In this document: positions 1 to 64,000 of the stretch, piece by piece
How positions within the stretch are numbered: position 1 is the stretch's first letter
How the letters are laid out: the number at the start of each line of letters is the position of its first letter
Assembly (NCBI GenBank): GCA_965198065.1
Contig: CBDAON010000004.1
Span: 2,805,022 to 2,869,021, forward strand
Direction of reading: 5' to 3'
DNA from: Longimicrobiales bacterium
GTDB taxonomy: Bacteria > Gemmatimonadota > Gemmatimonadetes > Longimicrobiales > Gaopeijiaceae
Length of the DNA stretch: 64,000 nucleotides
The notes under the pieces: model-generated
What the model was told of the DNA's origin: nothing
What the model saw: the letters and a program-made list of their open reading frames with translations, nothing else
Databases searched by the model: none
Made by a program: the position numbers and the translations under genes

Positions 1-287
1 CGGGTGTGGTTTCCACTGGACCTAGCGAGGCCGAAAAGGGACAAGGTGTTTGTTGTCACGATAACAAAGAAGAAGATGCGTGCCGGATTCACGGTGGAGA
101 ACTCAGAAACCGTTCTCAGAATTCTAAGGGAGAAAGGCTTGGTTACGCAGCGAACCGCTTAGCAAGCGCCTGAACCGCCGGCTGTTAGAGCGCGTCCGGC
201 AACCTTAGGGGTACGGTCTTTCGAGTGGCCGCACAGATCGCACAGCAGGTTCGCAACCCTTTCGCGATGTGACGGAGGGGGAGGGCT

Positions 288-1640
<1,353 letters not shown>

Positions 1641-1986
1641 GAGTTGCCGTGAACATGATCGCCGAGAGTCGTCGCATGGAGCCGTCAGTCCGGCTGAAGT
1701 CGCGTCCTCGTCGCGGTCTACATCCGAAAAAAGTAGCTCAGCTTCAGGATTAATCCTTGCCTGTGTTTCTCTCTTGGATCCGTCCGGCTACGCCAACCGC
1801 TACCTCTTGCTCATACAGCATTGAGGTACCTGGAATGGCCTCGAAAAAGTGGACACCTAGGTCACGCGGCCTGACGTAGCCGCTCCTCATAGGCGATCGG
1901 ACTCAGATACCCGAGGGTCGAGTGCCGTCGCTCCCGATGGTACCAAACACAGAACCCCCCGAAAGCATCCGGAACGGTACGCCTAA

Positions 1987-2181
1987 ACTGTGCCATAATC
2001 GTGCCGTAACTCTCGGGTACTGAGTGGTAAGGATGGCACAAGGGCAGGGAAGGGACCCCGGGGATCTTGGCTCAACCGTACCATCTAGTACACGTCAGTA
2101 CCACATCGTTACCATGGGGTTTACGGACTTAAAATCCCCCGGGGGCAACCCCTTCTGGGTTCGAATCCCAGCCCCGGCACT
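1987..2181 (+). repeat. att-like repeat copy 1: arm sequence plus 3' half of tRNA-Leu(TAA)
   Basis: Aligns with 8051-8245. 2123-2181 has the GGACTTAAAATCC anticodon arm, a variable arm and the CTGGGTTCGAATCCCAG T-arm, but no 5' half. Confidence 0.85.
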
Positions 2182-2244
2182 TCGATAAGACCTATGTCCG
2201 CCCAACCCCGCTCGCTGGCGGGGTGGGAGTCACGCGGCTAGTGC

Positions 2245-3243
2245 TCAGCGGGGCCCGTTGATCAGCCTGTCGAGCCTGCGTACTTCCGCTTCCGCGCCCA
2301 GCCCCTTGAACCGGACCCGGCTTCGGCGTGCCTCGACCACGGCATCGTCCCGGCGATCGGACTCGAGCAGAAGACGCGCGAGATCGCGCCCGGCCTGCGC
2401 GGCGAGCAGAGGCCGACCCAACTGGTCGGCGCGGGCGATCACTTCCCTGAGCAAAGGCATTGCCTCCTCTCGCTCACCCTGGGCGGCCAGCGCATTCGCG
2501 AGTACGCGGGTACCTTCCGCGATGCCCACAACGTCCTCGAGCTTGCGATGTGCCTCGAGGGCCCGCTCGACTTCCCGCTGGGCAAGAGCGGGGTCCCCTG
2601 CCAGGAGCCGCACCTCCGCCCTCCCCATGCGCGTCTGCGCGGCCAGAGCCAGGTCGCCCGCTGCGCCCGCCTCGGCCACTGCCCGGTCTGCGGTCTCGAG
2701 GGCCTGCACGAGATTGCCCTGCTCGCGATAGGTGATAGTGAGGTTGTGGAGCACCTGCGCGATCCCCACCCTGTAACCGGACTGCTGGAATGCAGCCAGC
2801 GCCATGGTATAAGAGCCCACGGCGCGACCGTACTCCCCCGTCAGGTTGGCGATGATTCCGAGATTGTTGGAGCAGCGCCCCACCGTTGCATGATCCAGCT
2901 GGCGTTCGGCCTCCAGGAGTGAGTGGCGGAAGCACGTGGTCGCTTCCTCGATTCTCCCGGCATCGAGCGCGATCGTACCGGATACATTGAGGGCCCGAGC
3001 CTCGATCGCCCGATCGTGCCGCTTCCGGGACCCACTGAGCGCGGTTGTTACCCAGCGCACCCCGGTGGCATGGGAGCCACTGCGGGCGTGGGCTATGCCA
3101 AAGAGCAGTGCCAGCGTGGGTGACGCCTCAATCTCCTCCGCAGGCATCGCACTCAGATACTCCAGCGCTGCAGCATGCCGCCCCTCTCGAGCCAGTTGCT
3201 GCGCGGTGTTGATCTTAAGGACGATCGCCGCGTTCGCGTCCAT
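2245..3243 (-). CDS. tetratricopeptide repeat protein
   Basis: Repeated TPR helices (ARALNVSG, CSNNLGIIA, VLHNLTITY). Start chosen at MDANAA, just after the upstream gene. Confidence 0.8.
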   Translation of the reverse strand: MDANAAIVLKINTAQQLAREGRHAAALEYLSAMPAEEIEASPTLALLFGIAHARSGSHATGVRWVTTALSGSRKRHDRAIEARALNVSGTIALDAGRIEEATTCFRHSLLEAERQLDHATVGRCSNNLGIIANLTGEYGRAVGSYTMALAAFQQSGYRVGIAQVLHNLTITYREQGNLVQALETADRAVAEAGAAGDLALAAQTRMGRAEVRLLAGDPALAQREVERALEAHRKLEDVVGIAEGTRVLANALAAQGEREEAMPLLREVIARADQLGRPLLAAQAGRDLARLLLESDRRDDAVVEARRSRVRFKGLGAEAEVRRLDRLINGPR

Positions 3244-3257
3244 CGGGACTTCCCGAC

Positions 3258-5423
3258 CTACCAGCGGCCAAAGGAGAACCACGAGATCGCATAACCAGAG
3301 AAGCCGAAGACCGGAGCCTGGAAGACCTGTCCGGCCACATCGTGCACGGCGCTCACCGATGTCCAGAGCGTCTCGGGCGCGTCCTGATGCCATAGGCCGA
3401 GCAACTCCTGCTCAACGTAGGCGTCCGAACCGTCGACCGCGCCGTCCCCGGTGAGGTCGGAATCGGCGCCCGCGTACCACAGCTCGAGCCGGGCCGGGGT
3501 GTTGCGGTCGAAGGTGAGACCGCTGGGAGCAAACCGCACCTGGATCGTCTCCGCATCCACGGTGAGGGTGATCAGCACTGGGTCACCGGGGGCCACCGCC
3601 GTGCCATCGGGAAGCCGGTCCAGTGCTTCCGCGGGCACCGATAGTCTCAGGAACGGCGCTAGCGCTCCCCCCTCCGCATACTCGATGTCCAGGTGGCGGT
3701 CCTCGCCCTTGACGGGAGTGAGTCCCATCTTTAGTTGAAATTGAAGCGGCCTCCAACCTCAGGTAACGTGGGTGTGCGACCACACCACGGGATCACAAGA
3801 GAGGAAGGAGGGCCACCGATGGGAAGGATGCCAAGGCTCGTCGAGCGGGGGCAAGAAGGACCGGCGGCTCGGGGAACCGAGGGAGGTGAGTTGGGAGGAG
3901 ATCGAGGCGCTGGAGCTGGACCCTCGGGTGGAGCTGATCCGGCAGCTGATTCCGCTGGGACTGGCGGAGGTGGGCCGGATGCTCGAGGAGGAAGTGGAGC
4001 AACTGGCGGGGCAACGTCACGCCAGGAAGACCGAGGACGATCGACATTGCCGGCATGGGCATAACCCAGGGTCGGTGCGGTTGGGCGGCCAGCGGCATCC
4101 GGTGCGAGTACCGCGGGTGCGAGGCCCGGCCGGAGAGTCGAGGCTGGCGGCGTATGAGCAGCTGCATGGCTCGCCCGGCGAGATGGACGAGGGGCTGTTT
4201 CGGAAGGTGCTGCTCGGGATCTCGTGCCGGGACTACGAGGCAGCGGTCGAGGCGGTGCCTGGAGCCATCGGGCTGTCGAAGTCGACGGTCTCGCGGGAGT
4301 TCAAGAAGGCCACGGCCGCGAAGCTGAAGGAGTTTCAGGAGCGGGACCTCTCGGGTTACGACGTGGGGTGGCACTCGTCCTGGACGGCAAGAGCTTTGCC
4401 GAGGACGAGATGGTCGTCGCGCTCGGGGTGACGACCAAGGGGGACAAGGTCTTCCTCGGGTTCGTCCAGACCGACACGGAGAACGCCGTGGTGATCCGAT
4501 CCTTCCTTCGGAGTCTGAAGGACCGAGGTCTCGACCTGTCGGCCGGAGCGCTCGTGGTGATCGATGGAGCCCGCGGTCTCCGGAGCGGCGTCCTGGCGGT
4601 CTTCAAGGGACAGGTGCTCATCCAGCGGTGCCAGTGGCACAAGCGGAAGAACGTGATCTCGTATCTGCCGAGAGCGGAGCAGAAGGGCTGGCGCCAGCGT
4701 CTGCAGCGCGCCTACCAGCGGCCCACGTACGAAGAGGCCGTCAAGGACCTCAAGGCCCTGCGCCAGGAGCTCGCGGGGGTGAACCAGTCCGCGGCGGCCA
4801 GTCTCGATGAGGGGTTCGAGGAGACCCTCACCCTCCACCGGTTGGGAGTCTTCCCCCTGGTCGGCCAGTCGCTCAAGACCACCAACGTGCTCGAGTCCGT
4901 GAACGCCCTGGCCGAGCAGAGGTGCGGACGCGTGGACCACTGGAAGAACTCGAGCCAGAAGCACCGATGGCTCGCGACCACGCTCCTGGAGATCTAGTCA
5001 CGGCTCCGGAGGTTGCTCGGGTACCGACACCTCCCGCTCCTCAGGGCCGCGATCCAGAAGGACCTCGGGATCACCCTTCCCGAGAGCCGTTCACATGCTG
5101 TCGCCTGAGACGGAGGCCGCTCCAGTTTCAACTAACTTTGGGATTGACTCCTTGACGGCCCAGAAGCTCACCGTGAAGTCCCCGGCGTCCTCCTCGGCCG
5201 CGCTCCGGAGCGCCCGTGGTCCACCTGCCTCGACCCACTCGCTCGGGTGCGCAACGAAGAGGCGAGCCTGCTCCCTCTTCTCCCAGCGCAGCATGTTAAG
5301 CGCGCGCTCTGGGCCCGCCTGCACTTCCGTTTCGTCCCGCTCCGAAGATGGCCCGGTAGCGTCGGCACAACTGGCGACGGCCGCGGTCGCCGCCAGCACG
5401 AGAACCAGCAGCTGTCTAGACAT
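3258..5423 (-). pseudogene. secreted lipoprotein gene interrupted by IS256
   Basis: 5423-5151 encodes a signal peptide with lipobox-like VASC through ...SFWAVK, and the 3' part continues GEDRHLD... Removing the IS and one TSD copy rejoins the frame. Confidence 0.8.
3716..5150 (+). mobile_element. IS256-family insertion sequence, transposase frameshifted and with a premature stop
   Basis: ~39-bp imperfect terminal IRs (GAGTGAGTCCCATCTTTAGTTGAAA...), 8-bp TSD CTTGACGG at 3708-3715 and 5151-5158, and motifs LDGK, IDGARGL, QRCQWHK, TTNVLES split over ORFs 3772-4431 and 4224-4997. Confidence 0.92.
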
Positions 5424-5534
5424 GGCAGCCTCTCTCGGAGTTCTGCAGCCGTTTCACAGGAACCCGTCAGAGCCGCGCCGCCCCGGCACCGAGATCTCGG
5501 TGCCGGATTCCGCCACTCTGGACCCTCCGAGCGT

Positions 5535-5551
5535 TGCATGGATCATGCCCG
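5535..5551 (-). promoter_or_regulatory. candidate sigma54 -24/-12 promoter for the lipoprotein-TPR genes
   Basis: Minus strand CGGGCATGATCCATGCA has GG-N10-GC spacing and lies next to a sigma54 activator gene, but the match to consensus is imperfect. Confidence 0.35.
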
Positions 5552-5700
5552 ACAGCGCTGGGCCGGAAGCCCAATTCCGCCGGCCTGCTCCGCACGATCC
5601 GCCTGAAAAGAACCTGGATCATTTTGAACCATGCCGACACGATCCGTACCTGTCACGCCGATCGGTCGTGGACACGCCGGTCGGCACCCTGAGGCGTATG

Positions 5701-7020
5701 TCAGGTCGGTCGGGTCCGCAGGTCGAGCAAGCGCCGGAGGCGGCGGCGGGAGATGCCCAGACGCCGGGCTGCCTCGCTGCGGTTGCCGCTGCAGAGCTCG
5801 ATCATCGCGTGGGCTGCCCCGGTGGTGATGTCCTCGAGGGTCGCTGGAAACGGCAGCGGACTGCCTACCTCGGGGTGGGGGGGGGACTGGGGAAGGAGCT
5901 CCAGCAGATTCAGCGTGCCGGCCTCCGATAGGAGCAGGCTCCGCTCGAGCGCGTTCTTGAGTTCCCGCACGTTTCCCGGCCACGCGTGGCGCTTGAGCTC
6001 GCGGCGTACCTCGACCGTCAAGGGAGGAGCCGGGAGGTCGTGCTGGCTCGCGAGGCGTTCCATGAGCGCCAAAGCGATTTGCACGACGTCGTCGCCGCGC
6101 TCGCGCAGAGGCGGCAGCACCAACGTGATCACGCTGAGGCGGTAGAAGAGATCCTGCCGGAATCGGCCCGACCCGGCCGCCTCCTCGAGGTTCTCGTTCG
6201 TGGCCGCCAGGATCCTGACATTCACCTGGTGCGACTTCGTGCCTCCGACCCGGCGAATCTCCTTGTCCTCCAGCACGCGCAGGAGCTTCGCCTGAAGATC
6301 CAGCGGCAGCGCTCCGACCTCATCCAGGAACAAAGTTCCGCCGTCGGCCACCTGGAAGAGCCCGGGCTTTGCTGCATGTGCGTCGGTGAATGCTCCCCGC
6401 TCATGGCCAAAGAGCTCGAATTCGATCAGCTGGGCGGGGAGGGCCGAGCAGTTGATCGGCACGAACGGCGCGCGCCGTCTGGAGCCTCCGAAGTGGATGG
6501 CGCGTGCAAACAGCTCCTTGCCCGTGCCCGTCTCCCCGACGATCAAACCGGTGGCGTCGGCATGAGGCAGGAGTCGCCCCGCCCGGGTGAGCACCGCGCG
6601 GATCGCGGTACTGTCGCCGACGATCTCGGAGAACGCCTCTGGCCGCGGGACGGCCTCGGATGCCTCCCGGCTCCGGGTCGAGCGGTGCCGTTCCACGGCG
6701 GACCACAACGTGTTCCGCAGCACCTCGACGTCGTCCGGGACGGCGAAGTAGTCTGTGGCCCCGTGGCCCACTACGCGCGCGGCGATGCGCCGCCCCGGGT
6801 CCGCTCCGACCACGTACACGGGGACCTCGATCGGCCTGGCCGAGCCTTCCAGCCACTCGGCGGCCTCACGCTCCGCCCCGCCTGCCGAGACCAGCACGGC
6901 GGCGACGTCCGGGGCAACCGCTCCGAGGGGCTCCGGCGGCAGGGCGACCACCTCGGCCTCCAGGTCCCTCGCCAGGACCTGCCAGAAGTCGTGGAACGAT
7001 TCGGACAATTGAACCACCAT
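5701..7020 (-). CDS. sigma54-dependent transcriptional activator (degenerate receiver, AAA+, Fis HTH)
   Basis: GETGTGKE, GAFTDA, LFLDEV, WPGNVREL, GNRSEAARRLGIS. Start uncertain. Confidence 0.9.
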   Translation of the reverse strand: MVVQLSESFHDFWQVLARDLEAEVVALPPEPLGAVAPDVAAVLVSAGGAEREAAEWLEGSARPIEVPVYVVGADPGRRIAARVVGHGATDYFAVPDDVEVLRNTLWSAVERHRSTRSREASEAVPRPEAFSEIVGDSTAIRAVLTRAGRLLPHADATGLIVGETGTGKELFARAIHFGGSRRRAPFVPINCSALPAQLIEFELFGHERGAFTDAHAAKPGLFQVADGGTLFLDEVGALPLDLQAKLLRVLEDKEIRRVGGTKSHQVNVRILAATNENLEEAAGSGRFRQDLFYRLSVITLVLPPLRERGDDVVQIALALMERLASQHDLPAPPLTVEVRRELKRHAWPGNVRELKNALERSLLLSEAGTLNLLELLPQSPPHPEVGSPLPFPATLEDITTGAAHAMIELCSGNRSEAARRLGISRRRLRRLLDLRTRPT

Positions 7021-7291
7021 CACTTTCGGTGGATCCACTCGAATGCTCCCGGTCCGGGCGGGCACCGTCGCAAGTCCCGATGCCTCCATAGGCCACCGCG
7101 CTTGGTACCAATTGAACCATGTACCCCAAAGCGTACCATAGCAACCTCCGTGGATGCCGATCCGTAACCATCTCTCCGACACGCGTTTCGGTCCCCCAGG
7201 TGCGGACGGCCCTCGCCTTGCACCAAAGAATGCGGGAAGCGCTTGGCGAAGGCTGGGTAAGTGAGCCCGCACGAGGCGACGGGAAGCAACG

Positions 7292-8062
7292 ATGAAGGCT
7301 GGAAACGCGGCAACACTCATGGTAGACGAGGGTCACGGACCCCGCACCCCCGACCGTCGGAGGGTCGGGGACGGGTTGGATCGTTTTGATCCAGACGAGC
7401 AGGGCCCGGGCGCGCTACGTGCCATGACCCTCGCGCTGCGGGCGAAGGACGCGTACACGCATGCGCACTCCCGCCGAGTGGGCATTCGCGCTGTCGCCAT
7501 CGCCCGCGAGCTCAACCTCGGCAAAGACCTCCAGCGCGAGATCCGCCTGGCCGGGGAGCTTCACGACATGGGGAAGATCGGAGTGCCCGGCGAGCTGTTG
7601 CGGCGGCCGGGCAAGCTGACGCCGGACGAGCACCGTCGCGTCCTGACCCACACACTCATCGGAGAGCGGATGTTGGCTCCGCTGATGAGCAGCCACCCCG
7701 TCGTGCTGAGCGTCGTGCGCTCGCACCACGAGCGCGTGGACGGCCGGGGGTTCCCCGACGGGCTCGCGGGCGCTGCGATCCCGCTGCCCGCTCGCATCGT
7801 CGCGGTGGCGGATGCGTTCGATGCAATGACGAGCGGGCGCTCCTACCGGCCGGCCGTCTCGCGCGGGGCAGCTCTCACCGAGCTCATGGCCCACGCCGGC
7901 ACGCAGTTCTACAGCACGTGCGTGCGCGCCCTCGCAAGGGCCCTCGCCCGGGAGCGTCGCGTCCGGTCACGTGGGCCGCGCGAGCGCCGCCGTACCGCAG
8001 GGTCGAAGCTCCGTTCCCGCCGAAACACTCTCAGAGCCATTGACCCCTGCACTGTGCCGTAA
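7292..8062 (+). CDS. HD-GYP domain protein
   Basis: KDAYTHAHS, LHDMGKIG, HHERVDGRGFP, VADAFDAM. Start uncertain. Confidence 0.85.
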   Translation: MKAGNAATLMVDEGHGPRTPDRRRVGDGLDRFDPDEQGPGALRAMTLALRAKDAYTHAHSRRVGIRAVAIARELNLGKDLQREIRLAGELHDMGKIGVPGELLRRPGKLTPDEHRRVLTHTLIGERMLAPLMSSHPVVLSVVRSHHERVDGRGFPDGLAGAAIPLPARIVAVADAFDAMTSGRSYRPAVSRGAALTELMAHAGTQFYSTCVRALARALARERRVRSRGPRERRRTAGSKLRSRRNTLRAIDPCTVP

Positions 8063-8245
8063 TTGTGCCGTAACTCTCGGGAACAGGGTGGTAAGGATGG
8101 CACAAGGGCAGGGAAGTGGATCCCGAGATTATGGCTCAACCGTATCATCTAGTACACGTCAGTACCACATTATCACCATGGCGTTTACGGACTTAAAATC
8201 CTCCGGGGGCAACCCCTTCTCGGTTCGAATCCCAGCCCCTGCACT
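8051..8245 (+). repeat. att-like repeat copy 2: arm sequence plus 3' half of tRNA-Leu(TAA)
   Basis: Direct repeat of 1987-2181, with tandem TGTGCCGTAA motifs at its start and the tRNA fragment at 8187-8245. Confidence 0.85.
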
Positions 8246-8462
8246 TCAGTAACCACAACAACTTACGCGATTTGGAGGGGGAGCTGTCTGGGCAACGCCA
8301 CACCTGATAACACGGCAGGTTACGGCTCCGCCGCCCGGCGGGCGCCCCCGTGCCGACTCTCGATAGGAGAATTCCATGAAGAAGCTACTGCTCGTCCCAT
8401 GCGCGTTGATCTTGCTGCCAGCGACACCCAGTGGTCGGATCGGGTGTCCTGGTGCCGGCCAG

Positions 8463-9896
8463 TCAAGCGGCGCAGCACGAAAGCTTCGCGACGTCCTTTT
8501 CGAAGGTCTGCGCGGTCAGTTTGATGCCCTCTCCTAGCGTCAGGTAGGGATGCAGCGTGTCCGTCAGGTCTTCGATGGTGAGACCGAACTTGATTGCGAG
8601 CGTGGGCTCCATGATGTACTCCCCCGCCTCTACGGTGAGGATGTGAGCACCCAGAATCTTCCGGGTCCGCGCGTCGGCGATCAGCTTGATGAAGCCTCGG
8701 GTGTCATGTGAAGCGAGCGACCGCGACACGTGTTCGAGCGGCAGCTTCGATGTGATGACTTCGTGCCCGGCTGCGCTGGCCTGTTCCGCCGTCATACCGA
8801 CGGTGGCGACTGCCGGGACGGTAAACGTCACCTGGGGCACCACCGAACCGCCGACCGACTTGCTGTTCCCCGATAGCGCGTTCTCAGCTGCGAAAGAAGC
8901 ACCTGTGCCGCTACGTATACGTGCATGGGCCCGCCGGTGACATCCCCGGCGGCGTAGATGTTCGGATTGCTTGTCTGCAGAAACTCGTCGACTAGGATCT
9001 CGCCTCCGGCTACTAGCTCGACGCCGGCCTCCTCGAGGCCGATACCACTCGTGTTTGGATTCCGACCGGCAGCCAGGAGGATTGCCTCGGCCGTCACTGA
9101 TTGCTCGTTGCCATCTCTCACGAAGGACACCGTGCGACCAAGCGGGCCGCTCTCCACCCGAACCGGCCGGGCGCCCAGCTCAACACGTAGCCCCTCGGAC
9201 CGCAGATGGATCGCGAGCTCGGCGCCGAGGTCGGCATCCTGATTCGAAAGTAGGGTCGAGCGAGCAAGGACCGTCACCTCGACACCGAGTCGCGACATCG
9301 CCTGCGCGAGTTCGAGACCCACGGAGCCGGCCCCGATCACGACTAGCGACTCCGGGAGGGCGTCTAGCTCCATCAGTGTGGTGCTATCGAGGTATTCGGC
9401 GTCATCCAAACCCGCAATCTCTAGGTGCCTGGTTGACGCGCCGGTGGTAATGATGAGGCGGGGGGTAGTGACCGTCGTGCCGGTCTTCGAGGCGTACGGC
9501 GCCACTCGGCAGGGGGGTCCCTCGTTGATCGAAGAAAGTGATGCTGGGATACCACGGAAGCACATCGATGTACTTCGCCTGCCGAAGGCTCTCGACCAGT
9601 TCATCCTTCTGGGCCCGCACCGCGTTCCAATCAGCCGGCTCTCGCGAGGTCGCGATGCCTTCGAACGGATGAAACTCACGTGTGTGCTGCGCTTCGGCCG
9701 CGCGGATGAGTGCTTTCGACGGGATGCAGCCCACGTTGATGCAGGTTCCACCGATCGTTCCCGCGTTGATGAGCGCTACGCTAGCACCCATCTCGGCAGC
9801 ACGGATGGCCGCTGCGAAGCCGGCGGATCCACCCCCGAGGACGGCAAGATCGAACTGCGTGCTATCCTTGCTCGTGGACGGCGTTGTCATCGTCAT
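8463..9896 (-). pseudogene. merA: mercuric reductase, split over three frames, no N-terminal NmerA domain
   Basis: GGGSAG and GGTCINVGCIPSK at the N-terminus, IYAAGDV in the middle, HPYLT and LSCCAA at the C-terminus. Confidence 0.88.
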
Positions 9897-9963
9897 CGGC
9901 AGCTTGTCCCCCTCCTTTCCCGTCAGCCATAAGCGGGACTAGGGATCCTCCATCTTTGCCTAC

Positions 9964-9995
9964 ATTGTAAACCCTGGACCATGGTACGGGGTCAA
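9964..9995 (-). promoter_or_regulatory. MerR-type promoter/operator upstream of merA
   Basis: Minus strand TTGACC-N20-TACAAT with an imperfect dyad ACCCCGTACCA/TGGTCCAGGGT. A long spacer with a dyad is typical of MerR targets. Confidence 0.7.
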
Positions 9996-10119
9996 GGGCA
10001 ACCTTCCTGACGACGTCGACCGGGGCCCTTCCCACCTCCCGCTCTGGCGGCTCTCAGACGAGGACCACCAGGTGTAGAACTTTCGCTCCCGCCAATGATC
10101 CGGCACTACCTCGGACTCC

Positions 10120-11390
10120 TGACCTGACCCGCTGAAACGAGACCAGGTGCAATGTTAGGATCGACCTGGTCCGAAGCTTTTCAGCGAGGAGGTCAGGATG
10201 GGAAGGAAGCGACACACTCCGGAGCAGATCATCACTGCAGTGCGGGAGGCAGAGGTCGGTCTGGCCGGCGGCAAATCCGTGAAGCTGATCAGGGGGGAGC
10301 TCGGCATCACCGAGCAGACGTACTACCGGTGGAGGCGGGAGTACGGCGGGATGAAGGTGAGCCAGGCACGGCGCCTGAAGGAGCTCGAGCGCGAGAACGG
10401 GCGCCTGAAGCGAGCAGTGGCGGACTTGACACTGGACAAGCTGATCGTGGAGGAAGCGGCCAAGGGAAACTTCTGAGCCCCGAGCGCCGACGACGTTGTG
10501 TGGTGCGTGTACGTCAGCAGCTCGGGGCGTCGGAGAGGAGAGCGTGCCGGGTGCTCGGGCAGCCACGCACGACCCAGCGCGGGGCGAGGAGAGTGGCGAG
10601 TGACGAGGGGGCGCTCCGAGGTGATATCGTGCGACTCGCGAGTCGATTCGGCCGCTACGGCTAGCGACGCGTCACGGACACGCTCCGCATCGAGGGCTGG
10701 GGGGTGAAGCACAAGCGGGTGGAGCGGATCTGGAGGCAGGAGGGGCTGAAGGTCCCGGAGCGGCAGCCGAAGCGAGGTCGGCTGTGGCTCAACGACGGAT
10801 CGTGCATCCGGCTGAGGCCGCTGTATCGGGGCCACGTCTGGTCGTACGACTTCGTGGCCTCGAGGACGCACGACGGGCGTGCGCTGAAGCTGCTGACAGT
10901 GCTGGACGAGCACACGAGGGAGTGCCTGGCGATCGTGGTGGCTCGCAAGATCCGCTCGCACGACGTGCTCGAGGTGCTGGACGATCTGTTCGTCCGACAC
11001 GGGCCCTCCCGAGTATCTGAGGTCGGACAACGGACCGGAGTTCACCGCGAAGCCCGTGCGGCGGTGGTTGGGGCGCGTGGGCGTCGAGACGCTCTTTATC
11101 GAGCCGGGCAGCCCGTGGGAGAACGGCTACAACGAGAGCTTCAACGGCAAGCTCAGGGACGAGCTGTTGAACGGGGAGATCTTCTGCTCGTTGGCGGAGG
11201 CGGCCGTGCTGGTCGAGCAATGGAGGCGCGAGTACGATACCGTCCGACCCCACAGCGCCTGCGACGGCTTTCCCCCGGCCCCTGAGGCGATTAAGCCGTC
11301 GCCCTGGTTCCTGAGGATGCCCGTCCTTCACCGCCCTCCACAGGTGCTGGGACTAACATAGGTTGTGGTACCGCTCTTCGGGGCAGGTCA
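10120..11390 (+). mobile_element. IS3-family element, orfB disrupted
   Basis: Ends TGACCTGACCCG...CGGGGCAGGTCA, orfA at 10198-10476, orfB motifs WSYDF and PGSPWENGYNESFNG, an internal stop and frameshift, and no TSD. Confidence 0.9.
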
Positions 11391-12866
11391 GCTGACGTGT
11401 ACGGACGGCTGACGGGTAGAGCGGGCGTTTGTCTGTCGACCCTCGGTCCGGGCGCTACGAATCTGGTGACCGGCGTAGCAGATGCGAATATGGACCGGGC
11501 GCCTGTCGTGGCCATCGCTGGCCAGGCGGCCACGACGCGAATGCACAAGGAGAGCCATCAGTACCTCGACCTTGTCAGCCTCTTCGCTCCCATATCCAAG
11601 TACAGCACGCAGATCAGCGAGCCGGAGACCATCCCTGAGGTGCTTCGCAAGGCGTTCAAGCAGGCGGTAGCAGAGAAGCCAGGGGTCAGTTTCGTGGCTT
11701 TCCCCGAAAACATCGCCGGCTCCGAGGTGGCAGCTACGGAACCGCTCAGGGTGCAGGCGGCCATGACTCCCGGGGCCCCTGAGGCTAAGATCGAACAGGC
11801 CGCTGAGATCATCTCGATGGCAGAGCACCCGGTCATCATGGCCGGGAACGGCGTCATCCGGTCGGGAGGGGCAAGGCATCTCCAGGCGTTCGCGGAGAGC
11901 CTCCAGATCCCCGTGGCGACCACCTTCATGGCTAAGGGCGCGATACCGTCCTCGCACCCGCTCAGCCTCGGGGCGGTGGGCCTGCAAGCCCACGACTACG
12001 TCAGCTGCGGATTCGACCGCGCAGATGTCATCGTTTGCGTAGGCTACGACATGGCTGAGTACCATCCTTATCTGTGGCATCCTGAGAAACGCGCCCAGAT
12101 CCTACACATATACGAGACGCCGGCCGAGGTCGATAGCCACTACATTCTGGCCGCCGGCGTCATCGGCGACATCGGCGAGTCACTGCGGCGAATCGGTGAG
12201 GTGGCGCGGCCTCAGGGCGAGCCGAGCCTCGGAGAGTTGCGAGATCTACTCCTCCAGGAGCATTCCGAGCACGCGGAAAACCCGGCGTTCCCGATGGTGC
12301 CCCAGCGTATCCTCTGGGACCTCCGGCAGGTGATCGGGCCCGAGGACATCGTCATCAGTGACGTGGGCGCTCACAAGATGTGGACCGCCCGGCTCTACCA
12401 GGCCGAGCGCCCCAACACCTGCATCATCTCGAACGGTCTTGCCTCCATGGGAATCGGCGTGCCAGGGGCCATCGCTGCGAAGCTGGCCCATCCGGAGCGT
12501 ACCGCAGTAACTATCACAGGCGATGCCGGATTCCTGATGAATTGCCAAGAGATCGAAACCGCCCTCCGTATCGGGACCCCCATCATCGTCCTCATCTGGA
12601 ACGACAGTGAGTACGGTCTGATCCGGTGGCATCAGATGCGCCACTTCGGACGCCCCAGCCACGTAGACTTCAAGAATCCCGACTTCGTGATGTTCGCGGA
12701 GAGCTTCGGAGCCAAGGGCTATCGGGTGGAAGCCGCCGACGAGCTGGCGCCGACCCTGAAGCAAGCCATCGCCGACGACACGGTCGTGATCATCGACTGC
12801 CAAGTGGACTACTCGGAGAACATGAAGCTGACGGAGAAGCTGGGGGATCTGGTCTGCCCCATGTAG
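11391..12866 (+). pseudogene. ThDP-dependent enzyme (acetolactate synthase-like, possibly 2-oxoglutarate decarboxylase clade), 5'-truncated by IS3
   Basis: Begins at ADVYGRLTG right after the IS end and lacks the RHEQ region. Contains TLGPGATN, SDVGAHKMW and the GDAGF...WND ThDP motif. Confidence 0.8.
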
Positions 12867-12900
12867 GTGCGAGGGCGCCGGAACTACCGGAGGTACGAGA

Positions 12901-14340
12901 ATGTCCGAGCCGTTCCCACTCATGGTTCCGGGCGCTACGCCGGACCGCGAGCTGATGGACGTATATGCACCCTACGATCGGAGCCTCATAGCTACCATCG
13001 AGCGCGGGGGACCGAGGGTCGTGGAGAAGGCACTAGACACGGCTTACGGACTCTTCCGCGACAAGGACGGGTGGCTCAGCGCCGCCCGCCGGATTGGGAT
13101 CTTGAGGCGCGCCGCCGCGATGATGGAGGAGAGACGAGAGGAGCTAGCCATGGAAGCCGCCCGGGAGGGCGGAAAGCCACTGATCGACTCGCGTGTCGAA
13201 GTGGATCGGGCAGTCGACAGCGTGAACGAGTGTGTAGAATTCCTGCGCACTCAGCACGGCGATGAGATCCCGATGAGTCTCAACGCCGCGTCGGCCAACC
13301 GATTGGCGTTCACCCGCCACGAGCCCATTGGCGTCGTGGTCGCCTTCAGCGCCTTCAACCATCCGCTGAACCTAATCGTCCACCAGGTCGGACCCGCCGT
13401 TGCGACCGGGTGCCCGTGCATAGTCAAACCGGCAGAGGCCACGCCCCTGTCGGGGATGCGCTTCGTCGGAATTCTCCGCGAGGCGGGTCTCCCGGAGGAA
13501 TGGTGCCAGGGCCTCGTGACCACCGATCTGGACGTCGCCGGATCACTCGCCACGGATCGAAGGGTGGGCTTCTTCAGCTTCATTGGCAGCGCTCGTGTAG
13601 GTTGGATGCTGCGCTCCAAGCTCGCTCCCGGCACTCGCTGTGCCTTGGAACACGGAGGCGCGGCGCCCGTCCTCGTGGCCGATGATGCCGACCTCAACCA
13701 CGTGCTCCCGCTGATTACCAAGGGTGGATTCTATCACGCCGGCCAGGTCTGCGTCTCAGTTCAGCGCGTTTTCGCCGCCCGGAGCATCGCTCGCGATCTG
13801 GCCGAGCGGCTTGCCCAAGCGGCGACCGCTCTCAACGTCGGCGACCCGACGGCTCCGGACACCGAAGTAGGGCCCCTCATCCGTCCAGCTGAAGTAGAGC
13901 GCGTAGAAGGGTGGGTGAGGGAAGCAATCGATGGGGGTGGCGAATTACTCGCCGGCGGAGCATCCGCCTCGGAGACTTGCTACACGCCCACCGTACTGTA
14001 CGACCCGCCTGGTGACGCTCGTGTCTCGACCTCGGAAATATTTGGCCCGGTGATCTGTGTGTATCCGTACGACGACATCGATGACGCATTCGCCCTATCG
14101 AACTCACTTCCCTACGCGTTCCAGGCGTCGGTGTTCACAAGCAATCTCGATACTGCGCTCCGGGCCTCGCGCCGGCTCGACGCCTCTGCGGTGATGGTCA
14201 ACGATCACCCCGCCTTCCGCGTGGATTGGATGCCGTTCGCTGGTCTTAGGGAGTCGGGCATGGGCGTCGGGGGGATCCCTTATACGATGGAAGACATGCA
14301 GATCAGAAAGCTGACGGTGATTCGTTCAAAGGAGCTCTAG
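12901..14340 (+). CDS. NAD(P)-dependent aldehyde dehydrogenase family protein
   Basis: FNHPLN, KPAEATP, FIGSA, LEHGGAAP, GQVCVS, EIFGPV. Confidence 0.92.
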   Translation: MSEPFPLMVPGATPDRELMDVYAPYDRSLIATIERGGPRVVEKALDTAYGLFRDKDGWLSAARRIGILRRAAAMMEERREELAMEAAREGGKPLIDSRVEVDRAVDSVNECVEFLRTQHGDEIPMSLNAASANRLAFTRHEPIGVVVAFSAFNHPLNLIVHQVGPAVATGCPCIVKPAEATPLSGMRFVGILREAGLPEEWCQGLVTTDLDVAGSLATDRRVGFFSFIGSARVGWMLRSKLAPGTRCALEHGGAAPVLVADDADLNHVLPLITKGGFYHAGQVCVSVQRVFAARSIARDLAERLAQAATALNVGDPTAPDTEVGPLIRPAEVERVEGWVREAIDGGGELLAGGASASETCYTPTVLYDPPGDARVSTSEIFGPVICVYPYDDIDDAFALSNSLPYAFQASVFTSNLDTALRASRRLDASAVMVNDHPAFRVDWMPFAGLRESGMGVGGIPYTMEDMQIRKLTVIRSKEL

Positions 14341-14550
14341 ATTGCGCTCGCGCTCACCAAGAATCTGTCGCCCCGTGCAATCAGTTGATGGCGCCGACTT
14401 CCGGAGATCTCGTATTCGTAGGCTTTATGGATTCAGGGCCGATGCGCCCTCGAGATTGGATTGCTCGCTAGTGAAAAACTCGCTCGGCGTCGCTTCAGGC
14501 GTTCCCGTGCTCGTGGCAGGGAGGAGAGGACGGATCCTCCTCTCCATCTT
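14338..14550 (+). repeat. ~210-bp dispersed direct repeat, copy 1
   Basis: Highly similar to 19916-20126 and ends in a GGAGAGGA...TCCTCTCC hairpin. Confidence 0.9.
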
Positions 14551-14583
14551 TGGAGCCTATGTGGCCCTCATGAGGCGCGGTGG

Positions 14584-15756
14584 ATGAGCCTGGATCAGCG
14601 CCCCGCCACGATCCCGCCGATGCCTTGGAAAAAGCACCCTTGGGTCCGTGCGTTGGTCGTCGTCATTCTCCTCTACCTCTTCCTGATCGGCGTCAATGGG
14701 CTGGGAGCGGGTTTCCGGGCATTGGGCGAGGGTGCGCTGGACTCGTTCTTCGCCGCCACGGAGAACCCGTTCGTCGGTCTGATGATCGGCATCCTCGCGA
14801 CGACGTTGGTCCAGAGCTCCTCGGTCACCACCGCCATGATCATTGGGTTAGTGGCAGCTCCGGAGAATCCCATCCCGTTGGAAAACGCCGTGCCGTTGAT
14901 CCTTGGCTCGAACATCGGGACAACGGTCACCAATACGATCGCGTCGCTCGCTCATATGGGTCGGAAGGAAGAGTTTCGGAGAGCCTTCGCCGTCGCGACG
15001 GTGCACGACTTCTTCAACTATCTCGCGGTTCTGATCCTCCTCCCGCTGGAGCTGCTGACTGGGTTTCTGCAGGCGTCCGCCACGGCGCTCACGTCCCTGT
15101 TGGGGGACATCGGCGGAGGCGAATACGACAGCCCCATCAGGGCGGTGATCGAGGCCGGTGGAGCTCCGATCGAGGCGTCCCTGGAGGCACTCTTGCCCAC
15201 GCCTCGGATGGCGGCGATCCTCTACATCGTCGTGAGCGGAGGGCTGATTTTCGTGACGCTTCTCGGGATCGTGAAGGTAATGCGTTCAGCGATGCAGACC
15301 CGTGTTGAGTCACTTGTGTCACGTGCCCTGTCCCAAAACGCCGTGGTCGCGATGGCGGTGGGTGCGGTCGCCACGGTGATGGTCCAATCGAGCTCAATCA
15401 CCACGTCACTGCTGGTCCCGCTCGCGGGGGCTGGGGTGCTAAAGCTGCAGGACGCCTTTCCGGTCACCCTGGGGGCGAACGTCGGGACCACGGTGACGGC
15501 TCTCCTCGCCGCGCTCGCGGCGACCGGCGCGAACGCGGCCGCCGGGCTCACCATCGCCCTCGTGCACCTGCTCTTCAACGTGTCTGGGACCTTGCTTATC
15601 TATCCGTTCGCCCCCGTGCGGCGCGTCCCACTTCGCCTCGCACGGATCCTGGCCGACGTCGCTACCCAGTCTCCCAAGTGGGCGATCGCATACGTCATCG
15701 GCCTTTTCTATATCATTCCCGTGGGGTTCGCCGTTCTCAACGCGATGTTCGGGTAA
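14584..15756 (+). CDS. Na/Pi cotransporter (NptA-like)
   Basis: Two QSSS repeats (VQSSSVTT, VQSSSITT) with GSNIGTT and GANVGTT. Confidence 0.9.
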   Translation: MSLDQRPATIPPMPWKKHPWVRALVVVILLYLFLIGVNGLGAGFRALGEGALDSFFAATENPFVGLMIGILATTLVQSSSVTTAMIIGLVAAPENPIPLENAVPLILGSNIGTTVTNTIASLAHMGRKEEFRRAFAVATVHDFFNYLAVLILLPLELLTGFLQASATALTSLLGDIGGGEYDSPIRAVIEAGGAPIEASLEALLPTPRMAAILYIVVSGGLIFVTLLGIVKVMRSAMQTRVESLVSRALSQNAVVAMAVGAVATVMVQSSSITTSLLVPLAGAGVLKLQDAFPVTLGANVGTTVTALLAALAATGANAAAGLTIALVHLLFNVSGTLLIYPFAPVRRVPLRLARILADVATQSPKWAIAYVIGLFYIIPVGFAVLNAMFG

Positions 15757-15766
15757 GGGGAGGAGT

Positions 15767-16456
15767 GTGCTAAAGGAACTGTTTAACCTGTTCCGCTTCG
15801 ACGAAGCGATCTCCGGAATGAGCCGGGACTTCAACACGATGCTCGATCTATCGCAGGGTCTGACTCGTCGAGCGGGCCGCATTTTCTTCGAAGAGGAGAC
15901 CGAGGGCGACGATCGTGCCGAAATCTCGAAGAGCGACATAGCGGTTAACAAGCTCGAGCGTGAGATTCGCAGGCGGGTGATCACACACATCACGATAGGC
16001 TGCGACGCAAGCGACGTCTCGTATTGCCTGCTACTGATGAGCATCGTGAAAGACGTCGAAAGGATCGGCGATTACGCGAAGAACCTCGCCGAGATTCACG
16101 ACATAGGGGGCGGGTCGATACCGGAGGACGAAAATGGCGCGGAGCTTCGTGGAATCCGGCGGACGGTCGAGGAAGCCTTCGCGACAGTTCGCGAGGTCTT
16201 CACCTCGTCGGACAGACGGACGGCGATGGAATTGATCCAGGAAGGTCGGCAGACGAACCGTCGTTGCGACGAGCTGATCGCTACCGTCGCCAGGAGCTCG
16301 TACGATGCCTCGACCACGACATCCATGGCTCTCGGCGCACGTCACTTCAAGCGCATCCAATCCCACCTTCTGAATATCTTGTCCGGCGTCGTGATGCCGC
16401 TGCACAAACTCAACTACTTCGACGAACAGGTGTTAGACCGCGAGGAGGAGGAGTAG
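15767..16456 (+). CDS. phoU: PhoU domain protein
   Basis: DIAVNKLEREIRR and KDVERIGDYAKN motifs, downstream of the Na/Pi transporter. Confidence 0.8.
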   Translation: MLKELFNLFRFDEAISGMSRDFNTMLDLSQGLTRRAGRIFFEEETEGDDRAEISKSDIAVNKLEREIRRRVITHITIGCDASDVSYCLLLMSIVKDVERIGDYAKNLAEIHDIGGGSIPEDENGAELRGIRRTVEEAFATVREVFTSSDRRTAMELIQEGRQTNRRCDELIATVARSSYDASTTTSMALGARHFKRIQSHLLNILSGVVMPLHKLNYFDEQVLDREEEE

Positions 16457-16923
16457 CTGCGGAGGAGCCAGTAGACCGCGGTCGATCGGTTCTCGAGCGC
16501 AAGACGGACCCTCCGAAGAGGCCGCGTTGAGCGCGACCTTGAGCTACCCTGAGTCGCGTTGCGTCTTCGTGCTCGCCCCCACAGCCCTAGTTGAAGCCCA
16601 TGTTCATGCGGCTGACCCGTCTGGCCCGTGGTCGTCTGGAGCGCTCCGGGAGCGATCGTCGGAAGCACGATAGGGAGTCGGATCGGGAAGCCTCTGCAGG
16701 CCTACCACATGGTGCCTGCTCGGGGCGACGTCTTCGCAGCCGTCGTCCTCGGGAGTGGAGCTCTTCGTCTAGGATCGGGGATGGCCACCGCTGCCTCCCG
16801 GGGCCGTTGGTCCAAGGGAACTTCCTGGTCCGGGTGCGGCGTTCCCATGAGAGGTGGGCAAGGGTCCGTTGGGAGGGCCGGTAGAAGATAAACGGACAAA
16901 TAGGCGGGTGGCTCCGATCCAAA

Positions 16924-18372
16924 GTGGGCGTGCGCCAGGGCGAGCTGTTCACCGTTGGCCTGATGTTCGCCTACGGCTTCTTCGCCATGACGTCGTACTA
17001 CGTCATCAAGCCCGTCCGGAACTCCATCTTCTTGGACCGGGTGGGTGCGGATCAGCTCCCATTCGTCTACGTCCTCACGGCGCTCTTCGTCGTCGGCGTG
17101 GTGGTCGTTTACTCCCGCTTCGTAGACCGGGTCGGACGGCTTCGGCTCCTTCTGGGTTCCGTGGGGGTGCTGGGTGCGGCCGTGGTGGGGTTCTGGTGGC
17201 TCCTCCGAGGGGGCCGCGACCTTCTGGACCTCAGGGGCCTTCTACATCTTCGGAAAGCTCTTTCCCCTGATCCTCGTCAGCCAGTTCTGGCTCGTCGCCA
17301 ATCTCCTCTTCACCACGACCCAGGCTCGTAGGCTCTTCGGGCCCATCGGCGTGGGACTGATCCTCGGCGGAATCACCGGAAGCGTCATCGCCGGGACCAT
17401 GGCAGAGGTGGTGGGAAGCGAGAATCTCCTGCTGATCGCCACGGGGGTGCTGGGCCTGTGCGCCCTCATCATCTGGCTTCTGGGGCCCCGTATGAGGGCG
17501 GAGGGGGGGCCAGCGCCCGCCTCATGGAGGAGGTCTCCGGAGGCGCCGTCGCCCTCCTGCGGAGGTCTTCGCACCTGAAGACAGTCGCCGTGATCCTGGC
17601 GGTGACGATCGTGGTCGGGACCCTCATCGACTGGCAGTTCAACCGCGCGGTGGAGATCTACATCGCTGGCGAGGACGAAAATACGCGGTTCTTCGGCACC
17701 TTCTTCGGCGCCCTCAACGTGGCGTCCGTCCTGGTGCAGATCCTCCTCACCGGCTGGGTTCTCCGCCGCTTGGGGCTGCAGGTGGCCCTCCTCGTCCTTC
17801 CCGTGGGCCTTCTGGTGGCCACCCTGGGCGTCCTGGCGGCGCCCGTCCTGGTCACCGCCTCCCTGGCCAAGGGTGCCGAAGGAAGCCTCCGCTACTCGCT
17901 GGATCAGGCTACGCGGGAGCTACTCTTCCTGCCCGTGCCCCTCCACGTGAAGTATAAGGTCAAACCGCTGATCGACCTGGGCGTCTACCGGGGCGGGTCG
18001 GGGATCGGAGGGATCGTCCTCCTGGTGGCGGTCAATCTCCTGGGCTTCTCGATCCGCCAGGTGGGCTTCCTGACCGTGGCTTTTGTGGCCCTTTGGGTCG
18101 TAGCCGCCCTCCGCATGCGGAAGGAGTTCGGCCGGACCCTGAAGCGCCTCATCGGCGTGCGGGACGTGAAGCTGGAAGAGCTCGTCGTCGGTCACCTCAA
18201 CGCCGAGACGCTGGAAGAGCTTCGGCGCACCCTGAGGGGAGGAGACGGTGAGAGCATCTCGTACGCGCTGGCGTTGCTGCGCCAGGCCCCCTCGTCCCGG
18301 CTCGCCGAAGACGTTCGCCCCCTCCTGGGGCACGAGTCGGAGCGCGTCAGGCGCGGGGCCCTCGCGGTCCTG
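16924..18372 (+). pseudogene. Npt1/TLC-like nucleotide transporter (MFS) with the start of HEAT repeats, frameshifted and 3'-truncated
   Basis: YYVIKPVRNSIFL, QARRLFGPIG, LRYSLDQATRELLFLPVP over three frames, ending abruptly. Confidence 0.75.
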
Positions 18373-18956
18373 TCCGCTTCCTCCATCAGGTGCGTGGTGA
18401 GGAAGACCGTCTTGCCGCGTTCTCTTATGCCCCTGACCAACCCCCAGATCGCACGACGAGCCTGCGGGTCGAGTCCCGTGGTCAGCTCGTCGAGGAAGAG
18501 CACTTCAGGATCGTGAATCATGGCCAACGCAATGAAGAGTCTCTGCTTCTGGCCTCCTGACAGCGTCATGAACCTGGCGTTGCGCTTGGCTGCGAGACCG
18601 AGCTGAGCCAGGAGCGCCTCTGCGTCGACGACCCGTGAGTAGAGAGTGGACCACAGGTCAACGGCCTCCCAAACCTTGATTCGCTTCTGGAGCTGTGCCT
18701 CCTGATGCTGGACCCCGACGCGGTGCTGAAGCGCAGAAGCATCTCCTCGGGGATCGAGGCCCAGCACCGAGATCGTTCCTCGATCCGCTTTCCGCAGGCC
18801 TTCCACGCACTCCATCGTGGTCGTCTTCCCCGCACCGTTCGGACCGATCAGGCCGAAGATCTCACCCCGTTGGATCTCGAGGGACACATCGTCCACGGCC
18901 ACGGTGGACCCGTAGCTCTTTGCCAAATGGGAGATCGAAATCACAGCAGGAGACAT
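18372..18956 (-). pseudogene. ABC transporter ATP-binding protein, 3'-truncated
   Basis: GPNGAGKTT, LSGGQKQ, LFLDE and TTHLMEEAD, then runs into the opposite-strand transporter. Confidence 0.8.
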
Positions 18957-19068
18957 ACCTGATTTATGCAACGACGGCTGCATTTCCTCAAACGAGCCGC
19001 GGTGCGTCGGGCGCTGGATGGTGCTATACCGGCCCATCACCCCTCCGTGGCTAGCGCCTCGGCCGATC

Positions 19069-19665
19069 CTACGGCTCGAACCTGATCGGGGTCGCGATCC
19101 ACACGGCGGTCCGCGCGCCCTGGTCCAGCGCGGGCGTGAACTGGAACGTCTGCCCCACCCGGAGGGCGTCGTCGTCCAGTTGCGGGTTCCCCGAGGTCGT
19201 GTTGACCACCACGTTCTCCACGAACCCCGTCTCGTCAATGTAGAGCCAGAGGAGGACCGTACCACTGATGCCCGCGTCCCGGAGGAGCGGGGGGTACTCC
19301 CGCTGCAGGGCGGACATGACCTCAGCGCGGTTCCTGAGTTCGGGCGCGACCTCGTAGGGCGTGAAGCCGCCTGGCGGTGCCGAGGTGACCGGCGGAGCGG
19401 ACGACTGGAGAATCGAGCGGATGTCGTCCGGTCCGAGGGACGGTGGTGGTGCCGGGGCATCCCGGTCCCCGCCGACGGTCGTCTCGGGCTCGGCCCCGGG
19501 CACGGCGCCGTCGGATGCCGGCGGGTCCGCCGGAACGGGTGCCTCGCACGCGAACGTGAGGACTATCGTCGCCCCGCCTGCGAGCGCGAGTGCCGTCCGT
19601 CCCCGGTGACGCCGGATTCGGTCCGTCATGGCCTCGATCCTCCTCTCCAGGGTGGACGATATCAT
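19069..19665 (-). CDS. TonB C-terminal domain protein, probably the 3' remnant of a larger (M56-TonB) gene
   Basis: YPPLLRDAGISGTVLLWLYIDETG...FTPA, a Pro-rich linker, and LERRIEAM at the N-terminus. Confidence 0.7.
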   Translation of the reverse strand: MISSTLERRIEAMTDRIRRHRGRTALALAGGATIVLTFACEAPVPADPPASDGAVPGAEPETTVGGDRDAPAPPPSLGPDDIRSILQSSAPPVTSAPPGGFTPYEVAPELRNRAEVMSALQREYPPLLRDAGISGTVLLWLYIDETGFVENVVVNTTSGNPQLDDDALRVGQTFQFTPALDQGARTAVWIATPIRFEP

Positions 19666-19915
19666 TCTTACTCTCTCCTAGTCTAGTTCCGTTACCCGCG
19701 CGCGGGTAACGGGCCCTCCCCGGCCCGCGCCCGTGTCTAGCGTCTCCCTTCAGAGCCAAAACAGGGCCCGGGACACCTCACCCGACCCAGACCCCGGCCC
19801 GACATTCTTTCGTGCGTCCTGCTGCGTGCTCGGCCGAGACCCGCTTCCGCCTCTTCACCCTCGAAACCTCGATCGCTGTGCTCGCCTGTTCGGCGTTCGA
19901 TGGGTCGAGGATCTG

Positions 19916-20126
19916 TAGATCGCGCTCGCGCTCACCAAGAATCTGTCGCCCCGTGCAATCTGTTGATGGCGCCGACTTCCGGGGATCTTGTATTGTAGGC
20001 TTTATGGATTCAGGTCCGATGCGCCTCGAGAGTGGATTGCTCGCTAGTGAAAGACTCGCTCGGCGTCGCTTCAGGCGTTCCCGTGCTCGTGGCAGGGAGG
20101 AGAGGACGGATCCCCCTGTCCATCTT
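19916..20126 (+). repeat. ~210-bp dispersed direct repeat, copy 2
   Basis: Aligns with 14338-14550. Confidence 0.9.
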
Positions 20127-20300
20127 CATAGCGGCCATGGTCGCCTGGGGTCGACTAGACGAGATGAAGAAGCGGTGGCAGCAGATCGAAGGGGCGGAGG
20201 AGGCATGAACGATCGTAGACCTGGGCGAGATCGAGCCGCTGACCGCTTGCTCATGCAGCGTGAGGTCGCGCCGTCGCCAAATCGTGAGAGGGGGAAACCG

Positions 20301-20870
20301 ATGAGCAGATTGGTAGCTACGGCAGCGCTATTCTCGTCTTTGGTGATGAGCGGGTGTCAGCCCGAGGCCGCTCCTCCGAGCGACGCCGAGCCCGAACGCG
20401 GGCCCCGATCGCAGCCTGGCACCTCAATGGGCCTATACAGCCCTGATCAACATCCGCTGTATGACGGGCGCTTCATCGTTTCAGGGAGTCGAGTTTACCA
20501 GGTGGGCGGCCTGATGGACGTGGCTCCCTGGGACCATATGGGAGACGATGCTTCGAATGTTCGCCCGGTGCCGGGCACGATTGAGATCGATGTCAACGAG
20601 TTGGACAACACGGGATCATTTCGTGCGGAACTAGAACTGCCGGACGGTCTCTGTCGTGGAAATGGAGAGATTCGAGGAGTTCTCCCCTTGCCAGGATGGA
20701 GGAATCGCGGCATGGCTCTTCGAGCACGGAGATTCAACGTGCGGCGACGCGAACTGGCCGAAGAGCATTCTCTACATCGCTGGTTGGGGCTGGGGCGACG
20801 CAACGCTCAATGGTGAGCCATTCCGGATGGATCATCAGATCCACTTCATGGTCACCCAAGGGATGCGGGA
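20301..20870 (+). pseudogene. hypothetical lipoprotein, frameshifted and truncated
   Basis: MSRLVATAALFSSLVMSGC lipobox. Continues in a second frame and ends at an AT-rich junction. Confidence 0.5.
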
Positions 20871-21372
20871 ACGGGCAAGAATCATGATGGATCTGATAAG
20901 TTACTGTGGTACCACGATATACATATGCTATCTCTTTGGTTGTCCCCTTTTCATACCCATTTTTAGGAACTGGATTCCAAACGACCCTAGCGGACCTTGG
21001 CGGACACGTCGGCCACCCGATTGCCATCTTTGACGACTACGTACCCACCCGCTGGAGCCGAAGATCAAGCACTTGCGCTCGGTGTCGTCCACCACAGTAA
21101 AGCGCGGCTTCAATGAGATCCGTGATCTGCGCGATCACCTCGCCCACGCAAACTACTATGCCGAGACCCCCGAGGCCGCTCGTCAGGTCTGCCAGGTGGT
21201 CAGGAAGATTCGCCGCATCCAAGCGGACCTGCTTACAGGGATCGAAGATCAATAGCTCCCCTCAAGGAGAGCCGCCGTGGAGACCTCATCGGCGGGAGGA
21301 GATTGACGAAGGCCCTAATCTGCTATAATCACACCACGGTCTCAGCACATAAGTATCACGGAAGGGAGAGCT

Positions 21373-21660
21373 ATGCCGCAGACATCCTCGAGGGACATTG
21401 ATGAGAGTGCTCTAACGAAGGGCCACCTCCGCAAGCTGAACGCACTTCGCAAGTCCGTCGGCGAAGATATCGGCGAGCGGGCGTTCGCCGAGTGGCTCTC
21501 CCGGCCAGCAACCGCAAGGGCGAGCGACCGGAACGCCGAGTTGATCGCCGAAAGTCTTTGGTCCCTTGTTGAGCAAGGCAAGCTTGCGATTCGTTCCGGC
21601 GGCTATGTGGTCAAACGCGGGCGCGGGCGAATCATCGTCGAGCCAGCGAAAAAGACGTAG
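21373..21660 (+). CDS. small hypothetical protein
   Basis: 95 aa, GGAGAG RBS, natural-looking composition. Confidence 0.55.
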   Translation: MPQTSSRDIDESALTKGHLRKLNALRKSVGEDIGERAFAEWLSRPATARASDRNAELIAESLWSLVEQGKLAIRSGGYVVKRGRGRIIVEPAKKT

Positions 21661-21935
21661 ACGCCCAGCGCCAGCCGCTTGCCCGGACGCCGTAGGGCCA
21701 GCGCGGGACGTCAATACCACGGCACGACCGAACGGTTACACCTACCCAACCTCACTGAGCGCCATGTCACCCCCATTGGCGTCGGCTGTCGGGCGACTCC
21801 GCTTCAGCCGATGTCGAATGCAAATTGGCGAGCTGCCGAGGGGATGGTGAAGGAGCGAAGCGTGCCGGAGGGTGGATTGTCGATGGCCCCTGTCCTCTCT
21901 GATTGCGGACTACAATAGATGGTTAGTGTTTCAGA

Positions 21936-22163
21936 TCACTCCGCGTTGCCACGGCTCGCGGCGACCTGTTCTCGGATCCACGCATCCACTTCGGACTCGA
22001 TCCAGCCGACGGCGCGCGCGCCTAGCCGGATCGGTTGGGGAAAGCTCCCGTCGGCCACCCGCACGTAGATCGTGCTCCGCGCCAGCCCGGTGCGGGCCTG
22101 CACTCGAGGTAACCTCAGGACGCGCGCGGGCGCGTCCATGCCCTGTTCCATTGCTCTGGTCAT
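21936..22163 (-). CDS. alpA: AlpA family regulator/excisionase
   Basis: LRLPRVQARTGLARSTIYVRVADGSFPQPIRLGARAVGWIESEV. Confidence 0.9.
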   Translation of the reverse strand: MTRAMEQGMDAPARVLRLPRVQARTGLARSTIYVRVADGSFPQPIRLGARAVGWIESEVDAWIREQVAASRGNAE

Positions 22164-22799
22164 CGGTCTGCCTCCGTTCTGTTCGGTGAAGAATTCCGGG
22201 GCGCGTTGCCCCGGGGGAGGGAACAGGGGCCACATGGGCCTGGCGGCAGGCTTCGATGAACACGGGGACCTGGCAGGCCATCGCCAGCCTCGGTGATCGG
22301 CCAGGACGGAGCTGACGCACCGGGTTGAGATAGCCCACCGCCTGCAGGTCGAACGTCGACGGCTTCAGGCCCGTGCGCTCGAGGGATGCATCCACTCGCG
22401 ATTCGAAGTGCTTCGTCAGCGTCTCCATGGCAGTTGGGGTCGAGATCCGGCATGTGAGGACCCGCTCATGCACTGCGGCGCGTGGCCGAGCGCGACCGGA
22501 TGCCGCCTCGGAGGGTGGTGCTAAGTGAGTCGAGGGCCGGCCGACGGATCGCGGCGAAGGGCTGCACCGTGCGGTGCATTGACATCGATGTCGGCAGGGC
22601 GGCCAGTGCGGGCGGCCGCGACTAGAAGCTGACACCACAGGGGAGCCATGAGATGTTTCGACCGCAGGATCGAACCGAGCCTGCGGCCGGCCGCGCGACA
22701 AAGCCGCGCTGGCCCACCGCATGCGGGACGGCCATCGCCGCAAGTACGACGCTCGCAAGGACACCTGGCGCGCCGGGGACACTACTCGTCCGCCGGCGC

Positions 22800-25700
22800 C
22801 TACCAGCCCACTGTGAGTCGGCCCACCAGGCTGTGGTCCGGCTTTTCCTGAAGCAGGCTCTCGCGGCGCTGGGCGTCGAGGCCGAACTGGAAGCTCATGG
22901 CGCCACCCTGCACGACAGCCAGGCTGTAGCCCAGCCGGTAGTCGCGCCCGTACTCGGAAGTCGTGACGCCGAACCTCGGGGTCCCCACCAGCCGACTCCC
23001 GACCGGCAGCGCGTAGCCGAGCTCGGCGTCGATGCGGTCGCCCGATCCCGGGCCTCCTGCCCCGAGCCCCTCCATCGTATCGCGGCCCCAGAGTGCGTCG
23101 GCACCGCTCATCGCCTGCCCGCCCCACGAGGGCGCGAGCCGCGCCGTGAAGCCCAGCGGCGTCGATGGCGTCGGGTCGTAGCTGAACGACACCGACACGC
23201 CCCGTTCCCTGAACCCTTCGTCCTGATGCACGAGCAGCGTCCGCACCCGCACGTCGACCGACAGTCCGGTCAGCGGGTCCGCTGCGATCAGGCTTGCGGC
23301 GATGTCCGCGCCCGCGCCCGTCTCCGCGTCCCCGCCGTCCTGCCTGAGCCCGACCTCGAGGCTCGGCTGCAGCGCGATGCCGTGTCCGAAGACGTAGCCC
23401 CTCGAGGCCTCGAGCGCTGTCCGCACACGCGTCACCACCGCTTCGGTCCCAGCCAGTCGGCCTGCCGGACCGTCCACGGCCTCGCTGCCCGTGCCCACCC
23501 ACAGCGCGTCCGCCTTGAACGCCAGCCCGAACCCGCCGACACCGGCATCCACCAGATCGCCCCTCACGCCCCCGGCGAGCATCGACATCGAGAGCCCGCC
23601 CTCGAGAGCGACGGGAGCCGCGAGAGACGTTGGTAGAGACAGTGCCTCACCGGGTGTCAGGCTCAACGAGCCCCTCCCGTATCCGGTCACGCCCCAGAGC
23701 GTGACCCGCTCGCTCAGCTTGTATCCCACCCAGGGGTGGAGCCCCGTGACCGACGAGGCCACCTGGCCCACGTCGGCCTCCTGGTAGCCGCCCAGGCCTC
23801 GGCGGTGCGAGAGCATCAGCCCCGCCATCAGCGGCCCCTTCGCGTAGTCCGCCCCGAACATCGTCGTGCGGACCCCGCCGTCGAGCGACAGCTCGCCGTC
23901 CCGGCCGCTGAACCGCGACTCCATCCCGCGGCTCCAGAGCGAGACGCTCGCGCCCCCGCCCGTCTCGCGGTTCAACACGAACCCCGAGCCCATCAGCAGG
24001 TCGCCGCCTCCGAGACCCGTCCGCAGTAGCTCGGCGCCGCTCAGATCGGACTGGACGCCCGTCGTATCCCGAGCGCCCGCGCCCGCCGTGGACTGAAGCC
24101 GGGTCAGGAAGTTCCGGCCCATATCGCGCTCCATCCCACGCCTGAGCTCACGCCCCGCGAACCGGCCCCGGAAGCCCGAGGCTCTGGACGCCTCCAGCCG
24201 CTCCTCCACCTGCTCCATCACGTGGAGCGCCGTCGCCCGCCCGAACCGCGCCAACAGCGCCCGCGGCAGCGGATCGGTGTTCTCGATCGTCCCGGTCGCT
24301 TCCGCGTCAGCCAGCCGGCCCTCCGACGGATTCGAGAGCCGGAGCGTCATCGTCTCCTCGCCCTCGTCGTGCGAATCGTCGAGCACCGCGACCTCGACCG
24401 TCTGCGACGACTCGCCCGCCCGGAACGTCAGCGTCCCGTTCGCGGCCGTGTAGTCGTCGCTCGCGTGCGCACTGCCGTCCGCCGTCTGGTAGTCCACCGT
24501 CACCTGCCCGGCAGCCGCGCGGCTCAAGGTGACCGCGAACTCGAGCACGGCGCCCGCGCCTTCCTCCACCCGCGCATCCGCCACGGAGATGCCCACTGGG
24601 CCGGCCACCGTCGCCGAGGGCGTCTCCGACAGCGCCCGGCCGTCCTTCGTGCAGACCGCCGCCGGGGTGCCGCAGGCCGCCCCGGCCGCGAGCGTCACCG
24701 TCACGTCCGACGGCGAATCCGGCTCGACCGTCAACTGCCACAGGTCCCGGCGCCGGTTCACCCGACTGGCCTTCGTCGCCCGGCCCCCGGCCACCGCCAC
24801 CACGTCCTCCCGCAACCGCCGGCCGTTCATCCAGCTGAGCGGCTCGCTGAACGCGATCCGCAGTGTGAACGCGCTCTCGCCGTCATGCGCCTCCGGCACG
24901 CCCACGAACGACGCCGTCAGGTCCGCCGAAACGGCCTCGGGGCCCGCCACCGTCGCCGTCGGCGTGTTGGCGAGCTGCCGCCGGTTGTCCCCCTTCGTGC
25001 AGATCGCACCCGAGACCCCGCACTCGCGCCCCGCCGGCAGCTCGATCGTCACGTCCCCGTCCGAATCCGGCTCGACCGTCATCTCGAACAGGTCGCGCCG
25101 GTCGTCCACCCGCCCTCCGCCCGTGACCCGCCCGCCCCTCACCGTGAACGCGTCCTCGCGGAGCGCCCGGAAGCTGATCCCGATGTCCTCGCTGAACGCC
25201 ACCCGGAAGGTGAACGGCGTCTCCCCGTCGTGCTCCGCCGGCATGCCCTGGAACGCAGCCGTCAGGTCCGGCCGTGCCGTCGTCTCGGTGTTCCGAATCG
25301 TGCCCACCGCCTCGTTGTCGTTTTTCGCGAAGTACGCGTTCCAGGCGTTGGTCAGCACCAGCGTGAACGTCTCCCCGTCGTCCTCCACCGCATCGTCCGT
25401 GATCGGCACCGACACCGTCTTCTCGTCCTCGCGCGGCGCGAAGACCAGCGTGCCGCTCGTCGACGTGTAGTCGGACGCCGCCGTCGCCGTGCCATCCCGC
25501 GTCCGGTACTGGACCGTCACCTTCCGCGACGTCTTCGGGTCGAGCCTCACCACGAAGTCCACCGTATTGTCCTCGCCCTCGGTCGCCTCCGCGTCCGCCA
25601 CCGACAGCGACACCGGTCTGTCGTCGTCGTCCTCGACCACGAGGACATCGGGAAGGATGAGGTCGTTGTACGCCGGGTCCCTGCTGTGCACCCGGCTCAG

Positions 25701-28700
25701 GAAGACGCGCTCGCCGTTCACCGCGTCGTCGTCGTGCTCCGCCAGGATTACCATCCAGATCGGCGTCTTCCACTCGTCCGGCGCGATCGGCAGCACCGTG
25801 TGGTTCGTCAAGACGTGCAGGTCCTCGTCGCCGTCGGACTGGATCCCACGCAGGTGGACCGTGTGCGTCGGCCGGGTGTCCAGCTTCAGCCCGTAGCGCC
25901 CCTTGGTGCCCTCGCGGATCACCAGCCGGTGCCTCCCGTCCGCATGCATCTCGAGCGGATCGCCGTCGGTATCGATGATCGTGACGCTACCCGGCTTCGC
26001 CGTCGTCCCGCCGTCGACCTTGTGGTCGGACTGCGGACCGAGCGCCCCGTGGGAGAGGTCCGCGTCGAGGCCCGTCGCGGCGCTGCGGATGCGCGCGCCG
26101 CCGAGCCGTATCGCGTTCGCGCCGACCGCCACGCCGTCGTCGTCGCGGTCCTCGGCCTTCACCGTGTAGCCGAAATGCACCTTGACCCCTTCCGGCCGGG
26201 GCCGAGGCGACGGACGGCCCTTTGCCCAGTCGGTGTCCGTCAGCCCGTAGAACCGGGCATCACGCGCCGTCCCGCCCAGGTCGAACGCCAGCGTCGGCTG
26301 CGGGTCGCCCTTCACCCGCACCTTCTCGGAGAAGGCCAGCGTGAACACGATCGTCTCGCCAAACCCGTACACGTCCTCATGCCCGTCCCGTTGCGGCCAG
26401 CTCCTCACCTCCAGCGATGAGATCGTGGGGGCCTCATTGGCGTTCGCGTCCGTCCTGCCACTGCCCGAGTCCGACCAGGCGCCCCTGCCCTCGTCGTTGG
26501 TCGCCCGCACCTGCACCTGGTAGGAGGTGTTCTCCGACAGGCCCGTGACCGTCGCCGCGGTGGCCGTCCCGTTGTGGCCCCCGTCGCTCCAGCTCCCGCT
26601 CGTGCCCGCCCGGTACTGGACGTCGTAGTCGGTGATCGCCGGGCCGCCGTTGGCCGGCGCCGACCAGTTCACCGTCAGGCTCGACACCGACGCCGGCGCC
26701 ACCGTCGGCGCGTCCGGCTTGCCCGGCGCCTCGCCGCCCACATCCGTCACCGTCACCGTGATCGTCTGTGTCGCCGTCTTCTCCCGCTCGCCCGCGCCGC
26801 TCGTCGCCGTCACCTCCACCACGTAGGTGTTGTTGCTGCCCTGGTCCTGGGCGTCCTCGAAGTTCGGCGCCGCGTCGAACGTCAGCGCCCCCGACGTCGC
26901 CCCGATCGAGAACAACGCCTGGTCCGCCCCGCCGGTGATCTCGTAGCCCGTGACGTCGTCGTCCGAATCGGAGTCCGTCGCCAGCACCGTGCCCGCCGTC
27001 GTCTGGTTCTCCGCCGCGTCGAACGCCGGAGGAGCTGAACGTCGGCGCCGCGTTCGCGGCCGCGGCGGTCGCGCCGGTTCCCGAGTCCGACCACGAGCCG
27101 GTCCCCTCGTCGTTCGTGGCCCGCACCTGCACCTGGTAGGAGGTGTTCTCCGAGAGGCCCGTCAGCGTCGCCGTGGTGGCGGTGCCGGTGTGGCCCCCGT
27201 CGCTCCAGCTCCCGCTCGTGCCCGCCCGGTACTGGACGTCGTAGTCGGTGATCGCCGGGCCGCCGTTGGCCGGCGCCGACCAGTTCACCGTCAGGCTCGA
27301 CACCGACGCCGGCGCCACCGTCGGCGCGTCCGGCTTGCCCGGCGCCTCGCCGCCCACATCCGTCACCGTCACCGTGATCGTCTGTGTCGCCGTCTTCACC
27401 CGCTCGCCCGTGCCGCTGGTCGCCTGTACCTCGACCACGTAGTCGTTGCCGGTGTCGGAGTCCTGGGCGTCCTCGAAGTTCGGCGCCGCGTCGAACGTCA
27501 GCGCCCCGGAGGTCGCACCGATCGAGAAAACGCCTGGTCCGCGCCGCCGGTGATCGCGTAGCCCGTCACGTCGTCGCCCGCGTCGCTGTCCGTCGCCAGC
27601 ACCGTGCCGGCCGTCGTCTGGTTCTCCGCCGCGCGAACGTCGCCGGTGAGCTGAACGTCGGCGCCGCGTTCGCGGCCGCGGCGGTCGCGCCGGTTCCCGA
27701 GTCCGACCACGTCGCCGGTGCCCTCGTCGTTCGTCGCCCGCACCTGCACCTGGTAGGAGGTGTTCTCCGAAAGGCCCGTGAGCGTCGCCGTGGTGGCGGT
27801 GCCGGTGTGGCCCCCGTCGCTCCAGTCCCCGCTCGTGCCCGCCCGGTACTGGACGTCGTAGTCGGTGATCGCCGGGCCGCCGTTGGCCGGCGCCGACCAG
27901 TTCACCGTCAGGCTCGACACCGACGCCGGCGCCACGTCCGGCGCGTCCGGCTTGCCCGGCGCCTCGCCGCCCACATCCGTCACCGTCACCGTGATCGTCT
28001 GCGTCGCCGTCTTCTCCCGCTCGCCCGCGCCGCTGGTCGCCTGCACCTCGACCACGTAGTCGTTGCCGGTGTCGGAGTCCTGGGCGTCCTCGAAGTTCGG
28101 CGCCGCGTCGAACGTCAGCGCCCCCGACGTCGCCCCGATCGAGAAGAGGTTCTGGTCCGCTCCGCCGGTGATCGCGTAGCCGGTGACGTCGTCGTCCGAA
28201 TCGGAGTCCGTCGCCAGCACCGTGCCGGCCGTCGTCTGGTTCTCCGCCGCGTCGAACGTCGCCGATGAACTGAACGCCGGCGCCGCGTTGGCGTCCGTCG
28301 CGCCGCTGCCCGAGTCCGACCAGTCGCCGGTGCCCTCGTCGTTCGTCGCCCGCACCTGCACCTGGTAGGAGGTGTTCTCCGACAGGCCCGTGAGCGTCGC
28401 CGTGGTGGCGGTGCCGGTGTGGCCCCCGTCGCTCCAGCTCCCGCTCGTGCCCGCCCGGTACTGGACGTCGTAGTCGGTGATCGCCGGGCCGCCGTTGGCC
28501 GGCGCCGACCAGTTCACCGTCAGGCTCGACACCGACGCCGGCGCCACGTCCGGCGCGTCCGGCTTGCCCGGCGCCTCGCCGCCCACATCCGTCACCGTCA
28601 CCGTGATCGTCTGCGTCGCCGTCTTCACCCGCTCGCCCGCGCCGCTGGTCGCCTGCACGTCGACCACGTAGTCGTTGCCGGTGTCGGAGTCCTGGGCGTC

Positions 28701-31329
28701 CTCGAAGTTCGGCGCCGTCGTTGAACGTCAGCGCCCCCGACGTCGCACCGATCGAGAAGAGGTTCTGGTCCGCTCCGCCGGTGATCGCGTAGCCCGTGAC
28801 GTCGTCGCCCGCGTCGCCGTCGGTCGCCAGCACCGTGCCGGCCGCCGTCTGGTTCTCCGCCGCGTCGAACGTCGCCGAAGAGCTGAACGCCGGCGCCGCG
28901 TTGGCGTCCGTCGCGCCGCTGCCCGAGTCCGACCACGCCGGTGCCCTCGTCGTTGGTGGCCCGCACCTGCACCTGGTAGGAGGTGTTCTCCGACAGGCCC
29001 GTCAGCGTCGCCGTGGTGGCGGTGCCGGTGTGGCCCCCGTCGCTCCAGCTCCCGCTCGTGCCCGCCCGGTACTGGACGTCGTAGTCGGTGATCGCCGGGC
29101 CGCCGTTGGCCGGCGCCGACCAGTTCACCGTCAGGCTCGACACCGACGCCGGCGCCACGTCCGGCGCGTCCGGCTTGCCCGGCGCCTCGCCAGCCACGTC
29201 GGTGACCGTCACCGTGATCGTCTGCGTCGCCGTCTTCTCCCGCTCGCCCGCGCCGCTGGTCGCCTGCACGTCGACCACGTAGTCGTTGCCGGTGTCGGAG
29301 TCCTGGGCGTCCTCGAAGTTCGGCGCCGCGTCGAACGTCAGCGCCCCGGAGGTCGCACCGATCGAGAAGAGGTTCTGGTCCGCTCCCGCCGGTGATCGCG
29401 TAGCCCGTGACGTCGTCGCCCGCGTCGCTGTCGGTCGCCAGCACCGTGCCGGCCGCCGTCTGGTTCTCCGCCGCGTCGAACGTCGCCGATGAGCTGAACG
29501 TCGGCGCCGCGTTGGCGTCCGTCGCGCCGCTGCCCGAGTCCGACCAGTCGCCCGTGCCCTCGTCGTTCGTCGCCCGCACCTGCACCTGGTAGGAGGTGTT
29601 CTCCGACAGGCCCGTGAGCGTCGCCGTGGTGGCGGTGCCGGTGTGGCCCCCGTCGCTCCAGTCCCCGCTCGTGCCCGCCCGGTACTGGACGTCGTAGTCG
29701 GTGATCGCCGGGCCGCCGTTGGCCGGCGCCGACCAGTTCACCGTCAGGCTCGACACCGACGCCGGCGCCACGTCCGGCGCGTCCGGCTTGCCCGGCGCCT
29801 CGCCGCCCACATCCGTCACCGTCACCGTGATCGTCTGCGTCGCCGTCTTCTCCCGCTCGCCCGCGCCGCTGGTCGCCTGCACGTCGACCACGTAGTCGTT
29901 GCCGGTGTCGGAGTCCTGGGCGTCCTCGAAGTTCGGCGCCGCGTCGAACGTCAGCGCCCCCGACGTCGCACCGATCGAGAAGAGGTTCTGGTCCGCTCCG
30001 CCGGTGATCGCGTAGCCCGTGACGTCGTCGTCCGAATCGGAGTCCGTCGCCAGCACCGTGCCGGCCGCCGTCTGGTTCTCCGCCGCGTCGAACGTCGCCG
30101 ATGAGCTGAACGCCGGCGCCGCGTTGGCGTCCGTCGCGCCGCTGCCCGAGTCCGACCAGTCGCCGGTGCCCTCGTCGTTGGTCGCCCGCACCTGCACCTG
30201 GTAGGACGTGTTCTCCGACAGACTCGACAGCGTCGCCGTGGTGGCGGTGCCGGTGTGGCCCCCGTCGCTCCAGCTCCCGCTCGTGCCCGCCCGGTACTGG
30301 ACGTCGTAGTCGGTGATCGCCGGGCCGCCGTTGGCCGGCGCCGACCAGTTCACCGTCAGGCTCGTCACCGACGCCGGCGCCACGTCCGGCGCGTCCGGCT
30401 TGCCCGGCGCCTCGCCAGCCACGTCGGTCACCGTCACCGTGATCGTCTGCGTCGCCGTCTTCTCCCGCTCGCCCGCGCCGCTGGTCGCCTGCACCGTCGA
30501 CCACGTAGTCGTTGCCGGTGTCGGAGTCTGGGCGTCCTCGAAGTTCGGCGCCGCGTCGAACGTCAGCGCCCCGGAGGTCGCACCGATCGAGAAGAGGTTC
30601 TGGTCCGCTCCCGCCGGTGATCGCGTAGCCCGTGACGTCGTCGTCCGAATCGGAGTCCGTCGCCAGCACCGTGCCGGCCGTCGTCTGGTTCTCCGCCGCG
30701 TCGAACGTCGCCGAAGAGCTGAACGCCGGCGCCGCGTTCGCGGCGGGCGTCACGATGCTCCCCGTCGGACACACCTGCGTCGCCGTGCGCAGGCACACCG
30801 TCGCCGTGCTCCCGACCGGAAACTCGGTCTCTAGATCGTCCAGTGCGTCCGGAGCGGTCCAAATCAAGCTCTGGCCGATGCTGATCGCAGTGATCAGATC
30901 CGAGAATGCGAGCGCGTGCCCGCCGAACTCCAGCGTCAGGGGTTCGGCTGTCGAAAGTCCGCCCGCGACGACGAATCTGACGACATTATTCGTCGCCACG
31001 TCGATGGCAAGGACCCTATAGGGCAAGGACCCGTAATCGAAATCGTCGTCGTCGAGCGCCCCGATCGCGGGCGTGTCGGTCGCGTCGTAGCCGTGCCCCA
31101 CCCGAGTTTCACCCGCCGTCATGGTCGCGGACCAGACCGGGTCGGTCGTCTGGGCTGCGGCGGGGAGGGCGAGCGCGCCGGAGAGCACGAGCAGCGCCGC
31201 GGCGAACAGCGGGCGGAGCGGACAAGCCCGCGCGCGCGGCGCAGTTATGGCGGTGGGCGCTCCGCACTCCGCTTTAACGACCGCATCCCGTCGCACGCCG
31301 CACCCGGCTATCCCCCTTCGACCGTTCAC
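22800..31329 (-). CDS. giant autotransporter adhesin (signal peptide, 7x cadherin+FN3, Calx-beta, beta-barrel), frameshifted as assembled
   Basis: Signal ...LALPAAAQ, repeated ATDSDSDDDVTGY/APNFEDAQD and PANGGPAITDYDVQYR units, two Calx-beta domains (VSVPITDDAVEDDGETF, VAVLDDSHDEGEETM), and a barrel ending in W. Confidence 0.85.
26434..30740 (-). repeat. seven near-identical ~612-bp tandem repeats (cadherin + FN3)
   Basis: The marker GGGCCGCCGTTGGCCGGCGCCGACCAG recurs at about 26641, 27257, 27874, 28486, 29097, 29710 and 30321. Confidence 0.95.
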
Positions 31330-31433
31330 TTGTCTCTTTCTCGAAAAAAGGCAGCCGCGCGAGGATGTCGGGCGCCCCGCTGATTCGGTTGCTTACCGAA
31401 CTTCCACGTGGACCTTCCCCACTCCTCGTGCTC

Positions 31434-31467
31434 GATAGCTCTCGATAACTGTAGTTATCGAGAGTAA
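31434..31467 (+). other. lox-like recombination site, left
   Basis: GATAGCTCTCGATAACTGTAGTTATCGAGAGTAA: arms CTCTCGATAA/TTATCGAGAG around an asymmetric CTGTAG spacer. Exact reverse complement of 32538-32571. Confidence 0.85.
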
Positions 31468-31503
31468 ACTTTTTGGCTGTATGTCATTGTGCAGGGGGCA
31501 CTT

Positions 31504-32490
31504 ATGCAGATTTCAGCCCCAGGAGGTGTGTCCGACCGTCCCGACCCGGCCACTCGAAAGTCACAAAACGGCGAGCGCCTGACCGCCTACCTGGAGGACG
31601 CCCGCGGCGCCCTGAGCGGCCATACCGTGCGAGCGGTGCGAGCGGACCTGGAACGGTTCGCGGCGTGGTGCGCCGAGCGGGGGCGTTCTCCGCTGCCCGC
31701 GCGCGCGGCCACGGTGGTGGCCTACGTCGAGGCGATGGCGAGCGAGCGAGCGCCGGCCACCGTGCGGCGCTACGTCTCGAGCGTCGCCACCGTGCACAAG
31801 GCGGCCGGGGAGCGGAGCCCGCTCGAGCACGTGACCGTGAGGCGGGCGCTGAAGCGGATGCACCGGCAGAGGGGGTGCCGGCAGAGGCAGGTGCGGGGGC
31901 TGACCTGGGCGCTCCGCCGGCGCCTGATGGAGGCCGCGGGCGACCGGGTGATCGACGTCAGGAACCGCGCGATCCTGGCCGTGGCCTACGACGCCATGCT
32001 CCGGCGCTCCGAGCTGGTCGCGCTGCAAGTCGTTGATGTGACGATAGAAAGGGGCGGCTCGGCCTCGCTCCTCGTGCGCCGCGCGAAGACCGATCCGGAG
32101 GGCGGCGGCGCGATGCTGTACCTGCACCGAGACAGCGTGAGGCTGCTCTCGGAGTGGCTGAGCGCGAGCGGGATCAGTGGCGGGCCGCTCTTCCGTTCGA
32201 TGCGCAAGGACGGCACGCTGGGCGGCCGGCTGCATGAGAGCCAGGTGCCGCGCATCTACAAGGCGATGGCCGAACGGGCCGGGCTCCCGGAGCAGATCGT
32301 GCGGCGGCTCTCCGGGCACAGCCCCCGCGTGGGCGCGGCTCAGGACATGATCGCCAAGGGGATCGGGATCCCGGCGATCATGCAGGCCGGGCGCTGGAAG
32401 AACGCCCAGATGGTGCAGCGCTACGGCGAGCGGCTGCTGGCCAAGCGCAACGGCGCCGCACAGCTGGCACGGCTTCAGAAACGCAGATGA
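31504..32490 (+). CDS. Cre-like tyrosine recombinase
   Basis: Cre-type N-domain (RFAAWCAERG...PATVRRY) and catalytic AMLRRSEL, AKTD, SGHSPRVGAAQD, GRWK...RY. Confidence 0.9.
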   Translation: MQISAPGGVSDRPDPATRKSQNGERLTAYLEDARGALSGHTVRAVRADLERFAAWCAERGRSPLPARAATVVAYVEAMASERAPATVRRYVSSVATVHKAAGERSPLEHVTVRRALKRMHRQRGCRQRQVRGLTWALRRRLMEAAGDRVIDVRNRAILAVAYDAMLRRSELVALQVVDVTIERGGSASLLVRRAKTDPEGGGAMLYLHRDSVRLLSEWLSASGISGGPLFRSMRKDGTLGGRLHESQVPRIYKAMAERAGLPEQIVRRLSGHSPRVGAAQDMIAKGIGIPAIMQAGRWKNAQMVQRYGERLLAKRNGAAQLARLQKRR

Positions 32491-32537
32491 GCCCCGAAGA
32501 ACCCGGGGGCCTCTCTGGTCACAAACTTTGCCGCGGG

Positions 32538-32571
32538 TTACTCTCGATAACTACAGTTATCGAGAGCTATC
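32538..32571 (-). other. lox-like recombination site, right (inverted)
   Basis: TTACTCTCGATAACTACAGTTATCGAGAGCTATC is the reverse complement of 31434-31467. Confidence 0.85.
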
Positions 32572-32751
32572 CGGAAAGCTACGCGCTATTTTGTGAGTGA
32601 GTTGTGACTTGTCGGGCGAGCGTCGTGGCCCTTTAGTGACTTCACGCGCGAAGAGCGCTATCCTCCACCCCCCGCGGTCCGGCGGAAGGCGGCCGGGCCG
32701 ATCGTCCGGAGCCTCGTCCGCTCCGCCTCACCCTTCGGCGGGAGTGGAGCA

Positions 32752-35085
32752 TTGAACGATCGAGACCCTACGGGGCCCTCCGACGACCGCATCTCGCGGC
32801 TGAGCGCGGCCATCCTCCGCATCAGCCAGAGCCTGGACGTGGCCACCGTGCTGGAGGAGGTCGTCGAGAGTGCCCGCGCGCTCACCGGCGCCCGCTCGGG
32901 CGTGATCACGACGATCGACGAGCAGGGAGAGGTCCAGGACTTCGTCACATCCGGCCTTTCTCCCGAAGAGTACCGGAAGATGGTGGAGTGGTCCGACGGG
33001 CGGCGACTCTTCGAACACCTTCGCGACCAGGCGAAGCCGCTCCGGGTGGCGGACCTCCCCGGCTACCTCGACTCGCTCGGCCTCTCGCCGACGCCCTGGA
33101 CGTCGAGGTCGCTGCATGGGACCCCGATGCACCACCTGGGCGAGCATCTCGGCAACTTCTTTCTCAGCGACAAGGAGGACGGCGAGGCGTTCACGGGCGA
33201 GGACGAGGAGATCCTGGTGCTTTTCGCCTCGCAGGCGGCGACGGCGATCGCGAACGCGCGCACGTACCGCGATCTCGAGCGGGCGCGGGCCGACCTCGAG
33301 GCGCTCATCGAGACCTCGCCGGTCGGCGTGGCGGTGTTCGATGCCGGCACCGGCCATCCGGTCTCGTTCAACCGCGAGGCGCGGCGCATCGTCGAGGGGC
33401 TCCGCACGCCGGGCCGTCCACCGGAGCAGCTGCTCGAGGTGATCACGTGCCGGCACTCCGACGGGCGGGAGGTCTCCCTAGAGGAGTTGCCCCTGGCCCG
33501 GCAGCTCGGGAGCGCCACGACGATGCGGGCCGAGGAGGTCGAGCTGTCGGTGCCCGACGGGCGGAGCGTCCGGATGCTCATCAACGTCACGCCGATCCGC
33601 TCCGAGGAGGGAGGGGTCGTGTCGGTCGTCGTCACCATGCAGGACCTGGCGCCGCTCGACGAGCTCGAGCGGCAGCGGGCGGAGTTCCTCGGGATGGTGA
33701 GCCACGAGCTCCGCGCCCCGCTGACCTCGATCAAGGGTTCGACGGCGACCGTGCTCGGCGCCGTGCCGGTCCCGCCCCAGGCCGAGCTGCTCCAGTTCTT
33801 CCGCATCATCGACGGGCAGGCCGACCACATGAGGGGCCTCATCGCGAACCTTCTGGACGCGGGAAGCATCGAGGCGGGCACGCTCACCGTCGCGCCCGAG
33901 CCCGCGAACGTCGCCGCGCTGGTGGACCGGGCCCGCAGCACGTTCCTGAGCGGCGGAGGCCGGCACGCCGTCCTCATCGACCTGCCGCCGGACCTGCCGC
34001 GTGCGATGGCCGACCCGGAGCGCATCGTGCAGGTGATGAACAACCTCTTCTCGAACGCGGCCCGCCACGCTCCCGCGTCCTCCCCGATCCGGGTCGAGGC
34101 GACGTGCGAGGGCGGCTACATCGCGCTCTCGGTCTCGGACGAGGGCCGGGGGATCCCGCCCGACCGGCTCCCGCACCTCTTCCACAAGCGCGCCGGCCTC
34201 GCCGGAGGCACCGGGCTCGGCCTCGCCATCTGCAAGGGCCTCGTCGAGGCGCACGGCGGCCGTATCCGCGCCGAGAGCGGGGGGACGGACCAGGGCGCGC
34301 GCTTCACCTTCACGATCCCGGTGGCCGGGCCGGCCACCCCCGAGGCAGCCCCACCCGAGGAGGCTCCGGCCAGCGACCGGCCACGCCCGCCCGGGGACGG
34401 GCGGGAGAAGACTCCCGTCCTGGTCGTGGACGACGACCCGCAGACGCTACGCTACGTGCGCAACGTCCTCTCCGATGCGGGCTACGCCCCGCTGGTGACG
34501 GGCGATCCGGACGGGCTCCCCGGCGTCATCCGCGCCGAGAAGCCCCGCCTCGTCCTCCTCGACCTCATGCTCCCCGGAACGGACGGGATCGAGCTGATGA
34601 AGCGGGTCCCCGAACTCGCCGATCTCCCGGTCATCTTCATCTCCGGCTACGGCCGCGACGAGACGATCGCCAAGGCGCTCGAGAGCGGCGCCGCCGACTA
34701 CATCGTCAAGCCGTTCTCGCCGACCGAGCTCGTCGCGCGGGTCCAGGCGGCGCTACGTGCCCGGGCCGTGCCCGAGACGTTCGTGCACGGGGAGCTCGCC
34801 ATCGACTACGGCCGCCGACACGTGAGCGTGGCCGGCCGCGAGGTCCCGCTCACGGCCACCGAGTTCGACTTGCTGCGCATCCTCTCGCTCAACGGGGGAC
34901 GCGTGGTCACTACGGAGGCGCTCCTCCGACAGGTGTGGGGGCGCCGGGGCTCGGACGACACCGATCGCGTGCGCACCGTCGTCAAGAAGCTCCGCCACAA
35001 GCTCGGCGACGACGCCGCCAATCCCACCTACATCTTCAACGAGCACGGCGTCGGCTACCGCATCGCGACCCCGGGTGGGGCTTAG
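32752..35085 (+). CDS. hybrid GAF-PAS-histidine kinase-receiver-OmpR wHTH protein
   Basis: VSHELRAPLT, NNLFSNA, GTGLGL, VVDDD...LLDLMLP...KPF, LTATEFDLL...HGVGY. Confidence 0.92.
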   Translation: MNDRDPTGPSDDRISRLSAAILRISQSLDVATVLEEVVESARALTGARSGVITTIDEQGEVQDFVTSGLSPEEYRKMVEWSDGRRLFEHLRDQAKPLRVADLPGYLDSLGLSPTPWTSRSLHGTPMHHLGEHLGNFFLSDKEDGEAFTGEDEEILVLFASQAATAIANARTYRDLERARADLEALIETSPVGVAVFDAGTGHPVSFNREARRIVEGLRTPGRPPEQLLEVITCRHSDGREVSLEELPLARQLGSATTMRAEEVELSVPDGRSVRMLINVTPIRSEEGGVVSVVVTMQDLAPLDELERQRAEFLGMVSHELRAPLTSIKGSTATVLGAVPVPPQAELLQFFRIIDGQADHMRGLIANLLDAGSIEAGTLTVAPEPANVAALVDRARSTFLSGGGRHAVLIDLPPDLPRAMADPERIVQVMNNLFSNAARHAPASSPIRVEATCEGGYIALSVSDEGRGIPPDRLPHLFHKRAGLAGGTGLGLAICKGLVEAHGGRIRAESGGTDQGARFTFTIPVAGPATPEAAPPEEAPASDRPRPPGDGREKTPVLVVDDDPQTLRYVRNVLSDAGYAPLVTGDPDGLPGVIRAEKPRLVLLDLMLPGTDGIELMKRVPELADLPVIFISGYGRDETIAKALESGAADYIVKPFSPTELVARVQAALRARAVPETFVHGELAIDYGRRHVSVAGREVPLTATEFDLLRILSLNGGRVVTTEALLRQVWGRRGSDDTDRVRTVVKKLRHKLGDDAANPTYIFNEHGVGYRIATPGGA

Positions 35086-35096
35086 GAGGCCGCCGC

Positions 35097-35411
35097 TCAG
35101 TCCCACTCCCCCTCGGCGTCCCTGTTGAGCGCGTCGGCGAGTTCGGGATCGCCCTCACCGCGCCGGACGGAGCGCTCGGCGAGATCGACGCGGCGTCCCA
35201 GGTCGGCGAGTCCGGCGGCTCGCGCGACGGCGTAGATGGCGGCTAGAGCGGCCGTCAGTGCCAACCCCAGGTGCAGGGCGATGAGAACGCCATAGTCCGA
35301 GAGGATCAGTGGCCAGAACGGCGCGAGATACTCGAGGCGTGATCCGGCGAGTAGGACGGCCGAGCCTGCGAGGGCAGCGGTGAGGCCTGCGCTGATCTTC
35401 CAGGGTTGCAT
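35097..35411 (-). CDS. small membrane protein
   Basis: 104 aa with two hydrophobic segments, last gene of the conjugation operon. Confidence 0.55.
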   Translation of the reverse strand: MQPWKISAGLTAALAGSAVLLAGSRLEYLAPFWPLILSDYGVLIALHLGLALTAALAAIYAVARAAGLADLGRRVDLAERSVRRGEGDPELADALNRDAEGEWD

Positions 35412-35420
35412 GGGGGCGGG

Positions 35421-36308
35421 CTAGAGCTCGAGCGCGGCCGGATCCCGGTCGGTCGGCCCTCGCAGGGAGGAGCGATCTCCGCCGTCGCCCACGCCGAGTG
35501 AGCGGAGCAGGCGCGCCGCGGCCGGTCCGTTGGCGTGCATCCGGAACCCGGCGGCCACCTTGGCACGTATGGAGCGAGCCCGGTAGTTGCCCGATGCGAC
35601 CTCGATGTTGACGCGTCCGGTGCGCCCCTCGGAGTCGGTGTACTCGATCTGCGCATCCGGGTAGAGCACGCGGCCTTGGGCATCGATCGGCAAGCCGAGC
35701 TCCTCGGCCACGCGGTGCCGCTCGGCGTCCGCGGCCCGCCGGCCGTCTTTCGCCCGCGCGGACTCGCTCTTGCGTGCTACGGCGCTCTTGAACTCGCCGT
35801 CGAGACGCACACGGCGGACGGTGGCCCCCTGCTCGATCAGGCGTTGGTGCTCCTGGCGGCAGGCCCGATAGATGGCGGTGTCGTGCGCGGCTTCGGCGGG
35901 CCGGGTACGTGCGAACCCGATCTCCTGGCCGGGATCGATTCCCCGCTCGGCGGCCAGCTTCCGGGCCTCGGCCACGCCTTTCCGCGTGAGGGTCAGCACC
36001 TTGAACGGGTTGCCCTTGGGTCCCTTGGCCGTGGACTCCTGGGCGAGCCCTTCGCGGATCCAGGCGTTCACGGCCCGCCGGGTGGTGTAGGGATGGCCGC
36101 CGAAGTGAGCCTCGGCGAGATCGCGGTACGAGACGGCGCCGTAGATGCCGATGTCGGCGAGCGCCCCACGGCACCGTTCTCTGAAGGAGGTGGACCCGCG
36201 GTCCCGGCTCGCGTCGTATTCTCGGCGATGGCCGTCCCGCATGCGGTAGATAGCGCGGCTTGGTGGCGCGGCGGGACGCGGGTCCGATGCGATCGTGCGG
36301 TCGAACAT
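35421..36308 (-). CDS. Replic_Relax-like protein (wHTH + PD-(D/E)XK)
   Basis: AAHDTAI, YPDAQIEY, NIEVASGNY...IRAK pattern, within the T4SS operon. Confidence 0.55.
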   Translation of the reverse strand: MFDRTIASDPRPAAPPSRAIYRMRDGHRREYDASRDRGSTSFRERCRGALADIGIYGAVSYRDLAEAHFGGHPYTTRRAVNAWIREGLAQESTAKGPKGNPFKVLTLTRKGVAEARKLAAERGIDPGQEIGFARTRPAEAAHDTAIYRACRQEHQRLIEQGATVRRVRLDGEFKSAVARKSESARAKDGRRAADAERHRVAEELGLPIDAQGRVLYPDAQIEYTDSEGRTGRVNIEVASGNYRARSIRAKVAAGFRMHANGPAAARLLRSLGVGDGGDRSSLRGPTDRDPAALEL

Positions 36309-36330
36309 CTCCTCGGCTCCTTCCTTGGCC

Positions 36331-37366
36331 TCAGCGGCCCGGGCCGAAGCTCCGGGTCGGGACCGGCAGCGGGAGCTCCGGCCGGGATGGGCGTGCTGCC
36401 TCGGGCGGGAGCGCGGGTACGCGGCCACCGGGTGCCGCTCGCGCTCGGCCTCACGCTCGCGGCTCCGGGCCAGCACGAAGTCGGAGATCTTCTGTGCGTC
36501 GGCCGCGGCGCGGCGGATCTCCCGGGGGTCCTCCTCGAGGGCGGCGATCCACCCCTCGACGTAAGCGGCTCCCCGGCTCGGGTCGTGGCCGACGCCCACG
36601 CGCTCGCCCGTCATCATTGCGCTGATCTCCGCGCGGAGCTCCTCCTTCGCATAGGCCGGCGAACCGAACCCTTCGCTCGATCCCTTGGATGAGCGTCTCG
36701 CGGTTCATCCGCTCCGGATGGCCGGTGCTGTGCCCCAGCTCGTGGAGCGCGGTCTGGTAGTAGTGGTTGGCCGAGGGGAACTGCACGCGCTCGGGGAGCA
36801 CGATCTCGTCGCGGTTCAGGTTGTAGAACGCGCGGTCGCCCGCCACGTGACGGACGGGGACCCCGCTGTCCTCGAGCACCTCTCGGCCTGCTGGTGCGCC
36901 TTCCAGAGCGGCTCGGCCGTGGGTGTGGGCCGGGCCGGCAGCCCGTCGGCCTGCTCGGCGTTGAACACGGTGTACTGGCGGACGACGGGCGCTTGGCAGG
37001 CGCTCGTGGCGGTAGACGCGCTTGCCTTCGTTGTCCCTCTTGGGCCGTCCGCGCTCGTCGTTGACGGCGATCTTCCGGTGGTCCTGGAACGAGAGGATGC
37101 GAGTGCCCTGCTCGCCCTTCCGCACCTGTCCGTCCCGGGCTTGGATCTGGCGGTAGGTGCCCCAGCGCACGTCGCCGTAGCCGCGCTCCTGCTGCCACGG
37201 CGGCGAGATGCAGGCTGTTCCCGCCCCTGTAGGAGCGTCCGGTATCGACGTTCGCGGGGAGCACGCGCTCGCCCGGCCCCCAGGGCTTCTGCCACGGCGC
37301 GGTGCCCTGGCGGATCTGCTCGATGATCCCCTCGGCGAACTGGCGGTGATATTCGTCGTGTTTCAT
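36331..37366 (-). pseudogene. ardC: ArdC-like antirestriction/ssDNA-binding zincin protein, frameshifted
   Basis: GTAPWQKPW, YRGGNSL, WGTYRQ...VRKGE, YTVFNAEQ and ALHELGHSTGH across several frames. Confidence 0.85.
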
Positions 37367-37566
37367 CGCTCTTCCTCCTCGGGGCCGTGCGGATCCTCCC
37401 GGCGTCGCGGATCTCGTCCTCGGTGCCCACGTCCTCGGGGAAGAGGCCGTACTCTTCGGCCAGCGAGGCCGGCACCTCGAGGGCCTCGCCTCCGTCGCGC
37501 GCGAGCTCGCGGTCGAAGTCGTCGAGCGTCTCGACGCGAACGATCTTCTCGTCGCTTTCCATGGCC

Positions 37567-38550
37567 TCACTCCTTTTCTGTTTGTTCTTCATCGTCCTTC
37601 CTCCATATCGTCTCCGTGAGCCAGCGATTGGCAGCCGAGTCGTAGCTCCGGACCCCGATCGCCTCCTCGACGAACCGTCGGCCCCCTCGCCGGGTCATGT
37701 GGACGACGAGATGGATGCCGTCGACCACGCCCCTGCAGGTGACCTCCCAGGGGAGCGCCCCTCCGGCCTGCATGGCGCAGCTGGCCAGGCGCGAGAGCGC
37801 GGAGCGGGCGTTGTTGGCGTGCACGGTGGTGAGCGATCCGCCGTGGCCGGTGTTGAGCGCCTGCAGCAGATCGGCGGCCTCGCCGCCCCTGACCTCGCCG
37901 ACGACGATGTGGTCGGGCCGGTGGCGGAGCGCGTGGCGGACCAGGTCGCGGATCGACACGGGCGCCTCGGAGCCCACCGCCCCGGCCTCGAAGCGCAGGC
38001 AGTTGGTCCGGTCGATCCGGAGCTCGAGCGTGTCCTCGATGGCGACGATCCGCTCCTCCTCTGGGAGCAGCTCGATCAGGGCGTTCAGGAGCGTGGTCTT
38101 GCCCGAGCCGGTGCCGCCCGAGACCAGGATGTTGCGCCGGGAATGGAGGGCGTCGCGGGCGGCCCGGAACACCGTCTCGGGGAGGGCCCCCTGGCCGACG
38201 AGGTCCTCGGCCGAGAACGCGCGGCCCCCGAACCGGCGGATGGTCATGGCCACGTGGGGGCTCGCGGGCGGCGTGCAGATGGCCACGCGGGAGCCGTCGT
38301 CGAGCCGCGCGTCTAGGACGGGCCGTGTGGCCGGATCGAGCCCGAGCGGCCTGGCGATGTGGATCGCCGCCCGATGGAGCGCGGCGGCGGTGAGCGCCGG
38401 TGCTTCGATGGGCTCTAGCTCCCCGCCGCGCTCGACCCAGACGTTGCCGGGGCCGTTGATCATCAGCTCGGAGACCTCCGGATCTTCGAGCACGGCCTCG
38501 AGGCCCGGCAGAAACGGTTTCAGGTGCCCGATGCCCGTGGCCCGCTTCAT
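37567..38550 (-). CDS. virB11: VirB11/CpaF-type secretion ATPase
   Basis: GGTGSGKTT, IEDTLEL, LRHRPDHIVVGEVRG, NTGHGGS. Confidence 0.9.
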   Translation of the reverse strand: MKRATGIGHLKPFLPGLEAVLEDPEVSELMINGPGNVWVERGGELEPIEAPALTAAALHRAAIHIARPLGLDPATRPVLDARLDDGSRVAICTPPASPHVAMTIRRFGGRAFSAEDLVGQGALPETVFRAARDALHSRRNILVSGGTGSGKTTLLNALIELLPEEERIVAIEDTLELRIDRTNCLRFEAGAVGSEAPVSIRDLVRHALRHRPDHIVVGEVRGGEAADLLQALNTGHGGSLTTVHANNARSALSRLASCAMQAGGALPWEVTCRGVVDGIHLVVHMTRRGGRRFVEEAIGVRSYDSAANRWLTETIWRKDDEEQTEKE

Positions 38551-39888
38551 AGCCGGCCCTCCTCGCGGAGCCGCCAGTAGCCCGTGCCCCTCGGCAGGTA
38601 GTGGGGTTTCAGGTAGACGCGCAGGGCCGGGAGCGACTTCGTGCCGTCGTAGGGCAGACAGATCGCCTGGTAGTTGGCCAACAGCGCGAACTCGCGCGGC
38701 GTGAACACGGGCTCCCTCTGCTGCCGGAACGACTTGCTCGCTCCGATCGTGCCCCGCCCGCCCCCGGCGCGTCCCGAGAGCAGAGAGAACTCCGGCCTGC
38801 CCGTGGTCTCGGTGAACGTGTAGGAGGGCTGCGTCTTCATGACGCTGCCGCACATCTCCGATGCGATCCTGGCCGAGGACTCGTCGCTCAAGGACAGGAA
38901 GATCCGGGTGCGGAGCGTCTGGACCAGCGTGCGCCAGGCCTCCGTGCCCGACAGCACGGAGCGGAGCGAGGAGATCGACTGCGTGGCGACGATCGGGATG
39001 CAGCGGCACTGCCGCGTCAGCGCGAACGCCTTCTCGTCGCCAGCGGGGTCGTCCTGGCCCACGGTGGCGAACGCCTGGTACTCGTCGCAGATGAAGACTG
39101 CGGGCCGGAGGTAGCGTCCGGGCCGGCGGGCGGCCTCGGCGGGCCGCCGGAGGAGCGCCTGCATCCAGGCGTTCTTGAGCAGCACGCCGATGGCGCGGCC
39201 GAGCGCCGGGTTCGCGCCCGCGGGCATGTTGAGGGCGAGGACCTTGCCGCCCTCGATCAGCTCCGTGAGCGGCGGCAGCCGGCGACGGAGCCCCGGCATG
39301 GGCCGGACGGCCTCGGGGTCCTCGTCCGGCGCATCGTTACCTATATGTATAGATGGGGACTCATCCGATTCCGGAGGCGGCGGACAGAAGACTCCGGCCA
39401 CGCCGGGCTGATCGAACAGCGACAGGAAGACCGAGATGCCCTCGACGATCGAGGTGCGGAGCTTGGCATCGAGCGCCATCCAGTCGTTCAGGTACCAGCG
39501 CTCGATCGCCTCCACCTGGTCCCTGAGTTCGCTCCCTGCTCCGCTCTCGCCTTCCTCGGTCTCGAACGGGATCCTGAGCTCGGCGAGCCGATCCCGGAGG
39601 ACCGGATCGAGCCGGCACGTCACCGTGTCCTCACCGGAGGTATATATCCAGACCCAGTCATTCAGCGCTTCCGGATGGCCGATCATGTCGTCGTGGGAGA
39701 TGACGACGCGCGCCGGGCACGCCTCAGCCACCAGGTCCTGGGCCTCGCGGATTCTCTCGGCGAACAGTTCCGCGTCGATCGTGCAGCGGTAGACATCCTG
39801 CAGCGTGACCCAGCCCCCCGGCAGGAGCCGGTGCAGTTCGACGATCCAGCGCACGAGATTCGTATAGGCTTGCTGCCAGAACGGCTCG
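38547..39888 (-). pseudogene. virD4: type IV coupling protein, C-terminal part
   Basis: EPFWQQAYTNL..., Walker B FICDEYQ, IVATQS. Continues the N-terminal part at 54245-54965. Confidence 0.85.
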
Positions 39889-40009
39889 TTCCTCGTGCGC
39901 GGTAAACTGGTTACTATGAACGCTTTACAGATTCCATAGGGGTTCCGTCCCCACCATTCTGTCCACCGGGAAGAAACGGATTCCGTTGGCTCTACCTAGC
40001 CGAGAACGG

Positions 40010-41065
40010 ACGTGACCGTTCGGCCAAGCTGTCACTGCTAGAACTGGCCTAGGAACTCGGCAACGTGTCGAAGGCGTGCCGGATCGTGGGCTAGAGCCGG
40101 CAGCAGTTCTACGAGATCCGGCGTAACTTCCAGGTGTACGGGGCCGAGGGGCTGCTGGACCGCATGCCGGGGGCGAGGGGGCCGCACCCGAACCGAGTTG
40201 CCTCGGAGGTGGAGGAGGCGATCCTGGTTCCCACGCGCTGGCGCACCCGGCGCACGGGGCGCAGCGGGTGGCCGACGAACTGATGCTCAGGGGTGTGGAT
40301 CCGGAACTGGCTGAAGACGCGTTGCGAACGGTTGCTGCGGCTGGAGAAGACGGTCCGGGAGAGCGACTTCGAGCTCACCGAGGAGCAGATCCTGGCGCTG
40401 GAGCGCTTCGACCCGGAGTACCGCGAGCGTCACATGGAGGTGAAGCGACAGGCGAACTCGTGGCCGTGGACACGTTCTTCGCGGGCACGTTGAGTGGAGT
40501 GGGCAAGGCCTACATCCAGACAGTGCTGGACTGCTTCAGCCGGTTCGTGTGGGCGTGGCTCTACACCTTGAAGAAGCCGGTGACGGCGGTCGAGATCCTG
40601 AACAACCATGTGCTGGCCTTCTTCGAGGAACACGGCGTGAAGGTCGAGACGGTGCTGAGCGACAACGGGCGGGAGTTCTGCGGTCGCGAGGACCAGCATC
40701 CCTACGAGTTGTTCCTGCAGCTCGAGGTGATTGAGCACCGCACCAAGCAGGTGGGCCGTCCGCAGTCGAACGGGGTTCATCGAGCGCTTCCACCGCACGC
40801 TCCTGGACGAGCACCTCAGGGTGAAGGGGCGGACCACCTGCTACTAGGCGGTCAGCGAGATGCAAGAGGATCGCGACGCCTACATCGAGACCTGCAACCG
40901 CAACCGTCCGTACCGCGTTAGCGGCATGGAGGGGCGAACGCCGTATCAGGTGTTCAAGAAAGGGATCCGCAAGCCACGGAGCCGGAAGAACTCAACCCGA
41001 AGACCGCAGCCTGAAGCGCTGACCTCGGCAAGGCACGGGTGTCAGGTGATCACCGTACTTGTACA
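40010..41065 (+). mobile_element. IS481-family transposase remnant
   Basis: ELGNVSKACR, GELVAVDTF, LSDNGREF, several stops and frameshifts, right end ...GTACTTGTACA. Confidence 0.8.
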
Positions 41066-41167
41066 TCCCATACCAGCACCGCTCGGATGCCCCATTGCGC
41101 GTCTTATGCCGAGGGCGCCTTCATGTGCAAGATCAGCCTCACATCGCCGTCACTCGCGAGAACGGCG

Positions 41168-42052
41168 CTATTGCCCTTCTTCCGGCTTGTTCCTCTCCGT
41201 TTCCCTTATCGCCGCATGAACCTGGAAGAGTTTCAACCAATACCTCTTGTAGGCGGGATTCTCGCGTACCTTCCTCTGTGCGGTGCAGTGATCGATTATG
41301 TTCGTGAGAAACCACAGGAATGGATATGCTGACGATCTTCCGAGTGCTGGCACGAGGCCCATATCACCGACCGTACAGAACTTCGATCCCGTAAACATCG
41401 TCTCGCTACCCATCGAAATCCGTTTTTGATCATCCGCCGGGATAAGCATGCCCTCCCCAAGTACAAAAAAGAGGTTCGGCCAAAGATCCCGCTCTACAGA
41501 TTGCAGTTCTTCGTTCACAACTTCGGCGAGCTTTTCAAGTGTGTAGTCAGTCTGATAGGCAAACACGCCAAAACATACTCCGTGGTTCTTGCTGTTCCAT
41601 GGCGCTTCATCATCGAACATCCCGAGCCTCTTTAGGCTCACGCAGTTAACCGTGGCATCCCTGATCGTGGACCTAGTCAACCGCGACTTCACTTGTATCG
41701 AAGCCAGACATGCCTCGATAGGGTGGTGACCGCTCCCGCCTGGCAAGATTGCTCCGGCGACATTCCTGTCGACAATCAAGATATCTTGTTCCTTACTGAC
41801 AGCCATCAGGTCAGTGAGTGCGAATCCCTTAACCGCTACCATTCCACCTGGCAGCATGTCGTCCAATACATCGAGCAGTGGCGTCTCCCGTGACGAACCC
41901 CGGTGACCTGGATGACGAATGGTGTCCTTCTGTCTTGCCAAGGAGTCTAACATCCCGAGTGTGCCTTCGAACCACTTCTCCATCTTGGTGGCGTCTATCT
42001 TCAATCCATCGAGTTTCCGTATCTCCCTTTTGAACTCGTCTCGGTTCACCAA
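41168..42052 (-). CDS. DUF6602-like putative PD-(D/E)XK nuclease
   Basis: HPGHRGSSRE...SKEQDILIVD...IQVKSRL, lower GC than the flanks. Confidence 0.6.
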   Translation of the reverse strand: MVNRDEFKREIRKLDGLKIDATKMEKWFEGTLGMLDSLARQKDTIRHPGHRGSSRETPLLDVLDDMLPGGMVAVKGFALTDLMAVSKEQDILIVDRNVAGAILPGGSGHHPIEACLASIQVKSRLTRSTIRDATVNCVSLKRLGMFDDEAPWNSKNHGVCFGVFAYQTDYTLEKLAEVVNEELQSVERDLWPNLFFVLGEGMLIPADDQKRISMGSETMFTGSKFCTVGDMGLVPALGRSSAYPFLWFLTNIIDHCTAQRKVRENPAYKRYWLKLFQVHAAIRETERNKPEEGQ

Positions 42053-42274
42053 ATCCTCTCCTTTTCGTTTGCGCTCCGTTCACGACCGACGGCCGCCCCA
42101 TCGGATCCGTGACGCGCTCCACGGGCCGCCACCTTATCGGAATTTGCTACTTGAGCGCGGGTTTCGGGCGGCGTTCGCCTCATTCGAAGCTCTTGGGGCT
42201 GACTCCACTGGGTGGAACACCGTCCGATGACCGCCGCGCGACCTGGGGAAAACAACATCGTCACGCGCAGGGTC

Positions 42275-43457
42275 TGACGTGACACCCGGAAGCTGAGCCA
42301 GCTATTCTCTGACTCCTCGGAGTAAGTGAGGAGTCATGAGGAAGAGTAGGTTCACGGAAGAGCAGATCATCGGGATCCTACGGGAGGCGGAGGCGGGCGG
42401 AGCGACGAAAGAGGTATGCCGACGCCACGGGATCAGCCACGACACGTTCTATCGGTGGAAGAAGAAGTACGGGGGCCTTGAGGTCAGTGACGCGAGGCGG
42501 TTGAAGGCACTTGAGGACGAGAACCGACGGCTCAAGCGCATCGTGGCCGACCAGGCGCTGAACCTTCAGGTGCTGAAGGACCTGCTGGGAAACGAGTTGT
42601 GACGGCCGGGGAGCGGCGCCAGGTCGTCCGGAGGGTGCAAGCCGCCGAGAAGGCCTCGGAGCGTCGAGTGGTCCGTTGGACAGGCTTCCCGCGTTCAACG
42701 ATCCGGTACCGAAGCGAGCGCCCAGCTCAGGAGGGGTTACGTGCGAGGATCCGGGAGCTCGCGGGCGAGCGGCCTCGCTGGGGCTACCGACGCATCCACG
42801 TGCTTCTGCGCCGCGAGGGATGGCTGGTGAACCGGAAGCGGATCCACCGGCTCTACCGCGAGGAAGGGCTCGCGGTGCGGCGAAAGGGTCGGAGACGACG
42901 GAGCCAGGTACCACGACCGGTGCGTGACCCACTCGGCCATCCGAACGAGCGGTGGAGCGTGGACTTCATCATGGACACGCTGAGTACGGGCCGAGTGTTC
43001 CGGTGCCTCGCGGTGATCGACGAGTTCAGCCGCGAGTGCCTGGCACTCCACGTCGCTCACTCGATCCCTGCGGCGAGCGTGATCGAGGTGCTCGAGAGAC
43101 TTCGGGAGGAACGCGGCTTGCCGGAGCGCGTGATCTGCGACAACGGCTCCGAGTTCACGAGCCGTGCCTTCGACGCCTGGGCCTACTCCCGGGACCTCAA
43201 GATAGAATACATACAGCCGGGCAAGCCGATTCAGAACTGCTTCGTCGAGAGCTTCCTCGGGAGCTTCAGGGACGAGTGCCTGAACCTCCACTGGTTCCTC
43301 TCCCTACGGGATGCGAGGCACACGATCGAACGCTGGAGGCAGGACTACAATCGCGTCCGACCCCACAGCGCCCTGGGCGATCTCCCACCTGCGGACTTCG
43401 CCCTCAACCACCACATGGAGTCAGGGAATAAACGGATCAACTAAGGGTGTCACGTCA
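42275..43457 (+). mobile_element. IS3-family element, apparently intact
   Basis: IR TGACGTGACACCC/GGGTGTCACGTCA, 4-bp TSD GGTC, orfA 42336-42602, orfB 42599-43444 with WSVDF and DNGSEF. Confidence 0.95.
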
Positions 43458-43521
43458 GGTCGATTCCCGATCTGTTCTCTTTCCAAGGGGAGAGGATGCA
43501 CCTCCAAATCGTCGGGAACGG

Positions 43522-46500
43522 TCACAAGTCCACTTCCGCGTCTGGATCGCCAGCAGCGAGTGCGCTCGTCCAGGCGAGGCACAGATCACGGGACCGGTAG
43601 GTGCCGTATGCGGCTTTCTCTTCTCGTTCGCCGATGGGGAACGTTGAGTAGATGTACCGAATGTCGTCGCGATCGGTAACGCCGTAGAGGTGGAAGTACA
43701 GCGCATCGAGCTTGGCGCGCAGGTTGAGGCGGCGATCGTCGTCCCACCGGAAGGGCGGCAGGACTTTGCCGTGCTCGTTCACATGGCCCATTTCACGCGC
43801 GAAAGGTGCCATGTCATGCGCTGCATACGTCAGTTCCAGCACCGCCTCGCGAATGATCTCCTCCGCTGTCTTCGGTCCAAACGACACGGCCTGATACCGC
43901 TCCAGCGGCACGACGGGGAGTTGTTCGACGATATACCAATTGAGATGCGTGCTCTGGACTTTCTGGCGAGCTACGAAATCGAGGACAGCAGCCCCAAGAT
44001 TGGCTAGAAGCAGGAAGGTGTTTGCGGACTCGGAATCCCCGCCTTCAGGAAAGATCGCGGGCAGAGTATTGCCGAGGCCGACTGCCGGGATTGCGGCAGC
44101 AATCATGGTCCTCGCGTCCGTCACACGGGCGATGTCACGGAAGGCAATGGTCCAACTGAGATTGCCTGGGAATGATATCTTCTTCCTCGGCACCCAGTAT
44201 TGCGGTGTTGGAACGAATGCCGGATCGGCCTTGCGTTCGGCGCCGACGTCGTCGCTCAGGGCAGGATTGTGGAGGTTCTCCTCGTTCATGTGGACCGAGG
44301 CAGCTCGGTGGTCGAATTGGTGGATCATGCGACCCACATAGAGCGGCACCCATTCCCCGGATGGGCTATCGAAACGGTTCCCCCCGATCGGCCAGGCACC
44401 TTCCTTCTCCTCCAGTTCCGGGCGGGTGCGGAACAGCTCGGAGTCGTTGGTCATATCGAACATCCGAGTGTACTTCACTGGCCATGTCTTCACCTCCTCA
44501 CCTGACGAGCGGTCGACCAACACCGGCAGGCGGTCGTAGATCGCGGTCGTGAGTTCCGCGTCACGCTGAGAGCGGAAGATCGGTGCCGTGCCGGTGTTTG
44601 GATTGACTCGGGCGAAGTCCGCGGCAGACAGTGGAAAGCACCGCTCCGGGTCTTCGAGTTCCGACACGTTCTGTAGGAAGAATGCGCAGCGGGCAGGTTC
44701 GTCCCAAGGTGCTGGGCTGGCGACGAAAGCGCAGAACTTGAAGCGGCTGTCCACATCGGCGAAGAACGGTGGCAAGTCGTATCGCGTCCGGCGGTTCTCG
44801 AAATCGTAGAGCGCCTTGAGCCTGTCCTCCGTAGCCACGCTCTTGAAGAACGGGGCCGCCGTCCAGTCTGATGCAATGCCGGATGGCACCAGCAGCCCAA
44901 CCATGCCATCGGGCTTCACCAGCGTCATGGCGTGTTCGACGAACAGCGAGTAGAGGTTGAGGTCGCCCCGTGCCAGCAGCGGATAGTCTCCCGATGTCCG
45001 GGCAACCCGCGCGGCGGCCGCCGCCCGCTCGCTTGCCAGCCGGAAGTCCCGGGCCAGCGGGTCTCCCGCCTTCTCGAGCGCGGCAATCATGCCCTTGCGG
45101 TCGGCGGCTCGCGGAGCCATGGCGATCTCGCGGCGGCGTGCCGCGAACCATTCGACCTGTTGCAGCTTCATCCGGTCCCAGGGCGGATTGCCGATCACGG
45201 CGTCGAAGCCGCCCGTCAACTCCGTGGCCTCCCATTCCGACCACACACCCGGGAAGGCGACCTGCCAGTTCAGGAACCGCTCGCTCGCGACGAGTTCCAG
45301 CGCAACCGTCAGAATGCCATCGGCCTCCGCCGAGCCGGACAGCCCCGTCTGGGCGATGTCGATCGGATTGCCGGACGTACCCTGTAGCCAATTCAGATAC
45401 GCGGCTTTGACCTCGCGTCTTCGAAGACCCAACCAGTCGAACGCGTGAAGCAGCGACATGAAGGCGTCCAAAGGAGCGGTCATCTCCGAGATTTCGGCGA
45501 ATATGTCGGCGGAGCGATGCGCTTCGGCGATCTCGGCATCCGTCAGCCCCTCGATGATCTGCATGGGCGCCGCCGCGCGCGTGGCTCGCTCGAGCGGCTC
45601 CCTCAGGAACAGACTGCTCGTCTCCTCCGTCCTGTGGACGGCGGGCGCCACCCAGGTGCCGAACAGGCTGTCGCCGCAGCGCAGGTGATGATCTAGAAAG
45701 CTGAGCGGCGCCCCGACAGTGAAGGTGTGGAGCCACAGCGACACCTTGGTCAACTCCACCGCCATCGGGTTCTTGTCCACGCCGTAGACACAGCGTTTGA
45801 GCACCATGCGGCGGACGATGTGCCGGTCGTCGAGCTGAGCCGGATCGAACGTCCAGCCACGGTCCTCGGCGTTGGCCATGATCGTGTTGCGGATCCCATC
45901 GATCCGCTCCACCAACGGCGATAGGTATCCCTCCACAAGCGCTTCGGCCTCGGCCATGGCCTCGATGACGCGGTCGGCGAGGTAGTCCACGAGGTTGACC
46001 AGGAAGTGTCCGGAGCCCATCGCCGGATCGCAGACCTTCAACTCAAGCAGTTTCTCCGCCGGGTCGAGCTGCTTCAGGCGGCCCATGCGGCGGTCCTCCG
46101 GCACCTGGCTTGACGGGATATCCTCCGCCTTGGCGGCGAACGCCTCCATGCGCGAGTCCGCGAGCGGTCCGACCGTCTCCCGCACGATCAGGTCAACCAG
46201 ATCGTCGGGCGTGTAGTAGCTGCCCGAGTCCTTGCGCGCGAACACGTTCGGACGGACCACGATGTTCCCATCCTCGCGAACGACCTCCCGTTCGAGCAGC
46301 CGCTCGTAGATCGAGCCGAGTTGCTGGACCCCGAGATCCCGGTAGTTGATGTACCGCCGCCTCGGGCCATTTCGCTCGAACGAAAGCGCATCGATCACGT
46401 CGGCCATCACCGTGTCGCCCAGCCGAACACGGGAGAGCAGGGGAGTGCGGTCGCGGTCGAACAACCCGCCGTTGTAGGGCGGCAGGCCGATAGAGGCATC

Positions 46501-47580
46501 ACCCGCATCGATGGCGCGGCATAGGTCGTCGAACGCCGACCAGTAGCGCGCCGCCGATGCCGAGAACACGTCGCCCTGGTCCTTGCGGCGGCCGATGTCG
46601 CCGCGCACCCGGTCCCGGAGCGCGTAGTCGTCGTAGCGGCTGTCGCGTACCGGCAGGAGATCGCGGTCTTCGGCGTAAAGCACGAAGAGAAGCCTGTAGA
46701 GCAAGACCAACGCTGCGTCGCGCACTTCGGGCAACGGGGCTTCGGGATCTGCCTTGGCCAGTGCCCGAACAAAGTCCGGGAAGACTTGCTCGAAGACCAA
46801 GACGGACAGGCTGCCGGCGACCCTTTCTTGATGGAAGCGTCCTTCCTCGATCGCCCGCTCGTGAAACGTTCGCTCGTCCGCCGCGTCGGGAAGGAAGGCA
46901 TCCCGCCGGAACACCAGCCAGAACACCCTGAGCCAGTGTCTCCGGACATCGGCCGGGATGGCGTCGTGGCCATCGCCCGGCATCCCGAGAACCGCCGCCA
47001 GATCAAGCTCGAAGAACTGTTCGGCGACCGAGCGCGCGCCCGCGTAGTACAGACGCCAGCGGGCGCCGTTCGTCAGAATGCCCCACCGGAGCTTGCCGGT
47101 GGTCTGGTCGTCGATGCGGCGGAGGTAGCGCAGCATCTGCGTCGAGGGCGCGGACTCCTCGCCCCGCCGCCCGGAGCGACGGTCCAGCGGTCGAAGCCAC
47201 CGTTTCGACTCGACCACCGCCAGGCCGTGCTCGTAGCGCTTCCACTCCTCGGCGAAGCGGTTCGCCCGGTCCTTCGAGGCGCCGTCGGCGAACAGCAAGC
47301 CGTCCGGCACGTCTTCGCGTCCGCGCGCCGAGAGGTTCTGCTGCCTGAGGCTGGCTGTCCAGCCGAGCCGCGCCAACACCGGCCAGATCAGGTCATCCTC
47401 GGTCTGGCTCTCGTTGGGCGACAGAGCCGTCGGGAAGCGGTTGAACAGGCCACGCAACGCGGCCTCGAGGTCTGCGAGTCCCTCGTCGGCCAAGTCCCGC
47501 CAGTCCCGAAGCTCGGCGATCGTTTCTCGAAGGAAGTCCTCGGCGAACAGGCTCCCCTCGAATGGCCGGACCATCGTCAT
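43522..47580 (-). CDS. type IIG (Eco57I-like) fused restriction-modification enzyme
   Basis: N-terminal VPD...VVESK nuclease motif, GSYYTP, CDPAMGSGHFL, IGNPPW, C-terminal specificity region. Confidence 0.88.
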   Translation of the reverse strand: MTMVRPFEGSLFAEDFLRETIAELRDWRDLADEGLADLEAALRGLFNRFPTALSPNESQTEDDLIWPVLARLGWTASLRQQNLSARGREDVPDGLLFADGASKDRANRFAEEWKRYEHGLAVVESKRWLRPLDRRSGRRGEESAPSTQMLRYLRRIDDQTTGKLRWGILTNGARWRLYYAGARSVAEQFFELDLAAVLGMPGDGHDAIPADVRRHWLRVFWLVFRRDAFLPDAADERTFHERAIEEGRFHQERVAGSLSVLVFEQVFPDFVRALAKADPEAPLPEVRDAALVLLYRLLFVLYAEDRDLLPVRDSRYDDYALRDRVRGDIGRRKDQGDVFSASAARYWSAFDDLCRAIDAGDASIGLPPYNGGLFDRDRTPLLSRVRLGDTVMADVIDALSFERNGPRRRYINYRDLGVQQLGSIYERLLEREVVREDGNIVVRPNVFARKDSGSYYTPDDLVDLIVRETVGPLADSRMEAFAAKAEDIPSSQVPEDRRMGRLKQLDPAEKLLELKVCDPAMGSGHFLVNLVDYLADRVIEAMAEAEALVEGYLSPLVERIDGIRNTIMANAEDRGWTFDPAQLDDRHIVRRMVLKRCVYGVDKNPMAVELTKVSLWLHTFTVGAPLSFLDHHLRCGDSLFGTWVAPAVHRTEETSSLFLREPLERATRAAAPMQIIEGLTDAEIAEAHRSADIFAEISEMTAPLDAFMSLLHAFDWLGLRRREVKAAYLNWLQGTSGNPIDIAQTGLSGSAEADGILTVALELVASERFLNWQVAFPGVWSEWEATELTGGFDAVIGNPPWDRMKLQQVEWFAARRREIAMAPRAADRKGMIAALEKAGDPLARDFRLASERAAAAARVARTSGDYPLLARGDLNLYSLFVEHAMTLVKPDGMVGLLVPSGIASDWTAAPFFKSVATEDRLKALYDFENRRTRYDLPPFFADVDSRFKFCAFVASPAPWDEPARCAFFLQNVSELEDPERCFPLSAADFARVNPNTGTAPIFRSQRDAELTTAIYDRLPVLVDRSSGEEVKTWPVKYTRMFDMTNDSELFRTRPELEEKEGAWPIGGNRFDSPSGEWVPLYVGRMIHQFDHRAASVHMNEENLHNPALSDDVGAERKADPAFVPTPQYWVPRKKISFPGNLSWTIAFRDIARVTDARTMIAAAIPAVGLGNTLPAIFPEGGDSESANTFLLLANLGAAVLDFVARQKVQSTHLNWYIVEQLPVVPLERYQAVSFGPKTAEEIIREAVLELTYAAHDMAPFAREMGHVNEHGKVLPPFRWDDDRRLNLRAKLDALYFHLYGVTDRDDIRYIYSTFPIGEREEKAAYGTYRSRDLCLAWTSALAAGDPDAEVDL

Positions 47581-47934
47581 CCGAGACCTCCAAAGCCCAA
47601 CAGCCCCGAGTCAGCTTGGTCGAGCAGCGCAATCCTTAGTATTGTCCAATCCTCCTCTGACAGTGATCCGGCCCGTGCATCCAAACTAGCTCCCACCGCG
47701 CTCGAGCGCGCCTCGTCGAAAGCCCACCCGAGCCTGCGAGCGAAGCGTCGCTTACGCTCGTCGGGAAGCTGACGGAGGTGCCGTCGCCGGAGGCCGGTCC
47801 GACTCCGGGACGGCGCTGGAACCCTTGGGAAATCGTCTTGATTCAGGCGGTTGACACCGCCCGAACGGGCCCTCTCTGTGTACAGTATGGAGATTCCGAC
47901 GACCCAGGATTCCCGGCGCCGGGAGCTGTCTCAC

Positions 47935-47970
47935 ACCCTTAAGGTGCGTAAGCCAGCCGACGCAGTGTTG
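47935..47970 (-). other. candidate oriT (ColE1-like nic)
   Basis: Minus strand CTGGCTTA at 47949-47956 matches the ColE1-type nic core and lies ~140 bp upstream of mobC. Confidence 0.6.
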
Positions 47971-48091
47971 AACACTGCGGCCTGGCAAGGGGGACGCTGC
48001 GCCCCCCTAGAACCCCCGGCTTCCCGCGCCGCTGAGCAATCAGCGGACGGGCGCGCGAGGCCGCGCCCGGAACCCCATCGCCGGTGCGCCC

Positions 48092-48430
48092 GTGCCTGAG
48101 CGCCGCACCGTGATGATCGCCGCGCGCGTCACGCCTGCGGAACACGCCGCCTGGCGGGAGAAGGCGGCCGCAGCGGGCGTGTCGCCGTCCGAGTTGTTGC
48201 GGCGAGCGATGGCGCAAACGCGGACGTGGACCGCGCCGGCACGCGCCGTCGAGCGTGATCGCACCCGCCAGATCGCGCGCATCGGAAACAACCTGAACCA
48301 GCTCGCGCGCTGGGCCAACACCCACGCCTCGACGGCCGAAGCCGTCTCGGTGATCGCCCACCTCGTCTCCTTCGAGCGCTCGCTGCTCCGTCTGGCCCAC
48401 ATCGGCGAGGACGGCGGCGATGCACCTTAA
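48092..48430 (+). CDS. mobC: MobC relaxosome accessory protein
   Basis: RHH-like N-terminus and ARIGNNLNQLAR. Confidence 0.9.
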   Translation: MPERRTVMIAARVTPAEHAAWREKAAAAGVSPSELLRRAMAQTRTWTAPARAVERDRTRQIARIGNNLNQLARWANTHASTAEAVSVIAHLVSFERSLLRLAHIGEDGGDAP

Positions 48431-49943
48431 GTTCCTGCCCCACGGAAAGGGCTCGGCCCGCGCGGCGGTCGAGTATCTCGTCGGCGAGCGGGACGCGGCG
48501 GGACACGAGCGCGAGGGCGTCGAAGTCCTGCGCGGCAACCCGGACATGGTGGCCGTCGTCGCCGACTCGCTCGACTTCGAGCGCAAGTACAGGTCGGCCG
48601 TGATCGCGTGGGCGCCGGACGACCGGCCGACCGACGAGCAGATCGAAACCGTCCTCGACGAGTTCGAGAAGACCGCGTGGGCCGGACTGGAGCCGGACCG
48701 CTACGCGTGGACGGCGGTTCTTCACCGCGAGCGCGGTGGCGGCGTCCACGCACACGTCCTCGCCGCGCAGTGCGACCTCCAGACGGGTCGCAGTCTGAAC
48801 ATCGCGCCGCCCGGATGGCAGAAGACGTTTGATCCGCTTCGCGACGCCTTCAACCACGAGCACGGCTGGAGCCGGCCGGACGACCCGGCGCGCGCGAGGG
48901 CGCAACGGCCGGGCCATGTGGCCTACATCGAGGCGTCGAAGCTGCGGGCCGGACTCGAACACGAGGCGGACCCGCGCACACTGATCCGCGACTACCTGGT
49001 GCAGCGCGTCGAGCACGGCGCGGTCAAGGGCCGCGCCGACGTGGTTTCCGCGCTGGAGGACGTGGGGCTGGAGGTGCCGCGCCAGGGCAAGGACTACATC
49101 ACCGCCCGCGATCCCGACAGCGGGAAACGGTGGCGGCTGAAGGGAGAACTGTATGAGCAAGACTTCGAGCCCGAACGACTTGACTTCCCGGCTGCGGCAG
49201 CGGCTGGAGGCCGACCGGCAACGGATCGAAGAGACGGCCGCGCGAGAGCTCGCGCGGCTCGGCGAGAGCTTGAGCGCCGTCGCAAGCGGCGCGCTGCGTT
49301 CCATCGAGGCCGATACGGAGGAAGCGACCGGGCGGATGCGCGAGTTGCTGATGAAGGCCTGGCTCCGGCCGCTGGTGGTCGGCATGAGCCTCTTCCTCGG
49401 TATCTGCGGCGGCAGCTGGGCGACGATGCACTGGCTGTCGAGGAGCATCCACGACCGGATCGAGACCTTGGGGGAGTTGGACGTTCGAACCGAGTGGGCG
49501 CGCACGATGCTGGCCGAGATCGAGGAGACGACCTGGGGCGTGGAGTTGCTGGAGAGCAGCGGGGACCGGTACGTGTCGCTGCCCGCCGGCACGCCGATCC
49601 GTCCGGCCTTCACCGTGAACGGGCGGCCCTACTTGAAGCTGTCGAGAGAGTGAGGAGGGAGCTGCGTGACCGATTTGGAACGGCAGTTGACGACCGCTTT
49701 GGAGAGGTTGTCCGCGCAGTACGAAACGGAACAGCGGCGGCACTCCGAACAGGTCGAAGCCTTGCGGCGGCAGGTCGTGGCCTTGCAGCGGCAAGTCGAG
49801 CGGCTGAGCGGGCGGGTGACGGACTTGACCGGATACTCCGGGACGTACGGCGCAGGGCCAAGCGGCAGGTGGAGATGACGAGGCGGCTGGTGGAAATGAC
49901 GAGGCGGCGCGGGCCGGACCGGGATCATGGTCCCAGCCGGTAG
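48420..49943 (+). CDS. MbeA/MobA-like relaxase (MOB_P)
   Basis: KFLPHGKGS...EYL, KYRSAVIAW, LHRE...VHAHV. Confidence 0.88.
   Translation: MHLKFLPHGKGSARAAVEYLVGERDAAGHEREGVEVLRGNPDMVAVVADSLDFERKYRSAVIAWAPDDRPTDEQIETVLDEFEKTAWAGLEPDRYAWTAVLHRERGGGVHAHVLAAQCDLQTGRSLNIAPPGWQKTFDPLRDAFNHEHGWSRPDDPARARAQRPGHVAYIEASKLRAGLEHEADPRTLIRDYLVQRVEHGAVKGRADVVSALEDVGLEVPRQGKDYITARDPDSGKRWRLKGELYEQDFEPERLDFPAAAAAGGRPATDRRDGRARARAARRELERRRKRRAAFHRGRYGGSDRADARVADEGLAPAAGGRHEPLPRYLRRQLGDDALAVEEHPRPDRDLGGVGRSNRVGAHDAGRDRGDDLGRGVAGEQRGPVRVAARRHADPSGLHRERAALLEAVERVRRELRDRFGTAVDDRFGEVVRAVRNGTAAALRTGRSLAAAGRGLAAASRAAERAGDGLDRILRDVRRRAKRQVEMTRRLVEMTRRRGPDRDHGPSR
49153..49653 (+). CDS. MbeB-like mobilization protein, overprinted in the relaxase
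   Basis: Coiled-coil, a single TM (WLRPLVVGMSL...) and TWGVEL. Position matches the ColE1 layout. Confidence 0.7.
   Translation: MSKTSSPNDLTSRLRQRLEADRQRIEETAARELARLGESLSAVASGALRSIEADTEEATGRMRELLMKAWLRPLVVGMSLFLGICGGSWATMHWLSRSIHDRIETLGELDVRTEWARTMLAEIEETTWGVELLESSGDRYVSLPAGTPIRPAFTVNGRPYLKLSRE
49666..49878 (+). CDS. MbeD/MobD-like protein, overprinted in the relaxase
   Basis: MTDLERQLTTALERL...QVERLSGRV coiled-coil with a GAGGAGG RBS-like tract upstream. Confidence 0.7.
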   Translation: MTDLERQLTTALERLSAQYETEQRRHSEQVEALRRQVVALQRQVERLSGRVTDLTGYSGTYGAGPSGRWR

Positions 49944-50002
49944 AGGAGTCCCAGCACCGGGAATCGGTCGGACGCTACCAGCATCGACGGAGGTCTTGGG
50001 CG

Positions 50003-51781
50003 CTATTGAACCGGCTCGAACTGTCCGAAGTACTCGGCGACGTTGCCGCTTATCTCGACGTTGAGCCTCTCGTCCAGAGAGTAGTTATCGAATAGCCAAT
50101 TCAGCGCTTCGTAATGACGGTCCACGAAATCAAGCAGGTCAGGACCAAAGCTGACGACCCCCGGCCTCACCGGCGTGACCGAACACAGGCAGGATGCGAT
50201 TACTCCCAGGGTCACTCCGTCCGTGGAAAGGAAATGGAACCAATAGGGAAATGCGTCGTCCAGCTTGGCGCAGAAGCGCCGCACCTCCGGGATGTCGCGT
50301 AGTTCTCGCGGGTCGTTGGAGTAACCGAGAAAGGCCAAATCCAAGCGCCCCCGATACCGTTCGACGGTGTCCCTGTCAGCGAGCACACGCGACAGGGTTG
50401 CGGCCGTACCGGACACGTCGAGGGCTTCCACTTCTGAGCGGTCTACGACCACATGGAGCCAGTCGGCATCCAAGTCTCCCCGGGACCCTATTTCAGCAGC
50501 TTCGTCGGTTATCCAGTCGCCCGATATGGGAGGGGAAATGATGTGGCTCCCCTCCGTGAGCGCTCGAACCCGCTCATGCGTAGTCGGGTCTGGCGCGTTC
50601 CCGGTTGCGGTTGGATCGTACACCACCGTCTTCCCCGTACGAAGGCCGAATCGGCTACGTGGGAACACACCGTGCTTGTGGGCGACCGAGAAGATATTCT
50701 CCAGCGCCTCCACGCAGCTATCCTCGGTAGGCTGGAAGAACGTAAGCTGTTGAAACTCCGTATGATCCAGAAGCAGGCAGGGAGTGCCCGTCTCGTCGAA
50801 CACGGAAAGGACAAGTGGGCTACAGTCTGGTCGGTCAGGGTCGAACAGCTCTTTGACGATGACGAGCCCGAAGACATCGCGGCCGAAGATGGACACCCGA
50901 CGGCGCTTCCCCTCGGTGATGATCTCGATGGACTGGCCAGATCGAAGGTGATTGATGGACCCCTTCAACTGAGCGGTCGCCTTCCTGACATGCTTGACGG
51001 CAGTGGCCCTCTTCCGACCGATCTCCCGTGTCAGTCCCGACTCCGTGCTTGGACTGTCCTTGGCCTGAATCAGCAGTAGGGTCTTGGTCGTTGCGACCAG
51101 GACGTCTACGAATTCCCGTCCGTTGTCGGCGCGAATCGGGTTCTTGAAGACATGGGCACCTCCGAACGGGCGATGGAGGGACGTGGCTATGTCGGGCTCG
51201 TTGAGATCGCCTGGGCTGGCGACGTGCTCAGCCAAGTTGTCGGGGAACAGCCGCTCCCGCAGGTGGATAGTGAACGCAGTGGCGTCGTCCGTCGGCGAGC
51301 GAGCGCCAAACCAGGATTGCATCGCGTCGAGGACCTGGCGCGCTGCGTTGAGGGTTGGCGACACGAAGCGAATCGCATCCGAGAGCACGCGAAAGCGATG
51401 AGCGTCCGGGTTCTCAACTCGGAAGCCGAGCAGTTCCCGATTATGCTCGTCGAAGAAGTGGACGTAGAAGGAGTCCGACGAGAGCAGCCCCACCAAGTCT
51501 CGCGAGATCTCCTCGTTGATGAGCGGCGTCCGGATGACGAGCGGTTCATCGTGGTCGTCGAAGAAGGCGGTCACCACACCATAGGTAGCCACGCCGTCGG
51601 CTTGGACAGGAACCAGGTAGAAGCGGAATTCTCCGCGCAGTCTGGCCGTTTGAGCCACCTCTCGCGAGGCCTTCACGACGAGAATCACTCGTGAGTCGCC
51701 AACGCGGCGAATTGGCAAGAGGCCGACCGGCATGTCCACGAGCCAGTCCAGAACCTCCGGGTTTGTGATGGTGAGCTGCAT
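50003..51781 (-). CDS. putative nuclease fused to a CRR6-like domain
   Basis: EFVDVLV...LIQAKD PD-(D/E)XK-like core and C-terminal GYSNDPRELRDIPEVRRF...FPYWFHFL. Confidence 0.55.
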   Translation of the reverse strand: MQLTITNPEVLDWLVDMPVGLLPIRRVGDSRVILVVKASREVAQTARLRGEFRFYLVPVQADGVATYGVVTAFFDDHDEPLVIRTPLINEEISRDLVGLLSSDSFYVHFFDEHNRELLGFRVENPDAHRFRVLSDAIRFVSPTLNAARQVLDAMQSWFGARSPTDDATAFTIHLRERLFPDNLAEHVASPGDLNEPDIATSLHRPFGGAHVFKNPIRADNGREFVDVLVATTKTLLLIQAKDSPSTESGLTREIGRKRATAVKHVRKATAQLKGSINHLRSGQSIEIITEGKRRRVSIFGRDVFGLVIVKELFDPDRPDCSPLVLSVFDETGTPCLLLDHTEFQQLTFFQPTEDSCVEALENIFSVAHKHGVFPRSRFGLRTGKTVVYDPTATGNAPDPTTHERVRALTEGSHIISPPISGDWITDEAAEIGSRGDLDADWLHVVVDRSEVEALDVSGTAATLSRVLADRDTVERYRGRLDLAFLGYSNDPRELRDIPEVRRFCAKLDDAFPYWFHFLSTDGVTLGVIASCLCSVTPVRPGVVSFGPDLLDFVDRHYEALNWLFDNYSLDERLNVEISGNVAEYFGQFEPVQ

Positions 51782-52009
51782 CAGGGAACCCCCCAGAGGG
51801 TGGCCTAGCGTGTCGGGAAGGAACGTTGGAGTGGAGCCTTGTAACAAGCTTTGCGGAGGTTCTCCCTACGATCAAGGTAGGCCTCTCCGGTCGCGCCAAA
51901 CGTGAGCCTCGGCAGGGTCAGGCGCTCTACAGCAGCCGGCTAACGTGAGATGCGTTGACGGCCTTGCAGCGGTGTGTCCCCTACTCGATCTCCCCAGCCC
52001 TGCGCCGGT

Positions 52010-52166
52010 CTAGATAGTAGGCCCAGTCGTCCATGAGCCGACGCCGGCGCTCGAACAGGTCCGTGCGCCGATAGGCCGCCTCGACCCCTGCTTTGGACCA
52101 TGTGAGCCCGGGGCCGGCTCGATGACCTCGCGCGGATGATCCGTCTCACCTCGGCCGCCCAGTCCC
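52010..52166 (-). pseudogene. degenerate duplicate of the integrase 3' end
   Basis: Aligns with ~52920-53060 (DWAAE...VEAAYRRTDLFERRRRLMDDWA). Confidence 0.8.
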
Positions 52167-52235
52167 AGCGGCGTTGCGGCGTCCACTGGGGAGGATACGG
52201 GCCACTCATTGAGGAGGGGACGGGATGCGCGTTGA

Positions 52236-52808
52236 TCAGTTTCCAGTTGCAGGGTGCGCGGGCGGATGGATTGTTGCAGTCTTATCTCGTATATGCTTTG
52301 AGGCGTGTTGTTCATAGACGGCAATCGCATCGTTTACATCGTCAGTTCGAACGAATTCATCGCTCCGGCCTTCTCTCTTGGATGCGGCCTCCATCAAGCG
52401 ATAGACAAGGCCTTGTACGACTTTGGTGAAGTAGATTGTACGACGGATGAAATCCAAAAGGAGTTCTTCGCCGTCCGCACGCCTCTCAATTCCTTTAGGC
52501 GGATTAACAAAGACGCGATGGTAGTTGTGCACGATCAGATTACGGGCATCGATCAGCCCATCTAACTCGACTGAATCAATCAGGAATGCATCTCCGAATA
52601 CTTTCACGATCCGACCTAGCGTGGCTTTTTGTTCTGCCAAATCGCCCCGTAGGAATTTTTCGGGATTCAAATCCCTGAAATGACGATCCTTTTTTGCCGC
52701 ATCGGTGTGCGCGGCGTGTGCAGCAATCCCATAGAGGGCAAATTCCAATCCTTGACTCAGGTAAACCGCGCGGCCGATAAGGCAGATTTCTGTTTCCCTT
52801 ATCTTCAT
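52236..52808 (-). CDS. hypothetical protein with a HEPN-like RxxxxH motif
   Basis: TLG...RNLIVH in a helical protein, low GC. Confidence 0.5.
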   Translation of the reverse strand: MKIRETEICLIGRAVYLSQGLEFALYGIAAHAAHTDAAKKDRHFRDLNPEKFLRGDLAEQKATLGRIVKVFGDAFLIDSVELDGLIDARNLIVHNYHRVFVNPPKGIERRADGEELLLDFIRRTIYFTKVVQGLVYRLMEAASKREGRSDEFVRTDDVNDAIAVYEQHASKHIRDKTATIHPPAHPATGN

Positions 52809-52894
52809 CTCCGGCTCCCAGGGTCCGGTTTCAGATCCTGCTATAGGCAGCAGGGCTCCTTCCACAAGTGAGGATAGTGTACGGCCGTGCAACC

Positions 52895-54088
52895 TCAACG
52901 CCAAAGGGCTAAGTAACGGGCCCAGTCGTCCATGAGCCGACGCCGACGCTCGAACAGGTCCGTGCGCCTGTAGGCGGCCTCGACCTGGTTGCGAACCATG
53001 TGTGCCAGCGCCGCCTCCGCCACCTCGCGCGGGTGGTTGGTCTCCTCGGCGGCCCAGTCCCGGAACGAAGACCGGAAGCCGTGCGGCACCGCCTTGATCC
53101 CGAGCCTCTTGAGCAGTCGGGACATCGCGGTATTGGAGAGCGGGTTTCCGCGCATCGGGAACACGAGCGGACTACCTCGACCCACCGCCCTCGCCTCCCC
53201 GAGGATCTCCAACGCGCGACGAGAGAGGGGGACCCGGTGCTCGCGGTTCGTCTTCGTGCGCGGGGCCGGAATGGTCCACACCCCATGGTCCACGTCGATC
53301 TCCGTCCACGCAGCCCCGCGGACCTCGCCGCCGCGGGTCGCTGTCAGCACCAGGAATTCGAACGCCAGCTTCACGAGCGGCTTCGAGTTCGAGGCCCGCA
53401 CCTTTCCGATCGCGGACGCAACCTCGGCGTGCGGCAACGCCCGCATGTGTTGCACCACATAGTTCTGCGCGCCGAGTGCCGGGCCGATCCGGTCGCAGGG
53501 GTTGTCCGCCCGGAGTTCCATCGCGACGGCCCATTCCATGACCGCCCGGATGCGTTGGTGGAGCTTCCGGGCGGTGGTCGCCTTCTGGTGCCAGATCGGA
53601 GCCAGAATCCCGATCACGTCGGCGCTCGTCACCTCCGAGATCGGCGTCTCGCCGATTCGGGGGAAGACATGGCGCTCCAAACTGCTCAGCCACAGCCGGG
53701 CATGGTGGGGGGAGCGCCACCCCGGACTCAGTTGATCCCGGAGCCGCCGCGCCGCCTCGGCGCAGGTCGGCATCGACTCGGCCCGCCGCTTCTCGGACAG
53801 GGGGTGGCCACCCTCGCGGGCCAGCTTCCGGTTCGCGAACGCCTTCTCGCGGGCCTCCTTCAGAGAGACCAGAGGGTATCCGCCGAGCCCGAACTCGGTT
53901 CGGCGGCCCCGGATCGTCAGGCGCTGAATCCAGCCCCGGCTCCCCGTGGGCCGGACATCGAGATAAAGGCCGTTCCCGTCGCAGTATCGTCCGGCCCGGC
54001 TCACGTTGCGGACGAAGGCCGGCGTGAGCGCGTTGTGCGGATGCTGGCCGCGCGGCTTGCGTTTCGGAGGTCGTCTCGAGAGCGGCAT
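52895..54088 (-). CDS. P4-type tyrosine integrase
   Basis: Arm-binding domain DGNGLYL...GLGGYPLVSLKEAR and catalytic TATRGGE, HGFRSSFRDW, LAH...AAY. Confidence 0.93.
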   Translation of the reverse strand: MPLSRRPPKRKPRGQHPHNALTPAFVRNVSRAGRYCDGNGLYLDVRPTGSRGWIQRLTIRGRRTEFGLGGYPLVSLKEAREKAFANRKLAREGGHPLSEKRRAESMPTCAEAARRLRDQLSPGWRSPHHARLWLSSLERHVFPRIGETPISEVTSADVIGILAPIWHQKATTARKLHQRIRAVMEWAVAMELRADNPCDRIGPALGAQNYVVQHMRALPHAEVASAIGKVRASNSKPLVKLAFEFLVLTATRGGEVRGAAWTEIDVDHGVWTIPAPRTKTNREHRVPLSRRALEILGEARAVGRGSPLVFPMRGNPLSNTAMSRLLKRLGIKAVPHGFRSSFRDWAAEETNHPREVAEAALAHMVRNQVEAAYRRTDLFERRRRLMDDWARYLALWR

Positions 54089-54244
54089 ACCCACCATTAT
54101 ATCAGCCACAATGTGGCGGATGCAAGGGGACGGCAGAGAACACCCACGGATCGCATCCAACCCTATATGTTCATTATAACTCAATGTATTCAAGCCACTT
54201 GTGTACGATATGGGACCTGTCTGGATGATCAGGTTATCCATAGA

Positions 54245-54965
54245 CTTGCTGCCAGAACGGCTCGCGGCTCTTGCCGAAGAGCTGGTTGATCAGGGATGAG
54301 ACGCTGTAGGCGAGCGAGTAAGTGTCGAGCAGCGGATCGTCGAGCGGGTTCCACTGCCAGGCGCCGTCGAGGCCGATCTCCAGGTAATCGTCGGCGCGGC
54401 CGGCGTTCTCGAGGATCCTCCGCACGTCGTGGCAGAAGTCGCCCTTGACCTCGAGCACCAAGGCGCTGGCCCGGCGTGCGGGCCGGTCGGCCTGCCACGA
54501 GAGGAGCTGCTGGGCGAACGGATACATGCAGGCCGAGGTCTTGCCGGAGCCGACGGCGCCGACGATGAGGACGCCGGTGTAGAGCCCCGTCTCGGGAACG
54601 ACGAGCCAGGAGGGCCGCTCGCTCTCTCGCGGGACGACGGGATGGTGGAGCTCGCCGATCACCAGCGATGGTGTCTCGTCCTCGGGCGAGGCGGGCCAGG
54701 GTGGCAACGTGCCCCGGCGCCCTCCTCCCGCTCGTGGCTGGAGCCAGACTCTCCAGACCGAGAGGCCGAGGCTGCCGGCGAGCAGCACGGCGACGGCGGG
54801 CGCGGCGTAGTACCAGACGCGGATCACGGTGTGGAAGCCCGGATCGTGGTAGGCGATGAGGTCGAGCACGGGGTTGCCGCCGCTGGCGGGAAACGGCGCC
54901 CGGAAGGCGTGGACGATCGCGGCCGCCGCGGCGGCGCCAGCCAGGATCAGCGCGGGCCGCCTCAT
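54245..54965 (-). pseudogene. virD4: type IV coupling protein, N-terminal part
   Basis: Two TM segments and Walker A GAVGSGKT, ending ...SREPFWQQ at the att repeat. Confidence 0.85.
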
Positions 54966-54999
54966 CGCTGTGACAACCTTCCCGTAGGGATCCATGGAT

Positions 55000-55092
55000 G
55001 GGAGCGACCCCCCGTGGGAGGGTGGCATGGGTGTGCACATGCCAACCCTCCCCGATGCTGATCGAGGCATCCCGAAAGGGGGGGTCGCTCCC
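55000..55092. other. nested inverted-repeat structure, candidate ICE oriT or structured RNA
   Basis: A 14-bp perfect outer stem (55000-55013/55079-55092) encloses two further hairpins. Confidence 0.5.
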
Positions 55093-55269
55093 TTCTTCGG
55101 CCGAAAGCTCCGGAGCGGCGTCGCAGCTCCGCCGGCCGTGCCGCAACTGCAAGACAGCCAGGCACATAAGGGAGCGCTGGCGCGCACATGAAAATGGCGT
55201 TTCGGTGCACATGCACCCCGTTGTCTGATGTGCACTCGCCGATCAGCAACGACGCTCGCTGATCCGCGT

Positions 55270-56205
55270 TCAAAATCCGCCTCCAGGGAGCCGTCTTGAG
55301 CGCCATGTCGCGAAGCCGTGGATCATCGTTCCGGGACTCGAGGATCGGTGGACGTCGTTCAACTCGACGATCCGCTTGAGGCAGGCCTGCAGGTCGCCAT
55401 ACTCTTTGAGCACCCGGTCATTCTTGTCGCGGATGCCCTGCTCGATTCGGGCGATCTCGCGGCGAGCCGCACTGTCGGGTTCCGGAACAGCGGAGGGGCC
55501 GGATGCTGTAGATGTGTTGGTCCAGTTCTCGAGGATCGTCAGGGCCCGCTGCAGCTCCCTCACGGTGCGGACGACGGCCACGACCTCGATGGATCGGCCG
55601 CGCTCCCGCAGCGCTTCCCAGAGGCCGCGATGTGCCACGGCCCACGAGCGTAGCGCCGTCGTGGTATCGTGTCCGGGATCGACGTAGACGAACACGGCGC
55701 GTTCGGCCTCGAGCGCGACCGGCAGCTTGACCGGGAAATAGCGCCGGGTGTTGCCAGCGGCTCCCCGGTAGAGCCGCGAGGGCAGGAGCCGGCGCTCGAT
55801 GCCGAGCGCCTCGAACGCGCCGACCTTCTCCGGCTCGGTGGGCAGCCACGACAAGCCGGTGTGCTCGAGCACGTAATCGAGCGAGAGCAGGCGCCGCAGG
55901 AGCACTTCATCGGAAGCGATCCGGCGGTGGCGGAGGTCCTCGGCCCCGAGCGCGCGGTAGATCCCGCGCCCGCAGATCCGGCAGACTTTCCGGCCTTCCA
56001 GTGTCTCGTCGGCTGCCAGCCTTCGCTCCGACATGGCCCGGACGAACCGAAGAGCCTGCCAGCGATCGATCCGTAGATAGGCGGAGAGCTGGGCGCGGGT
56101 GAACACGCCGCTGTGGAGACATGCCAGCGCGATCCACTCGGCCTGGCGGCCCGTCCACCCGAACGCTTCGAGGGCCGCTTCCCGTCCCTGCAGATGCGCG
56201 ATCAC
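55270..56205 (-). CDS. hypothetical wHTH protein of the conjugation operon, possibly Replic_Relax-like
   Basis: GTG start overlapping the virB8 stop. AEWIALACLHSGVFTRAQ...IYRALG...RHRR. Confidence 0.6.
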   Translation of the reverse strand: MIAHLQGREAALEAFGWTGRQAEWIALACLHSGVFTRAQLSAYLRIDRWQALRFVRAMSERRLAADETLEGRKVCRICGRGIYRALGAEDLRHRRIASDEVLLRRLLSLDYVLEHTGLSWLPTEPEKVGAFEALGIERRLLPSRLYRGAAGNTRRYFPVKLPVALEAERAVFVYVDPGHDTTTALRSWAVAHRGLWEALRERGRSIEVVAVVRTVRELQRALTILENWTNTSTASGPSAVPEPDSAARREIARIEQGIRDKNDRVLKEYGDLQACLKRIVELNDVHRSSSPGTMIHGFATWRSRRLPGGGF

Positions 56206-56870
56206 CTGGGCGGCTCCGTGACCAGGGCACGGTCGGCCTGGAGGTAGGTGATGAGGATGCCCATCGGGTTGTAGACGACGAGTTCGGAGGGGATGACGGT
56301 GAGGAACGTGAACCGGAGCGTGATCGACCACCGCTCCCGCAGCGTCTCCTGCCCCTGCCGGAGGCGGACCAGATCGAAGTCGGCGGTCGCGCCGTGGGGC
56401 GCCTCCGGTGCGGGGTGGATGCGGAGCACGACCTGCTCGACCTGGTGCTCGGTGTCGGAGGTGCCGGCCGCCATGGCGGCGACCTCGGCGCCGTCCCTCG
56501 TGAACGCGGCGTTCGCCAGCTCGGTCGAGAGGAAGCGGAGGCTCCGGGTCCAGTGCTCCTCGACCGTCGCCCGTCGCCGCGAATAGAAGTCGGAGATGAA
56601 CCGGTTTAGGAAGTATTTGGTCGTGGGATCGAGCGGATCCGCCTGCGCCGTGGCGGCCTCGTAGGCCACGGCCTCGGCACGGCCGACCTCGTCGACCCGG
56701 ACCACGATCGGGCGGGGCGGCTCGACGGTCGCGATGCGGAGCAGGAGCACGCCGAGCGTGAGGCACGCGGCGGCGAGGATCATCGCCAGCGTCCGGAGCT
56801 TTCGGTTCGCTTGCACGGTCTCGCCCCAGATCTCCGCGTACTCGCGGCCGGCATCGCGTTCTCGGTTCAT
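56202..56870 (-). CDS. virB8: VirB8/TrbF family protein
   Basis: One TM, IVVRVDEVG and C-terminal YNPMGILIT. Confidence 0.8.
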   Translation of the reverse strand: MNRERDAGREYAEIWGETVQANRKLRTLAMILAAACLTLGVLLLRIATVEPPRPIVVRVDEVGRAEAVAYEAATAQADPLDPTTKYFLNRFISDFYSRRRATVEEHWTRSLRFLSTELANAAFTRDGAEVAAMAAGTSDTEHQVEQVVLRIHPAPEAPHGATADFDLVRLRQGQETLRERWSITLRFTFLTVIPSELVVYNPMGILITYLQADRALVTEPPR

Positions 56871-56881
56871 GGATGTCTCCT

Positions 56882-57892
56882 TCAGCCTCCGGGGACTGGG
56901 GGGCGGGCCGGGTTCGCGGCAGCGCTGAGGCGTCCGCCGCCGCGCACCACGAGCGCCATCATGCCCGACCCGACGGATCCGGACCCGGAGACGAGCATCG
57001 CGGCGAGCTCGCCCACCTTCATGCCGGCCATCAGGCCGGAGACGACGAGCGGGAGGAGGACGACGACCCAGAGCCCTAGCTCGGCCGGGTCGGAGGAGCC
57101 GGTGCCCATCAAGGCGCCGGTATAGGTCGTGACGTAGCCCATGCCGACGCCCATGAACACGCGGAGGATGGCGCCGGCTACGACGCCGTAGAGCGTGTAG
57201 ACCATGAGCGTGCGGAACCATCCCCAGAACAGGAACGCGAGCGGCTCGAACAGCAGCCAGGGGATGAACACCGGCCCGAGCAGGATCACGATCGCGAGCG
57301 CCACCTGCGCCCAGATCACCTGCGCGTAGGTCAGGCAGAAGAGCGCGACGAGGCCGAGCACGAGCGGCACGCCCATCATCAGCGCGACGAGGGAGGAGAA
57401 GAACACGTTCACGCCCTCGGTCATGAGGGTCATCAGGCTCCCGCCGGACCATGCCGCGCCGAGCCGTGCGGCGAACGCCTGGACCAGCGCGGTCATCTCC
57501 GTATAGCCGACGGACACGACGTCGGAGATGAACAGGTTCTGGAGCCAAATCCCTCCGGCCGCCACCGTGGCCGGGAACGTGAAGCCGACGCCCGGGATCG
57601 GGACGCTGTAGTAATGGAGCAGCGTCCGGGGGATCGCGATCCCGAGCACGACACGCACGAGAGCCCACGGTTCGAGCGTGCCGCTGTACGCGATCTTGAG
57701 GCCGCTCCAGGCGACGACGATCGCCGCGAGACCGCCCCACAGCTGGTGGCCGAGCGTCAGCACGTCGGGCGCCGCGCCGCCGACCACGGTGTCGAGCACG
57801 ACGTCCAAGAACCCCTTGAAGTCCTGGAGCTGATCCGCGGGGATCTGGGCCGGGACGTTCGGATCGATCGACTGGGGGGGAGGAAGTTGCAT
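56882..57892 (-). CDS. virB6: VirB6/TrbL family protein
   Basis: Polytopic membrane protein with LLGPVFIPWLLF...FWGWFR. Confidence 0.85.
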   Translation of the reverse strand: MQLPPPQSIDPNVPAQIPADQLQDFKGFLDVVLDTVVGGAAPDVLTLGHQLWGGLAAIVVAWSGLKIAYSGTLEPWALVRVVLGIAIPRTLLHYYSVPIPGVGFTFPATVAAGGIWLQNLFISDVVSVGYTEMTALVQAFAARLGAAWSGGSLMTLMTEGVNVFFSSLVALMMGVPLVLGLVALFCLTYAQVIWAQVALAIVILLGPVFIPWLLFEPLAFLFWGWFRTLMVYTLYGVVAGAILRVFMGVGMGYVTTYTGALMGTGSSDPAELGLWVVVLLPLVVSGLMAGMKVGELAAMLVSGSGSVGSGMMALVVRGGGRLSAAANPARPPVPGG

Positions 57893-57910
57893 GACAGTCG
57901 CTCCCGGGGC

Positions 57911-58819
57911 CTATGCCTGGCCGCCCATGTAGAACGACGGGATCTTGAAGAGGAGCCCCTCCCGGAGCCGGTCGCGGTTCTGGAACGCGGCCGTGCGCAT
58001 CGCATCGGCCATCGCGTTCGTACGGAGGCGTGCGTCCCTCCACTCGGCGAGCCGCTCGAGCCGGTCGATCTCAGCCTGCTGCATCCGGTTTGCCTGCTCG
58101 ACGGCCTGATAGGCGAGCACCTGCGCCACGGCGGCGTTGATCCGGCCCTGGGTCAGCGCTGCAGCCACTTGCGCCTGCTGGAGCGCCGTGTTGGACAGAT
58201 TGCCGTTCGCGGTGAGCTCGTCGAACGAGCCCTGTGCGCTCTCGACGGTCGAGGCGAGCGAGGCCGCGGCGTCCATCATCGCGTAGTCGAGCACGCGCTG
58301 GCGGTCGGCGGCCTCACGGGCCTGGCGGTAGTCCGCCGCCGCGCGCGACGACGCCTCGGCCGGGCGGTTGCGGAAGAGCTCGAGGATGTCCGCCTCGCTC
58401 ACCTGGTCGGCCACACCTTGGGCGCTCCGCCAGACGTCGGTGAACGAGTCGCCGCTCCCCATGTCACGGACCGCGTCGACCAGCTCGCCGGCCGCGCCGC
58501 TGAACTCGGAGCCCCAGTCGAGGCCGTCGCCGACGAGGCCGATGGATCCGGCCGACAGCTCCGAGAACGGTTCGATCAGCGCGTCCACCTCGCCCCGCGC
58601 GGCCTCTTTCATGTAGTCGAGCTGCTCCTCGAGCTCGGTGAGTTGGCGGGTCATCGTCCGCATCTGGCGGATCTGGTTAGCGATCTGGGTCGCCTGGTTC
58701 ACGATCATCTGGGCTCGCTGGATCACGCCGCCGATGTCGAAGAGGGCGTTGGCCGGACTTGCGCTGGTCAGCATCAGAAGGGCGACGAGGAAGGCGGTGG
58801 TAAGGCTGCGGTGACGCAT
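57911..58819 (-). CDS. VirB5/TrbJ-like secreted protein
   Basis: Signal peptide, QIANQIRQ coiled-coil, and operon position. Confidence 0.6.
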   Translation of the reverse strand: MRHRSLTTAFLVALLMLTSASPANALFDIGGVIQRAQMIVNQATQIANQIRQMRTMTRQLTELEEQLDYMKEAARGEVDALIEPFSELSAGSIGLVGDGLDWGSEFSGAAGELVDAVRDMGSGDSFTDVWRSAQGVADQVSEADILELFRNRPAEASSRAAADYRQAREAADRQRVLDYAMMDAAASLASTVESAQGSFDELTANGNLSNTALQQAQVAAALTQGRINAAVAQVLAYQAVEQANRMQQAEIDRLERLAEWRDARLRTNAMADAMRTAAFQNRDRLREGLLFKIPSFYMGGQA

Positions 58820-58836
58820 GATGAGCTCCTTGTTCG

Positions 58837-60123
58837 TCAGTGCCGGGTCCCGGCCCTGGGGACCAGGACGTCGGACGTGAACCAGATGCGCAGGCGATGG
58901 CCGGCGCGGATCGTGATCGTGGGTAGCCGGTTCAGGAACCGGTCGAGAACCGAGGTCGCGCTCTGGCCGAGGCCCTGGCCGACGCCCGCCCTGAGGCCGA
59001 ACGGCGAACCGCCGGCCAAGGCGAGCCCACTCACGACGCCGATGGCTCCGGCCGCCGCGAACGTGCTGAAGTAGTGGCGATAGACTTGGTCCCGAAGCGC
59101 GCCCTCGCCAGCCTGGTTCAGGCCCGTGAACTCGAGGTCGATCCAGCTGCCGTCGGGCATGATCAACCGATGGAACGCGACGGCGAGCCGGCTCTGGTCC
59201 GGATCTTGGACGGCCCGGGCCGTGCCGACGACACGCGCGCCGCGCGGGATCAGGACCCGTTGGCGGTCGGCCGAATAGAATGGGACCGAGACGGTCGCGA
59301 GCACCGGCCCGGGGAAATCGCCCGAGAGCTGCGTGAGGAGCACCGCCTCGAGAAACGAACCCTCGTAGATCCGCTCCCAGCCCGGCAGGTCGGCAGGCTG
59401 GACGCTACGCCCTGGCTGAACCGTGCCGGGAGCTCGGAGGGAGGCCTGCGGCCCGGACGCAGGCGCCGCCGCAGTGGCGATGCCAGGGGACCCGAGGAGA
59501 AACGGGTCGCCCGCTAGCCCGGCTTCCAATTCGTTCTCGAGTGCCCCGACCGACTGCTCGAAGGAGGCGAGCGCCGCTTGCACCGTGTTCTCTAGGACCG
59601 CCACATCCGCGTCGGCCGCATCGCCGGTGCCGGCTTCGGACGACTCCGCAGCTGCATTCGGATCCCGGTACGATTGGGCCACGGGAAGGGCACGGAGCGA
59701 GCGGGTTCTTCGCTCCAGCTCCTCCAGCCGAAGCGCCTCCCTAAGCTCCGACTCGGCTGCTCCGATGCCTGGGATCAAGGCTGCGGTGTTCGGCGTCTCC
59801 GACTCCGTCTGGAGCCGAGCCATCTCCCCGGCGGCAGCGGCCTGCCGGCGTTCGAGCTCGGCGCGCGCCCGGGCGGCGGCCTCCAGAGTCTGCCGCTCGG
59901 CCTCTTGCCGAATGCGAGCCTGGAGCGACCTCCCCATCCCGTCGTCGACCGCCTGCGCCTCGGGCAGGGCTACGAGAGTGTCGGCTTCCTGAGGACCCGT
60001 CATCGCCCACGAGAAGAGGAGTCCACCGACGAGCACGGCGATCAACACCACGCCCGCCTTGGTGACGATCCCGCCAGGCAGCGCACCTTCCGGGGGCCGG
60101 ACCCACTGCTTCCAGCGGCTCAT
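58837..60123 (-). CDS. virB10: VirB10/TrbI family protein
   Basis: LSGDFPGP, LIPRGARVVG, PTITIRAG. Confidence 0.88.
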   Translation of the reverse strand: MSRWKQWVRPPEGALPGGIVTKAGVVLIAVLVGGLLFSWAMTGPQEADTLVALPEAQAVDDGMGRSLQARIRQEAERQTLEAAARARAELERRQAAAAGEMARLQTESETPNTAALIPGIGAAESELREALRLEELERRTRSLRALPVAQSYRDPNAAAESSEAGTGDAADADVAVLENTVQAALASFEQSVGALENELEAGLAGDPFLLGSPGIATAAAPASGPQASLRAPGTVQPGRSVQPADLPGWERIYEGSFLEAVLLTQLSGDFPGPVLATVSVPFYSADRQRVLIPRGARVVGTARAVQDPDQSRLAVAFHRLIMPDGSWIDLEFTGLNQAGEGALRDQVYRHYFSTFAAAGAIGVVSGLALAGGSPFGLRAGVGQGLGQSATSVLDRFLNRLPTITIRAGHRLRIWFTSDVLVPRAGTRH

Positions 60124-60986
60124 CGGAGTCCTTCCCTGGGCGTGAACCGCCAGCTCGCCCGCTTGTCGCCGATCTGGAGCCACCCGTCGCCCAGCACGTG
60201 GCGGGCGATGTAGAGGCCCTCCTCGCTCAGGTCGTACGCCACGAGCGCCGGTTCGCCGTCCCGGAGCTCATAGAGGGCCGGCGACTCCTGCGCGTGGGAG
60301 CGGAGGAAGGTGAACTGCCCGTCGTGCCACATCGCTTCGACCAGGAACGGCCGGTCCGCCGCGTCCCCGTCGAGGTGGTATTCGAACGCGAGGCGCGCGG
60401 GATAGCCGGCACGGAACTCCTCGATCGCCGACTCGGCGTGCGACCGAGCCTCCAGGATGCCGGCCTCGGCTGCCTCCCGGGCACTCCGAGCCGCCTCGGC
60501 CGCCTCGGCGGCCATCTGCTGATAGGCCGCGACCTCGCTCCGCGCGACGAACGCGGGACGGCCCGTGCCGCCGCCGGAGAGCCCTGCTTGGTCGGTTCCG
60601 GACTCCACGCGGACCACCAGATGGGGTGGCCCGTCGCTCTGCTCTGCCACGAGGAACGAGTAGATGCGCCCGGACTCGCATACGAGCGCGATGTTCGTCG
60701 CCGCGTCCGAAGCGAGAGGCTTCAGGAACGCGACGTTCGCCGCGCCCGCCAGGTGCCAGTACTCCGAGTCGCCGACCACGAAATCCAGGATGTTCTCACC
60801 GGCGGGGAGCACGATCACCGTCGTGTGACGGACCTGCGTCCGCAGCCGGTGGATGCGGTCCTCGCCCTCCTCCGGGACCGGTACTCGGAGGAACGCTTGG
60901 TCGTCCTCCTGCTGGGCGGTAGCCCCGGCGGGGAGGGCAGCCAAGAGAAGGGCGGTTAGAACGAGGGGTGCCATTGGTGGTCGCAT
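60120..60986 (-). CDS. virB9: VirB9/TrbG family protein
   Basis: Signal peptide, VGDSEYW, FLKP, WHDGQFTFL. Confidence 0.85.
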   Translation of the reverse strand: MRPPMAPLVLTALLLAALPAGATAQQEDDQAFLRVPVPEEGEDRIHRLRTQVRHTTVIVLPAGENILDFVVGDSEYWHLAGAANVAFLKPLASDAATNIALVCESGRIYSFLVAEQSDGPPHLVVRVESGTDQAGLSGGGTGRPAFVARSEVAAYQQMAAEAAEAARSAREAAEAGILEARSHAESAIEEFRAGYPARLAFEYHLDGDAADRPFLVEAMWHDGQFTFLRSHAQESPALYELRDGEPALVAYDLSEEGLYIARHVLGDGWLQIGDKRASWRFTPREGLR

Positions 60987-60992
60987 GGCGTG

Positions 60993-62835
60993 TCAGCTCC
61001 TTGCGTTGGGGGTGGGGGTGGGGGTGGGATCGTCTCGGCTCGCGAGCACCTCGAGCGCCCGGCTGAGTCCGTGACGCTCGACGGCCCGGGCCCGCTCCTC
61101 GGCGTCCAATGCGGACGAGGTGTAGAGCCAGTAGCTCTCCGGATCGACCTCGAGCCGGAGCACCGCCGCCCCGTCCGGGCGGCGCAGGTAGAGCTCGCGT
61201 TTGGGGATCAGGCCCCGGACCTGGGCCAGCTCCGACTCGTTCAGCCGGAACAGCGCTCCGACCTCGTCGGGGAGCTCCGGGTTCGCGAGGAACAGCTTGG
61301 TCGGGATCGACTCGAGGAGCGCCGCCGCGCCCGGCGTGGCCGTGACGTCCACCGCGGACTGGGTGGCGAGGATCAGCGCGGCGTTCTTCTTCCGCCACGT
61401 CTTCGCCGCCTCGGCCAGGTAGCTAAGCACCGCCGGGTCCTGCAGGTAGCGCCAGGCTTCGTCCACCACCATCAGCTTCAGCCGCGTCGCCTCGGACGGA
61501 TCCTCCACCTCGAGCCGCATCCGCTCGAGCAGATAGGAGAGTGCCGCGTCGCAGAGATCCGGATGCTCGACCGCACCCGCCAGATCGATCACCTGCCAGT
61601 CGGCGAACTCGAGGTCCGGCGCCCCGCCCGCCGGGTTGTCGAAGTAGGCGCCCCACGCGCCGCCTTGGGTCCAGCGGCTCCATGCCGGCCACGTCGCGGA
61701 CGGAAGCGAGCTTGCCAAGACGCTCAGCGTGCGCCGCTCCGGCTCGAACGCGTAGAGGTCCTCGATCCGCGCCCGGATCTCGCTCGTATCCGCCCCGCTC
61801 GCTTCCCAACCGCCGAGCTTCAGGAGCCGGAGCACCCAGCCGGTCAGGAACTGGAACGTCCGCGTGCCCGCCGGCAGGGCGAACGGCTGAAGCCGGAGCG
61901 TCGGCTCCGCCTCCCCGGGCGAGAGCTCCAGGTAGCGGCCCCCGAGGAACCGGGTCAGCCAGCGGTAGGAGCCGCCCAGGTCCAGGATCAGGACGCGCGG
62001 GTCGTACCTGAGAGCTTCGACCAGCAGGAAGTTGAGCGTGAAGCTCTTCCCCGAGCCGGTCGCGCCGAGCATCAGCGTGTGGCCTACGTCGCCGGCAAAC
62101 AGGTCGTAGTGGTACGCCGTACGCCACGGGGTCTCCAAGACCGCGAGCGACTCACGGCCAAGGTGTTTGCTCTTTGCCGTGCCCCGGGGCGGCCCGAAGA
62201 GCGGCGCCAGGCTCGCCGCCACACCGGCCGACACGAACACCTTCCGCACCTGCCGCCCACGCGGCTGGGCCGGCAGCCGCGCGAACCAGGCCGGCAGCTG
62301 GCCGTAGCCCTCACGGATCACCTTCGCGGCGTGCGCGGCGAACAGCCGACGCAGGTCGCCGTCCACGCGTTCGATGCTCCCAAGCTCGCCGTGGAGGGCC
62401 ACGGTCAGCGTGGCCTCGCCGTAGCTCACCCCGTCCGCTTCCAGCTCGACCAGCGCCTCGCCCAGCCGGTCGGACTCGGTCGCCGCGGCCGAGTCGACCA
62501 TGGCGGCCGCCGTGCCCTCGGTCTCCTGCACATGCGCCATCATCGAGTAGCGGCGCGCGAAGTAGTGGCGCTGCGCGCCACGGATCCGGCGCCTCGCCGC
62601 CTCCATCGCCCACGGCCGCCACTCGAGCGAGACCGTCATCGCCGCGTCCAGGCAGTAGAGCTCCTGGAGCAGGTTGGCCCGGGCCTGCCCAGGCGGGGAC
62701 AGAAGCGAGTACAGGATCACCGGCTGGCCGTCGAGGCGCAGGTGCCCTCGCTCCGCCTCGAGTTCCGAGAGGGCGAGCCGCCAGTTCATACCGCTCCCCG
62801 TCGCGCCGTCCCACACCGTGCCCGGACGGTTGATC
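60993..62835 (-). pseudogene. virB4: VirB4 ATPase, 5' part missing
   Basis: GATGSGKS, VVDEAW, LATQS. The frame stays open upstream to INRPGT, then hits a stop in AT-rich foreign sequence. Confidence 0.85.
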
Positions 62836-63863
62836 TACTGTCTATCCTGTTGCTATTTCGTCATAAGTATATGACTTATAGTTATTTATGGATGTAGTAG
62901 TTTTTGGTCCGACTCGTTTATATCGTATGTGATCCCGTATAATTGGCGTGCGATTACACGGGAACCTACGGTACGTTCGCGGACCCCGTGACGGGTTCGA
63001 CCTTCGGCGTCGCGCGGGGCTGAGAAAGACCACGCAGATGACGATGCCCCCCTGAGCGGCGGCCAGATCCGCAATGGACCAGAGCCCGCCCGCCAGTAAG
63101 ACCATGAGAATCGCGACGTCGATGGCAAAGAGGGGGCGATTGTATACCCCGTGCACGTCACCGGAAGGCCAGTTAGCATGAGGACCCATGGAGCACCCCC
63201 CAGGAGACCGCCAAGCCGCCAGCTTCGGACGATTCAGAGCCAGCGTGGGCGATCTAGAGGTCCACGGACGGCCATACCCGAGAATGCAAATGCTGACCGT
63301 TCAAGAGATCCTAGACGGGAGGCGGTTCGACACGCCTAGCGTCGTGGGCCGTGGATCGTCTCAGACCGTCTTCGGGATCGCAGACGGAAAGGCACAGCAA
63401 GTGCTCAAGATTGATGGACTAAGGCGGACCGGTCTCGCTATTGGGTCACGCAACCGGGAGACACCCACCCAGCGAAAGGCAGCGTGGCCGAGCTGATGCG
63501 GGCGCTTGCGAAGGAACTCGAGGTCCCCATCTACGTTGACGACACCAGGGAGACCCTCGCGCTGAGGCTCGCCCGGGCGAACCCCGAGCGCTGGAAGGAA
63601 TTTATCACGGAGGAGCACCTAACCGAGTCTGGAGCTGCGGACTCGACACCCAGGAGTGGACCCCATGCTAAGCCCTGACTCCGGGCTGCAAAGCCCATAA
63701 CTTGTTATCGCGAAGTTCTTCGCTAAGCTCCTCAATGTTGATGATGCGACGAGACCCAGCTACTTTTACCACACGGGCAGCTGCGGACCGGTGAGCCACG
63801 TCGCAGACAGTAGTTCCCGCACCCAGGTCTAGCGTCCTCCAACCTACGGAAGAAGGCTACACG

Positions 63864-64000
63864 ATGCGTCTCGCACCTCATCTCCTCCAGCAGGTTTCTC
63901 CACTTTTCGCACTTGCGCTTTCCGTCAGCCTACTCGTCCCGGGAAGTGTCCAAGGGCAGACGAGCCTGTCACTCCAGGCCGGCGCCAGCCTCGCGACCCT
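63864..64000 (+). CDS. start of a secreted or outer-membrane protein (partial)
   Basis: MRLAPHLL...LALSVSLLVPGSVQG signal peptide, runs off the window. Confidence 0.4.
   Translation, partial: MRLAPHLLQQVSPLFALALSVSLLVPGSVQGQTSLSLQAGASLAT

Follow-up and report, generated by a model that had tools for sequence, protein, structure and literature searches.

The window, a stretch of 64,000 nt from Longimicrobiales bacterium GCA_965198065.1 (contig CBDAON010000004.1, 2,805,022-2,869,021, forward strand), carries a gene for a Cre-type tyrosine recombinase of 328 aa at 31504..32490 on the + strand, with an alternative GTG start at 31489. Two 34-nt lox-like sites enclose this gene, one on the adhesin side (31434..31467, +) and one on the kinase side (32538..32571, −). 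As the original prediction had it, the sites are exact reverse complements with sharp edges: 1070 nt lie between them, and identity ends at both borders. A fuzzy search that tolerated as many as 5 substitutions within the 26-nt core recovered only these two lox-like sites in the whole 3.05-Mb, 4-contig genome. To the left lies a giant surface-protein gene (22800..31329, −) encoding repeats of the fn3, cadherin, and Calx-beta types and an autotransporter-like C-terminal end, and to the right a gene (32752..35085, +) for a hybrid sensor kinase-response regulator of 777 aa, which joins GAF, HisKA, HATPase, and receiver domains to an OmpR-type DNA-binding domain. The autotransporter-type gene and the kinase-regulator gene that had been predicted for the two flanks were thus both recovered, the former with surface repeats in addition; its C-terminal end had no Pfam match to an autotransporter domain, but in language-model features it was similar to the beta-domains of autotransporters (0.97; 29 of 30 matches).

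In this assembly, the adhesin gene is split over several frames by frameshifts, and single-base gaps among its ~612-nt repeats (26434-30710) may be assembly errors. Beyond the adhesin lies a short open reading frame (ORF) (21936-22364, −) whose translation resembles an AlpA-type regulator. Genes of a conjugative element follow the kinase gene (35097..62816) and encode ArdC-like, VirB11/TrbB, TraG-like, relaxase, integrase, TrbL, TrbI, CagX-type, and TraG P-loop proteins. The ArdC-like gene is split over three frames (35421-37570), which may also be an assembly error.

The recombinase contains the SAM-like and catalytic domains PF02899 and PF00589. Among solved structures its best matches were those of P1 Cre (E ~1e-29), with XerD reaching only 1e-4; identity to P1 Cre is 29%. 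Residues R167, K195, H272, R275, W298, and Y307 were invariant in 13 of 13 aligned homologues, and they correspond to the R, K, H, R, W, Y catalytic list given for Cre-type enzymes in the accessible part of PMC10250229. Its size, domains, catalytic set, and nearby 13-8-13 site all place the protein among the Cre-type tyrosine recombinases. It is an intact enzyme of this type, judged by sequence, and is predicted to act on its own sites. Membership in the Hin/Gin serine invertases was rejected, since the domain and structure matches are of the tyrosine type. No close relative was found on plasmids (best, ~47%) or in phages (best, 29%).

The original prediction had divided each site into 10-bp arms and a 6-bp spacer, CTGTAG. 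The architecture is better read as 13-8-13, with the asymmetric spacer ACTGTAGT at 31448-31455 in the adhesin-side site; CTGTAG survives as the inner 6 nt of this spacer. The palindrome is perfect over 12 nt on each side, with a central GT. Of the central 18 nt, 17 agree with SloxM1 (SloxM1 sequence from the available portion of PMC3082901), and no match to the site was found in plasmids. The enzyme and its sites are a fair candidate for a new recombinase/target pair.

Close homologues of the recombinase were taken from genome contigs (21 of 28 loci above 65% identity), metagenome contigs, and genome searches. The genome searches detected them in 10 of 151 genomes from the family, in 19 of 251 from the order, and in 5 of 114 from a second family, and the named records fall into four phyla (Gemmatimonadota, Acidobacteriota, Latescibacterota, and Pseudomonadota). 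Judging from the record names, the uncultured marine bacteria that bear the module may be associated with sponges. Collapsing the 159 fetched loci above 55% identity left 75, and dropping a duplicate (L173) left 74 nonredundant loci, which comprise a main group of 64 and a sister group of 10 (57-68% identity). In 57 main-group loci, both sites adjoin the recombinase gene. The sister group has no kinase, and in 8 of its 10 loci there is an inverted pair whose second site lies further downstream, which ruled out a one-site reading of this group. No gene-bracketing site pair was seen in 24 more distant relatives. A roaming insertion sequence was likewise ruled out by the conservation of the kinase-type flank beside nearly all copies.

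Several relatives showed arrangements of their own. In L084, both inverted sites lie 3′ of the recombinase gene (+1109 and +1466 from its start) and enclose ~360 nt that do not include this gene, a fim-like layout but with a Cre-type enzyme. L085 (856-2309) and L087 (415-1880) carry ~180-nt inverted repeats, 82-83% identical and 1.1 kb apart, upstream of a 52% relative, possibly another invertible region. One contig (G426:C3) holds seven recombinase matches, and matched spacers between these copies could rearrange the chromosome. At G000:C4:1743908-1749915, a stretch that is 89% similar to the end of the adhesin region in the window lies ~4 kb from a 40% recombinase fragment.

In Cre, the exchange zone comprises 6 nt, and the first and last spacer positions fall outside it. 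Among the 57 partner pairs, spacer positions 2 to 7 were identical in 55, with 12 different cores represented; over 10,000 shuffles, 9.6 pairs matched on average and 20 at most. Of the mismatches between partner spacers, 15 affected position 1 and 3 the last position, and 2 lay inside. Relatedness inflates these match counts; nevertheless, the matching pattern recurs on separate branches. According to the part of PMC10250229 available to us, matching of the inner spacer is required for Cre strand exchange and not for binding. Since the inner spacers co-vary as this chemistry requires, the data support the view that partner sites recombine with each other. In two close relatives, L118 and L120, a mismatch between the partners at spacer position 2 is predicted to lock the segment. 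Spacers of 9 nt, matched in both partners, occurred in 8 of the 57 pairs (L017-L019, L054, and L128-L131).

Both orientations of the segment exist among the relatives. Relative to the window, 6 main-group loci were flipped and 57 were not (63 loci, with the fragment L133 left out), and the flipped loci sit in three separate supported branches. Between L122 and L011, both flanks are 98% identical while the interior is reversed; L078 compared with L124 and L020, and L008 compared with L169, likewise represent clean inversions, with breakpoints in the sites and identities of 90-98% across these cases. The site of L009 is the crossover product of two unequal L011 sites; L009 and L011 come from one assembly, with L009 at a contig start, and could represent two copies. 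Assignment as flipped is weaker for L021 and L051, which face an adhesin-type flank but lack their 5′ side. Most flipped copies are damaged by an insertion, a truncation, a site mismatch, or a contig end, and the flipped state may simply mark a dead copy. No flipped copy was found in the window's 40-locus sub-branch, though 10 of these loci have a locally broken kinase. The kinase-free sister group is biased as well, with 8 of 8 loci oriented one way. A tree tally, which gave one flip change, compared against the sister group only and was not used.

The both-orientations hallmark of invertons was therefore found across related genomes and not for the window's own locus. Seven contig-level runs had no strand-changing joint among the matches listed; their contigs break at the repeat and are therefore silent on orientation. 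None of the 24 runs listed was an RNA run with the locus. The original prediction had held that the segment inverts and had proposed homologous loci as a place to look for either orientation; that comparison yielded both, with breakpoints in the sites and co-varying partner spacers. Altogether, inversion of the 1.1-kb segment is very probable.

We then considered what inversion could control. Sigma-70-like motifs were evaluated with a crude score of our own against shuffles, over 43 or 42 distinct sequences. At the 3′ end of the segment, an outward-facing motif was found in 25 of 43 loci (z 11); in the window, its inner GTCAC box and candidate −10 (CAAACT) would lie at 32518..32527 (+), and the window and its nearest relatives are without the −35 (score 5.9). 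The adhesin-side flank gave no promoter signal (z −2.1 to 0.1), and a promoter at the segment 5′ end facing the adhesin was rejected as not above shuffles (z −0.2). The kinase has a promoter-like motif of its own outside the segment, in the fixed flank (GTGACT, 17 nt, TATCCT; putatively 32636..32664, +), which was present in 31 of 42 loci (z 16). The kinase should thus be independent of orientation. These data bear on the predicted toggle between adhesin and regulator expression: control of the adhesin is plausible, given the lack of a promoter signal in its flank and the outward motif, whereas a simple toggle between the two is unsupported, given the kinase's own motif, the bias of 6 against 57, and the missing −35 in the window. 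On/off switching of the adhesin by inversion is probable, though less so than inversion itself.

PHO-type boxes take the place of a −35 element. On the kinase side of the window, four boxes of the (G/C)TCAC type with spacings of 11, 21, and 11 nt (32593..32640, −) form a candidate OmpR/PhoB-family operator, and a conserved TAnnTT at 32576..32581 (−) is a candidate −10 facing into the segment, found in 37 of 42 kinase-side flanks and in 0 of 42 other flanks. The arrangement of two boxes followed after 11 nt by TAnnnT, facing into the segment, occurred in 34 of 42 kinase-side flanks compared with 0 of 42 others. An 11-nt repeat is the PHO-box pattern in the accessible text of PMC4415409. The 11-nt repeats, the spacing, and the winged-helix regulator domain of an OmpR/PhoB-type promoter system are all present, and binding of the regulator is putative. 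For the inward promoter, a full sigma-70 motif did not rise above shuffles (z −0.1) and was rejected; only the box and −10 pattern is conserved. For a candidate recombinase promoter in the unflipped state, TAnnnT was seen in 18 of 36 loci and is absent in the window; the full motif scored z 0.3. A standard promoter scan of 31200-32900 returned 0 matches, and the same scan reads the site with its adjoining T-run in the window as terminator-like, which could stop an inward transcript; a run of at least 5 T after the site occurs in only 2 of 36 loci.

Orientation was associated with the state of the kinase gene. None of the 40 loci with a full kinase was flipped, compared with 6 of 21 with a broken or missing kinase; the Fisher p of 0.001 overstates this association, which reflects about three independent events. 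We examined five incomplete genomes for kinases elsewhere. Full-length kinase was absent from the three genomes holding flipped L009, L008, L021, and L051, while the genome of L014 and L175, which are unflipped with a broken kinase, has several full-length kinases elsewhere. The genome of flipped L122 has one full-length kinase, but an insertion lies in its flipped recombinase gene. Since kinase-less genomes hold flipped copies and a genome with kinases elsewhere stays unflipped, the pattern fits a regulator acting in trans. Several observations weigh against it: L011 and L049 lack a kinase yet remain unflipped, most flipped copies show other damage, the kinase-free sister group has an orientation bias too, the genomes are incomplete, and the site with its T-run resembles a terminator in the window. 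Taken with the motifs, the pattern makes a sensor-driven reset of the switch by the kinase conceivable at slightly worse than even chances.

A simpler account would be an invertible promoter of the Hin kind, in which stochastic flips switch the adhesin and the boxes serve only the kinase promoter. The outward motif in 25 of 43 loci would suit it, the distal boxes do overlap the −35 of the kinase's own motif, and the kinase-free sister group shows the same layout and bias. Nonetheless, the proximal boxes with their TAnnnT are directed into the segment at fixed spacing in 34 of 42 flanks, and flipped copies coincide with the lack of a full kinase at both locus and genome level. We consider this account unlikely, although it is the strongest of the alternatives.

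Among close pairs (inner ends at least 85% identical), 35 of 98 had unrelated adhesin-side flanks but 1 of 95 had unrelated kinase-side flanks, and the change falls at the site. The window itself combines an interior 90-95% like L163 with an adhesin flank 88% like L167. Because the adhesin flank varies where the kinase flank stays, and because the window joins L163-like and L167-like parts, surface-protein cargo has likely been exchanged at the site between copies, alongside inversion. The ORFs on this other side of the site often start 20-50 nt from it (104 nt in the window). Scanning of 53 of the 67 listed, over at most their first 650 aa, identified 42 with surface repeats, 1 with a hexapeptide repeat, and 10 with nothing. 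In L077 and L174-L176, the adhesin-side gene encodes a short hexapeptide-repeat protein in place of a giant surface protein.

Conceivably, the sites serve mainly for such exchange between modules of conjugative elements, with inversion a by-product in decaying copies. The flank statistics, the genome with seven matches, and the damage to most flipped copies speak for this idea; yet exchange would need no more than a single site, whereas 57 loci retain two that are inverted and matched in their spacers, and promoter-like motifs are placed where inversion would move them. As the primary role of the sites it appears a little less likely than the Hin-like arrangement, and the cargo-exchange and inversion roles are not exclusive. 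A purely operator or resolution function of the sites, with no inversion of the segment, is very improbable: the single orientation of 57 of 63 main-group loci and the lack of a strand-changing joint in contigs that cannot span the repeat would agree with it, but the clean inversions in three branches largely refute it already, and spacer matching serves strand exchange rather than binding (PMC10250229, as far as its text was available).

In our favored model, which as a whole we rate somewhat better than an even bet, a Cre-type gene within inverted lox-like sites likely inverts the 1.1-kb segment that contains it; this would turn the adhesin on or off, and the kinase is predicted to bias the switch back to off. 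The off state would be the window's orientation, in which the recombinase and the outward motif face the kinase and no promoter faces the adhesin. In the flipped, on state, the adhesin gene would be transcribed from the segment 3′ end or, if the −35 is missing as it is in the window, by read-through of the recombinase gene. The PhoB-type promoter in the kinase flank would be antisense to the recombinase in the off state and would face the recombinase gene once the segment is flipped. An activated regulator would then raise recombinase levels only in the flipped state, making the on state short-lived. More tentatively, the module may be a mobile memory circuit that combines self-flipping, an interchangeable surface protein, a signal reset that operates only when flipped, and same-site cargo swaps across phyla.

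Among known systems, Cre-type enzymes serve as one-site resolvases and laboratory tools, FimB and FimE of Escherichia coli are tyrosine-type recombinases, and RecV, the recombinase of the cmr switch of Clostridioides difficile, is encoded elsewhere in the genome. The module resembles Cre/loxP of phage P1 and SCre/SloxP of Shewanella sp. ANA-3 in its enzyme type, its catalytic residues, and the 13-8-13 site by the gene; unlike in those systems, two inverted sites enclose the gene and both orientations are found (the protein comparison was with P1 Cre, and that with SCre/SloxP was by site). The Cre-mining papers, in their available parts, pair each enzyme with one nearby site (PMC4957104 and PMC10250229). 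The recombinase lies inside the segment between inverted sites as in Hin/hix of Salmonella, where orientation sets the expression of an outside surface-protein operon (available part of PMC9368917). Hin, however, is a serine recombinase needing Fis and an enhancer, whereas the enzyme here is a Cre-type tyrosine recombinase, and the module is carried by conjugative elements across four phyla, beside a dedicated sensor-regulator.

The fim switch, according to the accessible text of PMC11868660, is an invertible promoter for an adhesin with a neighboring recombinase, and such a promoter is predicted here. Unlike in fim and the gut invertons, the recombinase gene here is part of the segment, and orientation would regulate the recombinase too; invertases near gut invertons are generally not regulatable by them, as stated in the part of PMC11892184 at hand. 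The cmr switch with CmrRST, in the portion of 10.1101/2021.10.06.463453 available, couples an invertible promoter to autoregulated OmpR-family signaling, much as predicted here, but the switch there controls the signaling operon; in the present module, the predicted target of the regulator is the recombinase within the switch. A literature search, with most subscription papers outside its reach, returned no description of a Cre-type self-inverting module. One supplement file of PMC10250229 had no match to the site core or to three taxon names, and that paper's ~500-pair table may lie outside that file and could include a member.

If the model is true, dozens of enzyme/site pairs whose spacers match naturally, among them a form with a 9-nt spacer, would become available from the homologous loci, as would a candidate circuit for signal reset that could interest synthetic biologists. 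For the uncultured marine bacteria that carry it, the module would be a transferable way to vary their fn3, cadherin, and LRR surface proteins.

Follow-up and report, generated by a model that had tools for sequence, protein, structure and literature searches.

The window, a stretch of 64,000 nucleotides, contains one copy (copy A) of a host conjugative element whose coupling-protein gene, virD4, is interrupted by an inserted element (Table 1). The insertion is bounded by a 25-bp direct repeat with 1 mismatch (position 5) and a spacing of 14,376 bp, and the only exact matches to the 20-bp repeat core in the 3.05-Mb genome are the two element ends. The virD4 N-part reaches a stop 3 codons past EPFWQQ, giving a protein that ends ...KSREPFWQQVYG*, while the C-part resumes in the frame EPFWQQAYTNLVRW and its stop overlaps the start of virB11. 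When the intact copy B of the host element was aligned with the window, the match ran from 35094 to 39887 and then straight to 54240-62835, which identifies the repeats as the true element junctions. Excision was computed at five crossover positions, all of which (5/5) yielded a 680-aa virD4 product with 0 internal stops, aligning without a gap at the junction to two intact paralogs from the same genome (85.4% and 89.0% identity). Excision of the element would therefore restore full-length virD4 in frame. The repeat, its core, its spacing and the in-frame fusion on removal, all proposed in the preliminary description, are thus confirmed, as is its view that the two halves make up one full-length coupling protein. 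Since the insertion places Walker A (136) and Walker B (498) on separate halves, neither half should work on its own.

Table 1. Features of the interrupted virD4 locus, in window coordinates.
Feature	Coordinates	Strand	Remarks
Host virB11	37567..38550	-	Directly downstream of virD4
virD4 C-part	38547..39888	-	TraG-D_C, TrwB_AAD_bind; Walker B-like VFICDEYQ at 498
att repeat, integrase-distal	39864..39888	.	Start of resumed virD4 C-part
Conserved distal-end motif	39941..39990	+	Contains CCCACCATT (39950-39958), predicted arm-type site
IS481-family transposase	39990..41050	+	Degraded; approximate limits
DUF6602 / NucC-like PD-(D/E)XK nuclease	41168..42052	-	Cargo
IS3-family insertion	42274..43457	+	
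Type IIG restriction-modification / DrmMI-like fusion	43522..47580	-	1352 aa
mobC	48092..48430	+	NikA-like/MobC relaxosome accessory protein
MbeA-like MOBP relaxase	48420..49943	+	PF03432; three-histidine motif
Two ORFs at ColE1 mbeB/mbeD positions	49153..49928	+	49153-49653 and 49629-49928
Cargo ORF, 614 aa	50003..51847	-	Weak Crr6 match; 82% identical ortholog in G123 sister element
Partial second copy of integrase 3' end	52007..52166	-	82% identity
ORF, 222 aa	52236..52904	-	No family match
P4-type tyrosine integrase	52895..54097	-	Arm-DNA-bind_3, Phage_int_M, Phage_integrase
CCCACCATT	54090..54098	+	Predicted arm-type site overlapping integrase start region
virD4 N-part	54234..54965	-	Start 54965; Walker A GAVGSGKT at residue 136
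att repeat, integrase-proximal	54240..54264	.	In EPFWQQ codons (235-240) of virD4
Branched hairpin upstream of virD4	54977..55092	.	Candidate host oriT
Host operon	55270..62835	-	311-aa gene, virB8, virB6, trbJ, virB10, virB9, virB4 C-part
End of second P4-integrase element	62825..64000	.	Whole element about 4.3 kb; splits virB4 near residue 205

The inserted element has its own integrase, flanking att repeats and its own relaxase, and carries no mating-pore genes; a search for VirB or VirD4 matches inside it found none. It is an integrative mobilizable element (IME) with defence cargo, and the mobC-relaxase module (PF03432), together with the integrase and att repeats, bears out the earlier description of it as mobilizable. 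Among plasmid matches, 3306 of 3447 records were typed mobilizable. The ColE1-type mobilization region is laid out mbeC-mbeA-mbeB-mbeD, and here too the mobC gene is overlapped by that of an MbeA-like relaxase, with two ORFs downstream; these have no Pfam match and are presumably mbeB and mbeD, labels that we take from their position and the ColE1 layout. Unlike ColE1, the element is integrated rather than a plasmid, and its relaxase carries an H-x7-H-x-H motif, not HEN, and scores far under the cut-off of NF047848 (115 bits against 500). The HEN motif is the mark of the ColE1 MbeA relaxase (MOB-HEN); we describe the protein as MbeA-like in its workings but outside the ColE1 MbeA family proper, and do not file it as a member. 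As for the cargo, the restriction-modification fusion has orthologs in the sister elements of G464 (90%) and G337 (79%), and the IS3 insertion has eight further full-length copies in the genome, at 99.8-100% identity.

The P4-type integrase beside one repeat had been described as intact, and its three domains (arm-binding, central and catalytic) are indeed complete, with the R-K-H-R-H-Y residues all present and a likely start at 54088 or 54097. Arm-like motifs had been noted near both ends, in agreement with the predicted sites at 39950 and 54090. The window contains CCCACCATT twice, against 0.21 expected, and 3 of 100 shuffles reached that number, to be read as a figure for a motif picked after the fact; the distal copy is part of a longer motif kept at four related element ends. 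A search for sigma-70 promoters near the integrase found 0. P4-type integrases usually target tRNA or housekeeping genes. The 64-kb window contains no tRNA gene, the target of this element being virD4, and tRNA flanks were seen only among integrase relatives of 57% identity or less.

We then compared the insertion sites of related integrases. In a tree of 115 rows, built with FastTree so that its deep branching is not relied on, the query integrase falls within an 8-row clade (SH-like support 99). The FWQQ core adjoins the integrase in 8/8 rows of this clade and stands straight after a virD4 N-part in 5/8; among members found from the integrase side, 2/5 directly follow virD4. The same virD4 codons are occupied in five other records, from two families of the class plus one metagenome, whose host virD4 N-parts share 72-88% identity with that of copy B. 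A complete sister of 17,965 bp, its two att sites lying within virD4, is present in G464, and G219 provides a further case at these codons, with a partial integrase. If the insertion were instead a one-off secondary event, with the true target elsewhere, one might expect the core to appear beside other DNA, as it does in 3/8 clade members, and to be less than strictly conserved: its mean identity across 65 intact virD4 rows is 0.925 (rank 492 of 2015 windows), only moderate, and the idea that the site is the most conserved stretch of virD4 was rejected. The three foreign flanks differ mutually, however, and the element end carries virD4 codons even there; in G194, the non-virD4 flank is as expected of a secondary site, no virD4 being matched with this query. 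Because related integrases use the same EPFWQQ codons, as the preliminary description had anticipated, a one-off insertion is largely refuted and is very improbable; judged from sequence, targeting of virD4 is site-specific. The one-base insertion in the core at L048 may be an assembly error and was not counted as evidence.

Integrases with 96-98% identity are spread over three genera, and two families share a nearly identical pair, which, as far as sequence likeness can tell, indicates recent mobility of this lineage. Sister integrase clades occupy other virD4 sites, virB4, virB8, virB11, trbJ, ardC and the mob genes of sibling IMEs, as well as sites just upstream of virD4, repeat-protein genes and the ends of other integrases. 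The sister clade at about 80% identity sits just upstream of virD4, beside a candidate oriT. For the clade at about 78%, tmRNA was considered as a target and dropped, none of 7 loci having matched tmRNA in Rfam.

Turning to the host element, mating-pore genes and a coupling protein are present, split in copy A and intact in copy B, where virB2, B4, B6, B8, B9, B10, B11 and trbJ are all uninterrupted; copies B and C both have an intact virD4, available in trans. The element that splits virB4 in copy A runs past the contig end into C4:1-3100, and its integrase has one extra C in a C-run, which may be an assembly error and was not counted as evidence. A 387-aa family integrase is found in copies B and C and at 42/53 related loci, with none near copy A, whose only integrase-like gene is a distant XerC-like gene at 31489-32490; an S24 repressor lies beside copy B, and copy A is without one. 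No convincing direct repeats were found bounding the host copies. Since the host backbone is without an identified relaxase (no PF03432 or PF13814 match), its self-transfer cannot be assumed. The 311-aa host gene is a candidate for this role, with no Pfam family, no significant PDB sequence match and only unnamed Atlas clusters; a confident model of the protein (pLDDT 85.7) showed only weak likeness to winged-helix folds, and Foldseek found nothing at E<=0.001.

These observations bear on the proposal, made in the preliminary description, that conjugation works only once the element has excised. In its strict form, the host's only coupling protein would be held hostage, and transfer would take place solely after excision, with the element ready. 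The separated Walker motifs fit such a gate, as do virB genes without internal stops upstream of the split virD4 in G123, G444 and L194, the case of G464, where a single virD4 C-part was found and two elements interrupt it, and the alpA gene heading the virB operon, a possible timing device. But in this genome the claim is unsupported, as virD4 is intact in copies B and C, and more than the coupling protein is damaged in copy A, where virB4 is also split and the family integrase is missing. Intact paralogs also occur in G123 and G444 (7 and 2 further virD4 C-part matches, in open frames of 727-813 aa), virD4 is intact at 64/79 loci, and the sister clades in ardC, upstream of virD4, in repeat-protein genes and at integrase ends occupy sites where a gate is needless. 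We therefore consider a strict gate unlikely. Given the intact spare virD4 copies in the same genome, the element here is likely to be a hitchhiker on a decayed host copy.

Whether the element could still leave depends on a directionality factor. AlpA acts as an excisionase in the systems treated in the cited parts of PMC9376610 and PMC3014918. No alpA was found inside the element by PF05930, phmmer or HTH_17; one alpA precedes virB2 in each host copy, that of copy B being frameshifted. Mean likeness between ICE-type and IME-type AlpAs is 62%, and among ICE-type AlpAs 61%. The attP circle and empty attB implied by the preliminary description were searched for in public assembled contigs of 7 distinct runs (4 at 90% and 4 at 99%, with X1 in both), and among the joints listed neither an attP circle nor an exact empty attB was seen; because all data were contigs, and contig assemblies drop rare forms, this does not imply absence. 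The joints listed in the 90% set include one uninterrupted joint, 39891 to 54270, with two other letters and in one run, which was rejected as an excision of this allele and fits a paralog. The 99% set revealed only IS3 loss, the IS-free form being in run X3.

Such results might suggest a stranded passenger, locked in a decayed host copy and kept for its defence cargo, whose lasting effect is to inactivate that copy. The lack of an alpA of its own, when 5/5 sisters at 83-94% identity have one, would agree with this, as would the IS481 remnant and the IS3 copy inside the element, the missing 387-aa integrase and S24 repressor of copy A, and the failure to see excision. However, the integrase, mobC and the relaxase are all intact, as are the two att sites; members of the wider radiation typically have no alpA alongside (0/20 at 75-82% identity, 0/41 at 55-74%), and the alpA-less lineage at 96-98% is found in three genera. 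We regard permanent stranding, too, as improbable.

The reading that we favour, with a probability of roughly 0.68, is of an IME from a P4-type integrase clade that uses one fixed site in virD4; such an element is likely to excise precisely and to be carried by a machine of the host family, either supplied in trans or restored in cis. Under this reading, the integrase and an AlpA-type directionality factor would excise the element, and since it has no alpA of its own the AlpA would come in trans, plausibly from the gene that opens the host virB operon, and excision would then be tied to the moment when the transfer genes are induced. Nicking at the element's putative oriT would fall to MobC and its MbeA-like relaxase, and export to a VirD4/VirB machine of the same family; the element would then land in virD4, whether the helper's or that of any resident copy, gaining a landing site that travels with the helper at low cost to the cell.

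That excision restores virD4 has already been proposed, as a hypothesis, for streptococcal serine-integrase IMEs in Tn5252 ICEs (PMC5357655). As described in the cited parts of PMC5357655 and PMC5704250, IME_Sco1050_traG_site1, site2 and Tn6104 lie in traG (VirD4) of Tn5252-superfamily ICEs. Like these, the element here interrupts, at a specific site, the gene for the coupling protein of its host ICE; both groups use several sites per gene, can place two elements in one virD4 (here G464) and are found in decayed hosts. Unlike them, it has a tyrosine integrase of P4 type, a Gemmatimonadota host with a VirB/VirD4 system (TrbJ, VirB8, VirB9, VirB10, VirB11) rather than a Firmicutes Tn5252 host, an MbeA-like relaxase module, and sister clades that also enter virB4, virB8, virB11, trbJ, ardC and mob genes. 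The present case thus departs from the streptococcal precedent in its integrase type, its host lineage and the wider range of targets. PMC5357655 also cites IMEs with a tyrosine integrase that lie in the putative oriT of Tn916/ICESt3 ICEs and are likewise aimed at a conjugation feature of the host ICE; the present case differs in that a coding sequence is interrupted, in another ICE family and another phylum. The proteobacterial GIsul2, SGI1 and MGIVflInd1 depend on AlpA/RDF for excision, which SGI1 and the MGIs time to helper regulators (cited parts of PMC9376610 and PMC5704250). They share with our element a tyrosine integrase, the need for a directionality factor and reliance on a helper, but insert at housekeeping-gene ends and mostly lack a relaxase of their own; insertion into helper transfer genes is not described in those parts of either source.

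The departure of mobilizable elements from essential conjugation genes at transfer induction has been a hypothesis since 2017 for the streptococcal serine-integrase elements, and the present locus represents an independent origin of the virD4-insertion habit, one based on a tyrosine integrase and on transfer genes of Gram-negative type. The hypothesis could be tested with plasmids, as the att core is short, intact paralogs serve as controls and host AlpA is a candidate trigger. More speculatively, and with doubt on our part, these Gemmatimonadota may hold a radiation of tRNA-derived P4-type integrases retargeted onto the majority of the conserved genes in one conjugation operon and onto one another's mob and integrase genes, the nested elements, mostly without an excisionase gene beside them, all being released by the AlpA of the virB operon; if so, transfer induction would first reassemble the operon by programmed excision, with every passenger leaving too. 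Read clade by clade, the map of targets supplies a natural set of integrases whose specificities have shifted.

A direct repeat 14,376 bp apart and carrying one mismatch bounds the integrative mobilizable element (IME) that splits virD4, and the repeat's 20-bp core, which lies in the EPFWQQ codons, has exact matches in the genome at these two positions only. The upstream virD4 part terminates EPFWQQVYG followed by a stop, while the downstream frame reads EPFWQQAYTNLVRW. When the element was excised in silico, all five crossover points yielded a 680-aa virD4 frame in which Walker A lies at 136, EPFWQQ at 235 and a Walker B-like motif at 498. Compared with two paralogs that are intact on the same chromosome, the restored protein showed 85.4% and 89.0% identity and aligned gap-free across the junction, bearing out the preliminary description, in which a direct repeat bounded the insert and the halves were rejoinable in frame. 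Conservation of the att core within virD4 was unremarkable (rank 492 of 2015). Since the start of virB11 coincides with the virD4 stop, a polar effect of the insertion on that gene is also possible.

Positions and anatomy of the element and of features around it (unprefixed positions, window; G000:C4, contig of the same genome; L123, related locus)
Feature	Position	Remarks
Repeat-protein gene, very large	22800-31329	Fibronectin-III/Calx-beta/cadherin; several frames; left of host element
ardC-like antirestriction gene	35421-37570	Broken across several frames
Direct repeat	39864-39888 / 54240-54264	
P4-type tyrosine integrase		Integrase end of element; three domains all present, catalytic residues intact
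222-aa ORF		Next after integrase; no known family
Partial second copy of integrase 3' end	52007-52166	
614-aa cargo ORF		Between duplicated integrase end and mobC
mobC, MbeA-like relaxase		Two ORFs downstream
Type IIG restriction-modification fusion		Cargo
DUF6602/NucC-like nuclease		Cargo
IS3		Recent insertion inside element
IS481		Degraded, inside element
Branched hairpin	54977-55092	Between 311-aa gene and virD4; z = -5.3
311-aa gene	55270-56205	Between virB8 and virD4
P4-integrase element in virB4, copy A	62825-64000 and G000:C4:1-3100	~4.3 kb
P4-integrase element in virB4, copy C	G000:C4:1344953-1349262	~4.3 kb
S24-peptidase repressor	G000:C4:469356-470069	Divergent from copy B cro-like/alpA/virB2 operon
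Second mobC-mbeA IME	G000:C4:493600-507421	Integrase 79%; just upstream of fourth virD4 N-part
Integrase 3'-end tandem arrays	52007-52166; L123; G000:C4:380386	52007-52166 a possible scar

The element encodes no mating-pore or coupling protein genes. Its CCCACCATT motif has two occurrences where 0.21 would be expected, and the distal copy sits within a longer motif common to four related element ends; these counts and the conserved distal motif support, short of proof, its prediction as an arm-type site. One integrase clade inserts at the 3' ends of sibling integrase genes, generating tandem arrays, and the duplicated integrase end in the element may be a scar of that clade.

According to three sources (PMC5704250, PMC9376610, PMC3014918), tyrosine-integrase elements generally require a directionality factor, a role filled by AlpA homologs. 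No alpA or HTH_17 gene was found in the element. An alpA gene lies within 900 bp of the integrase in all five sisters at 83-94% identity, as opposed to none of three at 95% or above, none of 20 at 75-82% and none of 41 at 55-74%, and alpA stands ahead of virB2 in every host copy. AlpA would then be supplied in trans, plausibly by the host, in which case excision would be coupled to induction of the transfer operon, and the excised element's relaxase could employ any intact VirD4/VirB set. As a weak test, the contigs of seven distinct runs contained no excised form. The element is a real and site-specific IME in virD4, and it is probably mobile.

Of the class's 401 genomes, 46 contained close relatives of the integrase, with scoring restricted to four candidates per genome. 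Integrases pooled from the window's genome, 80 metagenome loci and the other retrieved loci came to 147 matches, 118 after duplicate removal, each labelled by the flank adjoining its start; 115 entered a FastTree tree, three rows being excluded (<29% identity or too short). The element's integrase fell in an eight-row clade (SH-like support 99) in which every row has the FWQQ core, five directly after a virD4 N-part and three next to unrelated DNA; of the five members located through their integrase (G386, G123, G194, G337, L194), two follow virD4. An att-end pattern that left out the virD4 flank upstream found matches in 4 of 314 genomes and in 2 of 114, compared with none for the reversed control, and contributed G464, G444 and G219, all three preceded by virD4. 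In G464 there is a complete sister element of 17,965 bp with both att sites. G194 had no virD4 match with this query, which fits insertion at a secondary site. Related integrases thus reuse the same virD4 codons, with secondary sites in the minority, and the refuting condition set in the preliminary description, that relatives would occupy other targets, does not hold; since same-site relatives recur, a one-off insertion by an integrase whose relatives prefer other targets is very improbable.

Records with the closest virD4 are mostly labelled as Longimicrobiales or Gemmatimonadota MAGs; Ca. Palauibacter is associated with sponges. The contig ends overlap, and the chromosome carries three backbone copies (A, in the window, B and C) ordered cro-like/alpA/virB2-B4-B9-B10-trbJ-B6-B8/unknown/virD4/virB11/ardC. 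Copy B has intact transfer genes and a frameshifted alpA. In copy C virD4 is intact, while further P4-integrase elements, with repeats of 19 and 11 bp, interrupt virB8 and virB4, and in copy A virB4 is split as well as virD4, by a near-identical twin of the copy C virB4 element. A 387-aa integrase is present with copies B and C, and likewise at 42 of 53 related loci of sufficient sequence, and is absent from copy A. Since searches of the backbone yielded no relaxase, the status of the host as an ICE is likely rather than proven.

The hairpin upstream of virD4 recurs at about eight further places in the genome and is a candidate oriT of the host family; the virB4 element has a copy of it and no full relaxase, and so may be an oriT-only passenger. 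The 311-aa protein, conserved (2224 homologs among 8000 candidates), winged-helix-like in its N-terminal part and matching no known family, is a candidate non-canonical relaxase or regulator. The S24-peptidase repressor was seen next to copy B, and not next to A or C, and suggests DNA-damage control of transfer there. The fourth virD4 N-part itself ends inside the FWQQ core, followed by an apparent IS remnant.

It had also been proposed that the host could conjugate only once the element had excised. This role is unneeded in the window's genome, where, as in G123 and G444, intact couplers are available in trans, and copy A is damaged beyond virD4. For these reasons we consider the element a hitchhiker, with a probability of roughly two in three. 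Strict gating is unlikely, its best case being G464, whose single detected virD4 is interrupted both by the sister element and by a second one near residue 254; that the element is a stranded passenger we judge, on the same evidence, quite doubtful. Nor is gating by excision new as a hypothesis. In Coluzzi et al. 2017 (PMC5357655) and Guedon et al. 2017 (PMC5704250), serine-integrase IMEs occupy traG/virD4 of Tn5252 ICEs, and a model in which excision restores transfer is proposed, for traG as a hypothesis. Those IMEs resemble the present element in target and model, but differ in using a serine rather than a P4-type tyrosine integrase. The available portions of PMC12084326 and PMC10484663 contain no tyrosine-integrase case, and we found no literature on tyrosine or P4-like integrases in virD4, although the TIGER work on regulated gene integrity, its tables and supplements may contain precedents; among the titles listed by broader searches, none concerned this lineage. 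How widely the integrases have been retargeted, and whether host AlpA is used, are the aspects worth testing.

The G283 clade uses the same virD4 site in the opposite orientation. Other clades target positions just upstream of virD4, virD4 177-185 and 245-256, virB4 near 206, virB8 near 67, virB11 near 395 and trbJ near 203, as well as ardC, the 311-aa gene, repeat-protein genes, sibling-integrase 3' ends and, in sibling IMEs, the relaxase 5' end and an mbeB-like ORF. The trbJ and virD4 245-256 integrases, at ~30% identity, stand apart as a distant group of their own, and tRNA flanks are confined to relatives at 57% integrase identity or below. Across 79 loci (from the best 80 of 176 stretches), virD4 was intact in 64, interrupted in 10, frameshifted in two and cut by a contig end in three. 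The clades in the mbeB-like ORF or relaxase 5' end of sibling IMEs (L137, L140, L141, L145, L204) are parasites of passengers. In a clade of ~78-80% integrase identity, family f7 throughout (L130-L133, L135, L163, L165, L172, L173, L175, L179, L180), one short conserved motif adjoins many different flanks, and an Rfam scan of seven of these loci returned no family accounting for it. At L142, L143, L146-L148 and L151, the integrase flanks resemble, by motif inspection, repeated domains of large surface proteins.
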